Numbered from the stretch's first letter, positions 1 to 64,000 are shown. The stretch is DNA of 64,000 nt from Pseudomonadota bacterium (GCA_043821645.1 JBDRCO010000043.1:96001-160000), one strand, 5' to 3'. Program-made: numbers and translations. The notes: generated from the sequence alone by a model not told the origin.

Positions 1-316
1 GGCTGCGGGCGCTGCGCAACACCAGCAGCCCGGGTGGCACCAGGGCACACAGCAGGGCCAGCAGCAGGGGCGACCACCGCGCCGGGTACGCGGCCAGCCA
101 GCGCCCCCCGACCAGGGCACCGACCACGATTCCGGCATGCCACACCGCCAGCACCAGCCCGATGACCAGCTCGTTGCCGCCGAACACCACCAGGGCTTCA
201 CGAGTCCAGATCGCCTGCACCAGCACCGAGGCTGCACCGGTGGCCAGGGCGAGCAGCAGCGCCGCGCTGGCCCGTGACCTCCGCCCGCCTTCGGCTTGTG
301 TGACGGTGCTCATCAT
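1..316 (-). CDS. Partial (runs off the left edge) membrane protein, N-terminus of the fused membrane/spermidine-synthase-like family
   Basis: Hand translation from ATG at 316: MMSTVTQAEGGRRSRASAALLLALATGAASVLVQAIWTREALVVFGGNELVIGLVLAVWHAGIVVGALVGG. The Q..W.RE...VFGGNEL..G..L..W pattern is typical of this family. Not in the ORF track. Confidence 0.7.
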   Translation of the reverse strand, partial: MMSTVTQAEGGRRSRASAALLLALATGAASVLVQAIWTREALVVFGGNELVIGLVLAVWHAGIVVGALVGGRWLAAYPARWSPLLLALLCALVPPGLLVLRSARS

Positions 317-379
317 TTTGGCCAAAACCCTGGGATGCCTGCTAAAAACAGAAGACGCATTATCATGGGTCGGCGCGCG

Positions 380-2851
380 ATGGTGAAGATCAGGAACTCC
401 ACAGTGGGATCGGCCTCCATGCAGAGGCTGCAATCGGGGCCCGACGCCCCGGTGCTGCCAAAGGTGCAGGCCCCCGACCTGGAGCAGACGCAGGATCCGG
501 GGACCGAAAAAGCCCTCGATCAGGTGCTGGGCGAACGCGCCGCGGTGTTCGTCGACAGTACCACCAAGCCCGGTACGGCGGGCGAAGGCAGCAGCCTCGT
601 CGAGCTGCGCGCGGCCATCGCCGTGGCCGATGCGGGGATCGCCGGCGACCACGCCAAGAGCGCGGCCGACAGCGCACATGGCTCGCTGGAGACCGCCTTC
701 CTGTACACCAATCCCCCCGGCGAACCCGGCGCCTCGGCGACGCCGGACAAGAGGCTTGACGTCGCTGCGGACGAGCGCACCGCCTCTATCACGGCCAACG
801 CCGGGAGCCACAGCGTGTCGGCCTCCGTCGATCGCCTGGGCCTCACCATCGACGCCACGCGCCACGACGCCGGCGACAGCATCAACGCCGGCGCCTTCCT
901 GATGAAGGACTGGGCCATGCTGTGGGTGGCTGGTGGCACCGACCACGCCGACGGCAGCGCCACGGGCTGGGACGTGGGACCCTACTTCGACCCCACAGGC
1001 GGAGGATTGGCCGCGACCCTGTCGCGCAAGAGCGTCGACGGCGGCGTGTACCGCGTGGGCGGTTTCGGCGGCGGAAACGCCAGTCGCAAGCTCGAAGATC
1101 TCGGCCCCTACCAGGGCGAGCAGCCCGCCCTCAAGGGCACGCGCGGCGTCGAGCTGAGGCGCGAGCTGAGCGCGGACTTCACCGCGACGCCAGGCATGAT
1201 CCTGAGCACCGGGCTCGGCATCGGTGGCCGCCTCGGAGTGGCCAAGGAGAGCACCCTCGTCTACCGCACGCACCTGCCGCCGGATCAGGCGCGCAGCCTG
1301 CTGCACGAGGACGGCAACAAGCTGACCCGCGCCCTGCGCAACAACGCCCGGGCCATCGGACTCAAGGACGAGCCGCTGCCGCCGCCAGACCTGTCCAAGC
1401 TCGACCAGCTCAAGGTCGGTGACGAGGTGACGCTGACCACCGTGGGCAGCCTCAACGGTGGCCTGGCCGTCGGCGCCCCCGCAGCCCTGGGCACGGTGAG
1501 CCTGCTGGGCGCCATGCGCGGCGAGTTCGAGATCAGCGTCACACGCACGAGCACCGATCAGCTCGATGTCACCGTGGTGCCGACCAAGGTGCGCGGGCTC
1601 GAGCTGGCCGGCCGCGCTGTGATCCTCGACGCCGCCATTGCGCGGGCCAGCGCGCGCAGCATGGCCCAGCGCTTTCGCTTTGATCTGAACAAGCCCGAGG
1701 CGGTGCAGGCCTACCAGGCTCTGCTGCAGGGCGAGTTGCCCAGCGGTGGCAACACCCACGACGTCGACAAGATCCCCCCGACACGGATCGGGGACGAGGT
1801 GTTGCCCGCCGGCGTGAGCCGCGGCCCCACCGAGCACGTGGCGGGCAGCGGCTGGCGCTCCCACGCGGACATCGGCTTCACCCTGCTGACCCTGGGCGCC
1901 ACCGTGGATCGCACGCGCTGGGAGCGCGACATCGACGTCGGCGACCTGCGCCTGCACGAGTCCGCCCGCGCCGTCGAGAGGCGCCTGACCATCCCGCTGT
2001 CCGGCGACGAGACCCGCGGCGTGCGCGCCAGCGTGATGTCGGCCAGCCGCTACCAGGGCGGTGAGCGCGTCAGCTCGGAGTTCGCGCGGCTGCGCCTGGT
2101 GGCCACGGTCCACGACAGCAAGGCACGCGGCCTCGAGCTCAACCGGGACATCGACGGCATCAACCAGGCCTTTGGCCTCACGCTCAACCACTTCTCCGAG
2201 AAGTCCCTCAAGAAGTCCCGCGGCATCGAGCTGACCTGCGAACTCAAGGCGAGCGACCTCGAGCAGCTCGCCACCACCGACGACGCGACCCTGCGCGACA
2301 CCGCGCGCGAGTCCGGCACCCGCGCCTCGGGCCTGCTGGTGCTCAAGCAGACCCTGGCCGCCAGCAGCGACCCCCTGGTGCGCGCCGAGGCCGTGCAGCA
2401 GTACCTGGTGCGCGCGGGCTTCGACGGCATGGGCGCCCTGGTGCGGCTGCTCGGCGTGGACCGCGTGGCCCTGACCACCAGCGATGGCGCCCGCGACGAG
2501 CACCTGGCCCAGGCCCAGGCCCTGGCCTTCAAGTACGCGCAGCCGCTGGCCGCCGACGCCAGCAACGACGAAGTCAGCACCCGCTTCGAGCAGGTACTCA
2601 AGCTCGACGAGAAGCTGGTCCGCGTGCGCGCCCTCACCGACGACGATCCCCTGCTCAAGCCCGAGCAGCGCAGCCAGGCCCTGGCGCAGGTCGACAAGGC
2701 GCGCGCCGAGCTCACAAGCTGCCTGAATACGGAGCACCTGAGCACGGACCAGCGGCACACGCTCATCGACCAGCTCGAGCGAGGCTGGACCACGCGCTGG
2801 GAATACCGCGCCATCGAGGCGCTTGAGCCGGGTGCGAAATCCAAGGTCTAA
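380..2851 (+). CDS. Large hypothetical protein (about 823 aa), no signal peptide, Gly-rich beta-strand-like core
   Basis: Long ORF with strong GC3 bias. ATG at 380 preferred because it follows the AT-rich divergent intergenic region. Confidence 0.85.
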   Translation: MVKIRNSTVGSASMQRLQSGPDAPVLPKVQAPDLEQTQDPGTEKALDQVLGERAAVFVDSTTKPGTAGEGSSLVELRAAIAVADAGIAGDHAKSAADSAHGSLETAFLYTNPPGEPGASATPDKRLDVAADERTASITANAGSHSVSASVDRLGLTIDATRHDAGDSINAGAFLMKDWAMLWVAGGTDHADGSATGWDVGPYFDPTGGGLAATLSRKSVDGGVYRVGGFGGGNASRKLEDLGPYQGEQPALKGTRGVELRRELSADFTATPGMILSTGLGIGGRLGVAKESTLVYRTHLPPDQARSLLHEDGNKLTRALRNNARAIGLKDEPLPPPDLSKLDQLKVGDEVTLTTVGSLNGGLAVGAPAALGTVSLLGAMRGEFEISVTRTSTDQLDVTVVPTKVRGLELAGRAVILDAAIARASARSMAQRFRFDLNKPEAVQAYQALLQGELPSGGNTHDVDKIPPTRIGDEVLPAGVSRGPTEHVAGSGWRSHADIGFTLLTLGATVDRTRWERDIDVGDLRLHESARAVERRLTIPLSGDETRGVRASVMSASRYQGGERVSSEFARLRLVATVHDSKARGLELNRDIDGINQAFGLTLNHFSEKSLKKSRGIELTCELKASDLEQLATTDDATLRDTARESGTRASGLLVLKQTLAASSDPLVRAEAVQQYLVRAGFDGMGALVRLLGVDRVALTTSDGARDEHLAQAQALAFKYAQPLAADASNDEVSTRFEQVLKLDEKLVRVRALTDDDPLLKPEQRSQALAQVDKARAELTSCLNTEHLSTDQRHTLIDQLERGWTTRWEYRAIEALEPGAKSKV

Positions 2852-2991
2852 TGCGAAATCGCTTTGATTCGATTCTGTCGTGGGGCCCCGCCTTCACCGG
2901 CGAGTCTTTTTGTCCTCGCAAGCTCGGAAAAAAGCCTCACCTGGGCCCCCCACATCACGCCCAATCAAAGCGATTCGGTGTCATCCCCGCC

Positions 2992-3522
2992 ATGCGCCTG
3001 TTGCTCACCCTGCTGCTGGTCGCCAGCACCGGTGCGTGCTCGCACGTGGTCCTGCTCAAGACCACGCCGCCGGGCGCCTCTGTCTACATCGATGGCGAGG
3101 TCAAGGGCGTGACGCCGCTGTTCTTCGAGGAGGGCACGGGCGCTGGCAAGAGCTACGAGCTGAGGCTCGAGCTCGAGGGCTACCAGCCCGAGCGCTTCGT
3201 GCTGCAGCAGGACCAGTGGTGGGCAAGCTGCGTGGCGCCGAGCCTGTGCCTCATCCCCTTCACCCTCGGTCTGTCGGCGAGCGGCCTGCTGTTCGCGCGC
3301 GCGCTGCGCGATGAGTACCACTACCTGTTGAGGCCGGTGGTCAAACCTGCTGTCCCGCCGCTGCCACCGCCCGAGCCTCCGAGGTCCGCGCCGGCGGCTC
3401 CTTTTGTGCCACCCGCAAAGGTGCCGGACACGGCGCCTGGCGTGCCCGCTGCTTCGGCCAGCGCGCCGGCCTCGCCCGGATCGGCACCGACCGAGACCGC
3501 GTCGCCGCCGACGTCACCCTGA
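2992..3522 (+). CDS. PEGA-domain lipoprotein with Pro-rich tail
   Basis: Lipoprotein signal MRLLLTLLLVASTGAC followed by PEGA motif TTPPGASVYIDGEVKGVTPL. Confidence 0.85.
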   Translation: MRLLLTLLLVASTGACSHVVLLKTTPPGASVYIDGEVKGVTPLFFEEGTGAGKSYELRLELEGYQPERFVLQQDQWWASCVAPSLCLIPFTLGLSASGLLFARALRDEYHYLLRPVVKPAVPPLPPPEPPRSAPAAPFVPPAKVPDTAPGVPAASASAPASPGSAPTETASPPTSP

Positions 3523-3553
3523 GTCCGCGCCTGGCGCGCGACGAGGAGTTCGC

Positions 3554-4018
3554 ATGCTCAAGCCCGATCAGCTCAAGCAGGTGGCCTTGTTCGCCGCGCT
3601 GGAGCCCGCGCACCTGGCCCAGGTGGTCTCCCTGGCCGTCGAGGAGGAGTACCCGGCAGGCGCGCGCATCTTCAACGAGGGCGATCCCGGGGACCGCCTG
3701 TTCGTGATCATCGAGGGCCGTGTGCGCATCTCCAAGCTCATCCCCAATGCCGGCGAGGAAGCCCTGACCATCCTCGAGGCTGGCTCCTACTTCGGTGAGA
3801 TGGCGCTCATCGACGAGAGCACGCGCTCGGCCCACGCCATCGCCCACAGCACCGTGCGGCTGGCCAGCATCGAGCGCACCGCCTTCGAGCAGCTGCTCTT
3901 CGTCAACCGCGACCTGGCCTACGACGTGCTGTGGAGCTTCGTGCGCACCCTGTCGTCACGGCTGCGCGAGACCAACGACAAGCTCAAGACCTTCTTCGTG
4001 CTCAGCGGTGGCTTCTAG
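3554..4018 (+). CDS. Stand-alone cyclic nucleotide-binding domain protein
   Basis: RBS GAGGAG before ATG 3554. Motifs IFNEGDPGD and YFGEMALIDESTRSAHA. No HTH. Confidence 0.9.
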   Translation: MLKPDQLKQVALFAALEPAHLAQVVSLAVEEEYPAGARIFNEGDPGDRLFVIIEGRVRISKLIPNAGEEALTILEAGSYFGEMALIDESTRSAHAIAHSTVRLASIERTAFEQLLFVNRDLAYDVLWSFVRTLSSRLRETNDKLKTFFVLSGGF

Positions 4019-4149
4019 GCGCCGGGGCTCGAACGCTCAGGACCCATCACCTGTTGTCTCTTCTGAGCGAGTGATCGCAGCGTCCGGGCACCGCCTCTGT
4101 TCAACAGCGGGTGAATGCTCGAGACGGATAGAAAGGGCGAACGTGCGCG

Positions 4150-4788
<639 letters not shown>

Positions 4789-4799
4789 CGCTCGCCTCG

Positions 4800-5024
4800 T
4801 CAGGCCGGGATGACCTCGCCAAGATCGGGCACCCGCTCCTTGAGCACGCGGGTCACACCGTACAGCAGGGTCATGGTGGCGCCGGGGCAGCCGGCACAGG
4901 CCCCCACCAGACGAACATGAACATCATTGCCCTCGAGCTTGACCAGCTCGACGTCGCCGCCGTCGGCCTGCAGGGCCGGGCGGATCTCATCCAGGGCGTC
5001 GCGAACACTTTGCTCGGTGACCAT
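4800..5024 (-). CDS. NifU/NfuA C-terminal-type Fe-S scaffold protein
   Basis: IRPALQADGGDVELV and GACAGCP (CxxC). GGAG RBS before ATG 5024. Confidence 0.93.
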   Translation of the reverse strand: MVTEQSVRDALDEIRPALQADGGDVELVKLEGNDVHVRLVGACAGCPGATMTLLYGVTRVLKERVPDLGEVIPA

Positions 5025-5070
5025 CTCGAACACTCCAGTCCGTGTGTCTCCTCGACGGGAGAACGGCAGG

Positions 5071-5105
5071 TACTATTGACATCACGACGTCACCTGTCAA
5101 CAGAA
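5071..5105. promoter_or_regulatory. Inverted repeat overlapping a sigma70-like promoter of the NifU-ribA operon (candidate operator)
   Basis: TACTATTGACA-N13-TGTCAACAGAA (arms 9/11 complementary). Minus strand reads TTGACA-N17-AATAGT. Confidence 0.5.
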
Positions 5106-5136
5106 GACGCCCCGCGTCATGCACCCTCTATGTAGC

Positions 5137-5170
5137 AAAAAAGCCTGCCCCGCGCAGGGCGAGGCAGGCT
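5137..5170 (-). terminator. Rho-independent terminator after the inner-rod-like gene
   Basis: Minus strand AGCCTGCCTCGC-CCTGC-GCGGGGCAGGCT (12-bp stem including one G-U pair) followed by a T run. Confidence 0.85.
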
Positions 5171-5195
5171 CGAGAGAGAAGGGATTCGGTGGACT

Positions 5196-5711
5196 TTAGA
5201 CCTGCGTTTGCATGGTCTGCTTGACACCGCTGGTGGCCTTCTCGACCACCTTCGAGGTCAACTCCAGTTCCTGCGAGTACTTGTACACGCTGGCCTGGAT
5301 CGCGAGCAGCTGCTGCGGGTCGAACTTCTTGCCGCTGGTGGCCAGCTTGATGATGGAATCGAGCTTGCCCTGGCCCTCGACCATGCCGCCAAGCAGGTTC
5401 TTGAAGCCCTTGCCCATGGTCTCCTTGCCCGGCTCCACCGCGTGGGTGGTGTCCGAGGCATTGAGCTTGGCCGCCTTGAGGGTCTCGACAGCCTTGTTGG
5501 GGCTCTCGACCTTGTTGACCTCCGAGACATGCTGCAGCTGACTGACCTGGCTGGCCTGGTTGACCTGGCCGGCCTGCTGCGTGGCCATCACGTCCTGGAA
5601 CTTGTTGACCTGCTGGGTCTGTTGATTCTGAACCTGCTGCTGGGCTTGCTTCTGGATCTCCTCGACGATCTTCTGCGAGGCCTGCCCCAGAGCGCCAACG
5701 GGATTTGCCAT
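5196..5711 (-). CDS. Type III secretion inner-rod-like protein (SctI; EscI/YscI/HrpB family)
   Basis: RBS GAGGA before ATG 5711. Gln-rich N-terminus and C-terminal DPQQLLAIQASVYKYSQELELTSKVVEKATSGVKQTMQTQV match the inner-rod/needle C-terminal signature. Confidence 0.8.
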   Translation of the reverse strand: MANPVGALGQASQKIVEEIQKQAQQQVQNQQTQQVNKFQDVMATQQAGQVNQASQVSQLQHVSEVNKVESPNKAVETLKAAKLNASDTTHAVEPGKETMGKGFKNLLGGMVEGQGKLDSIIKLATSGKKFDPQQLLAIQASVYKYSQELELTSKVVEKATSGVKQTMQTQV

Positions 5712-5815
5712 CACATCCTCCCTCGCGAGATGCGCGCGGCATCTCGGGGTGTGGGGACAGAAATCGGTCCCCGCTCCGCCGCGGTCCATGTACGGTCCCG
5801 CTGCGAACAAGGCCA

Positions 5816-5843
5816 TTATCGGCCGCGGAGGCTGGGGGGTTGC
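5816..5843 (-). promoter_or_regulatory. Putative sigma-28 promoter of the inner-rod-like gene
   Basis: Minus strand GCAA-N16-GCCGATAA. The -10 box matches the FliA consensus exactly. Confidence 0.65.
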
Positions 5844-5944
5844 GGCAGAACACCGCCGGTCGCTGGGCGATTCTCTCGTGATGATAAGATATTACAAAAA
5901 AGGCAGGCAGACCGGCAGGACGCGAGCACCCATGAAAAGTGGCC

Positions 5945-6733
5945 CTACTCTTCTTCCATGAGCAGATCGCGCAGGATACGCGACATCTTCTCGATGGCCT
6001 TGGCGTGCAGGCGAGAGGTCCAGCTCTTGGACAGGCCCATGCTGTCGCCGACCTCCTGCAGGCTCATCTCCTTGAAGTAGTACATGGTCAGCAGGTTGCG
6101 CTCCTGCTCGGGCAGGCGCGACAGGGCGTCGCGCACGTGGGCCTTGACCTGCACATCGCTGACCTTGATATCGACCGGCAGAGCTTCCAGGTCCTCGACC
6201 TGCAGTCCCTCCATGCCCTCGAGACTGGTCACGAAGATGGTGACCAGGTTTTGCACGGTGTCGGCCAGTTCCTCGACCTCCGCCTCGACCGCCTTGTTGT
6301 CCTCGCCGATGGTCTGGCGGTCGTTGACGTTGGCCAGGTAGGCGTTGGCGCGCTCCTCGAAGCGGAACTTGGCGTACTCGTTGCGCGATACCCAGCCCAT
6401 GTTGCGCAGGCCGTCGTAGATGGCGCCACGGATCCGGTAGTACGAGAAGGTCATGAAGTTGGCGCCGAACTTGGGATCAAAGCGGCCCGCCGCCTCGAGC
6501 AGACCGACCATGCCGTACTCGACCAGGTCGTCGAACTCGATCTCCTTGGCCAGGCTCTTCTTGATCTTGCCGGCGATGGAGCGCACGTAGGGCAGGTACT
6601 GGTCGATCAGCGCCTTTTGGTCCGCCAGGTTGGGGGCGACCGCGCTGCTGGTCCTGGGCTTGCTCGCGCCCAGCCCCTTCTTGGCAGGACTGGCCGTCGC
6701 CCGGTCGCGATCTGTCGACTTGCTGGGCGTCAC
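5945..6733 (-). CDS. RNA polymerase sigma factor, FliA/WhiG (sigma-28) family
   Basis: DDLVEYGMVGLLEAAGRFDP, YRIRGAIYDGLR and region 4 MSLQEVGDSMGLSKSWTSRLH. GTG 6733 chosen from an upstream GAGG. Confidence 0.92.
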   Translation of the reverse strand: MTPSKSTDRDRATASPAKKGLGASKPRTSSAVAPNLADQKALIDQYLPYVRSIAGKIKKSLAKEIEFDDLVEYGMVGLLEAAGRFDPKFGANFMTFSYYRIRGAIYDGLRNMGWVSRNEYAKFRFEERANAYLANVNDRQTIGEDNKAVEAEVEELADTVQNLVTIFVTSLEGMEGLQVEDLEALPVDIKVSDVQVKAHVRDALSRLPEQERNLLTMYYFKEMSLQEVGDSMGLSKSWTSRLHAKAIEKMSRILRDLLMEEE

Positions 6734-6847
6734 CCTGCGACCTCGCCTCGGTGCTGGTCCGTCGCCTCGGCGCTGCTCCTGGCACCGTGCCAGACGCAGA
6801 TGAAACGCCGCCGACTCCCCGCGAAGGCGCCGGGGCCACACGCACTC

Positions 6848-6876
6848 ATCTTAGAGAGGGGGTCTCCTAGCGTCAA
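6848..6876 (-). promoter_or_regulatory. Sigma70-type promoter of the sigma-28 gene
   Basis: Minus strand TTGACG-N17-TAAGAT. Confidence 0.65.
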
Positions 6877-6905
6877 CAAAGCGACCGGCGTGGATGGACA
6901 GGTGT

Positions 6906-7283
6906 TCAGGATTTGGCCGGGCGAGCCAGCTGGGATTGCAGGCGCTGCGCCAGGGCCTCATCGCGGTTGATCAGATCCGACACCGCTTCTTCGACGTGCT
7001 TGGCGTCCTTGCCCTTGAGGTTCTTGAAGCGATCCCGCACCACGGCGGACACGAAGCGCTTGGTGGAGTCCTGCTTGTCGCCGGCCTCGGCCAGCTCCTT
7101 GGCCACCCCCATCAACTCCTCGAGCAGGGCCGAGCGCACATTGCGCGCCATGGCCTCGGTGGACTCGGCAGTGCCCACGCGCTCGACCATGCGCGCAAAA
7201 CCGGGCCCCTTGCTGCCCTTGGTCTTCTGGGCGCCCTCGGATCGGGACCCTCGAACAGGCCCTGATGATCGACCGATGCGCAT
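6906..7283 (-). CDS. Hypothetical protein (125 aa) in the T3SS satellite cluster
   Basis: GC3-biased ORF with RBS AAGAGG. Basic, disordered N-terminus and helical C-terminus. Confidence 0.8.
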   Translation of the reverse strand: MRIGRSSGPVRGSRSEGAQKTKGSKGPGFARMVERVGTAESTEAMARNVRSALLEELMGVAKELAEAGDKQDSTKRFVSAVVRDRFKNLKGKDAKHVEEAVSDLINRDEALAQRLQSQLARPAKS

Positions 7284-7359
7284 GCTGGCCTCTTTCCGTT
7301 TCTGCTCAGCCTACAAATGGTGGCGCCCGCAAGCCGGAACCACCGCCCCATTGTTGCCA

Positions 7360-7387
7360 GTATCGGCGCCGGAGCGCTGATGATTCG
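7360..7387 (-). promoter_or_regulatory. Putative sigma-28 promoter of the 125-aa gene
   Basis: Minus strand CGAA-N16-GCCGATAC, the same geometry as the site at 5816-5843. Confidence 0.55.
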
Positions 7388-7405
7388 ACAAAGTGGAGGG
7401 ACTCT

Positions 7406-7825
7406 TTACAGCTTGCCAAAGCATCCGACGTCATGGGCCTCGATCAAGCTGCGCGCGAAGTCCCCGGCGAGGCCATCGGGCTCCATCTTGATGGCCTGGT
7501 TCAAGGCCTGCAGGCCCTCGTCGAACTTGCGGAGAAACAGCAGGGCCTCGCCGATGTGCGCCTGCGCTAGGGCCGAGCCCGGGGCGACCTTGAGGGCCTC
7601 GCGGTGGGCCTTGAGGGCCTGCTGGAACTTGCCCTGGGCAAAGTACATGTTGCCCATGCCCACGTGGGGCACCTCGCTGTGCGGGATCAGGGCAGCGACG
7701 CCACTGAAGACCTCCTGCGCCTCTTTCCACTTGCCCAGTTCCATGTAGAGGTAGCCCGCCTCGAGCAGCAAGGCGACCTCGCTCTGCGGCACGTCGACGA
7801 TGCCCTTGACGATGTGCTCGGCCAT
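7406..7825 (-). CDS. Small TPR protein, probable T3SS chaperone-like
   Basis: About three TPR motifs in 139 aa, co-oriented with the sigma-28 and inner-rod genes. Confidence 0.85.
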   Translation of the reverse strand: MAEHIVKGIVDVPQSEVALLLEAGYLYMELGKWKEAQEVFSGVAALIPHSEVPHVGMGNMYFAQGKFQQALKAHREALKVAPGSALAQAHIGEALLFLRKFDEGLQALNQAIKMEPDGLAGDFARSLIEAHDVGCFGKL

Positions 7826-7859
7826 TGTCGTTTCTCACCCGGTGGTTCGACCCGCATCG

Positions 7860-7899
7860 ATTGTGATCGTGAATCGCGCCCGGTCACAAGTTCTTTTTT
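7860..7899 (-). promoter_or_regulatory. Possible sigma70 promoter with A-rich UP element for the TPR gene
   Basis: Minus strand AAAAAAGAAC-TTGTGA-N18-CACAAT. Confidence 0.3.
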
Positions 7900-8055
7900 G
7901 GCGACGGGCGGAGCCACCTCGACGGACAGCGGGTGGGTGCCAGATCCGGCGCCATCGCATCGGGCGGGGATCCCCGTCGGCACCGACGTCGCGCTTGTCC
8001 TCGACACGGCAGAACACGCCGCCCGGGCCGCAGCCGCCTGTGCGCGGAGGCCCTG

Positions 8056-8799
8056 TCACCACTGCAAGGCCGTGCGGGCCGCGAGCGACAGATCGGAGCA
8101 CGGCGTGGTGCACGGTGGACCGTCGACGTGATGCCAGTGCACGGCGCCGGGGGCCGCGCCCAGGCGCAGCAGGGTCGACGAGCGGGTGCCGTAGTTCCAG
8201 CGCGGCGCGTGCACGCACACACCCTCGAAGCCGGGGTCGTCGTGGTGGCTGAGGATGCGCAGCAGGGCCTCGTCGTCCGGCGGCGTGGCGGGGGGCAGGG
8301 CCTGCACCGCGCGCTGCACGAAACCCGGACGCTCGCTGCTGCCGGCGCCGAGGCTGCGCTCGGTGACGACGTGCCAGCCTGGCGCCAGCACCTCGCCCTG
8401 CATGCGCACCCCATCGTGGAACAGCCTGTGCGCACCCTCGCGGTCGGCCAGGATGAGGTGAAAGGGATTGTACGCCGCGGGGTCGAGGGCCGCGGCGTGG
8501 GCCGCTGCGGTGCCGGCGTCGTCGAAATCGAGAAGGTCGCGCACCAGCAGGCCGCGCGATCGCCGCGCGGGATCGGGCGGCGCGCCGAAGCGGTTGGTCA
8601 CACCCACGAACAGCCCGCGCTGGTTGAGGCCCAGCCAGGTGCCACCGGCCACCGCATCCTCTGGGGCAAAGAAGCGCCACCGCTCGCCCTGCCAGGCGCG
8701 GGGAGGCAGGGAGGCGCGGTCGAGTTGCTCGTCGCGGTTGGCCGCCACCAGCAGCGGCCACTGCGGCCACAGGCCCACGGCCACGGTCAAGGTACACAC
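8056..8799 (-). CDS. NRDE (TANGO2/DUF833) family protein
   Basis: N-terminal MCT, AANRDE, GGTWLGLN and YGTRSST motifs. Confidence 0.93.
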   Translation of the reverse strand: MCTLTVAVGLWPQWPLLVAANRDEQLDRASLPPRAWQGERWRFFAPEDAVAGGTWLGLNQRGLFVGVTNRFGAPPDPARRSRGLLVRDLLDFDDAGTAAAHAAALDPAAYNPFHLILADREGAHRLFHDGVRMQGEVLAPGWHVVTERSLGAGSSERPGFVQRAVQALPPATPPDDEALLRILSHHDDPGFEGVCVHAPRWNYGTRSSTLLRLGAAPGAVHWHHVDGPPCTTPCSDLSLAARTALQW

Positions 8800-8960
8800 C
8801 TGCCACCTCCTGCCACAGCATGTAGGGGTGTCGGGTCAGCTCGCAAGTGCGCTCGCATCCCCGCGAAAAGGGTAGCTAATTTGCTCTGTTGCAGGTGCCC
8901 GGCTATGCTTCAGGAGGCTTTCCTGATCGCAAGCGCGAGTCGAACCTGGGGGCCTGCATC

Positions 8961-10358
8961 GTGTTCGTTGGTCTGCGCGTGCGCACCGCGGCCCTGGTCA
9001 TCGCCCTGGTGGCGGTGGGGGGCACCGCCTACGCCCTGTTCTCACTGGAGCGCGAGCGCACGGTCCTGGAACAGAGTCTGCGCTCGAATCTCATGGCCAC
9101 GCTGAACGCATTTGCCATCCCCTGCGCCATGGCCATCGCCAACGATCGCGTCGACACCCTGGACAATCTGGTGGCGGCCGTGGCCGAGCGTGCGGACGAG
9201 CTGGGCCTGCTCGAGATCACCGTGGTCGACCACACGGGCCGCGTGCTCGCCGATAGTCGCGTCGAGCGCTTCGGCGAGAACCTGACCGATGCCTTCACGC
9301 TGCAGGCGCTGCACAGCGATGTGCCCGTGTGGCAGGTCGACGGTAGCCGGGCCCTGGCCAGCCACCCCGTGATCAGTGGCCTGCGCTGGGGCACCTTGCG
9401 CGCGGCGCTGACCCTGGATGCCATGCACGCGCGCCTGGCCCAGCGGCAGCGCGATCTCGGGCTGCTCTTCGTCGCCGGCGCCCTGACCATCGCCCTGGTG
9501 CTGATGTTGACCCTGGGCGTGCTGGTGGTGAACCCGGTGTCGGCGCTGGCCGCGACGGCGCAGCGTCTGGGGCAGGGCGACCGCAGCGCGCGCATCGGCC
9601 GCTACCGCCGCGACGAGCTGGGCGAGCTGGGGCGCGCCTTCGACGAGATGGCCGCGCGCATCGCCAGCCACACCGACGACCTCGAGCGCACCGTGGCCGA
9701 GCGAACGGCCCAGCTCGGCGCGACCAACAGCCAGCTCAGCGAGACCAACGCCCGCCTCGAGGCCGCCAACCGCCAGCTCGAGCGCCTGGCCGTCACCGAC
9801 GGGTTGACCACCCTGTACAACCACCGGCACTTCCAGGAACTGCTGGGCCTCGAGCTCAAGCGCGGCACGCGCGCCCCGCACCACTTCGCGGTCATCATGA
9901 TCGATGTGGATCACTTCAAGCACTACAACGACACCCATGGCCACCCTGCGGGAGACGAGGTGCTGCGCCAGCTCGGGCGTCTGCTCGGCCAGAACCTGCG
10001 CGAGACCGACGTGGTGGCGAGGTACGGTGGTGAGGAGTTCGTGGTCATGTTGGTGGACAGCGACCGCGCCGCAGGTCTGGCCACCGCCGAGAAGATCCGC
10101 GCCCTGGTGGCCCAGCATCCCTTTGCTTTTCGCGAACAACAGCCCGGCGGCGCGGTGACCATCAGCGTGGGGGTCGCCTTTTACCCCGACGACGGTCTGA
10201 CCCCGGGTGACCTGATCTTCGCGGCGGACCAGGTGCTGTACGCGTCCAAGCGCGCGGGCCGCAACCAGGTGACCGCCACCGACGCCAGCCGGACACGCAA
10301 CCTGCCCCAGAACGACGGCGCCGCGAGCGCGCAGGATCCCGACGGGGAGGGCGCATGA
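8961..10358 (+). CDS. Membrane sensor diguanylate cyclase (TM, periplasmic sensor, TM, HAMP, coiled coil, GGDEF)
   Basis: HAMP motif RRDELGELGRAFDEM. Intact I-site and active site RETDVVARYGGEEF. Start approximate (GTG 8961). Confidence 0.93.
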   Translation: MFVGLRVRTAALVIALVAVGGTAYALFSLERERTVLEQSLRSNLMATLNAFAIPCAMAIANDRVDTLDNLVAAVAERADELGLLEITVVDHTGRVLADSRVERFGENLTDAFTLQALHSDVPVWQVDGSRALASHPVISGLRWGTLRAALTLDAMHARLAQRQRDLGLLFVAGALTIALVLMLTLGVLVVNPVSALAATAQRLGQGDRSARIGRYRRDELGELGRAFDEMAARIASHTDDLERTVAERTAQLGATNSQLSETNARLEAANRQLERLAVTDGLTTLYNHRHFQELLGLELKRGTRAPHHFAVIMIDVDHFKHYNDTHGHPAGDEVLRQLGRLLGQNLRETDVVARYGGEEFVVMLVDSDRAAGLATAEKIRALVAQHPFAFREQQPGGAVTISVGVAFYPDDGLTPGDLIFAADQVLYASKRAGRNQVTATDASRTRNLPQNDGAASAQDPDGEGA

Positions 10359-11311
10359 GGTCGTGGACCCTTGTCCCCGCTCTGGCCGCGCTGCTCGCGG
10401 GGTGCCGTCCCGAGCCCGAGGTGCCGGGTCCGCCATCCCCGCCGTCGTCGCCAGCGAGACCGGTGAAGGCCAGCGAGTGGCCGAACCAGATCCAGTTCGG
10501 CATCACCCCGGTGCTCGATCTCGAGAGCCTGCGACGAGGCAACCAGGCGCTGTGCGACGAGCTGGGCCACCTGCTGGGGACCGAGGTCAAGCTCGTGGTG
10601 TCGTCGAACTATGGCGAGCTGGGCGAATTGCTGATCCAGGGCCAGGTGACCTTCGCACGCATGTCCCCCCTGGCCTACGTGGTGGCGCGCACCCAGTACC
10701 CGTCGCTGCGGCTGGTGGCGTCGATGATCGCAGACGGTAGCATCGACTACGCAGCCTACATCGTGGCCCGCGCCGACAGCGACATCCTGCGCGTCGACGA
10801 CCTGCGTGGCCGCTCCTTCGGCTTCGTGGATGTCACCTCGGGGTCCGGCTACCTGTACCCACTGGTCTACATCTGGGATCGCTTCGGCAAGCCCGAGCGC
10901 TTCTTCTCGGGCGTGCGCTTTTTAGGCAATCACCAGGCCCTGCTGCGCGCCGTCGAGGAGGGCCACGTCGACGCCGGCGCCACCTTTTCGGCCGCCCTGG
11001 TGACCTATGGCCAGATGGGCCTGGGCTCGCCCTTTCGCATCGTGGCCAAGACCGGCCGCATCCCCTACGACGCCTTCGTGGCGGGTCCGGCCCTCGACGA
11101 CGCGCAGGTGGCCGCGCTGCAGAGTGCGCTGCTGGGCATCGACACGCGCTCGCCGCGCGGGCGCAAGGTGCTGGGCCCCCTGCGCCACATCAACGGCTTC
11201 TTGCCAGCCAATGACGCGCTGTACGACACGGTGCGCACCGTGGTGACCCGCGCCACCATGCATGGCACCCACGTGGGCCCGGATCAGGTGAGCAACGATG
11301 CAGGTCCGTGA
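10355..11311 (+). CDS. PhnD-like phosphate/phosphonate substrate-binding lipoprotein
   Basis: Lipobox LLAGC. Motifs FVDVTSGSGYLYP, GNHQALLRAV and IPYDAF. ATGA overlap with the cyclase. Confidence 0.9.
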   Translation: MRSWTLVPALAALLAGCRPEPEVPGPPSPPSSPARPVKASEWPNQIQFGITPVLDLESLRRGNQALCDELGHLLGTEVKLVVSSNYGELGELLIQGQVTFARMSPLAYVVARTQYPSLRLVASMIADGSIDYAAYIVARADSDILRVDDLRGRSFGFVDVTSGSGYLYPLVYIWDRFGKPERFFSGVRFLGNHQALLRAVEEGHVDAGATFSAALVTYGQMGLGSPFRIVAKTGRIPYDAFVAGPALDDAQVAALQSALLGIDTRSPRGRKVLGPLRHINGFLPANDALYDTVRTVVTRATMHGTHVGPDQVSNDAGP

Positions 11312-13037
11312 CGTCGATACCCTGGCCCGGGTGCTGCCCGATCTTGGCGCCGCTCCCGTGCTGGCCGTGGATCTCGAGACCACGGGCCTCGATCCGCTGG
11401 TCGAGCGCACCCTGCTCATCGGCCTCAGCGACGGCCGCCGCACCTGGTTGATCGAGGCCCGGGAGGTGCCCGCCGACGCCCTGCGCACCCTCCTGGGGCC
11501 CGTGCTGCAGCGGACCCCGCTGGTGGTGATGCACAACGCGCGCTTCGATCTGCGCTTCTTGCTGCGTCTGGGTATCCGGGTCGACAACCCGGTGGATACC
11601 CTGCTCAACCAGCAGCTGCTCGAGAACGGCCGCGAGCGCGGACGGCTGTCCCTGGCCGAGGTGTGCCGGCGCATGCTCGGCGTCACCGTCGACAAGAGCG
11701 AGCGCATCAGCTTCACCACCATGGGGGACCAGGCCTTCACCGAGGCGCAGCTCGAGTACCTGCGACGCGACCTGCTGGCGACCTACCAGCTGTTCCGGCG
11801 CCAGGTGGTGGCGCTGGCCCACGACGGGCTGGCCGGGGTCGCGGCCATCGAGGCCAATGCCATCAATGCCTTCGCGAGCATGGAGCAGGCCGGTCTTCCC
11901 GTCGACGTCGCTGCCTGGCGCACCCTCACCGACCAGGCGGAGCGCGCCCGGGGAGAGGCGCGCAAGGTGCTGGACAGTCTGTTTCGCGAGGTCGCGGACC
12001 TGGACCTGTTTCGGGGCGTCAACATCAACTACGACTCGGAGCAGGAGCTCAAGGAGCACCTGCGGCGCCTCGGCATCGAGCTGGAGAGCACGGCGCGGCC
12101 CAGCCTGCTCGGGCTCGAGCATCCGGTGGGGCGCGCCATCATCGACTACCGCGAGGCCGCCAAGATCGTCAGCACCTACGGCGAGGGCTTCCTGTCCCAC
12201 GTGCACCCGGTGAGCGGGCGCATCCACGCGCGCTTCCGGCAGATCGGCGCCTCCACCGGACGGGTCTCGTGCTCGGATCCCAACCTGCAGAACATCCCCA
12301 AGGAGTCGGCGTTTCGGGCCAGCATTCGCGCACCCGAGGGGCGCACCCTGGTCACCGCGGACTACGCCGCCTGCGAGCTGCGCATCCTGGCCCAGGCCTC
12401 GGGCGACCAGGCCTTCGTGCACGCCTTCGCCCGGGGCGACGACCTGCACGCCATGGTGGCGTCGCAGATGTTCGGCAAACCGGTGTCCAAGACCGAGAAC
12501 CCGGAGCTGCGCAACCGCGCCAAGGCCATCAACTTTGGCCTGGTCTACGGCATGGGGGCAGGCGGCCTGGCGCAGGCCGTGGGCTGCGGTCTCGACGAGG
12601 CCGAGCGCCTGCTCACGCGCTACTTCGACACCTACCCGGCGGTGAAGCGCTACCTCGAGCAGCGGGTGCAGATCGCGCTGCGCGAGGGGCACGCGACCAC
12701 CCTGAGCGGACGCCGCCTGTGGTTCAGCGACGAGGACCTGCGCGCCCCCGACGCGGCCGGGCGCATCGGCCGGGTGGCCAAGAACATGCCCATCCAGGGC
12801 ACCAGCGCCGACATCACCAAGCTGGCGATGGCCCACCTGTTCCGACGGCTGCAGGACGAACAACCCGAGGCGCAGATCGTCAACTGCGTGCACGACGAGA
12901 TCGTGGTCGAGACCAGCGACGGCGAGCACGCAGCGCGGCTGGTCACCGAGGCCATGGAGCAGGCCGAGCGCGACCTGCTGCCCGACGTGGTGCCCGCGGT
13001 CGAGGTGGTGGTGGATCGCAGCTGGGCCAAGGGCTGA
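11298..13037 (+). CDS. Family A DNA polymerase with 3'-5' exonuclease and no 5'-3' nuclease (Klenow-like)
   Basis: ExoI DLETTG, ExoII HNARFD, ExoIII YLRRD. TGRVSCSDPNLQNIP. Motif A DYAACELR, motif B RNRAKAINFGLVYG, motif C VHDE. Confidence 0.95.
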   Translation: MQVRDVDTLARVLPDLGAAPVLAVDLETTGLDPLVERTLLIGLSDGRRTWLIEAREVPADALRTLLGPVLQRTPLVVMHNARFDLRFLLRLGIRVDNPVDTLLNQQLLENGRERGRLSLAEVCRRMLGVTVDKSERISFTTMGDQAFTEAQLEYLRRDLLATYQLFRRQVVALAHDGLAGVAAIEANAINAFASMEQAGLPVDVAAWRTLTDQAERARGEARKVLDSLFREVADLDLFRGVNINYDSEQELKEHLRRLGIELESTARPSLLGLEHPVGRAIIDYREAAKIVSTYGEGFLSHVHPVSGRIHARFRQIGASTGRVSCSDPNLQNIPKESAFRASIRAPEGRTLVTADYAACELRILAQASGDQAFVHAFARGDDLHAMVASQMFGKPVSKTENPELRNRAKAINFGLVYGMGAGGLAQAVGCGLDEAERLLTRYFDTYPAVKRYLEQRVQIALREGHATTLSGRRLWFSDEDLRAPDAAGRIGRVAKNMPIQGTSADITKLAMAHLFRRLQDEQPEAQIVNCVHDEIVVETSDGEHAARLVTEAMEQAERDLLPDVVPAVEVVVDRSWAKG

Positions 13038-13121
13038 CGCCCTGTCCCGGGTCCGGCCGAGCCCGGATCCTGCCCCACATTTCAATGGAACCCGGCTCGT
13101 GGCCGTGGACACTATGGATGG

Positions 13122-14759
13122 ATGAGCGCAGACGGCGAGCCGCAGTTCGATCCCGAACTGCGTGAGCACTACGAGCAGGACCTCGAGATCAGCGAGGAGC
13201 GCTGGCGTTTCGAGCGCCGGGTACAGCGCCTGCTGATCGCCTTCGGCGTGGCCCTGCTGAGCATCATCTTCCTGGCGATCTGGGCCTCGACCCTGCGTTC
13301 GCGCATCGCCGTCGAGGTGTACGGGGATGGCCTGGCTGGGGATGGCTGGCCTAGCTCGCTGCGACTTGTGGCACGCGACCCCAAGAGCGGCGCGATCCTC
13401 AGACCCCTCGGGGTGGAGGTGAGCCTGCAGGTGACCGGCGACGACCCGCAGCAGATCGAGAACCTCGGTCTCACCGCGGAGACCGCGTCCGCCCTGTTTG
13501 TCGTCGACGCCGAGAGGCTGGCCCGGGGTGCCTCGGTGGCGCTGAGCCTGCGCACCGCCGAGGAACCCGATGCTCTCGAACTGGCCCTGCGCTCCCCGGC
13601 GGCCGCGACGGCCTGCGGCGTTCATCTCGTCGACAGCGTGCAGGCCCTGCAGAAGCCCGAGGCGGTGGAGGGTGCGGTGGACGCGCTGCCAGCCCTACCC
13701 GTGGTGGAGTTTGCAGGACGCACGATCACCCTGCGCTTCTATCCCGAGTCCGGGACCCTGGTGCCCGTGCTCATGAACCGGGTGACCGTGCTGGCCCTGG
13801 CCGACGGTGTGCCAGCATCCGGCGTCGCGGTGCGGGTGGATCCCCTGGGCTGGAACCTGCGGACCGACGCCCAGGGCCTCGGCGACTTGCAGTGGACGCC
13901 CGGGCGCGAACTCGGCGCGCTAACACTCACGCCTCTGTCGGGTGACGACGAGCAGCTCGCCACTCCCACCCCGGTCAAGGTCGCCCTGGCCGCTCCCCCC
14001 TCGCAGCTGCTGGCCAAGCCGCGCCGCGCCCACGTGGCCCCTGGCGGCGACATCGTGGTCGACATCCAGTCGGTGCGCCTGCGCACCTTTCTCAGCTACG
14101 AGGTCTGGTATGGCGCGCGCCTGGTGGCGCAAAGTGATCTGGCAGTGGACAGCGGCCATGCGGTGCTCGAGCTGCCGGCGCCCGACAGGCCGCGCGTGCT
14201 GGTAGGGACAAGGGTGCAGCGCGCCCCGCTGGGGGAGGATGTGGTCAGCGATCAGGCTTTTGTGTACGTCGACGACGGGGATGCCCGCAGCGCCCTGGCG
14301 CATCTGCTCGAGGACCTGGCGCCGCAGCTGGGGCGCGATCCGGGCTTGCAGGCCCTGGCGACGATGCCCGTCAACGACGACGACGACGCCGAACGCCGGA
14401 TGCGTCTGCTGTTCTCACGCCTCGAACTCGACGCCCGACCGCAGCTCGTGGCGTCGAGCGGTCCGCGCAACCAGGCCCGCGCCGAGCTCCGCCGCCTGCG
14501 CTGGCAGCGCTGGCTGTTCGCTGGCTACTGGACCCTGGGCTTGGGCGCCCTGGCCCTGGCCTCCTTCGCGGTGGTGCTGCACAACCGCCGGCTGTTCACG
14601 CGCCTCAAGCAAGCCGGCGACGACGATCCGGCCGAGGCCGAAGCCACGGCGCGCTCCATCCGCCATCGCGGCACGCTCGAACTCATTGCCGTGGTCATCG
14701 GCATGGTGTTCGGCCTGTTCATCGTCTACCGCCTGCTCTCCAACCTGTGGTGGGGATAG
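13122..14759 (+). CDS. Hypothetical membrane protein with macroglobulin(MG2)-like Ig segments
   Basis: One N-terminal and two C-terminal TM helices. FYPESGTLVPVLMNRV and RTDAQGLG resemble MG-domain motifs. Confidence 0.75.
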   Translation: MSADGEPQFDPELREHYEQDLEISEERWRFERRVQRLLIAFGVALLSIIFLAIWASTLRSRIAVEVYGDGLAGDGWPSSLRLVARDPKSGAILRPLGVEVSLQVTGDDPQQIENLGLTAETASALFVVDAERLARGASVALSLRTAEEPDALELALRSPAAATACGVHLVDSVQALQKPEAVEGAVDALPALPVVEFAGRTITLRFYPESGTLVPVLMNRVTVLALADGVPASGVAVRVDPLGWNLRTDAQGLGDLQWTPGRELGALTLTPLSGDDEQLATPTPVKVALAAPPSQLLAKPRRAHVAPGGDIVVDIQSVRLRTFLSYEVWYGARLVAQSDLAVDSGHAVLELPAPDRPRVLVGTRVQRAPLGEDVVSDQAFVYVDDGDARSALAHLLEDLAPQLGRDPGLQALATMPVNDDDDAERRMRLLFSRLELDARPQLVASSGPRNQARAELRRLRWQRWLFAGYWTLGLGALALASFAVVLHNRRLFTRLKQAGDDDPAEAEATARSIRHRGTLELIAVVIGMVFGLFIVYRLLSNLWWG

Positions 14760-14852
14760 GCGCACGCTGCCTTTGCTGGGTCGCCCCACCGAGCGAAGTT
14801 CCCGCGGCGCTGAACACCTGGATGCTTGCGCCGCCCGGGCTGATTCGCGAAG

Positions 14853-16220
14853 ATGCGCCCACTGCGTGAGGAGGCTTCTGTGCCCTTCGAGCCCGAGCTC
14901 ACTGCTCCCATCGCCACGGCGCGGCTGCAGAGCGCGCTGTCGCTGCGTCGCGTCCGCATCACCCTGCTCGAGGGCCCAGGGCAAGGTGGGCCGCGGGTCT
15001 TCGATCAGCAGACCATCGGCCTGGGCACCCATCCCTCGAACGAGCTGCGCCTCACCGACGAGACCGTGAGCCGCTTTCATGCACGCATCCACCAGGACGC
15101 GCGCGGCTTGAGCGTGCGCGATCTTGGCAGCCTCAACGGCAGCTACCTCGGCGCGCATCGCGTCGAAGTGGGCTATCTCAACGACGACGACGAGCTGCGG
15201 CTGGGGCAGACCCGGCTGCGGGTCGAGCGCCTGGCCGAGGGCTTCGAGGTCGCGCTCAGTCCGAACCCCCGCTTTGGCGATCTCATGGGCCAGAGCGCGG
15301 CCATGCGTCAGCTCTTCGCGGTGCTCGAACGCATCGCGCCCACCGAGGCCTCGGTGGTGCTCGAGGGCGAGAGCGGTACGGGCAAGGACCTCGCCGCGCG
15401 CGGCGTGCACGCCCAGAGCCGTCGCTGCCGCAAACCCTTCGTGGTTTTCGACTGCGGTGCTGCCGCGCCCGGGCTCATCGAGAGCGAGCTGTTCGGACAC
15501 GCCCGCGGTGCCTTCACCGGGGCCGCCAGCGAGCGCCCTGGCGTGTTCGAGGCGAGTCACGGTGGCACCGTGTTCATCGACGAGATCGGCGAGCTGCCCC
15601 TGGATCTACAGCCCAAGCTGCTGCGGGTGCTGGAGCAGCGCGAGGTGCGTCGCCTGGGCGAGAACCAGGTGCGTCCGGTCGACGTGCGGGTCATCGCCGC
15701 CACCAACCGCGACCTCGAGAAGGAGGTCGAGGCCAAGCGCTTTCGCGAGGACCTGTTCTACCGCCTGGCCGTGGTGCGCGTGCACATGCCGCCGCTGCGC
15801 GAGCGGCCCGACGACATCCCCGTGCTCATCGATCACTTCCTCAAGGACCTGGCCACCGATGGCCAGATTCCCGTGCTCAGTCCCGAGGTGCGCGCGGCCC
15901 TGGGTCGGCGGCCGTGGCTGGGCAATGTGCGCGAGCTGCGCAATGCCGTGGCTCGCGCCGTGTACCTGCCCGAGGACGCGCTGCGCTCGCAATCGCTGGC
16001 GCAGACCTCGGTCGACGAGGTCGACACCGAAGTGCCTTACAAGGTGGCAAAGGACAGGCTGCTCGACGCCTTCGAGCGCCGTTACCTGGGCGCGCTCCTC
16101 GCCTCGACCGACGGCAACGTGAGTGCGGCGGCCAAGAAGAGCGGCATCAACCGCACCCACCTGCAGGCCATGCTCAAGAAGCTCGGGATGCGCGGCAACG
16201 ACGACGTCACGCAGCCCTGA
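14853..16220 (+). CDS. FHA-domain sigma54-dependent transcriptional activator
   Basis: FHA ([14 protein letters not shown]), [23 protein letters not shown] and a Fis-type HTH. Confidence 0.95.
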
Positions 16221-16379
16221 ACCCACCGCTCGGATGTGCTGAATTTTTTTTCCAGCGCCCTGCGGCGGCGTTGCAATCGTGATGCAGGAGGGCCGGCCCG
16301 CCCTGCCCCGAACGAGGCGACCTTTGCGAGGTCCCTCCCGGGCAGCGCCTCATCCCGGTGGGATCGAGAGCGACAAGCC

Positions 16380-18320
16380 CTACAAGCTGCGGTCCACCGT
16401 GGTCACGCCCTCGGCCTGGATCTCGACGACGATCTGGCTGTCGATGCCCTTGTCGGGGTTGACCACGCGCAGCTTGATGGGACCGACCGGCAGCTCGACC
16501 TTGAACAGCGGTGTCTCACCCAGTTCGATGCTGCCGTGGTAGACGCGGGTCCAGGGACGCGTGCGCAAGGTGAGCAGTCCGGTCGCCTTGCGGGGTGGCG
16601 AGTCCCCGGACGTGTCGTCGGGAAGTGGGTGGTGAGGTTGCACGGGCCGGTGCCCTGGTCCGGGGCGCGGCCGGGCCTCGCGCGCGGTCAGCTGCAATTC
16701 CAGTTTCTGCGCGTCGCCAGGGCGCAGCAACACGCGCCGCTCCTCGGGCCGGTAGCCGTCGAGCTCCAGCCGCACGGTGCGCTCGACACCGGCCGGCAGG
16801 TCCGCGAGGGTGGCCGGGGTGACCTGGCCCGTGTCCATCCGGTCGAGCAGGATGTGCGCACCCGGGGGCGAGGTCTCGATCTGCAGGCTGGCGACCGTGG
16901 TTACGGGCAAGGTCTCCAGCGCCACGTGCTGCTGCAAGGTGGGGCGGTCCGACGTGACCAGGAGGTTGGCGTGATGGGGTTTGTAGCCTGACGCGGCCAC
17001 CGCCAGGATATAGGCGCGCTCGAACTCGAGCCCATCCACCGTCAGCGGGGTCGTGCCGCGCGACACACCATCCAGGCTCACCTGGGCTCCCACCGGCGCC
17101 GAGGTCAGCACGAGCTGACCGATCTGGGGTGCGGGTTTCCACTGCAAGGCCAGCAGACCGAGACCGGCGAGGAGCGCGGCCAGTGCCAGGGTACCTGCCA
17201 GGACCAGCCGCGACCGACCCCGCCGGTAGCGGGTCTGGGTCATGGTCGGCTGCGGGCTCGACGACGGCGTGCCCATGTCGCGGATGCCCGTCGAGGGAAG
17301 AGCGCGGATCACCTCGGACAGGGATCCCGCCTCGCGCAGGCGATTCTTGCGCTCGATATGGTCCGGGAAGTGCTCCTCGAGCAAGGCGCCCAGCTCCAGC
17401 GAGGTGGCAGGCACACCGAAGTCCGCGATGAAGCTCTCGAGTGCCTGGCGCATCTCCAGGCAGGACTGAAAACGCTCGGCAGCTGGCCGACGCAGCGCAC
17501 GACCCACGATCTCGGTCAGCACCTCGGGCGTGCCGGGCCTGGCCTCGGCCACCGGCGGCGCGTCCTCCTCGGTGATCACGCGCAGGGTCAACAGTTCGCT
17601 GTCGCGCTTGTACAGGCGCCGCAGGGTCAACAGCTCGTGCAGCAAGATACCGACCGCGAACACGTCGCTACGGCGATCCAGGGTCTCACCCAGGCATTGC
17701 TCCGGCGACATGTAGGCGGCCTTGCCCATGATGGTGCCGGTGCGGGTGTGCGCCACCTTGTTGGCTGCCTTGGCGATACCGAAGTCGACGATCTTGATCT
17801 GGCCCTCGTAGGTGACCAGCACGTTCTGCGGGCTCACATCGCGGTGCACGATGTTGAGCGGCTGTCCCTGCTCGTCGCGCTGCTCGTGGGCGTAGTGCAG
17901 CCCGGCGCAGACGTCGGCGGCGATGCGTGCGCACAGCTCGACCGGGAGGATCTGACCGGTCTTGCGCGAACGGGATAGCAGCTGCGCCAGGTCCTCGCCC
18001 TGGATGTACTCCATGGCGATGAAGTAGGCGCTGCCAACGCGTCCCAGGTCGTAGATCTGCACGATGTTGGGGTGGTTGAGTCGCGCGGCGATGCGCGCCT
18101 CGTCGAGGAACATCTCGACAAAATGCTCCTGCTCGCTCAGGTGCGGCAAGATCTTCTTGACCACGCAGAACTTCTTGAAGTCCGCTGCGCCGCTCATGGT
18201 GGCCAGGTACAGCTGAGCCATGCCGCCGGTGGCGATCTTGCGCAGCAGGTTGTAGCGGCCAAAGGGAACGCCCGGCTCGGATGCCGCTCCACTCTCGCCG
18301 TCGCGCTCGCTGTCGCTCAC
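16380..18320 (-). CDS. Membrane Ser/Thr protein kinase with C-terminal PEGA domains
   Basis: [21 protein letters not shown] and YMSPEQ motifs, a TM helix and PEGA repeats. Start GTG 18320 approximate. Confidence 0.93.
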
Positions 18321-18398
18321 GGACTGACCCCTGCCTGCGTCGTCGACGCACGTTCCCCCACTCTGGCAACCACAGACACCTGGGGTCAAGAAGGCTGC

Positions 18399-19358
18399 TC
18401 AGGGGAGCTGGAGGACGGCGCTGACGGCATGCGCGCCCAGACACATCGAAAAGGCGTCTGCGATGCGTGGGTCATCCAGACAGGTCGGGCTCTCGATGAT
18501 GGTGCCATCGCCATCGATGCATCGCACCACCTGGGCCTGGCCATCGAGGTCGTAGCGCTCGAGACCGTCGCCATCCATGTCCAGGTCGGGGTGCTCACCG
18601 ATCAGACGCATGTACTGGGCCAGGCTGATCTCGTCGGGCGTGTTGGGGTTGATGCAGAGGATGGGCATGTAGCGGCAGATGGGGATGCTCACCCGCTGCG
18701 TGTCGCGAATGCGCGCGGATCCCGCGATACGGATCTCCATCAGCTCGCGCAGGGTGTCGGGGATGAATACAGCAAAACGCGTGCGCTCCATGGGAAGGTC
18801 GTCTTCATCCAGCTTGAGCATGATCGTCTGGTCCATGACGGTGGCCAGGCGGCATTGTTGAACCGGCGCAGGTTCGGTGCGGTACAGCGCCTGATCGCCG
18901 TCGAGATCATTGGGATCGAGAACGGCGTGGCCGCATTCGGGCGCGCCGCAGAAGTTGTTGGCCGGATCCTGGTCCGCGTCCTCGCAGGTGAAGTACTTGA
19001 TGGTGACCGAGCGATCGTCACAGCCATAAGGATCGTCGACGCCCACCAGTTCCAGGGCGACACAGATGCGTCCGGTCTGCACCGACGAGCGAAAGGCGTC
19101 GTTGATGGCAGTGGCCATCGGAGCCAGGGCCCGATTGACCGCCGCGTCGGGCAGGCTGTCACCGTCCAGATCCAGGGACTGCTGCACGGGTGTGAGCGCC
19201 ATATCATCGACCAGGAAGCCCAGGCCCGTGGGCACCGGATCGTCGTAGCCGTCCCACTCCGCCGGCTCGGGCGGAGGCCTGGACGCCGGGGGGGCGCAGG
19301 CGGCGCCCAGGAGCACTGCCAGCACCAGACCCAGGCATCGCTGTCGATTCCGTCGCAT
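18399..19358 (-). CDS. Hypothetical Cys/Asp-rich lipoprotein
   Basis: Lipoprotein signal MRRNRQRCLGLVLAVLLGAAC and DxDGD motifs. Confidence 0.8.
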   Translation of the reverse strand: MRRNRQRCLGLVLAVLLGAACAPPASRPPPEPAEWDGYDDPVPTGLGFLVDDMALTPVQQSLDLDGDSLPDAAVNRALAPMATAINDAFRSSVQTGRICVALELVGVDDPYGCDDRSVTIKYFTCEDADQDPANNFCGAPECGHAVLDPNDLDGDQALYRTEPAPVQQCRLATVMDQTIMLKLDEDDLPMERTRFAVFIPDTLRELMEIRIAGSARIRDTQRVSIPICRYMPILCINPNTPDEISLAQYMRLIGEHPDLDMDGDGLERYDLDGQAQVVRCIDGDGTIIESPTCLDDPRIADAFSMCLGAHAVSAVLQLP

Positions 19359-19398
19359 CACAGCTACAATTATCGCACGAAGGCCCACCAGGTGCCGC

Positions 19399-20238
19399 AT
19401 GACCGAGATCACCATCCTGATCGCCCTGCTCACCGCGGCCGCGGTGCCCGTCGATGAGAACGCGGCGCCGGGCTCGGGCGCGCACTGGCTGCAGGTGGCC
19501 AGCGCAGCCTACGAGGAACTGCGCTTCGACGACGCCCGCGTGGCCCTGGACAGAGCCCTGCGCGACCCCAGCAGCCCCCACCCTCAGCTGGTCCAGATTT
19601 ACAGGTTGCAGGGGGTGGTCGAGGCCTCCATGGGTCAGCCCGTGGCCGCCAAGCGCGCCTTCGCGCAGATGCTGGTGCTGGACCCCCAGGCCAGCCCTCC
19701 CGACGAGGTCTCGCCCAAGATCAGCACCGCCTTCGAGGCAGCCCGTGCCAGCTTGCCCGGAGAGCGCGGCATCCTGATCGAGTGCGCGGCGTCCGCCGAG
19801 CTGCGCATGGGCCAGGCCGCCGAGCTCCCCATCCGAATCAGTGACACCCTGGGCATGGTCGAGCAGCTGGTGGTGCGCTACCAGGTGGCTGACGCCGAGC
19901 CTCGGGAGCGTGTGCTCGGACGCGCGGACCAGGGCATGCTCCACATCACAGCGCAGGAGCTGCCAGTGCGCGCAACGCCCTACGTGGTGCGCTTGCAGGC
20001 CGAGGCCCAGAACCTGTACGGCGTCCGCCTGGCCGAGCTCGACAGCACGTCGCCGGGCGCGCAGATCCGCGTGGTGCAGGAACTGAGCGCCGACGAGGAG
20101 CCCTTGACCCGGCAGTGGTGGTTCTGGACCAGCCTGGCCGGTGGCGCGGCCCTGGCGGCGGTGGTGGCCGGAGGACTGACCTGGGCCCTGGCACCCCGGG
20201 ACAGCAGCCCGCGCGATATCGAGGTGCGCGTCGAATGA
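19399..20238 (+). CDS. Exported TPR-like protein with C-terminal TM anchor
   Basis: Signal peptide, TPR-like helices (AYEELRFDDA) and a C-terminal WWFW-TM segment typical of myxobacterial proteins. Confidence 0.8.
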   Translation: MTEITILIALLTAAAVPVDENAAPGSGAHWLQVASAAYEELRFDDARVALDRALRDPSSPHPQLVQIYRLQGVVEASMGQPVAAKRAFAQMLVLDPQASPPDEVSPKISTAFEAARASLPGERGILIECAASAELRMGQAAELPIRISDTLGMVEQLVVRYQVADAEPRERVLGRADQGMLHITAQELPVRATPYVVRLQAEAQNLYGVRLAELDSTSPGAQIRVVQELSADEEPLTRQWWFWTSLAGGAALAAVVAGGLTWALAPRDSSPRDIEVRVE

Positions 20239-22136
20239 AACGGCTCGTCGCAAGCGCCCTGATCCTGTGTGGTCTGGCCTGCACGGCCCGCGATCGCATC
20301 GCGCTGCACTTCGTCGACGACACCACCCGCGCCGAGGCCACGCGGGCCGAGGTCTATGCCCTGGCCATGGAGACCCGCCGCGGCGATCCCGTGGACTGCG
20401 ATGCCCTCGCGGATGGCCGACGCAGCGTCGACGACGACGAGGTGGTGGTGGCCCAGCACACCAGCCTGACCATCCCGTTGCCCCCAGACGCGGATCCCCT
20501 GCTGGTGCAGCTCCCCCAGGAGCGCTACCTGTTCTTCGCCGAGGCCTTTGATCGTTTTGGCTTCCGCGTGGCCCATGGCTGCACCGTCGACGATGTGAGT
20601 TCGGCGCGGCGCCTCGAGCGAACCATCGCGCTGATCACGGACCCCCCCCTGACTGGCGAGCTCTCGGCGGTGGGTGACACCTCCTGGCTTCAGCATGCGG
20701 GCGCTCCGGGTCTGGAGACGGCGCGTCGCCTCGAGGTCCAGGCCCTGGGGTCAGCGGGCCTGCTGCGCGACGTCGAGGTGCGTACCCTCGTCGAGAGCGG
20801 GGAGGCGGTGGTGCTGGACTCTGTGCTGCGCACCGATGACCTGGGACGCGCGGGCAGCCTGGCGCTCATCGGCAGTGGCGAGGTCAGGCTGCTGGTGCAC
20901 GTGCGCGGTCTGAGCGGCTCGCCGCTGCGCTTCGTGCTGCAGGGTGTCCCCAGTCCGACCTTCCAGACCACGGCGAATCAGATCCTGGGTACGCCAGCGC
21001 AGCTCATCTCGGCGGACCTTCTGCTCGACAGCTTCGAGGCCAGCGATCTCATGGCCGTGATGCAGGATGCTGCCGGGGCCTTTGGCATGGTGTGGCGCGC
21101 CGATGACCAGGGCAGCAGCTTCGTGACCACCCGCCGCATCAGTCTCGGTCTGGCGACCAGCGGCGTGCGCGCGGCCATGCTGGACACCGATCAGCGCACC
21201 GACCTGATCTACGCGGTGCCGTCATCCGCCACCCAGCCCCGTCCCGCGCTGGCCATCGCGCACCACGACCTGGGCCAGGGAGACGATTTCGACCCACCCG
21301 TCGACGAGAGTTTGCCCGCGGACATCGAGCAGATCGAGAGCCTGCAGGTGGCCCGGATCGATGCCGACGCTCTGGACGACGTGGTCGTGGTCGGACACAC
21401 GGCCAGCAGCCGGGTGGTGCTGGTGCTGCTCACGCGCCCTGCGGCGCCCAACGCAGGGCAAGCCGTGCTCTCAGTAAGGCAGCGCTTCGATATCCCGGAG
21501 TTCGCCGCCGACACGGAGGTCCTGCTGGGGGACCTGGACAGCGACGGGGATCACGACCTGCTGCTGGCCTCACCCATCGCCGGTCTGTGGATCGTCCCCT
21601 GCGGTGACGACGTCGAGGGCCGCGGCTCGGGTCGCTACTTCGTGCCTGTCAACGCCGCGCCGGCCGACTGGCCGCACCTCTTCGCCACCATAGGCTTCAA
21701 CCTGACAGCCACCCAGGACGTCGACGAGGACGGCCTGAACGACCTGGTGTGGGTCATCGACAGCTCGGCGCTGGGCATCGGCGTGGGCCTGCGACTGGTG
21801 CGCGGAACCGGACACCTGCTCGACCTGACCCTGGAGCCGCATCGCCAGCTCCCCCTGGACAGCGCCAATCTCCTGGTCGTGGCGGACATCAACGCGGATG
21901 GCCACATGGATGTGCTGGTAAACACCTTGAGCCCGCCACGGCGCGCCCTGCTCATGGGAGGGGACGGCAGCGGGCGCTTCGCCGATCCCCTGCTGCTGCG
22001 CACGGACATGGGCTCGGTGGGCATGGCCGTGGCGGACCTCAACATCGACGGCGTGGCGGACGTGGGCTTCTTGGGCACCACCACCGGTGAAGACCACTTC
22101 CTGCAGGTCCACATGTCCACCGGTCTGTCGCAGTAG
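20235..22136 (+). CDS. FG-GAP/VCBS-repeat lipoprotein
   Basis: ATGA overlap with the upstream gene. Lipobox CGLAC. Repeats GDLDSDGDHDL, ADINADGHMDV and ADLNIDGVADV. Confidence 0.85.
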   Translation: MKRLVASALILCGLACTARDRIALHFVDDTTRAEATRAEVYALAMETRRGDPVDCDALADGRRSVDDDEVVVAQHTSLTIPLPPDADPLLVQLPQERYLFFAEAFDRFGFRVAHGCTVDDVSSARRLERTIALITDPPLTGELSAVGDTSWLQHAGAPGLETARRLEVQALGSAGLLRDVEVRTLVESGEAVVLDSVLRTDDLGRAGSLALIGSGEVRLLVHVRGLSGSPLRFVLQGVPSPTFQTTANQILGTPAQLISADLLLDSFEASDLMAVMQDAAGAFGMVWRADDQGSSFVTTRRISLGLATSGVRAAMLDTDQRTDLIYAVPSSATQPRPALAIAHHDLGQGDDFDPPVDESLPADIEQIESLQVARIDADALDDVVVVGHTASSRVVLVLLTRPAAPNAGQAVLSVRQRFDIPEFAADTEVLLGDLDSDGDHDLLLASPIAGLWIVPCGDDVEGRGSGRYFVPVNAAPADWPHLFATIGFNLTATQDVDEDGLNDLVWVIDSSALGIGVGLRLVRGTGHLLDLTLEPHRQLPLDSANLLVVADINADGHMDVLVNTLSPPRRALLMGGDGSGRFADPLLLRTDMGSVGMAVADLNIDGVADVGFLGTTTGEDHFLQVHMSTGLSQ

Positions 22137-22151
22137 GCTGCGGAGTCCAGC

Positions 22152-23351
22152 TCAGGCCCGGCGACGACGTCGCGCGAAGATCGCGCCAGCCAGGGCCAGC
22201 AGGGGCCAGGCCACCTGGGCGCTGGCCGCGACGCAGCCGCAACCGCCCGGCTCATCCTGCGGCGGCGGAGCGCCGGGCTTGCGGCACAGCCCGTCCTGGC
22301 AGGTGGTGTCTGCGCTGCAAGGAACCACGATGCGCTGCCCCTCGCTGCACAGGATGCGGTAGTAGGGATCCTGGCAACCCGGCGTGCACTCCCCGACGTC
22401 GGCGCCGCCGGTCACGTCGAGAGCTGTCGTCGTGTCCGCGACGGCAGCATCCAGCGCCATCACATGGTCCTGCGCGGTCGCCGTGTCCGCGGGGCTGGCC
22501 TGGTCCTGAGCCACAGCCGCATCGGTGGGCATGGCGTGGTCCTGCCCGACCCCGGCGTCGTGGCCCGGGCTGCTGTCCACACCCACAGCCAGATCCGAGC
22601 CCAGGGAGGAATCGCTGGCCTGGACTGCATCCAGGCCAGAGGCCGCGTCGACGGGGGATGCACTGTCCTGGACCAGGGTCGAGTCCGCCGCCGTGGCCGC
22701 GTCGCTGCCCGAGCTGAGGTCCTGTCCGATAGCAGCGTCGGAAGCCTGGGCGCTGTCCGGCGCGGTGGCCGAGTCCGCCGCCGGGGCCGCGTCGACGGTG
22801 CTTCCCGCGTCCTGGCTGGGGTCCTGCACCGTGTAGCTGAAGACCTCGGCACAGCTGGAACTCATGCACGGGGTACAGCCGCCGCAGATCCCGCTGTTGC
22901 CAAAGATCTCGTCGCCGCCCTGGTCGTGCCAGGCGCTGACGATGTAGCGCACCTGGGTGTTGTGCACCTGCCCGGGCAGGGTGGCGCTGGCGATGTCGAT
23001 GGCATCGGCAAAGGGCGTGTAGGTGCACTGGAACGAGGCCGACACCACCTGGGTGGTGCCGCTGCCCACGCCGAGGGCAGCAGCAGGTGTGCTGCCGTCG
23101 GTGGTGTAGGCCACACGATACTGGTTGGTGTAGTTCTGGAACTCCACCTTGAACCGCAGGGTCACGGCATCGCTCGAGGTCGGAGCCAGGGTGTCGACGT
23201 AGGGTACAGCGCCACCGCAGGTGCTGGTGGCAGCCCCCCCGGTGACGTCGGCGCTGGAGCGCTCGTGGTACACGAAGTTGGCCGTGGCCGAGGCGCCGCG
23301 CGCCATCACCAGGACCCCGAGGAGGGAACTCACCATCAGAGCGTTGCGCAT
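22152..23351 (-). CDS. Exported MYXO-CTERM protein with Asp-periodic repeat linker
   Basis: Signal peptide, Ig-like N-domain (YTTDGSTP) and C-terminus GGCGC-TM-RRRRRA. Confidence 0.88.
   Translation of the reverse strand: MRNALMVSSLLGVLVMARGASATANFVYHERSSADVTGGAATSTCGGAVPYVDTLAPTSSDAVTLRFKVEFQNYTNQYRVAYTTDGSTPAAALGVGSGTTQVVSASFQCTYTPFADAIDIASATLPGQVHNTQVRYIVSAWHDQGGDEIFGNSGICGGCTPCMSSSCAEVFSYTVQDPSQDAGSTVDAAPAADSATAPDSAQASDAAIGQDLSSGSDAATAADSTLVQDSASPVDAASGLDAVQASDSSLGSDLAVGVDSSPGHDAGVGQDHAMPTDAAVAQDQASPADTATAQDHVMALDAAVADTTTALDVTGGADVGECTPGCQDPYYRILCSEGQRIVVPCSADTTCQDGLCRKPGAPPPQDEPGGCGCVAASAQVAWPLLALAGAIFARRRRRA
22395..22811 (-). repeat. About 23 degenerate hexapeptide (18-bp) repeats, each starting with Asp
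   Basis: DAGSTV DAAPAA DSATAP DSAQAS DAAIGQ DLSSGS DAATAA DSTLVQ and so on. Confidence 0.85.
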
Positions 23352-23437
23352 GTTCATCTCCACACCGATTTGATGCCCCCAGTCTACCTGAATTCGTGCC
23401 CCTGGGTGCGCGCTCAAAACAGCGCTACAGTATCGCC

Positions 23438-24202
23438 ATGACCGCTGAGGCCCCCAGACCCGCGAACCCGCCCGCGCCAGCGACCGCCACGTCGACGCCT
23501 CGAGACAGCGATCTGGTCTTCGATGATGTGCACCTGACCGACCCCGGGCTCGACACCATCCCGCATCCGTTCTGGCGCAGCTGGAAGGCCTCCTTTGAAG
23601 CGGCGGTCGCAGGTGTGCTGCGCACCGTCGCCACCCAACGCAACATGAAGGTACACACCACGGCAGCCATGATGGTCATGCTGGTTGGCATGGCACTGCC
23701 GCTCAACCTGGCCACGCGCTCGGCCCTGGTGTTCTTGATCGCGGCGGTGATGTTCGCCGAGATCCTCAACACGGCACTCGAGGCCGTGGTCGACCTGTTC
23801 ATCGGCACTTACCACCGTCTGGCCATGCTGACCAAGGACGCGGCTGCGGCCGGCGTGCTCATCCTGGCGGTGGGCGCGGTGGTCATCTTCTTCGACATCC
23901 TCATCGCCAACTGGCGCATGGTGGCCGACAACCTGGACCGCGTGATCCTGTACGCGGGTCTGGGTGTCCCCGTCGTCGTGTTGCAGCTCGTGGTGCTGTT
24001 CGGGCCGCGCAAGGGCGTCCTGCCCTGGTTGCTCACCGTCGTCGGCCTGGCCTTGCTGGTGCCCTTGATCGGACTCAGCCTGGACCCACTGTTCTCGGCG
24101 GGCTCCGTGCTGGTGCTGCTCAGCTCGCGCATCGCGCGGGCGCGCTTTTCTGGCCGCATGCCCCGAGGAGCACCGCGCGGACCTGCCTCGCACGACGGGT
24201 GA
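23438..24202 (+). CDS. DgkA-family diacylglycerol/undecaprenol kinase with C-terminal TM extension
   Basis: QRNMKVH, AEILNTALEAVVDL and KDAAAAGV motifs. Confidence 0.88.
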   Translation: MTAEAPRPANPPAPATATSTPRDSDLVFDDVHLTDPGLDTIPHPFWRSWKASFEAAVAGVLRTVATQRNMKVHTTAAMMVMLVGMALPLNLATRSALVFLIAAVMFAEILNTALEAVVDLFIGTYHRLAMLTKDAAAAGVLILAVGAVVIFFDILIANWRMVADNLDRVILYAGLGVPVVVLQLVVLFGPRKGVLPWLLTVVGLALLVPLIGLSLDPLFSAGSVLVLLSSRIARARFSGRMPRGAPRGPASHDG

Positions 24203-24231
24203 ACGCGAGACGTGAGACGAGAACGCGCAGC

Positions 24232-26454
24232 TCAGAGCTTGCCCAGCAGCTCGACGTGCTCGGCGATGATCTGCGCGCTCTGTTCGCGCCGCGAACTTGC
24301 CGCCTTGAGCAGGGCTTCACCAACCCGCGGCTCCTTGGACATCACCTGCAGGATCTGGCGGCGCTCGATGCGCAGCAGCTCGACGTCGCCGATGGAACGC
24401 ACGCTGGCCATGCGAGGCTGCTCCTGGATCACACCGATCTCACCGAAGAAGTCACCCTCGACCAGCTTGTTTAAAAAGATCGGGACCCCGTCGCGCTCGC
24501 TGAAGACCTCGACCTCGCCGTGCTTGATGAAGAAGAAGGAGTCCGAGGCAGAGCCCTCGTGCACCACGATCTCGTCGTCATCGTGGGTCACGAGCACCGC
24601 CTGGGCCAGCAACACTTTGCGCTGGTGTGGCTCCAGCACCGCGAACACCGGGGACTTGGCCATCAGCAATTCGGCCACACGCTCCTTGTAGAAATCGAGC
24701 AGCGCGCCTGCGATCTCCGGCGTCAGGTCCACCAGGGGATCGGCGGCCGCACGCTTCAGCTCGAACACCCAGGCGTCGGTGATGGCCTCGACCGTGGCGG
24801 TCCGCGGGCTACCGGTCAAGAAGCTGAACTCACCGAAGAAATCACCCTCGCTGAGCGAGGACAGGTAGATGCGCCCGTCGTCCCCCAGTTCGCTGTCGCT
24901 GTCGGGGGGGCTGCAGTACACCACCACGCGGCCTCGGCCGACCGCAAACAGAGCATCCCCCTCCTCTCCTTCGCGCACCGCCAGTTCCCCGATGCGCAGG
25001 TGGCGGATGCGTGCCGCGTCGACCAGGCGCACGAAATCGTCGGCCTCGACGTAGCCCAGCAAGGGCGCCGGGGCCGGCAGCACCGTGGCTTCCTCATCGT
25101 CAGCGCCGAGACCCTGGGGATCGGCCTGGCGCATCCACTCCCAGGCTTCCCCTCCGTCGCAGTGCTGGATCGCGTCGAGCAAGGTGCCGCGGGTGCCCAC
25201 GCGCAGTTCGACCAGGGTTCTCAGATCGTCCTCGCGCTGCTCGTCGTCACAAAGATGGCGGATCGGCTCCAGGGCCACCACCGCCTGCACCAGCAGACCC
25301 CGGTGGGCAAACAGATAGGCCGCGACGCGCAGAGTCGACAGGGCGCGCACGCGCTCGTCCACCGCGAGCAGCCGCTCACCGATGTCCACCAGCGTCCACA
25401 GGTTGGGCTCCCGGGCCAGCTGCTGGCGGAGTTCGACCAGGCGCGGGTCTCGCTCCACCCCGGTGTCCTGGACCAGGGCCTGCACCGTGGGCTCCCGACG
25501 ACGACGACCCAGGCGCTCGCGCTCCTCGGCCAGGTCCAGACCGCCCAGGTAGTCGGCGAAGCTCGACTGGTCGTATTCGTTTTGCTGCAGGTAGGCCTCG
25601 AGCGACTGGGCCATCTCGGCACCGCTCTGAAAGCGGTGCTGAACGTCACGCTTGAGTGCCTTCATGGTGACCTGGTCCAGCACCGAAGGGACACCGGCGT
25701 TGATCCAGGACGGTGGCTCGATGGTGGCCTCGAGCACCTTGGTGATGGTCTGCACCGGGGAATCCGCGCCGAACAGCCGCTGGCCGCTGAGCATCTCGTG
25801 CAGCACCACGCCGAGCGAGAAGAGATCGGAGCGATGATCGATCTCCTCGGCCATGGCCTGCTCGGGCGACATGTAGGCGAACTTGCCCATCACCGTGCCA
25901 GGCATGGTGTGGGTCAGCTTGTTCTTGGCCTGGGCGATGCCGAAATCGGTGATCTTGACGTCGCCGACGAAGCTGATGAGCACGTTGTGCGGAGAGATGT
26001 CCCGGTGCACCACTCCCAGGCGCCGGCCCAGGTGATCGCACAGGCAGTGTGCGTGGTGCAGGCCACTGGCCATGCCTCGCACCAGGTAGGCTGCGGCCAG
26101 AGGCGCCACACCGTTGCCGGCCTGCGACACCTTGCGCAGTACCGTCACCAGATCGAAGCCGTTCACGTACTCCAGGGCCATGAAGTAGGAGCCAGCGATC
26201 TGGCCAAAGTCGAGCAGCTTGACCACGTTGGGGTGGTCGAGGCCGATCATGATGCGCGCCTCGTCGATGAACATCGAGACGAAGTGCCGATTGGCGCAGT
26301 GCTGCGGCAGGATGCGCTTGATCACGCAGGTGCGGACCACGCCACCAAGGGACATGGAGCGGGCGAGAAAGATCTCCGCCATGCCGCCCACGGCCAGCCG
26401 TTCGAGCAGCTCGTATTTGCCAAACAGGCTGGGTTTTGCCTCGGCCTGCACCAT
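24232..26454 (-). CDS. Ser/Thr kinase fused to two cNMP-binding domains
   Basis: HRDISPHN and DFGIA kinase motifs. Two cassettes [17 protein letters not shown] and [17 protein letters not shown]. Confidence 0.92.
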
Positions 26455-26561
26455 GGCTCTGCAATTCCTCGTCGAGACGATCGCCTGCGTCAGCATACCC
26501 GTCGCGCCGGCGGCATCAAAGGGTCCGCGTGGGTCGAGCGCAGCCGGGGGCCCGGCGGTGC

Positions 26562-27248
26562 TCAGGGTGCCTTGTTGCAGCTGCCGGGGATGGGCATGAC
26601 CTGCACGTCGGGCGGCGCACTGTAGGTGAAGTGATCCCGGGCCAGCTTGTTGTCGAACAGCGCCTTCGAGAACACGAAGCGGTTCAGGTTGCCCTGGCTA
26701 TCGACCACGGTGCTGGCCTCGACGCGCGAGGTCTTCGGGTTCACATCCAGCAGCAACCGCTGGTACGCCGCCTGGGCCTTTTTGGGTACCAGCACCAGCC
26801 GCTGCAGGCCCTCGGGCGCCTTCTGGCCCGGCTGCACGTCGAACTGCGCGCTCAGATCACCCTGACCGAACAGGAAGGTCAGCGACGAGGTCATGGCATC
26901 GGCCTTGAAACAACGATCCACCAGTGCCTGGTGATCCGCAGGCTGGATCACCCACAACGCGCTGCCGTCGACCAGGAAGGTCTTGTTTGTCGGCGTCGCG
27001 TAGTCGAAGCGCATCAGGCCGGGCCGCTGGTAGCTGACATGCCCGGTGGAGCGCTCGGTGCGCTTGAAGATGCGGCTTTGGTAGGTCTGCTCGAACTCCG
27101 CCTCGAAGCTCTGAGTGTTGTCGTAACTGCGTTGCACGGCGCGCACCAGGGCAGCGGTGGCGTCCTCGGCAGGGGCCGCCGCGGGGACAGGGGCAGCAGC
27201 CACCGGTGTCCAGGCAAGAACGTGCAGGAATGGCAGGACGAAAAGCAT
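26562..27248 (-). CDS. lolA: Outer-membrane lipoprotein carrier LolA family
   Basis: Signal peptide, SFEAEFEQ, RPGLMRFDY and F.YSAPPDV motifs. Confidence 0.85.
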   Translation of the reverse strand: MLFVLPFLHVLAWTPVAAAPVPAAAPAEDATAALVRAVQRSYDNTQSFEAEFEQTYQSRIFKRTERSTGHVSYQRPGLMRFDYATPTNKTFLVDGSALWVIQPADHQALVDRCFKADAMTSSLTFLFGQGDLSAQFDVQPGQKAPEGLQRLVLVPKKAQAAYQRLLLDVNPKTSRVEASTVVDSQGNLNRFVFSKALFDNKLARDHFTYSAPPDVQVMPIPGSCNKAP

Positions 27249-27296
27249 GGCAGTCCTCGCTGGGCGACCTGGGTGTTGGACGCGCCGCGGTACAGG

Positions 27297-28949
27297 CTAT
27301 TCAGGGGGTGTGAACTCCTCGCTGACTCGTTCCTCGTCGAGGCGGCGACGGATCTCCTCGGGTCCAAGCTCGCGCAGCGCACCAACCTGGCCCGCGAAGC
27401 TGGTGTCGAGTGTCAGCGTGGCCAGCTCCTCCTCGATCTGCTGCACCCGCGGTGCATGCTGGGCCACACCCTCGACCTGGGCCACGGTCTCACCCAGGGC
27501 CGCCAGGTAGGCGCGCGCCGTCCGCGCTCGCGCCGCCACCGCGTCGGACAGCTTGCGCAGCTCGGCCTCCACATCCCCACCCTGGGTCAGCTGGTCCGCC
27601 AGGCTGCGCAACCGCCCGGCGATATCGACCAGCAGCTGAGGCAGGGGACCCAGGGCGCCGCTGCGCTTGCGCAGCTGATCCACCGTCGCCTCGCGTTCCA
27701 CGGCGTCGTCGTGCAGGTCCCGGGTGCCTCGCGCGTGGCTGCGAAGGCGCAGGGCGCGTTGCTCGAAGCTCTCGATCAGGTGATTCAGCTCCAGGGCCAG
27801 GGCGGCAGAGCTGTCCTGTCCAGGCACGGCGCGCGCCGACAGATCGCCGGTGGCCGCGCGCTGGCACACCTCACACAGGGCACCGACGGACGCCTGCAAG
27901 CTCTGGTTTGCCTGCTGCTGCTGCGCCTGCTGGGCCGCCGCATCGAAGGCTCGGCCGACCAGCTCGTCGACGGAGGCAAGCTCCAGCGGTAGCGTGACGG
28001 TGGCGTCGAGGCTGTGCCCGGCGGCGCGCTGCGCGGTGCGCGCGAGCAGGAGCCCGAGGCTGCTCCGCAGGCGGCGTCCACTGCCCAGCCACAGCAGCAG
28101 CAGGGCGAGGAGAGGAGCCGTTGTCGTGGCGGCCACCAGCGTGAACCACTGCCGGCGAGCCCGCGCAGCGTCCTCGCGGGCGCGGTCGAGGGCCAGCCCC
28201 CGTGCCTCCACGAGCTCCTGCTGATGCTGGGCGCGCTTCGCCGCTCCGGCCACCGCGTCCTCGACCAGCAAGGGCGCGGTGAACAGCACGGCCACGCGCA
28301 GGCCGTCGGCCCGGGCGGTGGACAGAGCGGCCACGCGCGAGGAAGGGAGGGCTTGCCCCTGCACCAGTGCGCTGACCACCGAGGTCAGAGCCGGCGCATC
28401 CGCAGCCAGCTCCCCGGCGCTGAACACGATGTGGTCCTTGGCGTCGACGACGACGGCCTGCAAGGGCGGGCCCTGTCCGTCGACCACGGCGCGAACACGG
28501 TCCCTGAGCCGGGCCAGGTTGTCGACCTCGCGCGCAGCCTGCTCGTCGCCACCTTCGGCCAGGACCACCAGGGGCGGCGCCGCAAGCTGCCCGGCCAGAG
28601 CACTGGCCAGGGTGCTGGTCATGCGCGCGCCTTCGTCGCCACTGCGGTGCAAGGCGGCCAGCAGGTCGTCGGTCAGCGTCACCACGCTCTGTGGCGCCTC
28701 CGTCGGTGCGAGTTCGCCCGGAGGCGCCAGCCACCACAGCGTTGACACCACGGTGAGAGACACCACCCCGAGCAGCGCCGAGGCCAACCACAGGCCGGCA
28801 CCCAGCGAGGTGCCACGCCGCAGGCGCCGGTCCGCGCGCCAGCCTGCACTGGGCGTGGGCGGCGTGATCATGGGCACGGTAGTGTCCACGTCGACGATGT
28901 CCTCGACAGCGCCCTCAAGGTCGTTCTCGTGCTTGTCCTGGTCGCTCAT
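27297..28949 (-). CDS. Hypothetical membrane protein, degenerate chemoreceptor-like (two TMs, HAMP-like segments, coiled coil)
   Basis: Two TMs flank a periplasmic region. HAMP-like segment AATGDLSARAV...LALELNHLIE. Confidence 0.7.
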   Translation of the reverse strand: MSDQDKHENDLEGAVEDIVDVDTTVPMITPPTPSAGWRADRRLRRGTSLGAGLWLASALLGVVSLTVVSTLWWLAPPGELAPTEAPQSVVTLTDDLLAALHRSGDEGARMTSTLASALAGQLAAPPLVVLAEGGDEQAAREVDNLARLRDRVRAVVDGQGPPLQAVVVDAKDHIVFSAGELAADAPALTSVVSALVQGQALPSSRVAALSTARADGLRVAVLFTAPLLVEDAVAGAAKRAQHQQELVEARGLALDRAREDAARARRQWFTLVAATTTAPLLALLLLWLGSGRRLRSSLGLLLARTAQRAAGHSLDATVTLPLELASVDELVGRAFDAAAQQAQQQQANQSLQASVGALCEVCQRAATGDLSARAVPGQDSSAALALELNHLIESFEQRALRLRSHARGTRDLHDDAVEREATVDQLRKRSGALGPLPQLLVDIAGRLRSLADQLTQGGDVEAELRKLSDAVAARARTARAYLAALGETVAQVEGVAQHAPRVQQIEEELATLTLDTSFAGQVGALRELGPEEIRRRLDEERVSEEFTPPE

Positions 28950-29142
28950 GGCAGGTGCACTGTAGCGTCAAAGGAATCGCCCGTCACGTGGCGCCCGAGC
29001 GGCGCGTGCGGGTGCGGATGGCCTGATCCGGCCAGCGCGCTACACTGCGCCCGCGGCCACACGCTGCGAATCAGGACCTGTGGCCGGGGCGAGACGGCGG
29101 GCTGTGTGGTCCCACCCCGGCGACAACGAGCAGGAGGAAGCC

Positions 29143-30510
29143 ATGCCGCTGGTCGTCGTCAATCCGGCCACCGATCAGGTGGTGCGCGAGCTGGACACCC
29201 TGACACCAACGCAGGTGACAAGGGCCATCGAGCTGGCCGGGCAGGCCTTCGAGCGCTGGCGTCGGACCGACTTCGACCAGCGCGCGAGCGTCCTGCGCAC
29301 CGCCGCCGGGCTGCTCCGGCAGCGCAGCGAGGACCTGGCGCGCCTCATGGCCACCGAGATGGGCAAGGCCGTGCGCGACGGTCGCGCCGAGGTCGAGAAG
29401 TGCGCCTGGGTGTGCGAGTTCTACGCCGACAACGCGCGCGACTTCCTGGCGCGGGAGCCGGTGGACATCGGTGGCGAGACCGCCTTTGTCAGCTACCAGC
29501 CGCTGGGGCCAGTTCTCGCGGTGATGCCCTGGAATTTTCCACTGTGGCAGGTGTTCCGCTTCGCGGCACCGGCGCTCATGGCGGGCAATGTGGGCCTACT
29601 CAAGCACGCCAGCAACGTCCCGGGCTGCGCCCTGGCCATCGAGGACGTGCTGCGCGACGCGGGCCTGCCCGCGCACTGCTTCACCAGCCTGCTCATCGGC
29701 AGTGCCGAGGTCGAGGCCGTGATCGAGCACCCGGCCGTGCGCGCCGTGACCCTGACCGGATCCACCCCGGCAGGCCGGGCAGTGGCTGCCGCCGCGGGCC
29801 GCGCGCTCAAGAAGTCTGTGCTCGAGCTGGGCGGCTCGGACCCCTACCTGATCCTCGAGGATGCCAACATCGACGAGGCCGCCTCGATCTGTGCCGCGAG
29901 TCGGCTGACCAACGCCGGCCAGAGCTGCATCGCGGCCAAGCGCTTCATCGTGGTGGAGGCGGTGCGTCCGGCCTTCGAAAAAGCGCTGGTGGATCGCCTG
30001 GCAGCGGCGGTCATGGGCGATCCTCTCGACGACAAGACCATGTTCGGCCCCCAGGCGCGCCGCGATCTGCGCGACGAGCTACACGGCCAGGTGCTGCGCT
30101 CCATCGAGATGGGCGCGCGCAAGCTTCTGGGCTGCGAGGTGCCACCCGGACCCGGCGCCTTTTACCCGGCCTCGGCCCTGGGCGACGTGCGCAAAGGTAT
30201 GCCCGCCTTCGACGAGGAGCTGTTCGGGCCCGTCGCAGCCATCGTCCCCGCCGCTGACGAGGCCGAGGCCATCGCCCTCGCCAACGACTCGGTGTACGGC
30301 CTGGGCGCGGCGGTGTTCACCCACGACCGGGTGCGCGGTGAACGCATCGCCGAGCGGCAGCTCGACGCGGGATGCTGCTTTGTCAACGGCCTCGTGCGCT
30401 CGGATCCCCGGCTGCCCTTCGGTGGCATCAAGGAGAGCGGCTACGGGCGGGAACTCGGCCGCCACGGCATCCGCGAGTTCGTCAACACCAAGACCGTGGT
30501 GGTGGCCTGA
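29143..30510 (+). CDS. NAD(P)-dependent succinate-semialdehyde dehydrogenase (Sad/GabD1 type)
   Basis: RBS GGAGG. MPWNFP, LKHASNVP, ELGGSDP, AGQSCIAAKR and EELFGP motifs. Confidence 0.93.
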   Translation: MPLVVVNPATDQVVRELDTLTPTQVTRAIELAGQAFERWRRTDFDQRASVLRTAAGLLRQRSEDLARLMATEMGKAVRDGRAEVEKCAWVCEFYADNARDFLAREPVDIGGETAFVSYQPLGPVLAVMPWNFPLWQVFRFAAPALMAGNVGLLKHASNVPGCALAIEDVLRDAGLPAHCFTSLLIGSAEVEAVIEHPAVRAVTLTGSTPAGRAVAAAAGRALKKSVLELGGSDPYLILEDANIDEAASICAASRLTNAGQSCIAAKRFIVVEAVRPAFEKALVDRLAAAVMGDPLDDKTMFGPQARRDLRDELHGQVLRSIEMGARKLLGCEVPPGPGAFYPASALGDVRKGMPAFDEELFGPVAAIVPAADEAEAIALANDSVYGLGAAVFTHDRVRGERIAERQLDAGCCFVNGLVRSDPRLPFGGIKESGYGRELGRHGIREFVNTKTVVVA

Positions 30511-30596
30511 ACCGCGGCACCTGCCATCCATGTTTTTTCGACAAGACCGGTCTGTTGTACCGATCCCCGGTCAGACCCTGCTGTGTCGAGGTCTTC

Positions 30597-33500
30597 ATGC
30601 GCCGTCTCCCCGTGCTCGTCCTGATCCTGCTGCCGCTCGCCATGGCGGGCTGCTCCCTGCCCCTGCTGTTCGACGCGCTGTCGGCGCGCATGGACGCGGA
30701 GGACAATCCGGGCCCCCGCGAGATCGTGCGCGAGGAGTTCAACTACCGCTTCGTCAGCCCGGGGCTGCCCTACGTCGAGGTCAAGCCCGAGCACATCAAC
30801 CCCGAGGCCTCGCTGGTGCTGATGCGCACCCAGCCCACGGTGTTCTTCATGGTCATTGCCGAGCGCAGCTCGAACGAGAGCATGGGCAGCGAGGGGCTGA
30901 CCGAGGTCGTGCGCGGCATGCTGAGGAGTCGCTTCCCGGACAGCACCCTTGGCGACGCGAGCGTTCGTACCGTCAACGGCATCGACGGTCAGCAGTTCGA
31001 TGCCCGCCTGAGTATCGACGGGTCCCCCTTTGCCTACACCTACTGGGTGGCAGCGGCAGGAGGGAGCTTCGTGCAGCTCATCGCGTGGGCCCGGGAAGAG
31101 GAGAAGGCCACGCTCGGCCGAGAGGTCGACACCCTGCTCCCCGGCTTCCACTTGCTCGACCCCATGGCCGGAAGCGTGGCCCAGGGTCAAGCTTTTGGTC
31201 GCCATCAGTCCGCGCGCTTCGGCTACAGCGTCGATCTCACAGGGACCCCCTGGATGCTGTGGGATGACCTCGAAACCTCGGCCGCCGAGGCCGACTGCGG
31301 TGCCATACGCTCGCAGGGTGCATTCTTGGTCATTCCCTTCGCCCACGACGACCCAAGGCCCGCGGTCCCGGCCCTGAGCGCGGCTCTGCTATCGTCCATG
31401 GGTATCGAGTTTCCGTCGCCGGACGTGCAGGACGTGGGGCTGCTCAAGGTGCCGAGCGGTGCCTTCCGGCGCCTGCGCCACCAGCGCGAGATCGACGGCA
31501 CGCGTTTTTCCTACACGCTCCAGATCGTCGAGGGTGAGCGTGTGAGCCTGCTGGTGGCGGTGTGGAGCGCGCGGGATCAGGCCCATGCGGATCAGCTCGC
31601 CGACGCTTTGATGCCAGCGCTTCACGTCGAGGAACCTGTCGACGAAGGCACGGCTTTACCCCCCCGACTGATCCACGCCCAGGCCACCCTGCGCAACGGC
31701 CTGGGTCTGTACCTGTTTCGCACCGAGCAGTACGAGCGCGCGGCACGCGCCTTCGAGCAGGCCCTGGACCTCGTCCCCGATGAAGCGACCTACCTGACCA
31801 ATGCCCTGGATGCCTTCAATCGCATGGGCGCTCACGCGCGTGCGGTGGAGCTCATCGCGACACATGCCGCGCCTCATGGCGGCTTGCCCGCTGTGCGCGC
31901 CTGGAAGGCCTGGCACCTCAAGCAGGCCGGCCGCCAGGCCGAGGCCCTCGAGACCTATCGCGAACTGTTCCGCGATGGTCACGGTGACGATGAGGACAGG
32001 CGCAGCTACGTGGACCTGCTGGAACAGGCTGGGCTGTGGGACGAGGCCACGGTCGTGCTCGCCGAGGCTGCTGAGCGCACCGGCAGCCTCGCCCTGCGGC
32101 TGGAACAGGCCCGGCTGTTGCAGCGTCGCGGCGATCACCCGGCGGCAGTGACCATGCTGCGCGAGCTGCGGACCTCGAACCCCGACGACGTGGAGCTGAC
32201 CCTGGCGCTGGTGCAGTCGTACCAGGAACTCGACCGGCCCGACGAGGTGCTGAGTCTGACCGACGCCCTGATCGCCCGCGACGTGGCAGCGGCCAGCCTG
32301 CACCAGGCGCGCGGCCTCGCCCTGGTGAGGCTGGAGCGCCTCCCCGAGGCCAAGCTCGCGCTCGAGCAGGCACTGGGCCTAGAGCCAGGCAATGCCCAGC
32401 TGCAGCATGAGCTGGAACTGGTCTCCGCGCAGCTGGGCGAGGGCGACAACAGCAGCCTCAAGGCGCGCATCGAAGCCCTCCCCGCACCGTCTGCGCTGCA
32501 GGCGCGCATGGACAGGCTGCGCAGCGAGCCGGGCATCGAGGGCTACGGAAGCACCTCTCTGTACCAGGTGCGGATCCGCCAGTTCCGTCCGGGCGAGCCT
32601 CTGCGACGTACCCTGTACCAGTGCGTGCGGGTTCGCGACGCAGCGGCCGCCGCCAGGCAGTCCACCCTGACCTTCGACTTCGATCCCCTGCGCGAGCAGA
32701 TGCACGTCAACGCCCTCGAGGTGCGCGATGCCCATGATCGCGTCATCGCGCGCGGTGCACCGGACACCTACTACGTCGTGGATAAAAGCGGCGACGGACC
32801 GCAGACCCACGAGCGCACCCTTCACCTGCCCGTGCCGAAGCTGGCGCCGGGCCACACCGTGTGCTTGACCCTGAGCAGCCAGCACCTCGCGGCCGACGAG
32901 ACCCTTCCCTTCGAGCGTGTGCTGCTGGCCGGACCCCAGCCCTCGCGGCTCAGCGCGCTGGTCTACCTGGTGGATCCCGCGCAACTGCGCAGCGCTCAGG
33001 CCAACCTGGAAGCGCCGCAGCCCGTCGCGGGAGGGCTGCTGTGGCAGATCGAGGACACGCCGGCCCTGGCCTGGGAACCCCAGGTACAGCAGGTCGAACG
33101 CTTCGCCCCCGTAGTGCACGTGGCCGACGCCCAGGCCACCTGGGCCAGCGAGGTCCAGGCCTACCTGCAGCGCATCGCACCAAGCCTGGAGGTCGAGCCC
33201 GGCGTGCGCGCCCTCGCCGACGACACCGCGGGAACCGGGATCCGGGGCGATGCCCTGGTCGAGCGCCTGGCGCAGCAGGTGCGCCAGAGCACCACCTACA
33301 AGGCCATCGAGTTTGGCAGCCGCGGCCGGGACCCAGCCCGACCCTCGACCACGCTGGCCCGACGCTACGGTGACTGCAAGGACCACGCGGTGCTGCTGCG
33401 TGCCCTGCTGCGAGCCCGGGGCGTCGACGCTGAGCTGGCGCTGGTCAACACCGTGGCCAGCGTTCGCGAGGACTTGCCCTCGCTCGACCAGTTCAACCAC

Positions 33501-34313
33501 ATGGTCGTGTACGTGCCCGGTCGCGGGGGCGGCCGCTTCGTCGACACCACCGAGAAGAACATGCCCGTGCTGGTTGCGGCACCTCTGGGTCTGGCCGGGC
33601 GCCGCGCGCTGATCCTGACCAGGACCGCGCCCCGCTTCATCGCGGTCCCCAGCTACGCCCCGAGCGAGGCCCAGGTCCAGGTGCAGCGCCAGGTGGAACT
33701 TGGCGACGGGGACCTGCTCACGGTGCGCGAGAAGGTGCAGCTCGATGGAATCCCCGCGGCCTCGCTGCGCCACGCCCTGGCCGAGCTCGATGGCGCCGAG
33801 CACCTGCGCTGGGCGCAGGCCCTGATCGCCCGCCAGCTGCCCGGAGCCACCCTGCGATCTTTTTCGGTGCACAACCTCGAACAGCCCGAGCAAGGACTGA
33901 AGCTGGAGCTCGAGTACCTGCTTCAGGGCCGTGTGACCCGTGGCGAGAAGAAGGTACTGCGCGTGCGCACCGCGGATCCCTGGGCGCGCTACTTCCTGGT
34001 GGCCCCTGCTGTGCCACAGCGCCGCACTCCTTTCGAGACCTCGGTCCCGGTCCAGGTGTCGAGCACCACGACCTTACAGGCACCTGGTGGCTACAAGGTC
34101 GAGCGCGCCGAGCGCCAGCGCGATACCCGCCGGGGGCCTTTTGGAAGCTGGAAGATCCAGCACAGTGCGAGCCCCGCCACGGCGTCGCTGAGCCTCAGCG
34201 CCCAGGTCACTGCTGGCCAGTTCGGCGCCGCGGACTACGCGTCCTATCGCGGGTTCTTCGACGACGCCCTGGTGGCGGTGGACCGCGAGTGGACCCTTCG
34301 CCCCACGCCCTGA
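30597..34313 (+). CDS. Large lipoprotein with TPR repeats, DUF3857-like domain and transglutaminase-like domain
   Basis: Lipobox AMAGC, TPR repeats and catalytic-type motifs GDCKDHA, FNHM and VDTT. Confidence 0.88.
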   Translation: MRRLPVLVLILLPLAMAGCSLPLLFDALSARMDAEDNPGPREIVREEFNYRFVSPGLPYVEVKPEHINPEASLVLMRTQPTVFFMVIAERSSNESMGSEGLTEVVRGMLRSRFPDSTLGDASVRTVNGIDGQQFDARLSIDGSPFAYTYWVAAAGGSFVQLIAWAREEEKATLGREVDTLLPGFHLLDPMAGSVAQGQAFGRHQSARFGYSVDLTGTPWMLWDDLETSAAEADCGAIRSQGAFLVIPFAHDDPRPAVPALSAALLSSMGIEFPSPDVQDVGLLKVPSGAFRRLRHQREIDGTRFSYTLQIVEGERVSLLVAVWSARDQAHADQLADALMPALHVEEPVDEGTALPPRLIHAQATLRNGLGLYLFRTEQYERAARAFEQALDLVPDEATYLTNALDAFNRMGAHARAVELIATHAAPHGGLPAVRAWKAWHLKQAGRQAEALETYRELFRDGHGDDEDRRSYVDLLEQAGLWDEATVVLAEAAERTGSLALRLEQARLLQRRGDHPAAVTMLRELRTSNPDDVELTLALVQSYQELDRPDEVLSLTDALIARDVAAASLHQARGLALVRLERLPEAKLALEQALGLEPGNAQLQHELELVSAQLGEGDNSSLKARIEALPAPSALQARMDRLRSEPGIEGYGSTSLYQVRIRQFRPGEPLRRTLYQCVRVRDAAAAARQSTLTFDFDPLREQMHVNALEVRDAHDRVIARGAPDTYYVVDKSGDGPQTHERTLHLPVPKLAPGHTVCLTLSSQHLAADETLPFERVLLAGPQPSRLSALVYLVDPAQLRSAQANLEAPQPVAGGLLWQIEDTPALAWEPQVQQVERFAPVVHVADAQATWASEVQAYLQRIAPSLEVEPGVRALADDTAGTGIRGDALVERLAQQVRQSTTYKAIEFGSRGRDPARPSTTLARRYGDCKDHAVLLRALLRARGVDAELALVNTVASVREDLPSLDQFNHMVVYVPGRGGGRFVDTTEKNMPVLVAAPLGLAGRRALILTRTAPRFIAVPSYAPSEAQVQVQRQVELGDGDLLTVREKVQLDGIPAASLRHALAELDGAEHLRWAQALIARQLPGATLRSFSVHNLEQPEQGLKLELEYLLQGRVTRGEKKVLRVRTADPWARYFLVAPAVPQRRTPFETSVPVQVSSTTTLQAPGGYKVERAERQRDTRRGPFGSWKIQHSASPATASLSLSAQVTAGQFGAADYASYRGFFDDALVAVDREWTLRPTP

Positions 34314-34433
34314 CAGAAAAATGAAACGCGCACCTGCGGTGTGCATGGGCCCTGGTTATATGAGGCTCGCCGCAGCGCCAGCCCACTTTGGGCGCGCCAT
34401 CCCATGCCCGCGGCCCCACTCGAGGAGGACATC

Positions 34434-35030
34434 GTGACGCATCTCATCGGCAAGCAGGCTCCCAACTTCAAGGCTCCCGCCCTGATGCCGGACAACAGCT
34501 TCAAGGATGACTTCAAGCTCGAGGATCTACGTGGCAGGTACGTGGTGCTGTTCTTCTATCCTCTCGATTTCACCTTCGTCTGCCCCACCGAGATCCTGGA
34601 GTTCGATCGCAAGCTGGAACAGTTCAAGGAGCGCGGCACCGAGGTGGTCGGTGTCAGCGTGGACAGCAAGTTCAGTCACTGGGCCTGGAAGAACACTCCC
34701 GTCGATCAGGGAGGCATTGGCAACATCCGCTACCCCCTGGTGGCGGACCTGAACAAGCAGATCGCCCGCGATTTCGGCGTGCTCCTCGACGACGCCGGCA
34801 TCGCCCTGCGCGGCACCTTCCTCATCGATCAGAAGGGCGTGGTCAAGCACGCGACCCTCAACCATCCCGATCTCGGCCGCAACGTCGACGAGACCCTGCG
34901 CCTGGTGGACGCCTTGCAGCACACCGAGAAGTACGGGGAGGTGTGCCCGGCGAACTGGAACAAGGGCGACGACGCCATGAAGGCCACCGCCGAGGGCGTG
35001 GCCGGCTACCTCAAGAAGCACGGCAACTAG
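34434..35030 (+). CDS. ahpC: 2-Cys peroxiredoxin (AhpC/TSA)
   Basis: FYPLDFTFVCPTE and GEVCPANW motifs. RBS GAGGAGG before GTG 34434. Confidence 0.95.
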   Translation: MTHLIGKQAPNFKAPALMPDNSFKDDFKLEDLRGRYVVLFFYPLDFTFVCPTEILEFDRKLEQFKERGTEVVGVSVDSKFSHWAWKNTPVDQGGIGNIRYPLVADLNKQIARDFGVLLDDAGIALRGTFLIDQKGVVKHATLNHPDLGRNVDETLRLVDALQHTEKYGEVCPANWNKGDDAMKATAEGVAGYLKKHGN

Positions 35031-35078
35031 CGCGCTCCCCCCTTCGTCGTCGAGAAGTTCGCCCCGGGTCCCCTCGGG

Positions 35079-36926
35079 TCAGTGGCCGCCCTTGCCCTTG
35101 GGCACCACCTTCCAGATGCGCAGCAGCAGCACGAAGCCGATGACCGCGAAGGGGAACAGAAACAGCGGCCATGACCACCAGCCCACGCGGGTGGTGAGGT
35201 AGCCGAGCATGAAGCTCTGGAAGCCGGTGCCCAGGTAGACGAAGCCATCGATCATGCCCACGGCGGTGGCCGCGCCCCGGCGCCCCCCGAAGTCCATGGT
35301 GGCGGTGCCGCTGAGCAGGCCGTGGGTGCCAATGACGCACAGGCTGACCAGGAACACGATGGCGCCCATCCACAGCGGGGACAGCGTGAGGTGGGGCCCC
35401 GCCTTGAGCGCGCGCGTGTCGCCGGCGCGCATGCTGGCCTGGGCATCCTGCAGGCGCAGCGTCAGCTCCTGTCCGGCGCGACGCACGGTGAGCGGGATGC
35501 TGCCGTCGCTCACCGCCCGGTCGAGAGCGGCCTTGCCGGGCTTGGTCTTGCACATGCACGCGTCCACGTCCCAGGTCGAGCCGTCCTTGCAGGTCGCGGG
35601 CAGGCACATCACCGCGCGACTGACGTCCTTCCAGGTCTCGATCTTGTCGACGCCAGCGATGCTCAGGATCTCATCACCTACCTGCAGCTGGTCGAAACCC
35701 TCGACGGGTTTGAGTTCACTCCAGCCCACCTCGCGGGTGACGCCACCCAGGGTGAAGAACATCAAGATCGCGCTCACCGCACAGCCCAGATACAGGAAGC
35801 CCGCGGTGGGCGCGCGCCGGCTCTGGAAGAACAGGTCGCTGACCCAGCCCGCCACGTTGGCGCCGATGACCCCGGCGACGAAGAGGATGCCGCCCCAGCC
35901 ACCGAGGATGAAGGGTCCGGTCACGCACAGACCGGCCGAGGCGAAGGTCCAGCCGCGCTTGCTGCCACCCAGGCGGGACCCCACGACCACAAGCACCACC
36001 GCAGCGATGGCGCCGACGCCCACCGCACTCCACATCGTCGCCATGTCGCCGCGCACCAGCAGGTGCGAGCTGGGCAAGCTGAGCACTTCCTTGGCGTAGA
36101 TGGGGTACCAGTGCATGACGCCGTTGCGCAGCACGCCGGTGCAAAACTCGATGAAGGCCACGGTGAGGATGATGGGGTTGGTGAGGATGCGCTTGATGAG
36201 GTCCAGGGTCTTGACCTCGACGTTCTCCTCGCCGCTCGAGGCATCGCCCGTGTCGAAGTCCTGGAAGCCGGCAAGGCCCGGTCGGTCCTTGAGCAGGAAC
36301 AGCTCGACCACGAACATGATGAAAAGGATCGCCGAGGGCACGTAGAAGACCCACTTGCTTGCCGCCACGCTGGTCGAGCCCTTGGCTGCGAAGTCCAGGA
36401 TCCAGCCGTTGACGGTGAAGGCGAAGAAGATGCCACTCGAGATCATGGTGCCGAAGATGCCCGAGAAGCCGCCGCGCTCGCGCACGTGGAACCAGTGCGC
36501 GTTGACCTTGACGATGGCCACCGCGCCGTAGCTCTGGAAGTACATGTTGACGGCGTACAGCAGCGAGAAGTACAGCCGCAAGTTCGAGGTATCACCCCCG
36601 ACGGCGCCGCCAACCAGCGCGCTGATGTACAGGCCCATGCACAGGTTGACGATGCCCGAGCCCAGGGAGCCGATGAGGATGGCGCGCTTGCCGCCAATCC
36701 TGTCGGTGAGCGGGCCGTTGATCAGGAAAGCGAAGGCATAGGTCACGGTGCCCACGCCGAAGATGACCCCGAAGTCCTCCTTGGTCATCAGGTCGCCCAG
36801 GGCGTTCTTGGACACGGTCAGGTTGTAGCGCCCCATGTACAGGAACGCGTAGGTCAGACCGAGGGGGAACCAGTTGAGGAAGCGGCGGAGCTTGAACGCG
36901 GAGGAGTGCTGCGGCGCATCGGACAT
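35079..36926 (-). CDS. MFS transporter (GlpT/UhpC-like) with inserted PDZ-like domain
   Basis: YMGRYNL, GPLTDRIGGKR, WFHVRERG and GMIDGFVYLG motifs. Insert reads LQVGDEILSIAG...LTVRRAGQELTL. Confidence 0.88.
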   Translation of the reverse strand: MSDAPQHSSAFKLRRFLNWFPLGLTYAFLYMGRYNLTVSKNALGDLMTKEDFGVIFGVGTVTYAFAFLINGPLTDRIGGKRAILIGSLGSGIVNLCMGLYISALVGGAVGGDTSNLRLYFSLLYAVNMYFQSYGAVAIVKVNAHWFHVRERGGFSGIFGTMISSGIFFAFTVNGWILDFAAKGSTSVAASKWVFYVPSAILFIMFVVELFLLKDRPGLAGFQDFDTGDASSGEENVEVKTLDLIKRILTNPIILTVAFIEFCTGVLRNGVMHWYPIYAKEVLSLPSSHLLVRGDMATMWSAVGVGAIAAVVLVVVGSRLGGSKRGWTFASAGLCVTGPFILGGWGGILFVAGVIGANVAGWVSDLFFQSRRAPTAGFLYLGCAVSAILMFFTLGGVTREVGWSELKPVEGFDQLQVGDEILSIAGVDKIETWKDVSRAVMCLPATCKDGSTWDVDACMCKTKPGKAALDRAVSDGSIPLTVRRAGQELTLRLQDAQASMRAGDTRALKAGPHLTLSPLWMGAIVFLVSLCVIGTHGLLSGTATMDFGGRRGAATAVGMIDGFVYLGTGFQSFMLGYLTTRVGWWSWPLFLFPFAVIGFVLLLRIWKVVPKGKGGH

Positions 36927-36983
36927 CGGGGACCTCCGGGAGTGATGCCCCTTCGTACGCTGAGCCTGCGCCCGTGACAAGTG

Positions 36984-38411
36984 CTAGCGGCGGCCCCGGG
37001 TACCGCGTCCGTCGTCACCGCTGCGGGTGATGCGCACCAGGGTCAACCGCGCGCTGCCATCGCGCTCGTCGAGCAGCAGGACCAGGGGCGGACCCTGGCG
37101 ACCGGAGCGCAGGGACACGGCGCTGTCGGAGGACGGCACCTGGACGTCGAGGGCACTGGCCTTTGCGAAAGGTGGGTCGCTCTTCTGGCCGAGGTGGATG
37201 GACAGCATGGTCGATGCGCTCAGGTCCACCAGATCGCCGCGGCCGTCGTCATTCAGATCCAGACCGAACAGTGGCGGGTGGCCAGCCATCTGTGTTGAGC
37301 GGCCGAAGTCCACCTCGGCGTCCAGGTCCAGGGGGGCCCCCTCGACGTGGCGGCCGCCGGCGAAGCGGTGCACGCGGTAGCTCACGAGGATGCGTCCGGT
37401 GACCAGGGCCTTGCCCATGGCCAGGATACCGGTGTCGACCTGCGGCTCGACCACATCGAGGATGCCGTCGAGATCCACGTCGTGAACCAGCAGCGGGGCG
37501 GCCAGACCCTTGCGATCGATGCTGGCCAGGGTCGTCCCCGGTGTGCGGCCGATCAGGGGACCCGCGAAGACCTTCCACGACGTGCGCATCGTGTCCGAGC
37601 CGCCGCGCTGAAAGGTCACCACGGCGTCGAGCACGCGATCGCCGGTGAGGTCCACCAGCCGGGTGTCGACGATGCCCTCGTCGCTGGCGAGCTCGGCGGG
37701 ACTGCGCACGGGGAGGCGCAGGGTGCGCACCGGGGCCCCGCCCACGTACAGGGCCAGGTCCTCCTCGATCGCGAAGCCGAGATCGCGCTGGCCGTCTCCA
37801 TCGAGGTCACCGGCAAAGGCGCGCGGGTGCACCAGCACCGTCATCAACGAGAAGTCGCGACGCGCCCGCGGCCCGCGAAACACCAGGCCGCTGGCCATGT
37901 GGGTACGCGTGGGCACGCTCAGGCTGCGCACTTCGCCCGGAGCGTCCACCGCCAGCACACCGGCCAGGGACGGCAAGAGCACCGGCGGCTTGCCGTCGGG
38001 ACAAAGCTCGATCACGGCCAGGTCGGCATGCTCGACAAAGGGCAAGGCGCCCTGGAGCTGGGCCACGGTGCTCAGGCTGCCGTCGGGAGCCCGTCGCTCC
38101 AGCACCCCCGGGCGCACGAAGAGCAGTCCGGGCCCGATCCCCGGGCAAGCACCGAGCAGCACCGCATCCTCGGGCACGGCCACGGGGCGCGGTGGAGCTG
38201 CAGGCAGGCGTGCCGTGCTGGCCGCATCGAGGATCACCACCTGGCGCTGCCCGTGCTGTATCAGCACCACCACGCCGTCGAGCACGCCGTCGCCGGTGAC
38301 GTCGAGGGCGTACAGGCCCCGCGGCAGGCCAGGCAAGGTCCATTGCTGGGTCTGCGCGGTGAGTTCGGTGACGGCCAGGGTCGAGGTCAGCAGCACGGCG
38401 GCAAGAATCAT
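36984..38411 (-). CDS. Exported FG-GAP/VCBS repeat protein
   Basis: Signal peptide and repeats DVTGDGVLD, DLDGDGQRD, DVDLDGILD and DLNDDGRGD. Confidence 0.85.
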   Translation of the reverse strand: MILAAVLLTSTLAVTELTAQTQQWTLPGLPRGLYALDVTGDGVLDGVVVLIQHGQRQVVILDAASTARLPAAPPRPVAVPEDAVLLGACPGIGPGLLFVRPGVLERRAPDGSLSTVAQLQGALPFVEHADLAVIELCPDGKPPVLLPSLAGVLAVDAPGEVRSLSVPTRTHMASGLVFRGPRARRDFSLMTVLVHPRAFAGDLDGDGQRDLGFAIEEDLALYVGGAPVRTLRLPVRSPAELASDEGIVDTRLVDLTGDRVLDAVVTFQRGGSDTMRTSWKVFAGPLIGRTPGTTLASIDRKGLAAPLLVHDVDLDGILDVVEPQVDTGILAMGKALVTGRILVSYRVHRFAGGRHVEGAPLDLDAEVDFGRSTQMAGHPPLFGLDLNDDGRGDLVDLSASTMLSIHLGQKSDPPFAKASALDVQVPSSDSAVSLRSGRQGPPLVLLLDERDGSARLTLVRITRSGDDGRGTRGRR

Positions 38412-38536
38412 GCGCGCTGCTTAACAAGCGCCCGCTCCCGCTGCAAGCCGCGCCCCACCCGGCACAACGGCTGCACCCAGGCAGGGGGGCACCACCCAGG
38501 CGCCGCCGAGGCCGAGGGCGCGCGAGGTCTCCCAGC

Positions 38537-38569
38537 AAAGAAAACCCCCGGGCGTGGGCCCCGGGGGGT
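38537..38569 (-). terminator. Rho-independent terminator after groEL
   Basis: Minus strand ACCCCCCGGG...CCCGGGGGT hairpin followed by TTTCTTT. Confidence 0.8.
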
Positions 38570-38594
38570 GCGATCAGAGTATCCGGCGAAGCGG

Positions 38595-40241
<1,647 letters not shown>

Positions 40242-40296
40242 CGTCGGAACTCCTTGTGACCGCTGTGTGCGGCACCGTTGGTGTTGGGGGGGTTAC

Positions 40297-40587
40297 TCAG
40301 TCCTCGACCACGCCCAGGACCTCGTCCTCGCGCAGCACCAGGCGGTCCTCGCCGTCGATCTTGAGCTCGGTTCCCGAGTACTTTCCGAACAGGATCTTGT
40401 CGCCGGCCTTGACCTCCATCGGACGCAGCTTGCCGCCATCGAGCAGCTTGCCGTTCCCCACCGCGAGGACCTGCCCCATGATGGGCTTTTCCTTGGCGCT
40501 GTCGGGGATGATGATACCGCCGGCGGTCTTCTCTTCGCCGTCGAGACGCTTGACCAGGATCCTGTCGTACAAGGGCTTGAGCTTCAT
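40297..40587 (-). CDS. groES: Co-chaperonin GroES
   Basis: [14 protein letters not shown]...[23 protein letters not shown]. Confidence 0.99.
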
Positions 40588-40713
40588 GGCCTTCTCCTGT
40601 GTTCCCTCGCCAGTTTGCAGGGGTAGCGCCACTCGTTTGGCGTGATCCGCACTGGCGTTGTGAACGTTGTTTTTCCGGGTGAGGTACTGGCCCACCCTGT
40701 TTGGGCGCGGCCA

Positions 40714-40741
40714 ATGTAGGCACGGGTGCGAGGGTGGCAAG
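40714..40741 (-). promoter_or_regulatory. Putative heat-shock (RpoH-like) or sigma70 promoter of groESL
   Basis: Minus strand CTTG-N17-CCTACAT, also readable as TTGCCA-N16-TACATT. Confidence 0.5.
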
Positions 40742-40855
40742 GGGATCTGTGCGGGTTCTTGCTCACAGCCTCGCCTGCATGCTAAATAGCCAAAGTCACG
40801 CGGTTTTTTTGTTGTGTCCTGACCACCAAGTGCCCCGCGAGGAGCCACCAGCACC

Positions 40856-41656
40856 GTGTTCCGGCTGCGCGAAGCAGGTCTGCATCACCGCGGCATCGCC
40901 GTGCCGCACTTGTTTGCGCCGGCCGCGGAGCTGCTGCTGGACGCCATCGAAGCGCCGCCCGGGGGGGGCAGTGCGCTCTGCCTCGAGCCGGGAGGCCCGG
41001 TGCTGTTCAGGGCCGCCGCCCTGCATCCGAGCCTGCGCGAGACGCGACTCGTGCTCGCAGGCAGCGAGCACGACGCGACCCGGCAAGGTGCCCTCGCCAT
41101 GCCCGGCAACTGGCTGCTGACGGATCCCTGGTTCTTGCCCGTGCGCACTCAGAGCTGCGACCTGGTCCTGGCCAACCTGCTTCTCGGCGATGCGGAGATG
41201 GACGCGGCCCTGCTGCGGGAGTTCCAGCGCGTGCTCAGACCGGGCGGCCAGCTGGTGGCCACGGTCCTGCTGGCCGGGACCTTCGAGGAATTCTTCGACC
41301 TGACGCAGGAGTACTGCGAGAACCAGGGGCTGGTCGAGGGCCGTGCCGCGCTGTCCGACGAGCGCTCGAACCTGTACCGGCCGCCGGCGCTGCAGCGCAG
41401 CCTGGAGACCCGCGGCTTCGAGGCCGTGCGCCTGGGCATCGAGAATCGCGCTGCGCCCTTTGGCAACGGCTTCGAGTTCATCGAGGACCCGGTGGTGCGG
41501 AACGTGTTCCTGGCCGACTGGATGCGCACCCTGAGCGATCCCCGGCTGCGCCAGAGTACCCTGGCCGGGGTCGCCCAGTTCATCGACACCTACTTCGCGG
41601 GCATTGGCTTCACCGCGCGCCTGGTCACGGGCGTGATCACGGGCCGGCGCCGCTGA
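40856..41656 (+). CDS. Class I SAM-methyltransferase-like protein
   Basis: [14 protein letters not shown] and [12 protein letters not shown] motifs. Motif I is degenerate (EPGGP). Confidence 0.75.
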
Positions 41657-41793
41657 ACCGCCGCCAGGCCTGCGCCGGGCAGCGGGACTCCGGCGGCGCA
41701 CCCCCAAAACCGTTACACTAGATCCCAGTGAAGGACCGCGCGTTGTCAGGGGTGGGGCCGGTGTGCCCTGCGCCCGCGCCCGAGGAGGCCTGC

Positions 41794-42382
41794 ATGTCCA
41801 TTTCTTCCGCCGTCACCGGGGTGATGCGCAAGGCCGCCGTGGCCACCGCCAGCACCGTCATCGTGGAGGTGGGCCGGGCGATCCATGCCAGCGAGCCTGC
41901 CACGAAACGCCTGCGCCTGCGCGCGCGCGAAATTTCCACCACCCTGGCCGCCAAGATCGCGGTGAGCGAGAGCGCTCAGGCCCTGGCGCGGATCGGTGCC
42001 CGCCGCCTGCCCAACGTTGGCGCGGGCCGCCTGGCAAGACAACTGGCCAGCCGCCCCATGGCCGCCGCCGGGGGTCGCCCTGTTCGCCTTCGACGCGGTC
42101 AAGGACGGCCTGAGCCTCGGACGTGGCGACATCGACAGCGCCGAGTTCTTCGAACGTTCCTCGGGCAACGCCGCCAGCCTGGCCGCCTCGTCGGGTGGAG
42201 CGGTGTTCGGTGGCGCCGTGGGCGGTGTGTTGCTGCCGGTTGCCGGCGCACCTGTGGGCGCCCTGTTGGGCAGCGTGCTTGCAGGTCTGGGAGGGGATGC
42301 CGCGGGGCGCATCCTCGCCAAGAAGATCACTGGCGACCGACCCGTGGCGCGCGCCAAGAAGCGGCGGCGGCGCAAAAAATAG
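41794..42382 (+). pseudogene. Glycine-zipper-like protein gene with one extra G at 42070-42074 (frameshift or sequencing error)
   Basis: RBS GAGGAGG before ATG 41794. Removing one G joins ...PMAAAG to VALFAFDAVKDG...GGAVGG..GAPVGALLG...KKRRRRKK and the stop. Confidence 0.7.
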
Positions 42383-42512
42383 CGCCCAGGGCGGGGCACT
42401 GAATCGGAAAAGGGCGCCCCCCGTGCCGCGAATTTCTCCTCGCGCTTGTTCTGCAGTGGAGCGCGGTGCTAGCACTACCCACGCCGTGTCAACCTCCCTC
42501 CCCGAGCCTCCA

Positions 42513-43757
42513 ATGGCAGACCAGCTGACGCGCAGGGAACTTCCCTTTCCCAACGTGCTGCGTGTGCTCTTGCTTGGCGTCGTCGTCAAGCTTGCAGCCC
42601 TGGCCGTGTTCTCGCTCTCCATCCCCTCTGATTGGCTTGTTCATCTCGTCGCGGACGTGCGTTCGTGGGTTCCATTCTGGTGGGACTGCCAGCACGGCGG
42701 TGTGCCCTACGTCAGTGTCCCGAAAGAATACGCCGTCGCTGTCGGGCTTCTCTACTGGGCGCTGAGCCCACTGATGGATCTGGAGACCGGGTCCCTGCTC
42801 CCGGTTCTACTCACCCACGCCATCGTGATGTCCATCGTGGATGTCCTCAACGCGGGCTTGTTCTACAGACTGCTGTGGCGTCGGAACAATCGCCGCGCCC
42901 TGGTGCTGGCTCTGGCGCTGGTCGCCCTGCCCACCGCAGCCCTGCTCGCGCCCTTTCGTTTTGAAAGCGTGGTCGTGCTCAGCGTGCTGCTCGGTCTCAC
43001 CGCGCGGGAGAGAGGCCATCCTCTCCTGGCAACCGCGGCCTGGTCGGTGGGGTGCTGGCTCAAATGGTATCCGGTGTTTTTCGTCGCGGTGCAGGTCATC
43101 GAAGCCTGGCGTCTGGGGCAGCGCCGGCAGGCTGCCGTGTGCTGTGGGCTGTTCGCTGCCATCGCCGTCGCGCTCAACCTGCCCTTCATCGTCGGGGCCC
43201 TCGTCGTCAACGGCAGTCTTGACAGCTGGACCATCACCTATACTTTTCACGCCGGACGCGCCGTGAGCTTCGACACGCTCCTGGGTTGCTGCCGGCTGTG
43301 GCTGGGCGATGTGCCTGGTGGCTCGGTGGTCCTCGCCGGGTCTGCCGCGCTGGCGCTGACGGTGTTGCTGGTCCGCCGCAGCTGGAGCTTCGAGACGCGC
43401 TGCGCGCTGACCTGCATGGCCACGTTGATCTGTAACCAGGTCTACTCGGCCCAGTTCAACCTGTGGTTCTATCCCTTCGTGTTGCTGATCCTGGCGCAGG
43501 CCCGAGATCCTCGCTGGCCAGCGGTCCTGCTGCTTGCCCTCGATCTGAGCAATGTCGCCGTCTACCCCTTTGTCTACGCGCGCGTGGTCGACGAACTGGA
43601 CGGGTTCACACCGGCTGCGGCCGCAGACCGCGGTGGTGTCTGGAGCATCGTCTTCACCCTGGCGGTCGTCTTCAGGGCTGGCTTGCTGTTCGCTCTCGGA
43701 CTGTGGCTGGCCCGACGTACCGCACCACCCCTCGATTCAGGGGCTCCCTCATCCTGA
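42513..43757 (+). CDS. GT-C fold polytopic glycosyltransferase (GT87-like)
   Basis: PY...PKEY, KWYP and NQVYSAQF.LW motifs with many TM helices. Confidence 0.75.
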   Translation: MADQLTRRELPFPNVLRVLLLGVVVKLAALAVFSLSIPSDWLVHLVADVRSWVPFWWDCQHGGVPYVSVPKEYAVAVGLLYWALSPLMDLETGSLLPVLLTHAIVMSIVDVLNAGLFYRLLWRRNNRRALVLALALVALPTAALLAPFRFESVVVLSVLLGLTARERGHPLLATAAWSVGCWLKWYPVFFVAVQVIEAWRLGQRRQAAVCCGLFAAIAVALNLPFIVGALVVNGSLDSWTITYTFHAGRAVSFDTLLGCCRLWLGDVPGGSVVLAGSAALALTVLLVRRSWSFETRCALTCMATLICNQVYSAQFNLWFYPFVLLILAQARDPRWPAVLLLALDLSNVAVYPFVYARVVDELDGFTPAAAADRGGVWSIVFTLAVVFRAGLLFALGLWLARRTAPPLDSGAPSS

Positions 43758-43861
43758 AGTCCTCGCCCGACGCCTGAGGCTGTTGCCCGGCAGCAACGCC
43801 CGGAGCTGGGTCGTCACCACCAACGGACCCGGAGCCGGATCCGCAGAATGCACGTCCACGC

Positions 43862-43925
43862 TGCTGCTCGGGATGAATGCACCGGGGCCTGCACCCGACA
43901 CGGAGAGCGCGTGCTGGACGCCCCC

Positions 43926-43935
<10 letters not shown>
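43862..43935. repeat. Palindromic repeat, copy B (decayed), abutting and overlapping the dnaX stop codon
   Basis: 43862-43925 aligns without gaps to 44783-44846 at 51/64 identity. Both copies are followed by AGGAAGGA. Confidence 0.85.
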
Positions 43936-45749
<1,814 letters not shown>

Positions 45750-45859
45750 GTCTCAACCTCCGCGGGGAGGGCAGCCTATAGCAGGAAGCTCCGGCTGGCG
45801 CGAGGTCCAGTCCGTCACGGCCGCGTGAGAACCGCAAACTGCCGGGCTTTCCAGCGCGA

Positions 45860-46462
45860 TCAGGGGGTGGCACCGACTCCCACCAGGTACAGCGCTTCTT
45901 CCTTGGCGGTGTTGAGGTTGAGCAGTCGGTTCAGCTCGTTCTCCTTGAACACACCCACGGCCACGGCGCCCAGTCCCAGCGAGGTCGCCTGCAACAGCAG
46001 GTTCTGGGCCGCGTGCCCCACCTCGATGGCGATGAAGCGGCTGGTCAGATGGCGGTACTTGCGCTCGGTGCGCTCGGCGACCGCGGTGAGCACCACGCTC
46101 AGGGCCGCCTCGCCGAACAGGCGCTGACCGAGACCGATGGAGGTGAGTTCCTGCCGCAGATCGCCGGCCACCACGAGCTCGAGGCCATGGCCCTCGGCCC
46201 GGTAGTGGTACAGGCCTGGCTTGACCTCGTCCACGGCGTGCACGGCGACGTAGACCTCGACCGGGAACAGCGCGCCCGCCGACGGCACGGAGCGCAGGGG
46301 CTTGTCGAAGGCCTTGCCCGTGATGCCCGCCGTGGCATGCAGGAGCTGGGACAGCTGGGCCTGGGGCACGGAGCGCTGCGTGAAGCTGCGTGCGGAGCGG
46401 CGCTGATCGATGGCGCGCTCCACGGTCAGGCCCTGCAGGCCGGGCTTGGGCAGAAGCTGCAT
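45860..46462 (-). CDS. SagB/ThcOx-type nitroreductase family protein
   Basis: RRSARSF, RSVPSAGALFP and EVGHAAQN motifs. RBS GGAGG before ATG 46462. Confidence 0.9.
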   Translation of the reverse strand: MQLLPKPGLQGLTVERAIDQRRSARSFTQRSVPQAQLSQLLHATAGITGKAFDKPLRSVPSAGALFPVEVYVAVHAVDEVKPGLYHYRAEGHGLELVVAGDLRQELTSIGLGQRLFGEAALSVVLTAVAERTERKYRHLTSRFIAIEVGHAAQNLLLQATSLGLGAVAVGVFKENELNRLLNLNTAKEEALYLVGVGATP

Positions 46463-46602
46463 GGTGATCCTCCGTCCCCGGGAGAACTCTCGGGGTGTGC
46501 AAGGTAACACCTGGCCAGCTTCGCTGCACGCCACCGCGAGGACCTGGGCCGCGAGAGTGCGCGGCGAGTGACCGCGTCCTGGATGCGCGTTATGGTCCGG
46601 CC

Positions 46603-47925
46603 ATGCTCGCTTTGACAGTACTCCTCGGGACCCTGCTCCTGGTCGCCCCCGCCCTGCCCGTGCCGCAGCCCCTGGAAGCCCAGCTTCCCAGCGGCCTGAG
46701 CGTGATCGTGGTGCCACAGCCACGCCATCCCGTGGTCACGGTGCAGACCTGGCTGCTCGCCGGGAGTGTCGACGAAGAACCGACCCAGGCCGGGACCGCC
46801 CGCTTGCTGATGCAGGTGCTCGGCGCCGGCGGCAAGCGCTATGGCCGCGACGGCGTCGACGCCGCGGTGCAGGCCGTGGGTGGGCGGAACATGCGGCGCG
46901 TGGGTCCCGAGACCGCCGTGTTCTCGACGACAGTGCCGGCCGTGAAGCTGGAGCTCGCGCTGCAGATCGCGGCGGATCGCCTTCGCGCTCCACAGCTCGA
47001 CAAGGACAGGATAGCGCGCGCCGCGGCAGAGCTGAGCGCGCAAGACCAGGCCCGGGGTGTGGACGGACCGGAGCGTGCGCTCGCCGTGCTGCAGACCCTG
47101 AGTTTCTTGACCCATCCGCTTCGACAGCCTCTGGACGGATGGTGGTACCAGGACCTGCCGGATCCCGTGCGCAGCTGTCGCAGCTTCTTCGACGCCCATG
47201 TCGCGCCCGCCCGCACGGCCTTGATCGTGGTCGGTGACGTCGATCCCCCGCGCACATTGGGATTGATCAAGAAGGTCCTGGCGAGCTGGACTCAGCGCAA
47301 GGCCGGGCCACGGCGGAACGTGGCAGAACTCCCCGTGTCCGGCGCACGCCGACTCGAGATGATCGACACGGCAGCGCCCGGTTGGCTGGCCGTGGGCTGG
47401 CGCACGCCCGGCCTCACCCAGGTCGATGCCCTGGCCCTCGAGGTGCTGGTCGAAGCCCTGGCGGACAGTCAGGGCCAGCTGCGCGGTGCCGTGGCGAGTC
47501 CGCTCACGACGAACGCCCGCCTGCGCTATCGCCCTCACGCCCCGCACGGGCTGCTGGAACTGTGGTGCCCGCTGGAACTGAACCAGGATCCCGCGGCGCT
47601 GGAGGCCGCGCTCCGGGCCACCGTCGAGCAGAAGCTGCGCGCTGTCGACGACAGCACCCTGCAAGCGGCCACAGCCAGGGTGCGGTCGGCCTGGCTGCGC
47701 CAGCGGGACAGCGCTGAGGACCTGGCGCTGGCCACGGGTGAGAACAGCCTGCTGCGCGGTGCCGCGCTGAGCTCGGTGCTCGACACCGCGACCCTGGACG
47801 GCCTCACACCAGCAATTCTGAGGCAGGTGTCGGAGCGCTGCTTGCGCCCGTCCCAGGCGAGCGTCGTGGTCGTCTTCGCGGGCGGTGGCAGCACCACCCG
47901 CAGTGGGGACGGAGGCGCGCGATGA
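46603..47925 (+). CDS. M16 (insulinase/pitrilysin) family protein lacking HXXEH
   Basis: LPSGLSVIV...AGSVDE..GTARLLMQ and LIVVGDVD motifs, with a signal peptide. Confidence 0.8.
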   Translation: MLALTVLLGTLLLVAPALPVPQPLEAQLPSGLSVIVVPQPRHPVVTVQTWLLAGSVDEEPTQAGTARLLMQVLGAGGKRYGRDGVDAAVQAVGGRNMRRVGPETAVFSTTVPAVKLELALQIAADRLRAPQLDKDRIARAAAELSAQDQARGVDGPERALAVLQTLSFLTHPLRQPLDGWWYQDLPDPVRSCRSFFDAHVAPARTALIVVGDVDPPRTLGLIKKVLASWTQRKAGPRRNVAELPVSGARRLEMIDTAAPGWLAVGWRTPGLTQVDALALEVLVEALADSQGQLRGAVASPLTTNARLRYRPHAPHGLLELWCPLELNQDPAALEAALRATVEQKLRAVDDSTLQAATARVRSAWLRQRDSAEDLALATGENSLLRGAALSSVLDTATLDGLTPAILRQVSERCLRPSQASVVVVFAGGGSTTRSGDGGAR

Positions 47926-49268
47926 ACCCCGCCGTCCTGTTGCTGACCGGCGGCGCGCTGCTGCTCGCGGCCCCGCGCCTGGGCGATCCCTGGCCCCTGC
48001 CCGCACCGACCCGCGCGGTGTTGCCAGGTGGGGTGCGCGCCTTGGTGATGCCGGAACCAGCGCTGGCCAGCACCACGCTGCTGATGATGAGCAACCACGG
48101 TGCGCTCGACGAGCTTGCCGGCCAGGACGGCGCTCTGTCCCTGGTCGCCGCCACCCTGGCCTGTCAGGCCAGCGATCCGGGCAACCCGCTGGGTTTTGCC
48201 GGTGGGCGGATGCGGGCACGGGTCGACTGGCAAGAGCTGGAGCTCGCGGTCGAGTTCCCCGGCGGTTCCCTCGACGCCGCGGCGCAAGCCCTGGGCGCGG
48301 CCTTGCGGCAGCCGGCTCTGCGCGAGACCTGCCTGCGCCGTGCCGAACAGGCGCTACGTCTCGAGGAGGTGGCGAACCGCGAGGCCACCAGTGCCGCACT
48401 GGAGCAGGCCCTGTTCCCGGGACACAGGCGCGGACGTCCGCTGCTCGGGTCGCCCGCCAGCCGCGCCCGGGCGACACCCGCCAGCCTGGCCGCGCTGTGG
48501 AGCGCCCAGACCCAGGCCCCGGCGCTGTGGGTGGTGGTCATCGGGCCGGTGGAGATTGACAGCACGCTGCAGATCCTGACCAGACACCTGGCGGACCTGG
48601 GCTCGAGCGCGGCCTCGCCTGCCCCGCCACCGCCGCCTGCAAGCGAAGAGACCGCGCGCGCAACGGTGGTGGATGCACCAGGCTCGAGCCTGGCCACCCT
48701 GTGGATAGCCCAGCGCCTGCCGCTCGACAGCTCGCACTCCCTGCCCGAGCATCTGCTGCTCGACGAGGCGTGGCTGCACGCCGGCGCGCCAAGGTCCCTC
48801 GCTGCGAGGGGTTGCCGCAGCACTCGGGGTCGTGACACAGCCGGGGTGGAGGCCAGCACGGACGCTCTGATCCTGCGCTGCCCCGGACTGGAGCCCGAGA
48901 GCGTGCGCGCCGTCCTGGATCAGGCGGCGCTCGACCTCGGGCGGCTGCGCCAGAAACCGCTCGCCCCGCGCGCGCTGCGCGAACTCAAGGATCAGCAGCA
49001 CGGCCGCCTTGCCCTGCAGCACGAGAGTGCGCTGGTCCAGGCCCGCTCCTTGGCCCGACTCGAGCGCGAGGGAACCCGCGCCGAGGTTCTGGCACAGGCG
49101 CCCGCCAAACTCGAGGCGATCAGCGCGCGCGACCTTCAGAGCGCCGCTCTGGGTGTCCTCAGCCCGCTGGCGCTGCGCGCGGTGGTACTGGGGCCAGCCG
49201 AGCGCTTGAGGCCACAACTCGCGGATCTGCTCGGCGCGGCAGCCCCGGATGCGACCGGCGACCGCTGA
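47922..49268 (+). CDS. M16 family inactive partner subunit
   Basis: ATGA overlap with the upstream gene. LPGGVRALV, VVVIGPVE and LEAISARDLQSAA motifs. Confidence 0.75.
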   Translation: MNPAVLLLTGGALLLAAPRLGDPWPLPAPTRAVLPGGVRALVMPEPALASTTLLMMSNHGALDELAGQDGALSLVAATLACQASDPGNPLGFAGGRMRARVDWQELELAVEFPGGSLDAAAQALGAALRQPALRETCLRRAEQALRLEEVANREATSAALEQALFPGHRRGRPLLGSPASRARATPASLAALWSAQTQAPALWVVVIGPVEIDSTLQILTRHLADLGSSAASPAPPPPPASEETARATVVDAPGSSLATLWIAQRLPLDSSHSLPEHLLLDEAWLHAGAPRSLAARGCRSTRGRDTAGVEASTDALILRCPGLEPESVRAVLDQAALDLGRLRQKPLAPRALRELKDQQHGRLALQHESALVQARSLARLEREGTRAEVLAQAPAKLEAISARDLQSAALGVLSPLALRAVVLGPAERLRPQLADLLGAAAPDATGDR

Positions 49269-49420
49269 CGCGCGCGTCGCTGCACGGGCCACCGCAGTTG
49301 ACGAGACGTGACGACGGGTGTTATCGAAGGCTTGGCTTTTCGAGACCTTAGTGTGTGATGCGGGGCCTGACGACGCCGGGACCATGCCGCCCGGCCGGAC
49401 CCTGCCAAGAGGAGGACGCC

Positions 49421-49864
49421 TTGAAGCGGACGTCCCGGTGGATTCTGCTGCTGACCCTCGCCGCCCTCGCCGCCTGCGGTCCCGTGCAGTCCCTGACCGT
49501 GATCTGGGAAGCCAGCGCCGAGCTCGAAGGCGCCAAGGCCGCGGACGGTCAGAAGTATGCACCCTACGAGGTCGTGGCCGCCGAGGCCTACCTGGACAAG
49601 GCCCTCGAAGAGCAGGCCTTTGCCGACTTCGAACCGGCCATCGTGTTCGGCACCAAGGCGCGCGACATGGCACGCCAGGCCAAGCAGAAGACCGCGGCGG
49701 CCACCAGCAAGGCGACACCGCCTGATGCTCCGCCACCCGGGGACACTGCCGCTGATGGCATGGTGCCCGACGACAGCGGGACCCCAGCTCCGGTGCAAGT
49801 GGTGCCCGTGCCCGAGGAGGGCGGCCAGCGTCCCCCCCCCATCATCGTGCCGACCGCCGAGTGA
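49421..49864 (+). CDS. DUF4398-like lipoprotein
   Basis: RBS GAGGAGG before TTG 49421. Lipobox LAAC and YAPYE...AEAYLDKA. Confidence 0.8.
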   Translation: MKRTSRWILLLTLAALAACGPVQSLTVIWEASAELEGAKAADGQKYAPYEVVAAEAYLDKALEEQAFADFEPAIVFGTKARDMARQAKQKTAAATSKATPPDAPPPGDTAADGMVPDDSGTPAPVQVVPVPEEGGQRPPPIIVPTAE

Positions 49865-49901
49865 GACCCGTGCTGCCTCGCCGCGCTTCAAGGAGCCTGA
49901 C

Positions 49902-51191
49902 ATGACGCGCCCGCTCGCTCCCCTGGCCGTGCTCGCGCTGATCCCGCTGTTCGCGACCGGCTGCATGACCTCGTCTGCCATCCAGCAGCGCGCTGATGTC
50001 GTCAAGATCGACATCGAGAAGGCCCGCAAGTCCGGCGCCTACCGCTGCAGCCCCGAGGCCCTGGCGCGCGCCGAGGCCAACCTCGAGTTCACCGAGAACG
50101 AACTCAGGCAGGGCGACTTCATCCGCGCCGGCGAACACGTCAACGTCGCCATGGACAACATCAAGAAGGCCCTGAGCGAGAGCAAGGACTGCGGGCCCAA
50201 GCGGGTGCTGATCAAGAAGCCCAAGGCGCCGGTGGTGGTGCAGATCACCAAGACCGACAAGGACGGAGACGGCATCCTCGACGACGTCGACCAGTGTCCC
50301 GAGCAGCCCGAAGACATGGACGGCTTCGAGGACGAGGATGGTTGTCCCGACGTCGACAACGACCAGGATGGCGTGTTCGACACCGAGGACCTGTGCCCCA
50401 ACACCCCGGGACCGGTCGAGAACCAGGGTTGCCCGGTCGAGGACCGCGACGGTGACGGCATCCTGGACAAGGTGGACCAGTGCCCCGACGAGCCCGAGGA
50501 CATGGACGGCGACCGCGACACCGACGGTTGCCCCGACGTCGATCTGGACTCCGACGGCGACGGCATCCTGGACAAGGTGGACCAGTGTCCTGCAGATCCC
50601 GAGGACAAGGATGGCTTCGAGGATGAAGATGGCTGCCCGGACGTCGACAACGACAAGGACGGCCTGCTCGACACCATCGACAAGTGTCCCAATGACGCGG
50701 GTCCGCCGGAGAACAGCGGCTGCCCGATCATGGACCGCGATGGTGACGGCATCAACGACTCCGAGGACAAGTGCCCCGACGAACCGGGCGTGCCCGAGGA
50801 GCAGGGCTGTCCCAAGAAGTACAGCCTCATCGTGGTCAAGAAGGAAAAGATCGAGATCAAGCAGCAGGTGCACTTCGCCACGGCCAAGGCCAACATCCTG
50901 CCCGACAGCTTCGAGTTGCTGTCGCAGGTCGCCGACGCCGTCAAGAGCGCCAAGATCAAGAAGGTGCTCATCGAGGGCCACACCGACAGCCAGGGCGGCG
51001 ATGCCTACAACATGAAGCTGAGCCAGCGCCGAGCCGAGTCGGTGCGCGACCACCTCATCGAGAAGGGCGGTGTGGATCCCGACGTGCTCGAGTCCGTGGG
51101 CTTTGGCGAGACCCGACCCATCGCCAGCAACAAGACGGCCAAGGGCCGCGCTCTCAACCGCCGCACCGAGTTCAAGATCATCGAGCGCTAG
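49902..51191 (+). CDS. Lipoprotein with DUF4398-like domain, thrombospondin type 3 repeats and OmpA C-terminal domain
   Basis: Lipobox ATGC, many DxDGDGILD..D.CP repeats, IEGHTDS...NMKLSQRRA and NRRTEF. Confidence 0.93.
   Translation: MTRPLAPLAVLALIPLFATGCMTSSAIQQRADVVKIDIEKARKSGAYRCSPEALARAEANLEFTENELRQGDFIRAGEHVNVAMDNIKKALSESKDCGPKRVLIKKPKAPVVVQITKTDKDGDGILDDVDQCPEQPEDMDGFEDEDGCPDVDNDQDGVFDTEDLCPNTPGPVENQGCPVEDRDGDGILDKVDQCPDEPEDMDGDRDTDGCPDVDLDSDGDGILDKVDQCPADPEDKDGFEDEDGCPDVDNDKDGLLDTIDKCPNDAGPPENSGCPIMDRDGDGINDSEDKCPDEPGVPEEQGCPKKYSLIVVKKEKIEIKQQVHFATAKANILPDSFELLSQVADAVKSAKIKKVLIEGHTDSQGGDAYNMKLSQRRAESVRDHLIEKGGVDPDVLESVGFGETRPIASNKTAKGRALNRRTEFKIIER
50253..50812 (+). repeat. Tandem TSP3-type Ca-binding repeats
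   Basis: Repeated D-x-D-G-D-G-I-x-D...CP units, with near-duplicated DNA at about 50448 and 50553. Confidence 0.85.
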
Positions 51192-51230
51192 GCGCTCGGA
51201 TCGCCCCGCGCCGCTCAACGGCGCTCGTCG

Positions 51231-53564
51231 ATGGCCAGTAATCAACACGACCCCATTCGCCACCGCCCGTCGGTCGTCACCCGGCAGGTCGCCCGTGCTC
51301 GCTACCTGGTATTCGTGGCCCTGCTCGGGGTCTCGATCGTTCTGGGCTGGCACGCCCGCTCCCTGCAATTCGACTTCTCGGTCGACGCCGTGTACGTGTC
51401 CGAGGATCCCGAGCTGCGCTTCTATCGCGAGATCGTGGCGCCGGCCTTTGGCTCCGGCGACAACATGCTGGCGGTGCTGGTGGTCGGCGCGCCCCTGCTC
51501 TCGTCTGCCGCCCTGGCCGACCTGGGGCGCGTGCACGAGACCATTGCCGCGTTGCCGGGCGTGACCGAGGTGCGCTCCCTGGTCAATGCCCGGGTCCCCG
51601 TCGAGGACGGCGACGTGTTCTCCCTGCTGCCCTTGTTTGCGAACGGCCGGGCCCCCGTCGACGACGCAGGCATCGCCCTGCTGCGCCAGCGCATGCAGCG
51701 CGCGCCCAGTCTGAAAGGGCGGCTGCTGTCGAGTGATCTGACCACCGCCGCGGTGGTGGCCTTTCTCGACGGGAGCATGAAGAGCCAGCACCAGCGAGGG
51801 GCCCTGGTGCGCCTGGCCGAAAAGGCCCTGGCGCCAGTGATCGCGGCGGCCAGCCCCGGGGTACAGATCCGACTCAGCGGCATCCCGGTGTTCTCGGAGA
51901 ACCTGACCGAGCTGCTCAAGCGCGATCAGATGACCTTCGTCCCTGGCGTGCTGCTGGTCATGGGGATCCTGCTGTGGCTCGCCTTTCGGTCGCTGCGCGG
52001 CGTGCTGTTGCCCTTCGTGGCGACGGGCACAGCCACCCTGTGGACCCTGGGCGTGATGAGCATCGAGGGCCACTCGATCAACGTCGCCAACAATGCCATC
52101 GTGGTGCTGCTGCTGGTCATCGGGGTCAGCGACGCCATCCACCTGCTGTCCCGCTTCGAAGAGGAGCTGCGCCTGCAGCGCGCAGCCGGGATCACGCCGG
52201 GCAAGCTCAAGACCGTGGCCGTGGTGACCGAGCACCTGGGCCTGGCCTGCCTGCTCACCTCGATGACGACGGCGGTGGGTTTCGGTTCACTCATCGTGGC
52301 GCGCCTGCCCATCATCCAGGAGTTCGGGGCCGACGCGGCCATCGGCGTGATGCTGGCCTGGCTGGTCACCATTGGCCTGGTGCCCGCACTGCTGGCCATC
52401 CTGCCTCTCCCCGGCCCCCGGCGGGCAATGCCCACCGAGCTCAGCGATCGCTTTCTGGGAGCGCTGGCTCGCTTCGCCCTGCGCCGTCGCCACCTGGTGG
52501 TGATCGCGGCCCTGCTCGTGACCGCGCTCAGCATCTTCGGCGCCTCGCGCCTTCGCGCCCACGATCGCATCCTGGCGGAACTGCCGGCGGGTCACCCCTC
52601 ACTGGAGACCCTGCGCCTGGCCACCGACAAGCTGGGCGGCTTCATTCCTTTTGACATCGTCCTCGAGACGCCCCCTGGCCGCGCCGACGATCCCGATGTG
52701 CTGGCCGGTCTGGACGACCTCCAGCGCTACATCGAGAGCCAACCGCGCGCGCCAAGCGCCCTGTCGGTGATGGATCTTCTCGACGGCGTCGATCGTGCCG
52801 TGCGCGGCGACGCGCGGGAGCCTCTGGCCTGGACCCCGGAGCGCGTGGCGCAGTACCTGCTGCTGGTGGAGCTGGCCCCGGACGGCGAGCGCGAGCTGCG
52901 GCCCTACCTGTCGTCGCGACGAGACCTCGCACGCATCGCCTGCTTCGCGGACGACGTGGGCACCGGCGTGGTGCTGGCCTGGCACGATGCGCTGCTGAAA
53001 CGGGGGGCCGAGGTGCTGCCCGCCGACGTCGTCGTGCACGTCACGGGTCCGCTGGTGGTGACCTCGAGCGCGCTCACCCTCGTGGTCAACGACATGTTCT
53101 CGTCGCTGGCATTGGCCCTCGTCGTCATCCTGGTGGTCATGGGGCTGCTGTTCCGCTCGGCGCGCATCGGGGTACTGGCCCTGGTCCCCAACGCAGTGCC
53201 GGTGCTCATGGCGCTCGGCGTCATGGGGCTGTCCGGCATCAGCTTGCGGCCCGCCACGGCGGTGATCTTCTCGATGGCCCTGGGTATCGCGGTCGACAAC
53301 TCGATCCACTTCCTGTCGCGGTATCGCGAGGAACGCGCGCAACGCGAAGATGTGGCCGCCGCCATCGAGGCTGCGGTGCGAGGCACCGGCCGGCCGATCC
53401 TGTACACCACGGTGATGCTCTCGGCGGGTCTGGGTGTACTCCTGCTGTCGGACTTCGTGGCCCTGCAGCACCTCGCCATCCTGGGCTCGACCACCTTCGC
53501 CAGTGCCATGGTGGTCGACTTGCTGCTGCTCCCCGTCCTGCTGTGGTGGCTCAAGCCGCGCTGA
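51231..53564 (+). CDS. MMPL/RND family transporter
   Basis: Two repeats containing GVSDAIH / GIAVDNSIH and TTAVGFGSL. Confidence 0.9.
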   Translation: MASNQHDPIRHRPSVVTRQVARARYLVFVALLGVSIVLGWHARSLQFDFSVDAVYVSEDPELRFYREIVAPAFGSGDNMLAVLVVGAPLLSSAALADLGRVHETIAALPGVTEVRSLVNARVPVEDGDVFSLLPLFANGRAPVDDAGIALLRQRMQRAPSLKGRLLSSDLTTAAVVAFLDGSMKSQHQRGALVRLAEKALAPVIAAASPGVQIRLSGIPVFSENLTELLKRDQMTFVPGVLLVMGILLWLAFRSLRGVLLPFVATGTATLWTLGVMSIEGHSINVANNAIVVLLLVIGVSDAIHLLSRFEEELRLQRAAGITPGKLKTVAVVTEHLGLACLLTSMTTAVGFGSLIVARLPIIQEFGADAAIGVMLAWLVTIGLVPALLAILPLPGPRRAMPTELSDRFLGALARFALRRRHLVVIAALLVTALSIFGASRLRAHDRILAELPAGHPSLETLRLATDKLGGFIPFDIVLETPPGRADDPDVLAGLDDLQRYIESQPRAPSALSVMDLLDGVDRAVRGDAREPLAWTPERVAQYLLLVELAPDGERELRPYLSSRRDLARIACFADDVGTGVVLAWHDALLKRGAEVLPADVVVHVTGPLVVTSSALTLVVNDMFSSLALALVVILVVMGLLFRSARIGVLALVPNAVPVLMALGVMGLSGISLRPATAVIFSMALGIAVDNSIHFLSRYREERAQREDVAAAIEAAVRGTGRPILYTTVMLSAGLGVLLLSDFVALQHLAILGSTTFASAMVVDLLLLPVLLWWLKPR

Positions 53565-53645
53565 AGCTCTGGCCTCTTTCGTGACGGCTCACACGCGCGC
53601 TGGATGCAGGTCGAGAACCGATCGCGGGCCCGGACCCGCCTTCGC

Positions 53646-54788
53646 TCAGGTCCACACACCTGGAATGGCGCGCTGGCAGCGAGGGCAATGGCCGGCGACC
53701 AGATTGTTCTCGACCACGCTGAAACCGGTGCGGCGAATCAGCAAGGCCCGGCAGCCTGGACAGCTGGTGTTCTCGCCCGGGTGCCCGCGGACGTTGCCCA
53801 TGTACACGAAATCCAGGCCCTCGGCCCTGGCAACGTCGTAGCAGCGCTCGAGGGTGGCCACCGGCGTGGGCGGCAGGTTCTTCATGCGATAGGTCGGGTG
53901 AAAACGCGTGAAGTGCAGCGGGGTCTCACGACCGAGGTTGCGGCGGACGAAACGGGCAAGCTGCGCGACCTCGCGCTCGTCGTCATTGTGACCGGGCAGC
54001 ACCAGCACCACGATCTCGAGCCACACGCCAGCCTTCTTGATGATCTGCAAGCTGTGCAACACCGGCTGCAGCCTGGCGGCACACAGCTCCTCGTAGAAGC
54101 GGTTGCCAAAGGCCTTGAGGTCCACCTTGTAGGCCGTGATGTGAGGCAACAGCTCCAGCAGCGGTTTCTCCTCGATGTAGCCGTTGCTCACCACCACCGA
54201 ACGCACGCCGGTGCGCGCGCCCAGACGCGCGGTATCGAGCATGTATTCGTAAAAGATGACGGGCTCGGTGTAGGTGTAGGCGATGAAAGGTGCACCGTCG
54301 GCGCTGGCGAGGGCGTGGCATTGCTCGGGAGAGACCCGTCGCGCGGCCACCTGCTCGGGCCGGTACTGCGAGATCTCCCAGTTCTGACAGAACTTGCACT
54401 CCATGTTGCAGCCGGTGGTGGCGACGGAGAAGGCCAGGCCACCCGGCACAACGTGAAAGAAGGGCTTCTTCTCGATGGGATCGGTGTGCATGGACACCAG
54501 GCGCGAGTGCACCAGCGAGTGGTAGGTGCCGCCGCGGTTCTCGCGCACACCGCAATAACCGCGCTCGAGGTCCGCGACCTGGCAGCGCCGCGGGCACAGC
54601 TCGCAGCGCACGCGCAGGCGATCCAGCTTCTGGTAGTGCCTGGCCTCGATCAGGGGGTAGCCCGTGTCGTCGACACCGACCTGCGAGCTGGCCTGATCCT
54701 CCGCCCGCGCCAGGCGCGCCAGCGCCAGGCACCCCAGGCCGCAGGCTCCAGACTGCAGCAGATCGCGCCGGGTCAGCTTCGGGCTCAT
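53646..54788 (-). CDS. AmmeMemoRadiSam-type radical SAM enzyme with Tat signal
   Basis: TRRDLL signal, CELCPRRC, DPIEKKP, CNMECKFCQNWEISQ and YTYTEP. Confidence 0.92.
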   Translation of the reverse strand: MSPKLTRRDLLQSGACGLGCLALARLARAEDQASSQVGVDDTGYPLIEARHYQKLDRLRVRCELCPRRCQVADLERGYCGVRENRGGTYHSLVHSRLVSMHTDPIEKKPFFHVVPGGLAFSVATTGCNMECKFCQNWEISQYRPEQVAARRVSPEQCHALASADGAPFIAYTYTEPVIFYEYMLDTARLGARTGVRSVVVSNGYIEEKPLLELLPHITAYKVDLKAFGNRFYEELCAARLQPVLHSLQIIKKAGVWLEIVVLVLPGHNDDEREVAQLARFVRRNLGRETPLHFTRFHPTYRMKNLPPTPVATLERCYDVARAEGLDFVYMGNVRGHPGENTSCPGCRALLIRRTGFSVVENNLVAGHCPRCQRAIPGVWT

Positions 54789-55777
54789 GCCTCGATCACC
54801 TGGACCCTGGACAGATCCGCCTCACCCAGCCCGTGGGCGGCGGCCAGGGCCAACCAGCGCGGGGGCCGACCCGCCTCCTGCAACGATGGCAATCCCTTGG
54901 CGCGCCTCCTGTCCTCGAGAATGCGCGCGCCCAGGGCATCCAGCGCCACGGGGTCCGTCGAGGCCAGCACGGCCTCGTAGGGCCACAGGAAGTCCGGCGC
55001 GTAGGCGGGCCCACCCTGGCACTGCGCGTACAGCGCATCGCACACCACCAGTCGCGTCTTGTGCCGCAGCGGGCTCAGTGCACTCAGATCGGCGACGTAA
55101 GGGCTGCACTGGTGGTCGTGGTACTTGTTGGGATTGTGGATGGCGCCGTACCAGTTCTTCAGGCTCAGGGACACGCCCGCCAGGTCGTGGTCCTTGAGCA
55201 CGGGTGCATTGATCTGGGCCGTACAGGTGCGGGTGACCAGGCGCGACAGGCAACCGCCCACGCTGCCGGCCTCTGTGGGCTCGGCCTCGTAGTCGCCGTC
55301 GGTGCCGAGCACGCGCAGCGAGAAGCGCTCCTTCTGCACGGTGTAGCCCGCGCGAGTGAGTTCTCGCGACGAGCGCTCCCAGATGATCACGTTGAAGGGT
55401 TTGACCCCGCCGAGCTGCACACCCTCGGCCAGCGCCAGGGCCACCTCGGGCCGGGTCGACATGCGCTTGCCGGCGAGGCAGTTGACCTTGATTCCCACCA
55501 CGTCGTCCGGGCCGAACAGCGAGGCAAAGGCATCGCGGGCGCTGCCCAGGCCCGTGGCGTCCTGCACGGCGCGGAACACCATCTCCCGCACCACGCGGTC
55601 GCGCACGCGGCCGCCCTCGAGCGTGACGCCGGGGCGCCTCACCAGAGCCACGCGGCTGCGCGACCTGGAAACGGCACCGGCAGCACTTGCAAGCAGCAGC
55701 TCGAGGGCAGGTGTCAGCGCCAGCGCCCCTGCCGCGGCTCCACCGTGCTGGACGAACTGTCGCCGGCTGCATCCCAT
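54785..55777 (-). CDS. DUF362 domain protein with Tat signal
   Basis: SRRQFV signal, VGIKVN, PVLKDH, LSLKN and DPVALD. Four-nt overlap with the radical SAM gene. Confidence 0.9.
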   Translation of the reverse strand: MGCSRRQFVQHGGAAAGALALTPALELLLASAAGAVSRSRSRVALVRRPGVTLEGGRVRDRVVREMVFRAVQDATGLGSARDAFASLFGPDDVVGIKVNCLAGKRMSTRPEVALALAEGVQLGGVKPFNVIIWERSSRELTRAGYTVQKERFSLRVLGTDGDYEAEPTEAGSVGGCLSRLVTRTCTAQINAPVLKDHDLAGVSLSLKNWYGAIHNPNKYHDHQCSPYVADLSALSPLRHKTRLVVCDALYAQCQGGPAYAPDFLWPYEAVLASTDPVALDALGARILEDRRRAKGLPSLQEAGRPPRWLALAAAHGLGEADLSRVQVIEA

Positions 55778-55904
55778 GAGCCGCAGCTTAGCGCAGATCA
55801 CCCCGGCCGTGGCGGGCAAGCCCGGGGCGCGTGGGCCTGCGCACCGGGAGTGATCGTTCGCAGGGCACGACCTGAGGGCCGCAGCCGTGTAAAATGTCTG
55901 GCAC

Positions 55905-56372
55905 ATGCTGCGACCACACCCCCGCTGGCTGACCCTCCTCGCGCCTCTTTTGGTGTGCGCCTGCGGTTACAACGCCCTCGACGGCTCCATCGACGACACC
56001 CACGCCCTGGATTTCACCCGCACCCGCATCGTCAAGCAGGACCAGCAGCTGGTGGTGGAGTACCTGCGCGACTCGCGCGAGGCCGTCGAGAAGGTGTGCA
56101 AGCTGGTCGCCAGGCTCGACGGGCTCGAGCTGCCGGCCGACCAGATGATCGAGCTCAAGGATGCGGATTTCTTGCAGCGCGTGGGCCTGCAGCGCGCCAC
56201 CCTGGTCGATAATGGCTTTCCCCAGATCGAGAGCGGACGCCTGCAGCTTGATCAGATCGTGTTCGAGCACGGCGGAACGGCGCGCGGCCTGTTCGAGGTG
56301 GAGTTCGAGACCCACCGCAGCCTCGATGGCTGGTTCGATGGCGTCATCGCCGAGATCGCCCCTCCCCCATGA
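55905..56372 (+). CDS. Hypothetical lipoprotein
   Basis: Lipobox VCAC and GC3 bias. Confidence 0.75.
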   Translation: MLRPHPRWLTLLAPLLVCACGYNALDGSIDDTHALDFTRTRIVKQDQQLVVEYLRDSREAVEKVCKLVARLDGLELPADQMIELKDADFLQRVGLQRATLVDNGFPQIESGRLQLDQIVFEHGGTARGLFEVEFETHRSLDGWFDGVIAEIAPPP

Positions 56373-56418
56373 CGGCCGCGCCAGGCTCACGGGCCGGGAA
56401 CACAGGAATCGAGAGAAC

Positions 56419-59376
56419 ATGATCTCCGTTCTTCCCTTTCTCGTCACCGGCCTCGTCGCCGCCGACCTTCAAGGACCTCTCACCACGCCGCTGTTCGACG
56501 GCAGCGCCCAGGTGATCGCCATCGAGCCCGGCGCTGACCGTGTCACCGTGGTGGTGGGTCCCGGCTTCTTTGCGACGCGCGCCGATCAGGAGATCGCGGA
56601 GCAGGACCGCCTCGACGCCGTGCTCGGCGTGCTCGAGAGCCTGGGGCCCTTTCGCGAGGTGCGCCTCGTGATCGAACAGGACGGCGTGCGCCGGGCACCA
56701 CCACGTCGCCAGTGGCCAGCCCTGCACAGGCCCCAGACCAACGCGGAGTCCCGGCCACCGCTGTGGCGCGTGGATCCGCCGAGCACGCGCTTCCCCTACG
56801 GCGCTCCCCTGGCGGGCAAGACGGTGGCCATCTCGGCGGGCCATGGCTGGATAGACGACAACGGACCCTGGCGCACCCAGCGCGGCCTCATCTCCTTTGA
56901 CGGCTGCGGCACCTGCCGCGGCATCGTCGAGGATTTCTCCAACGGCGACCTGGTGGCGCGCTGGCTGGCGCCCTATCTCGAGGCGGCCGGCGCCCATGTG
57001 GTGGTGGTGCGCGAGCGCGAACTGTCCACCCAGCTCGACCTCGTCGACGATGGGGATGCCCGCTACAGTGAGACCGGAGCCTGGAGCACAGGCAGCTCCG
57101 CCGGTGGCTGGGGCGGAGACTACCGCACCTGCGCCCAGGGCTCCGGCGGTGAGGCACACTACAGGTTGCAGGTGCCGCGCAGCGAGCCTTTGCTGCTCAC
57201 CCTGCGCGTGCGCGAGGGCAGCAACCGCACCAGCGGCGCCGCGGTCGACGTTCTCGACGGCGCAGGCACCACCCGCTACGCGGTGGACATGCGCGCTTTT
57301 GGCCAGCGCTTCATGCCTCTGGGCGTGCACGGTGCGGTGGCCGGCCAGGACCTCGAGGTGGTCATTCACCACGGCCTCGACGACGGCTTTCTGGTCGCCG
57401 ACGCGGTGCGCCTGGGTGGCGGCGAGCACCCTGCGGGCTACCCGTGGTGGCAGATGAGCGCGTACACCTACGTGCACTACGCCGAGGCCTCGACCGACGT
57501 GCTCAGCCGCGGCGACGTGACCATTCGCCCGGCCTACGCCGAGTACGCCGGCGCCGACGTGTACCTGTCGCTGCATTCCAACGCCACCGGCACCACCAGC
57601 CAGGCCTCGGGCACCACCACCTATCGCTTCAACTGCCTGACCTATGCCGATCACTCGACAGATCCGCCAGCTGCGGACTGCGACGACCCCGTGGGCAGTG
57701 ACAGCTTGCAGGAACTGGTGCAGGACAAGCTGGTGGCCAGACTGCGCGCGAGCTGGGATGGCAACTGGTGCGATCGCGGCACCCGCGTCGCGAACTTTGG
57801 CGAACTCCGCGAGCTGGTCGACATGCCTGGAGCCCTGGTCGAGCTGGCCTTTCACGACAACGTCGGCGCCGCCACGTGCTCGACGGGACCGGCCCCGGCC
57901 CAGGGCGACAACAAGTCCCTGCACGAGCCCGAGTTCCGGCGCCTGGCCGGCTTTGGCATGTATGAGGGCCTGCTCGAGTTCCTGGCGCCGGGTGCACCGG
58001 CGGTGCTGCCTGCCCCCACACACCTGATCGCGACCTCCACCGACGACGGGCGCTTCCGGGTCCGCTGGCGCAGCGTGAGCGGCGCGCGCGGGTATCGGGT
58101 TTACCTGGCCCGCGGCGATCGCGCCCTCGACCAGGGCCACGACGTCACCGGCACCGAGATCTTCTTCACCGACCTGGAGCCTCTGCAGGTGGCCTGCCTG
58201 CGCATCGCCGTGCTCAATGAGGGCGGCGTGGGCCTGCCAGGACCGACCCTGTGTGCCCGACCCCGCATGGCGCGCACCGACGTGGCCCCGGCCGAGGTGC
58301 TGCTGGTCGACGGCTTCGATCGCGAGGATGCCTGGGTGCAGGAGCTCGACAACAGCCACGACGCCACCCGTCGTCCGGCCCACGCCGTGGCAGCCATCAC
58401 CGAGTTCGACGCCGCCGCCGACGCCGCCACTGACGAGGCCATCGCCGACGGCGATCTGGCCCTGGGACCGTATCGCGCCGCGATCTTCGGCTTTGGCCTG
58501 GAGTCCACCGTGGATCGCACCTTCACCGCCGCCCTGAAGCCCGTGGTCGAGGCCTACCAGGCCTCGGGCGGTGGCGTGGTTGTCAGTGGCGCCGAGGTGT
58601 TCTGGGAGATGTGGCGCACCGGCGACACCGGCGATCAGACCTGGATGGAGCAGCGCTTCGGTGCGGGCTTCGCCGACGACGATGCCGCGACCTTTGATCT
58701 TCTGGCCACCACCAGTGGACCCTTGGCTGGCCTGGGCGCTTTCTCTTTTTGCTGCGACAGCGGGGTCGACGATCGCTACCTGGTGCACTGGCCCGACGTG
58801 CTGACCACCGCCGGCAGTGGCCAGATCGCCCTGCGCTACCCTGACGACACCGCAGCGGCCGTGGCCCTGACTGGCAACGCGCCCACGGTGGCGCTTGGCT
58901 TCCCCTTCGAGACCGTGGTCGGCGCCACCGCCCGCCGCGATCTCATGCGCGCCCTTTTGGGCGTGGTGGCCCCGGACATCGCCGTCGACGACTGGGACCT
59001 GGACGGCATGCCCGACGCCTGGGAGGCGCAGTATGGCTTTGACAGCGGCGACAGCAGCGACGCCAGTGCTGACGCGGACAACGATGGGCAGAGCAACCTG
59101 AGCGAGTACCAGGCCGGCACCAACCCGCGCGACGGCCAGACCACCTGGGACGCGGGACGCACCGACACCGTGGGACCGGACGTGGTGGGAACCGATGTGC
59201 AGGGAGATGCCGGGCTGGCAGATCGCCACGGTGCCGACGCGGGCCAGCCCCCGGACGACGGCTGTGGCTGTCGGGGTTGCGGCGACTGTGGCGAGTGCAG
59301 TACGCAGCGCGATCGATCGGGTGTCCTGCTCACCCTGGGCCTGCTGTTTGGCCTGTGGCGTCGCCGGCCGCGCTGA
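56419..59376 (+). CDS. N-acetylmuramoyl-L-alanine amidase (Amidase_3) with inserted beta-sandwich, FN3 domain and MYXO-CTERM-like anchor
   Basis: SAGHG, VEDF, SLHSN and LVELAF residues. FN3-like W..VSGARGYRVY. C-terminal GCGC...TM-RRRPR. Confidence 0.85.
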   Translation: MISVLPFLVTGLVAADLQGPLTTPLFDGSAQVIAIEPGADRVTVVVGPGFFATRADQEIAEQDRLDAVLGVLESLGPFREVRLVIEQDGVRRAPPRRQWPALHRPQTNAESRPPLWRVDPPSTRFPYGAPLAGKTVAISAGHGWIDDNGPWRTQRGLISFDGCGTCRGIVEDFSNGDLVARWLAPYLEAAGAHVVVVRERELSTQLDLVDDGDARYSETGAWSTGSSAGGWGGDYRTCAQGSGGEAHYRLQVPRSEPLLLTLRVREGSNRTSGAAVDVLDGAGTTRYAVDMRAFGQRFMPLGVHGAVAGQDLEVVIHHGLDDGFLVADAVRLGGGEHPAGYPWWQMSAYTYVHYAEASTDVLSRGDVTIRPAYAEYAGADVYLSLHSNATGTTSQASGTTTYRFNCLTYADHSTDPPAADCDDPVGSDSLQELVQDKLVARLRASWDGNWCDRGTRVANFGELRELVDMPGALVELAFHDNVGAATCSTGPAPAQGDNKSLHEPEFRRLAGFGMYEGLLEFLAPGAPAVLPAPTHLIATSTDDGRFRVRWRSVSGARGYRVYLARGDRALDQGHDVTGTEIFFTDLEPLQVACLRIAVLNEGGVGLPGPTLCARPRMARTDVAPAEVLLVDGFDREDAWVQELDNSHDATRRPAHAVAAITEFDAAADAATDEAIADGDLALGPYRAAIFGFGLESTVDRTFTAALKPVVEAYQASGGGVVVSGAEVFWEMWRTGDTGDQTWMEQRFGAGFADDDAATFDLLATTSGPLAGLGAFSFCCDSGVDDRYLVHWPDVLTTAGSGQIALRYPDDTAAAVALTGNAPTVALGFPFETVVGATARRDLMRALLGVVAPDIAVDDWDLDGMPDAWEAQYGFDSGDSSDASADADNDGQSNLSEYQAGTNPRDGQTTWDAGRTDTVGPDVVGTDVQGDAGLADRHGADAGQPPDDGCGCRGCGDCGECSTQRDRSGVLLTLGLLFGLWRRRPR

Positions 59377-59612
59377 ACCCGCATTCTTTTCCCGTCGTCA
59401 CGCAGCCTGCCAGCAGCCCTTCGCACTTCGGTGCATCGTCAGCAGCTCACCCCTTCGATCGGCCAAAAATTGGACGGCGCCATCTGGCGACCTTAGGGTG
59501 AAGCAGGAGCCCCTGGTGGCAGGGCGACGTCGAGTGGAGCCGGGTTGCACCGCAGCCCCGCACTCTTGACGCGACCCGGATCGCGCACCTGGGAAGCCCA
59601 CAGGAGGTGACC

Positions 59613-60032
59613 GTGATCCAGCTCATCACCAAGATACCCCTCGGTGTGCTGAAGCCAAAACCCGCGCGGCCCGAGCTGCGCCGCACCCTTCGCCGCCCGC
59701 TCGAAGCGAGGGCCTGGCTGCGGGGCCAGGGTCTGACCCTGCGCGCGGTGGTCTACGACCTGAACCGTGACGGCGCCGGGGTCGCCTCGGATGTCGAGGT
59801 GACGCCGGGGACCCCCATCCTGCTGCGCTGCTACCTGCGCGGTGCGCGCACACCCTTTTGCGCCTGGGCACGCAGCGTGCGCAGCGTGCAGCGGGCCGAC
59901 GGACGCTACGACGTGGGATTGAGCTTCCACGGCCTGCGCCAGGCAGAGCAGCAGAGGCTCGAGGCCTACTTCGCCCGCCACCTGGCGCCGCAACAACGCC
60001 TGAGCCGCTGGAGCGAGCAATTCGGCCTGTGA
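59613..60032 (+). CDS. PilZ domain protein
   Basis: RRTLR plus DLNRDG and C-terminal VGLSF. RBS AGGAGG before GTG 59613. Confidence 0.8.
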   Translation: MIQLITKIPLGVLKPKPARPELRRTLRRPLEARAWLRGQGLTLRAVVYDLNRDGAGVASDVEVTPGTPILLRCYLRGARTPFCAWARSVRSVQRADGRYDVGLSFHGLRQAEQQRLEAYFARHLAPQQRLSRWSEQFGL

Positions 60033-60091
60033 GGCGGTGACGCCAGCACGCCCGACGCGCTAACCTCTGCCTGGCCGCGGTGGAGGACGAC

Positions 60092-61486
60092 ATGAGCGAG
60101 TTGCTGGGCACCCTGCTGGTCCGCGAGGGCCTGCTCACCGAGGATCAACTGACCCAGGCTCTGGAGCGCCAGGCCAGCTACGGCGGCCGCCTCGCCTCGG
60201 TCTGCCTGAACATGGGCCTGGCCGACGAGCGCTCGCTGGCGGTGGTGCTGAGCCGCGCCACCGGCGTGCCCTTCCTGGTGCTGTCGCGCAGCGCCATCCC
60301 CGTATCCCTGACACGGGAGCTCCCCTTCACCGCGGCCACCAAGCTGCAGGCCCTGCCGCTGCGCCGCGACGGCCGCACCTTGCAGGTGGCCCTGGCCAGC
60401 CCCCGCGACGTGCAGGCCCTGGACGAGCTGCGCTTCGGCACCGGTGCGCGCCTCATCGAATACGGCGCCCTGACCCAGCCCCTGCACAACACCATCCAGC
60501 AGCTGTACGCCCTCAAGGACGGCAAGGGCGCCCAGTTGGTCGAGGGGCAGGACCTGGACCGCACCCGTCTCGTCGACGAGGCCGGTTACCTGGAGCTGGT
60601 GCGCGGCACAGATACCCTGGACAACAGCAGCGCGAACCGGGCCCAGACGCCCCTCGCAGATCTCATGTCGGGCTGGGATGATGGCGAGATCATCTCGCAG
60701 CCCACGGCCAAGGGCCAGCCCACCTTGCTGGTGGTCGACGACGAGCCAGACCTGCGGGGCATGCTGGTCGAGTACCTCAAGCGGTACGGCTACCGGGTGC
60801 TGGAGGCCGGAGACGGTCACACCGCCCTGCGCATCCTGCAGGAGCAGCTCCCCCACCTGATCGTGCTCGACGCCATGTTGCCCGGCGTGCACGGCTTCGA
60901 GATCTGCCACCAGGTCAAGCACGCCGAGGCCACGCGCCACATCGCCGTGGTCATGATCAGCGCCCTGTACCGGGGCTGGCGCTACGCCGACGACGTCAAG
61001 CGGCTGTACGGCGCCGACGAGTTCCTCGAGAAGCCCTTTCGCCTGGAGGAGCTACGCCGGGTCATCGAGCAGCACCTGCAGGCCGAAGAGGGGACCGGCA
61101 CCACCCCCGAGGAGATCAGCACCCAGGCCAATCAGCTCCTGGCCCAGGCCGCCAACGCCTACCGCGCCGGGGATGCCCAGACGGCGGTGCGCCACCTCGA
61201 GGACGCGGTGGCCCAGGCGCCCTTCTCCGCCGAGCTGCAGCAGCGCCTGGCCCTGCTGTACGAGCAGCTCGGGCAAGCCCATCGCGCCATCGCCGCGCGC
61301 GAGCGCCTGGTCGAGCTGAGACCCGAGCACGACCAGCTACTGGCCCTGGCCCAGCTCTACGAGCGGCACGGCTTCACCCACAAGGCCTTCGAGGCCTGGG
61401 AGCGCTGCTTCTGGACCGCCTCCGGCCCCGAGGAGGCCGAGAAGATTCGCGGGCACATGAACGCGCTGCTGCCCAGGTCAGGATGA
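60092..61486 (+). CDS. Response regulator with MshEN/GSPII_N domain, REC domain and TPR repeats
   Basis: LLGTLLVREGLLTEDQLTQALERQ...GRLASV, VVDDE, LDAMLPG and EKPF. Confidence 0.9.
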   Translation: MSELLGTLLVREGLLTEDQLTQALERQASYGGRLASVCLNMGLADERSLAVVLSRATGVPFLVLSRSAIPVSLTRELPFTAATKLQALPLRRDGRTLQVALASPRDVQALDELRFGTGARLIEYGALTQPLHNTIQQLYALKDGKGAQLVEGQDLDRTRLVDEAGYLELVRGTDTLDNSSANRAQTPLADLMSGWDDGEIISQPTAKGQPTLLVVDDEPDLRGMLVEYLKRYGYRVLEAGDGHTALRILQEQLPHLIVLDAMLPGVHGFEICHQVKHAEATRHIAVVMISALYRGWRYADDVKRLYGADEFLEKPFRLEELRRVIEQHLQAEEGTGTTPEEISTQANQLLAQAANAYRAGDAQTAVRHLEDAVAQAPFSAELQQRLALLYEQLGQAHRAIAARERLVELRPEHDQLLALAQLYERHGFTHKAFEAWERCFWTASGPEEAEKIRGHMNALLPRSG

Positions 61487-61529
61487 AGCAGATACTCGCG
61501 CTCTTGCATCGCAGTCGCAGGGGTTGCCC

Positions 61530-64000
61530 TTGAGCTTCTACGCCGACCTGCACGTGCACTCGAAGTACTCGCGGGCGACCAGCCGCGACGGCGACCTGCC
61601 GCACCTGGCGCTGTGGGCCAGGCGCAAGGGCATCCGCGTGCTGGGCACCGGCGACTTCACGCACCCGGCCTGGTTCGACGAGATCCGGCAGCAGCTCATC
61701 GAGGCCGAGCCCGGGCTGTTCGCGCTGCGGCCCGAACTGTGCGCCGTCGACGACGGCCTGCCGCCACCACCGCCTGACGCCGCGCTGCGCTTCGTGCTCA
61801 GCGTCGAGATCTCGACCATCTACAAGAAGGCCGAGCGCACCCGCAAGGTGCACCACCTGATCCTGGTGCCCGACCTCGAGGGCGCCGCGCGCCTTCGCCA
61901 GCGCCTGGGCCAGATCGGCAACATCGCCTCGGACGGCCGCCCCATCCTGGGCCTGGACTCGCGCGACCTGCTGGAGATCCTGCTCGAGAGCGCCCCCGGG
62001 GGGCTGCTCATCCCGGCCCACATCTGGACCCCCTGGTTCAGCGTGCTGGGCTCGCGCTCGGGCTTCGACAGCATCGAGGAGTGCTACGGCGATCTGAGCG
62101 AGCACATCGTGGCGGTGGAGACGGGCCTGTCGTCGGACCCGCCCATGAACGCCCGTGTGTCGTCGCTGGACCGCTTCCGCCTGGTGAGCAACTCCGATGC
62201 GCACTCGCCGCAGAAGCTGGGCCGCGAGGCCTGCGTGTTCGATACCCCTCTCGACTACTTCGCCATGCGCCGCGCCCTGGAAACCGGTGCAGGATACGGC
62301 GGCACCGTCGAGTTCTTCCCCGAGGAGGGCAAGTACCACCTCGACGGCCACCGCGCCTGCGGCGTGGTGCAGGAGCCGGGCGAGACCCGGGCGCGCCAGG
62401 GCCTGTGCCCGAGCTGTGGCAAGCCGGTGACCGTGGGCGTCTTGCACCGCGTCGAGGAGCTGGCGGACCGCGCCGAAGCCGCGAGCGCGCCGCGAGATCC
62501 CGTTCGCTCGCTCATCCCCCTCGACGAGATCCTGGGCGAGCTCGAGGGCGTGGGCGCGGGCAGCAAGAAGGTGCGCGCGCTTTGTCACAAGCTGGTGTCC
62601 GCCCTGGGCCCCGAGCTGTGGCTGCTCGAGCACGCGCCCGTCGACGATGTGGCGCGCCTGGCCTCGCCCCTGCTCGCCGAGGCCCTGCAGCGCCTGCGCC
62701 GCGGCGAGGTGCGGTGCCAGGGTGGCTACGACGGGGAGTACGGCGTGATCCGGCTGTTCGACGAGCGCGAGCTGGCCGTCGAGCGCCGTGGTGGCTGGCT
62801 GTTCGGCGCACCGCCCGTGTCGGAGGCTCGCGGGCCGGCAGTCAAGACAGTCGAGCCCGCGCCACTGCCCCTGATGGCGCCTCCGCCCGCGGCCTTGCCT
62901 CCGTCGACGACCGCTCCCCCGACGGGCGAGGGCCTGCTCGCGGGCCTCGATCCCGAGCAGCGCGCTGCCGCCGAGTACGAGCGAGGTCCATTGCTCATCG
63001 TCGCCGGTCCGGGCAGCGGCAAGACGCGCACCCTGACCCACAGGCTGGCGCACCTGGTGCTCGAGCGGGGCGTGGATCCCGCTCGTTGCCTCGCCATCAC
63101 CTTCACCCGGCGCGCCGCCGCCGAGCTGCAGCTGCGCCTGACCCAGCTGATGGGCACCCGCGCGCTGCAGGTGCAGGTGTCGACCTTTCACGGCCTGGGC
63201 CTCCGGCTGCTGCGCACGCACGCCTCGGACATGGGCCTGCCCGACGACCTGAGCATTGCCAGCGAGGTGCAGCAGGAGCGCGCCATCGAACAGGCCTGCG
63301 GGTTGACCGGGGTACGTGCCCGGCGCCTGCGCCAGCGCATCCGTGCGCACAAGCACGGCGCCCTGGTGGGTGACGACGTGCAGCGGGCCCGCCAGGCCTA
63401 CGACGCGGTGCTGCGCATGGAAGGACGCATCGACCTCGACGACCTGGTGCTGCTGCCGGCGCAGCAGCTCGAGCACAGTCCCGCCCTGCAGGCCGCGCTG
63501 CGGGCCGCCTACGATCACGTGTGCGTGGACGAGTACCAAGATGTGGATCCAGTGCAGGTGCGCCTGCTGCGCGCGCTGGTCGCGCCCGACGGCACGCTCT
63601 GCGTCATCGGCGATCCCGATCAGTCCATCTATGGCTTTCGCGGCTCGGATCGGGCCCTGTTCGAGCGCTTCGTCGACGACTTCGAAGGCGTGCGCGTGGT
63701 GCGCCTGACCCGGTCCTACCGCCTGGGCCAGTGCATCCTCGACGCCTCGGCCCAGGTGCTCGAGCGCGGCGGTGACGGCGAGCGACGGCTGCAGGCCCTG
63801 CTGCGCGAGCCCGGCCGCATCCTGCTGCACCCGGCGCCCACCGAGCGCGCCGAGGCCGAATTCGTGGTGCACAGCATCGAGCGACTGCTCGGCGGCCACA
63901 GCTTCTTCTCCCTGGACAGCGCGCGCAGCGAGGGGCATCAGGCGTCCCTGGGCCTGGGCGACATCGCCGTGCTGGTCCGCACCGAGCGCCAGGCCGAGCC
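61530..64000 (+). CDS. EndoQ-like PHP-domain nuclease fused to a UvrD/Rep helicase (partial, runs off the right edge)
   Basis: TTG start. FYADLHVHSKYSRATS, GTGDFTHP, NSDAHS and GKYHLDGHRAC..CPSC, then in the same frame LDPEQRAA, AGPGSGKT, VDEYQD and GDPDQSIYGFRG. Absent from the ORF track. Confidence 0.92.
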   Translation, partial: MSFYADLHVHSKYSRATSRDGDLPHLALWARRKGIRVLGTGDFTHPAWFDEIRQQLIEAEPGLFALRPELCAVDDGLPPPPPDAALRFVLSVEISTIYKKAERTRKVHHLILVPDLEGAARLRQRLGQIGNIASDGRPILGLDSRDLLEILLESAPGGLLIPAHIWTPWFSVLGSRSGFDSIEECYGDLSEHIVAVETGLSSDPPMNARVSSLDRFRLVSNSDAHSPQKLGREACVFDTPLDYFAMRRALETGAGYGGTVEFFPEEGKYHLDGHRACGVVQEPGETRARQGLCPSCGKPVTVGVLHRVEELADRAEAASAPRDPVRSLIPLDEILGELEGVGAGSKKVRALCHKLVSALGPELWLLEHAPVDDVARLASPLLAEALQRLRRGEVRCQGGYDGEYGVIRLFDERELAVERRGGWLFGAPPVSEARGPAVKTVEPAPLPLMAPPPAALPPSTTAPPTGEGLLAGLDPEQRAAAEYERGPLLIVAGPGSGKTRTLTHRLAHLVLERGVDPARCLAITFTRRAAAELQLRLTQLMGTRALQVQVSTFHGLGLRLLRTHASDMGLPDDLSIASEVQQERAIEQACGLTGVRARRLRQRIRAHKHGALVGDDVQRARQAYDAVLRMEGRIDLDDLVLLPAQQLEHSPALQAALRAAYDHVCVDEYQDVDPVQVRLLRALVAPDGTLCVIGDPDQSIYGFRGSDRALFERFVDDFEGVRVVRLTRSYRLGQCILDASAQVLERGGDGERRLQALLREPGRILLHPAPTERAEAEFVVHSIERLLGGHSFFSLDSARSEGHQASLGLGDIAVLVRTERQAE

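Follow-up and report, generated by a model that had tools for sequence, protein, structure and literature searches.

Non-flagellar type III secretion systems (T3SS) of the 'Myxo' type were described in the Cystobacterineae (Abby and Rocha 2012), where a SctI-family gene precedes sctJ, sctL, sctN and sctR/S and where neither a secretin nor a classical needle gene is present. In Myxococcus xanthus, such a system is the T3SS* copy, MXAN_2434-2464; in addition, MXAN_5652, annotated as a member of the YscI/HrpB family (supplement of PMC11509652), falls in the T3SS(2) range, MXAN_5643-5654 (PMC10196010). Excerpts of PMC3459982, PMC10433427 and PMC12075869 regard the myxobacterial T3SS as the deepest-branching injectisome, describe the T3SS* copy as needed for prey lysis, and treat the building and control of these 'needle-less' systems as unknown. 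Excerpts of the literature on the Myxo T3SS mention SctI and LcrH-like chaperones and are silent on a sigma-28-type factor, on the promoter motif and on the proteins p125 and up188 described below; likewise, listings and abstracts contained no description of a sigma-28-type factor in a Myxo T3SS or of MXAN_5650-5653.

Here, we analyzed a 64-kb stretch of DNA (the window) in which, in contrast to the described Myxo T3SS, a gene cassette of this kind stands apart from every apparatus gene. Our reading is that four genes of the window form a detached, 5′-truncated copy of the cassette in which a sigma factor, its promoter, p125 and a TPR protein would work together; taken as a whole, we consider this reading fairly probable.

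Results

The window encodes a TPR protein, p125, a sigma factor and a SctI-like protein in four minus-strand ORFs, all intact and in one orientation (5141-7825; Table 1). The sigma frame is open as far as 6841 (5945-6841), with GTG 6733 as the likely start; the sigma-70-like promoter candidate 5′ of it (6848-6876) agrees with 9 of 12 consensus positions and is a consensus match only; the scan, over 3.6 kb, returned 2 sites of this kind where 0.3 were expected. The SctI-like gene carries a GGAGG 7 nt 5′ of its ATG. A longer, 206-aa reading from ATG 5816 found no support, as conservation of the N terminus begins at 5711 in a 40-sequence alignment and ATG 5816 falls within the -10 element of the promoter described below. 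The terminator-like hairpin (5171-5141) has the 3′ T-run TTTTTTGC.

Table 1. Features of the four-gene unit and its flanks (positions in the window)
Feature	Position	Strand	Details
TPR protein gene	7406..7825	-	139 aa; three TPR motifs and capping helix
p125 gene	6906..7283	-	125 aa; Gly-rich, low-complexity N-terminal part, helical C-terminal ~70 residues
Sigma-28 (FliA/WhiG) family sigma factor gene	5945..6733	-	262 aa from GTG 6733
SctI/SctF-superfamily protein gene	5196..5711	-	171 aa
Sigma-28-type promoter of sctI, predicted	5815..5842	-	CAAC-N17-CGATAAT motif match
Sigma-70-like promoter candidate 5′ of sigma gene	6848..6876	-	TTGACG-17-TAAGAT, consensus scan
Intrinsic-terminator-like hairpin closing the unit	5141..5171	-	13-pair stem, 9 G-C, 5-nt loop
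NifU-like gene, flank adjoining sctI side	4800-5033		
GTP cyclohydrolase II gene, flank	4150-4788		
TANGO2-like gene, flank	8056-8799		
GGDEF/HAMP gene, flank	8889-10358		

The family scan found the flanking genes to be functionally unrelated to the unit, and none of the flank families recurred beside the cassette in 80 related loci. An earlier note on this DNA had described four co-oriented genes closed by a terminator amid unrelated genes, and the ORF calls, the hairpin with its 13-bp stem and the flank families agree with it. The further claim that the 64 kb hold no export-apparatus, ATPase, secretin or flagellar gene was borne out by the ORF scans: none of these families was matched in 36 window ORFs (E ≤ 1e-5), 8 of which lacked any family match, and a second scan of 8 window ORFs likewise matched none of them. 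The sole T3SS-named match, PF16697, came from a sigma-54 activator (14844-16217), where it marks the FHA domain. A tblastn search of the window with 10 Myxococcus T3SS-locus proteins gave one weak match (E value of 0.005, 41921-42274), and an Rfam search of the window returned nothing at gathering score.

Five family HMMs were used to find the cassette genes in 81 sources, namely 80 related loci and the window. The complete series up188-TPR-p125-sigma-sctI, in this order, was present in 60 sources; p125 lay between the TPR and sigma genes in 66, and a TPR ortholog, always adjoining p125, was found in 65. In 50 of the 81 sources, sctJ followed within 1.5 kb downstream of sctI, with sctL, sctN and sctR/S next. 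Myxococcus, Corallococcus and Archangium have this attached layout, as do some uncultured Myxococcota, and the described Myxo T3SS shares it. An example is Myxococcus sp. Y35 (L035), where sctI is followed by YscJ_FliF (6.4e-21), FliH/SctL and a T3SS ATPase (PF18269, 2.1e-26) and then by FliO, FliP and FliQ, and a Pfam scan of about 10 kb on each side found no rod, hook, FliG/M/N or Mot family. No SctD was seen within 10 kb, a gene content that fits the 'short' one of the two Myxococcus loci.

Another 27 sources, including the window, are detached, i.e., they extend at least 1.5 kb downstream and show no core gene; the remaining 4 were too short to be classed. In the detached sources, the cassette, or sctI alone, stands among unrelated genes, and in 10 related loci sctI is entirely alone. 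A neighbor-joining tree, built without support values, placed the detached sources in three groups and the attached ones in two. The HMM search found no up188 in the window, where the cassette comprises four genes and the first one is missing. Collectively, sequence comparison indicates that up188-TPR-p125-sigma-sctI is an old, conserved Myxococcota cassette that normally opens the Myxo T3SS locus, and the window unit is a detached, 5′-truncated copy of it that lacks up188. The earlier note had placed inner-rod genes beside sctJ in the main cluster, as is the case in the attached loci, from which the window genes stand apart. It had also proposed that this lineage had split off the module; the separation from the apparatus holds, but the module did not arise in this lineage: the cassette is old and is complete in 60 sources.

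The SctI-like protein combines a Q-rich, variable N-terminal part with a near-invariant C-terminal segment of about 70 residues: 39 columns are invariant among 40 homologs, the majority from detached sources, and 37 of these columns lie within residues 102-171. Like the FliA/WhiG and T3SS-chaperone assignments of the window proteins, each of its family matches stays under the curated cut-off. The SctI model NF038054 gave 3.3e-4 and 20.7 bits (cut-off 39), and PF17001 (T3SS_basalb_I) gave an E value of 0.036 and 15 bits (cut-off 32.4). PF17001 was matched by 36 of the 40 homologs (E ≤ 10; best 1.6e-4), none of them reported above cut-off. A precomputed PF09392 (T3SS_needle_F) label is carried by 108 of 120 homologs among those listed and by 76-80% of the members in Atlas clusters; a local hmmscan of the SctI-like homologs gave no PF09392 match at E ≤ 10. 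The needle model TIGR02105 matched the protein weakly (E value of 0.16), and Pfam FliE was matched weakly by 5 of the 40 homologs (best 0.021). SctI inner-rod proteins are small helical hairpins that are exported early and polymerize within the basal body. At 171 aa, the window protein exceeds the lengths of the SctI models (76 and 94 positions). AlphaFold, given a 40-row alignment, predicted helices only, at a mean pLDDT of 48.8, and a profile search against the PDB yielded chance-level matches, the best being a tape measure protein (E value of 0.024).

The window sctI does not lie directly before sctJ, the next gene being NifU-like, and its assignment draws on orthology, as its orthologs directly precede sctJ in the 50 attached sources. 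Taken together, these family-level matches support the membership of the 171-aa protein in the SctI/SctF superfamily, in keeping with the inner-rod-like gene of the earlier note. A kinship between the SctI-like and up188 families was considered and dropped (hhalign probability of 0.24, no relation shown), and the up188 profile gave chance-level matches only against the PDB.

The sigma factor was matched best, among 91 sigma models, by FliA_WhiG (TIGR02479; 5.3e-45), at 153.9 bits against a curated cut-off of 189.6, which was missed; the next group, SigB/F/G, reached 87.7 bits. The profile search against the PDB gave FliA 6pmi (1.2e-38), sigma-28 1rp3 (9.8e-35) and WhiG 7lq4 (5e-25), followed by a SigF-type sigma factor at 1.3e-18, so that the FliA chains are ahead by about 20 orders of magnitude and the cassette sigma factor resembles FliA/WhiG more closely than it does the other sigma-70 groups. 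Its orthologs are named FliA/WhiG or FliA in public sources and 'sigma factor for flagellar operon FliA' by JGI. These data support the assignment of the cassette sigma factor as FliA/sigma-28-like, which the earlier note had read in the same way.

The cassette has a further element that we regard as new, the bipartite motif CAAC-N16/17-CGATA(A)(T). CAAC-N16/17-CGATA had 109 matches on both strands of the 80 loci, compared with a mean of 9.5 in 20 shuffles, and 105 of the 109 lay just upstream of up188 (55), sctI (35) or TPR (15) on the strand of the gene, a placement that also holds in the two loci with inverted up188. A sctI-proximal copy was present in 26 of the 27 detached sources, where it is kept although the spacer sequence has diverged, in 6 of the 50 attached sources and in all 4 unclassified ones. 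In the window, the site 5′ of sctI (CAAC at 5842-5839, a 17-nt spacer and CGATAAT at 5821-5815, strand -) is the sole CAAC-N16/17-CGATA match in 64 kb, with 0.15 expected. A weight matrix from 93 distinct sites (training scores of 15.3-29.0), in which the C and G of CGATA are fixed by construction because the search pattern required them, scored this site at 25.1 bits, compared with 10.6 for the next window site. The matrix located no copy at the window TPR, p125 or sigma genes. In relatives, the motif promoter heads the cassette, from which positive autoregulation would follow; as these three window genes lack it, such a loop is not evident here. The octamer GCCGATAC at 7360-7367, 5′ of p125, was considered as a sigma-28 -10 element and attributed to chance, since there is no CAAC at the right distance and the weight matrix does not list it in its top 15 window sites.

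According to excerpts of PMC12784957, the sigma-28 promoter has the -10 element GCCGATAA (-15 to -8) and the -35 element TCTAAAG (-36 to -30), which gives TAAA-N17-CGATA, a geometry identical to that of the motif. The -10 consensus occurs in the window at 5823-5816. Thus, the -10 half and the spacing agree with a sigma-28 promoter, while the -35 half reads CAAC instead of TAAA; GATAAT also resembles the sigma-70 -10 hexamer. The CAAC and this likeness both count against assigning the motif to the cassette sigma factor. The earlier note had placed injectisome parts under a flagellar-type sigma factor, with predation as a possible use, and a conserved sctI promoter with a sigma-28 -10 half fits control by the adjacent sigma factor, which would then read the motif.

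The TPR protein was matched by Pfam TPR_1 (2.3e-15), and its best NCBIfam match was CdsG (NF052304; 1e-9, 38.7 bits against a cut-off of 170), besides LcrH/SycD (TIGR02552; 1.8e-9, 37.4 bits against 104.8) and SctY (NF052415; 3.6e-4, 21 bits against 70). In a Foldseek search with its AlphaFold model (pLDDT of 95.4), IpgC ranked 14 and PcrH 45 (TM of 0.67-0.71), and designed TPRs, RPAP3, HOP and OGT scored at least as high; among the 60 PDB matches listed for its profile, only generic or designed TPRs appeared. We regard it as a candidate T3SS chaperone-like partner.

For p125, no relatives were found in Pfam or NCBIfam, and a PDB profile search gave chance-level matches only. FlgM (PF04316) did not match window p125 at E ≤ 1, did not appear when 25 of 57 families matched by 33 p125 members (E ≤ 10) were listed, and contributed no chain to the 6 PDB matches of the p125 profile (E ≤ 10). 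None of the 126 database relatives has a name that tells its function, most being 'hypothetical protein' or unnamed. Two JGI names on p125 relatives look spurious. An Atlas search with p125 returned unnamed clusters, with structure rows at a TM below 0.5. When sigma residues 38-262 and p125 residues 28-125 were co-folded with ESMFold2 from their own 33-row alignments, ipSAE values of 0.65, 0.68 and 0.65 were obtained, while the best of 3 controls reached 0.04. Among solved complexes, 116 of 157 attained the pass mark, and among mismatched pairs 2 of 215, counts that apply only roughly to these own alignments. The runs agreed in at least 72% of contacts, with a partner pLDDT of at least 61. In the model, p125 makes its confident contacts with domain 3 of the sigma factor and with some of domain 4; they include sigma V160 and L163, invariant in 33 orthologs, and the nearly invariant p125 A61. 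Solved sigma-28/FlgM complexes exist, and the result may therefore reflect likeness to them. The placement on the sigma factor suggests an anti-sigma role, and we describe p125 as a predicted sigma-binding, anti-sigma-like protein. The 'unknown protein' of the earlier note thus still belongs to no known family but is now predicted to bind sigma (ipSAE of 0.65).

Discussion

We propose that the sigma-28-family factor of the cassette would direct RNA polymerase to the CAAC-N16/17-CGATAAT promoter, and that, in lineages where sctI has lost co-transcription with the cassette or the apparatus genes, its own copy of the promoter lies directly in front, as at 5815-5842 in the window. p125 would bind the sigma factor, with domain 3 and portions of domain 4 as the main surface, and may inhibit it as an anti-sigma-like regulator; the TPR protein would act as a chaperone-like partner of p125 and/or of secreted rod- or needle-like proteins. 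The T3SS core would lie elsewhere in the genome, outside the 64 kb analyzed here from a contig listed with 177,522 bases. A fuller circuit, which we regard as rather doubtful, is that the earliest-branching non-flagellar T3SS kept the flagellar sigma-28/anti-sigma checkpoint with p125 as a functional FlgM analogue without recognizable similarity in sequence. Once p125 is exported via the apparatus, or is captured by a TPR chaperone that has become free, the sigma factor would be released and would turn on its own cassette together with the rod-like SctI and the needle-like up188. Many uncultured Myxococcota would have this circuit detached from the apparatus genes, with scattered T3SS genes held in a sigma-28-type regulon.

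The motif might instead be a target of the housekeeping sigma-70 or of some other regulator, in which case the cassette sigma factor would act at other sites. GATAAT, 16-17 nt from GCAACC, equals 5/6 of the sigma-70 -10 hexamer, the -35 half is CAAC where sigma-28 promoters have TAAA, and a sigma-70-like promoter candidate precedes the window sigma gene itself. We nevertheless consider this unlikely, as the C and G of CGATA, albeit fixed by the search pattern, are the hallmark of the sigma-28 and not of the sigma-70 -10 element in excerpts of PMC12784957, and 105 of 109 matches belong to the very cassette in which a sigma-28-family gene lies. The FliA-like sigma factor, the JGI flagellar-operon name of its orthologs and the weak FliE matches of 5 of 40 SctI-like homologs (best 0.021) would also accord with remnants of a flagellar regulon, in which the sigma factor would be FliA, accompanied by an anti-sigma factor and by a rod protein of the FliE kind. 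This, however, is highly improbable: the SctI family is matched by 36 of 40 homologs, the neighbors in attached loci comprise sctL, sctN and a short gene for a lipoprotein of YscJ type, rod, hook, FliG/M/N and Mot families are missing around L035 (about 10 kb on each side), and excerpts of PMC3459982 describe the Myxo loci as non-flagellar, devoid of FlgBCDEK, FliE/G and MotAB.

The role of p125 can be read in another way. In the split cassettes (L007, L028), p125 stays with up188 and TPR, apart from sigma, and two loci (L002, L003) keep sigma and sctI with no p125 nearby, a linkage that fits a chaperone-side role at least as well as an anti-sigma one. TPR and p125 might thus be a chaperone/co-chaperone pair that keeps the SctI-like protein and up188 monomeric, p125 having no regulatory tie to sigma, by analogy with YscG/YscE or YscY/YscX for early substrates; the gene order of the ysc/psc E-F-G-H-I-J series may offer a parallel. 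CdsG, LcrH/SycD and SctY as best NCBIfam matches of the TPR protein, and IpgC and PcrH among the fold matches of its model, point the same way, but the T3SS-chaperone matches are far below cut-off and inseparable from generic TPR similarity, and in the co-fold p125 sits on the sigma factor while the control scores stay close to zero; we give this alternative a small chance. Finally, the T3SS may have been lost in the lineage, leaving orphan genes that are decaying or repurposed. No core gene was found in 64 kb, the window is without up188, sctI stands alone in 10 related loci, and excerpts of PMC3459982 place the Myxo T3SS only in the Cystobacterineae. Yet the four ORFs are intact, at 78, 59, 74 and 67% identity to the nearest related locus, 37 invariant columns lie in the last 70 residues of the SctI-like family among 40 mostly detached homologs, and the promoter persists in 26 of 27 detached sources despite a diverged spacer. 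Working systems with scattered T3SS genes are also on record, e.g., in the Chlamydiales (excerpts of PMC3459982), and we hold such a loss to be quite improbable.

Our preferred reading, a detached cassette copy with a working sigma factor and promoter, would indicate a flagellum-style control circuit in bacteria without flagella and, if true, would mean that a flagellar-style late-gene sigma factor was carried over, which bears on the origin of the injectisome from the flagellum. The detached forms suggest that a dedicated promoter, and not gene linkage, can keep T3SS early-substrate genes together in a regulon, which is relevant to software that detects secretion systems by their clustered genes. 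The sigma-28-type factor, the sharp motif and the predicted sigma partner provide direct experimental handles in species that are cultivable and harmless, such as Myxococcus and Corallococcus.

Compared with the FliA/FlgM checkpoint, the cassette likewise has a sigma-28-family factor, the -10 element GCCGATAA at equal distance from the -35 element, and a small, partly disordered, predicted sigma-binding protein encoded in the same cassette beside type III substrates. It differs in that it is without flagellar genes and has CAAC in place of TAAA at -35; moreover, no similarity in sequence between p125 and FlgM was detected, and FlgM touches all three sigma domains (excerpts of PMC12784957), whereas p125 in the model contacts domain 3 and part of domain 4. 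The Chlamydiales have T3SS genes spread over several loci (excerpts of PMC3459982). The chlamydial needle chaperone CdsG, moreover, is the best NCBIfam match of the TPR protein (38.7 bits against 170). Chlamydia, which is non-flagellated, also keeps a sigma-28-type factor. In IpgC/MxiE, SicA/InvF and ExsCED-ExsA, TPR chaperones or partner switching couple T3SS regulation to secretion, and the cassette, with a TPR chaperone-like gene, small partners and a transcription factor beside early substrates, may be likened to them. These three systems use AraC-type activators; the cassette has a sigma factor instead.

The four-gene unit of the window

The window carries the last four genes of a cassette with the order up188-TPR-p125-sigma-sctI, in which up188 is the first gene, p125 encodes a protein of no known family, and sctI encodes an SctI-like protein. 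The earlier note had described four co-oriented genes that end at a terminator, stand among unrelated neighbors, and lie in 64 kb devoid of type III secretion system (T3SS) core and flagellar genes, and family scans of the open reading frames (ORFs) and tblastn bore this description out. A scan of 36 other ORFs throughout the 64 kb (8 of the 36 without any family) found no T3SS or flagellar family at an E value of ≤1e-5, except through the FHA domain of a sigma-54 activator, and ten proteins of one Myxococcus T3SS locus gave only one weak tblastn match to the window (E value of 0.005). The flanking genes encode a NifU-like protein, GTP cyclohydrolase II, a TANGO2-like protein, and a GGDEF cyclase, none of which is secretion related.

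Features of the four-gene cassette locus in the window
Feature	Position	Strand	Basis
TPR protein, 139 aa	7406-7825	-	ORF; TPR repeats (Pfam/NCBIfam)
p125, 125 aa	6906-7283	-	ORF; no Pfam/NCBIfam match
Sigma factor, 262 aa from likeliest start (GTG 6733)	5945-6841 (open frame)	-	FliA/WhiG best family
SctI-like protein, 171 aa	5196-5711	-	ORF; weak SctI matches
Terminator-like hairpin, 13-pair stem (9 G-C) and T-run	5171-5141	-	Ends the four-gene unit
Sigma-70-like promoter candidate	6876-6848	-	5' of the sigma gene

The top NCBIfam matches of the TPR protein were the T3SS chaperone families CdsG, LcrH/SycD, and SctY, all below the curated cutoffs, and the matches to its modeled fold (pLDDT of 95.4) include IpgC and PcrH and are no better than those to generic TPR domains. 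FliA/WhiG was the best sigma family for the sigma factor, at 153.9 bits against a cutoff of 189.6, and the SctI-like protein matched NF038054 (E value of 3.3e-4) and PF17001 (E value of 0.036), both weakly and below the curated cutoffs. We consider the 171-aa start of the latter to be correct because the conserved N terminus begins at its ATG (5711) in a 40-sequence alignment, because a GGAGG sequence lies 7 nt 5' of this codon, and because the alternative ATG at 5816 falls within the promoter element described below.

Between 5001 and 7500, the G+C content per 500 nt was 0.60 to 0.66 in the cassette versus about 0.69 to 0.74 in the flanks, which could reflect Q/K/N-rich proteins or a different history. 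WhiG-type sigma factors are under c-di-GMP control. Second-messenger genes are found on both sides of the cassette: the gene for a HAMP-GGDEF cyclase (8889-10358) adjoins it, and cNMP-binding proteins and a PilZ protein are encoded at 3404-4018, 24235-26697, and 59502-60029. The GGDEF neighbor is not kept beside the cassette in the 80 related loci that we collected. Within 41728-43757, no ORF passes the filter on third-position G+C; a long ORF on the plus strand (42123-43757) encodes a product whose C-terminal two thirds resemble a polytopic membrane protein, and the weak tblastn match, which is to an 820-aa T3SS-locus protein, overlaps this region on the opposite strand.

Conservation and detachment of the cassette

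A database search yielded 458 relatives of the SctI-like protein at an E value of ≤1e-3 out of 491 candidates, and 108 of the 120 relatives listed carry the precomputed label PF09392, named T3SS_needle_F in the Atlas. The SctI family PF17001 of a local Pfam library was matched by 36 of 40 aligned members (best E value of 1.6e-4) and FliE by 5 of the 40; the 40-row alignment contains 39 invariant columns, 37 of them within residues 102 to 171. Scanning a single genome per species gave 116 relatives; we retained 80 loci, all from Myxococcota or records labeled delta-proteobacteria, and these together with the window make up 81 sources. In Myxococcus sp. Y35 (L035), sctI is directly followed by a YscJ/FliF-family gene, a 740-aa gene, and the genes for FliH/SctL, the T3SS ATPase, FliO, FliP, and FliQ. 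The 740-aa gene between sctJ and sctL of this locus (11523-13742) belongs to no family and has a weak FliG_C match (2.1e-4), and an 820-aa gene on the opposite strand (16007-18466, minus) has no family match; both are large and conserved in the attached T3SS locus.

With sctJ and other core proteins of five loci as queries against the 80 loci and the window, 50 of the 81 sources were classed as attached (sctJ ≤1.5 kb downstream of sctI) and 27, including the window, as detached (≥1.5 kb available downstream, with the locus lacking any core gene), and 4 loci were too short to class. Hidden Markov models (HMMs) built from our own alignments placed up188, which encodes about 170 to 220 aa, ahead of TPR-p125-sigma-sctI in most relatives. 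The up188 HMM had no match anywhere in the 64-kb window, which is the only detached source to keep the last four genes without up188. Two detached loci retain sigma and sctI alone, ten have only sctI among unrelated genes (e.g., for hydrolases and kinases), and in L007 and L028, 2 to 7 kb of inserted genes separate up188-TPR-p125 from sigma-sctI. In the detached loci L029 and L066, up188 (7277-7933, minus, and 6564-7316, minus, respectively) is inverted relative to TPR-p125-sigma-sctI. In a neighbor-joining tree of the SctI-like proteins, calculated without support values, detached sources fell into three groups and attached sources into two, and the window grouped with L001 and L025.

The earlier note had proposed a module split off in this lineage. 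The detachment is real; the unit is not a new assembly and represents a piece of a cassette that is both old and widely conserved, and whose full order occurs in 60 of the 81 sources (42 of them attached, 15 detached, and 3 unclassified). At the window locus, the cassette for regulation and early substrates of the myxobacterial non-flagellar T3SS is present as a copy that is detached and truncated; family-level identities, synteny, and the promoter motif are established.

A promoter-like motif and the sigma factor

A bipartite promoter-like element, CAAC-N16/17-CGATA, mostly continued as CGATAAT, lies upstream of sctI in 36 of the 81 sources; none of the carriers belongs to the Myxococcus-Archangium group, and the spacer sequences are divergent. 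Both strands of the 80 loci contained 109 matches to the motif, versus a mean of 9.5 in shuffled sequences, and 105 of these were located just upstream of a gene and on its strand (up188, 55; sctI, 35; TPR, 15). This placement also holds for the inverted up188 genes of L029 and L066, each of which has its own copy of the motif on its strand. Of the 27 detached sources, 26 have an sctI-proximal site, as do 6 of the 50 attached and all 4 unclassified ones. Exactly one match occurs in the window (5817-5842; 0.15 expected), scoring 25.1 bits with a matrix from 93 distinct sites versus 10.6 bits for the next window site, and the window TPR, p125, and sigma genes are without a motif site.

A profile of the sigma factor (33 rows) retrieved FliA first from the PDB (6pmi, 1.2e-38; 1rp3, 9.8e-35), followed by WhiG (5e-25) and the next sigma group (1.3e-18), and its orthologs are annotated in public sources as FliA/WhiG or "sigma factor for flagellar operon FliA." In attached loci of the Myxococcaceae (L035, 9244-10077 versus 9974-10516, and other Myxococcus and Corallococcus loci), the sigma ORF overlaps the predicted sctI start by about 100 nt, and, going by predicted starts and stops, the sigma factor has a C-terminal extension that is absent from the window sigma. 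According to passages of PMC12784957, the sigma-28 promoter consists of GCCGATAA spanning −15 to −8 and TCTAAAG spanning −36 to −30. The window has GCCGATAA at 5823-5816; the −10 half is the same, and CAAC occupies the place of TAAA. We infer that the motif is read by the sigma factor of the cassette, since this factor is encoded together with the genes that bear the motif, the motif is restricted to this cassette, and the −10 halves match. If so, the site before up188 would confer sigma autoregulation in the relatives, and sigma would drive sctI wherever sctI stands apart.

p125 as a candidate partner of the sigma factor

In 66 of the 81 sources, a p125 ortholog is encoded between TPR and sigma; these orthologs combine a Gly-rich, poorly conserved N-terminal part with a helical C-terminal part. 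They carry no Pfam domain and no informative name, and searches with p125 found no FlgM or other family relative and no PDB relative. Co-folding of sigma residues 38 to 262 with p125 residues 28 to 125 from our own alignments gave ipSAE values of 0.65, 0.68, and 0.65 (best of three controls, 0.04), which likeness to the solved sigma-28/FlgM complexes may have raised. Of 157 solved complexes, 116 reached the ipSAE mark, as did 2 of 215 mismatched pairs; these counts apply only approximately here, since the alignments were our own. Contact agreement among the runs was at least 72% and the partner pLDDT at least 61, and the confident contacts connect p125 residues 53 to 119 with sigma residues 122 to 168 (domain 3, including the invariant V160 and L163), 193 to 199, and 254 to 259.

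These models support binding of p125 to the sigma factor, and p125 may act as an anti-sigma factor. FlgM contacts all three sigma-28 domains, as stated in a passage of PMC12784957, and p125 shares no sequence similarity with it. In the split cassettes, p125 remains with up188 and TPR and not with sigma, which counts against a purely regulatory p125.

The first cassette gene, up188

Examples of up188 are found in L001 (7416-7922), L035 (7799-8362), and 58 further loci. Its product has a G/S/T-rich middle part and an invariant C-terminal pattern, in which the final 19 residues keep S, N, K, K, N, and R and a D is nearly invariant; we take this C terminus to resemble that of T3SS needle subunits. 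The SctF needle model was weakly matched by 4 of 29 up188 members (best, 0.0082) and the HrpA pilin model by 3 of 29; a PDB profile search found no relative, and hhalign found no relation to the SctI-like family. A needle-like up188 would matter for a system that has been called "needle-less."

Comparison with described systems

In the abstracts and cited-paper passages that our literature search covered, which did not include the Thiery et al. 2022 T3SS* paper and the M. xanthus SigF paper (both may bear on this point), the sigma-28-type factor, the motif, p125, and up188 are undescribed in these loci. The supplement of the Bradymonabacteria paper (PMC11509652) lists YscI/HrpB homologs in the Myxococcota it covers and annotates M. 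xanthus MXAN_5652 as a member of the YscI/HrpB family; the paper attributes a needle-less T3SS to these Myxococcota and uses a gene called flgM as a strain-specific qPCR marker. The MXAN_5652 tag falls in a cluster that a passage of PMC10196010 names T3SS(2). In their layout, the attached loci match the "Myxo" non-flagellar T3SS described by Abby and Rocha, which, in the passages of PMC3459982, comprises the export apparatus, the ATPase, SctJ, and the inner rod protein, without the secretin and SctF.
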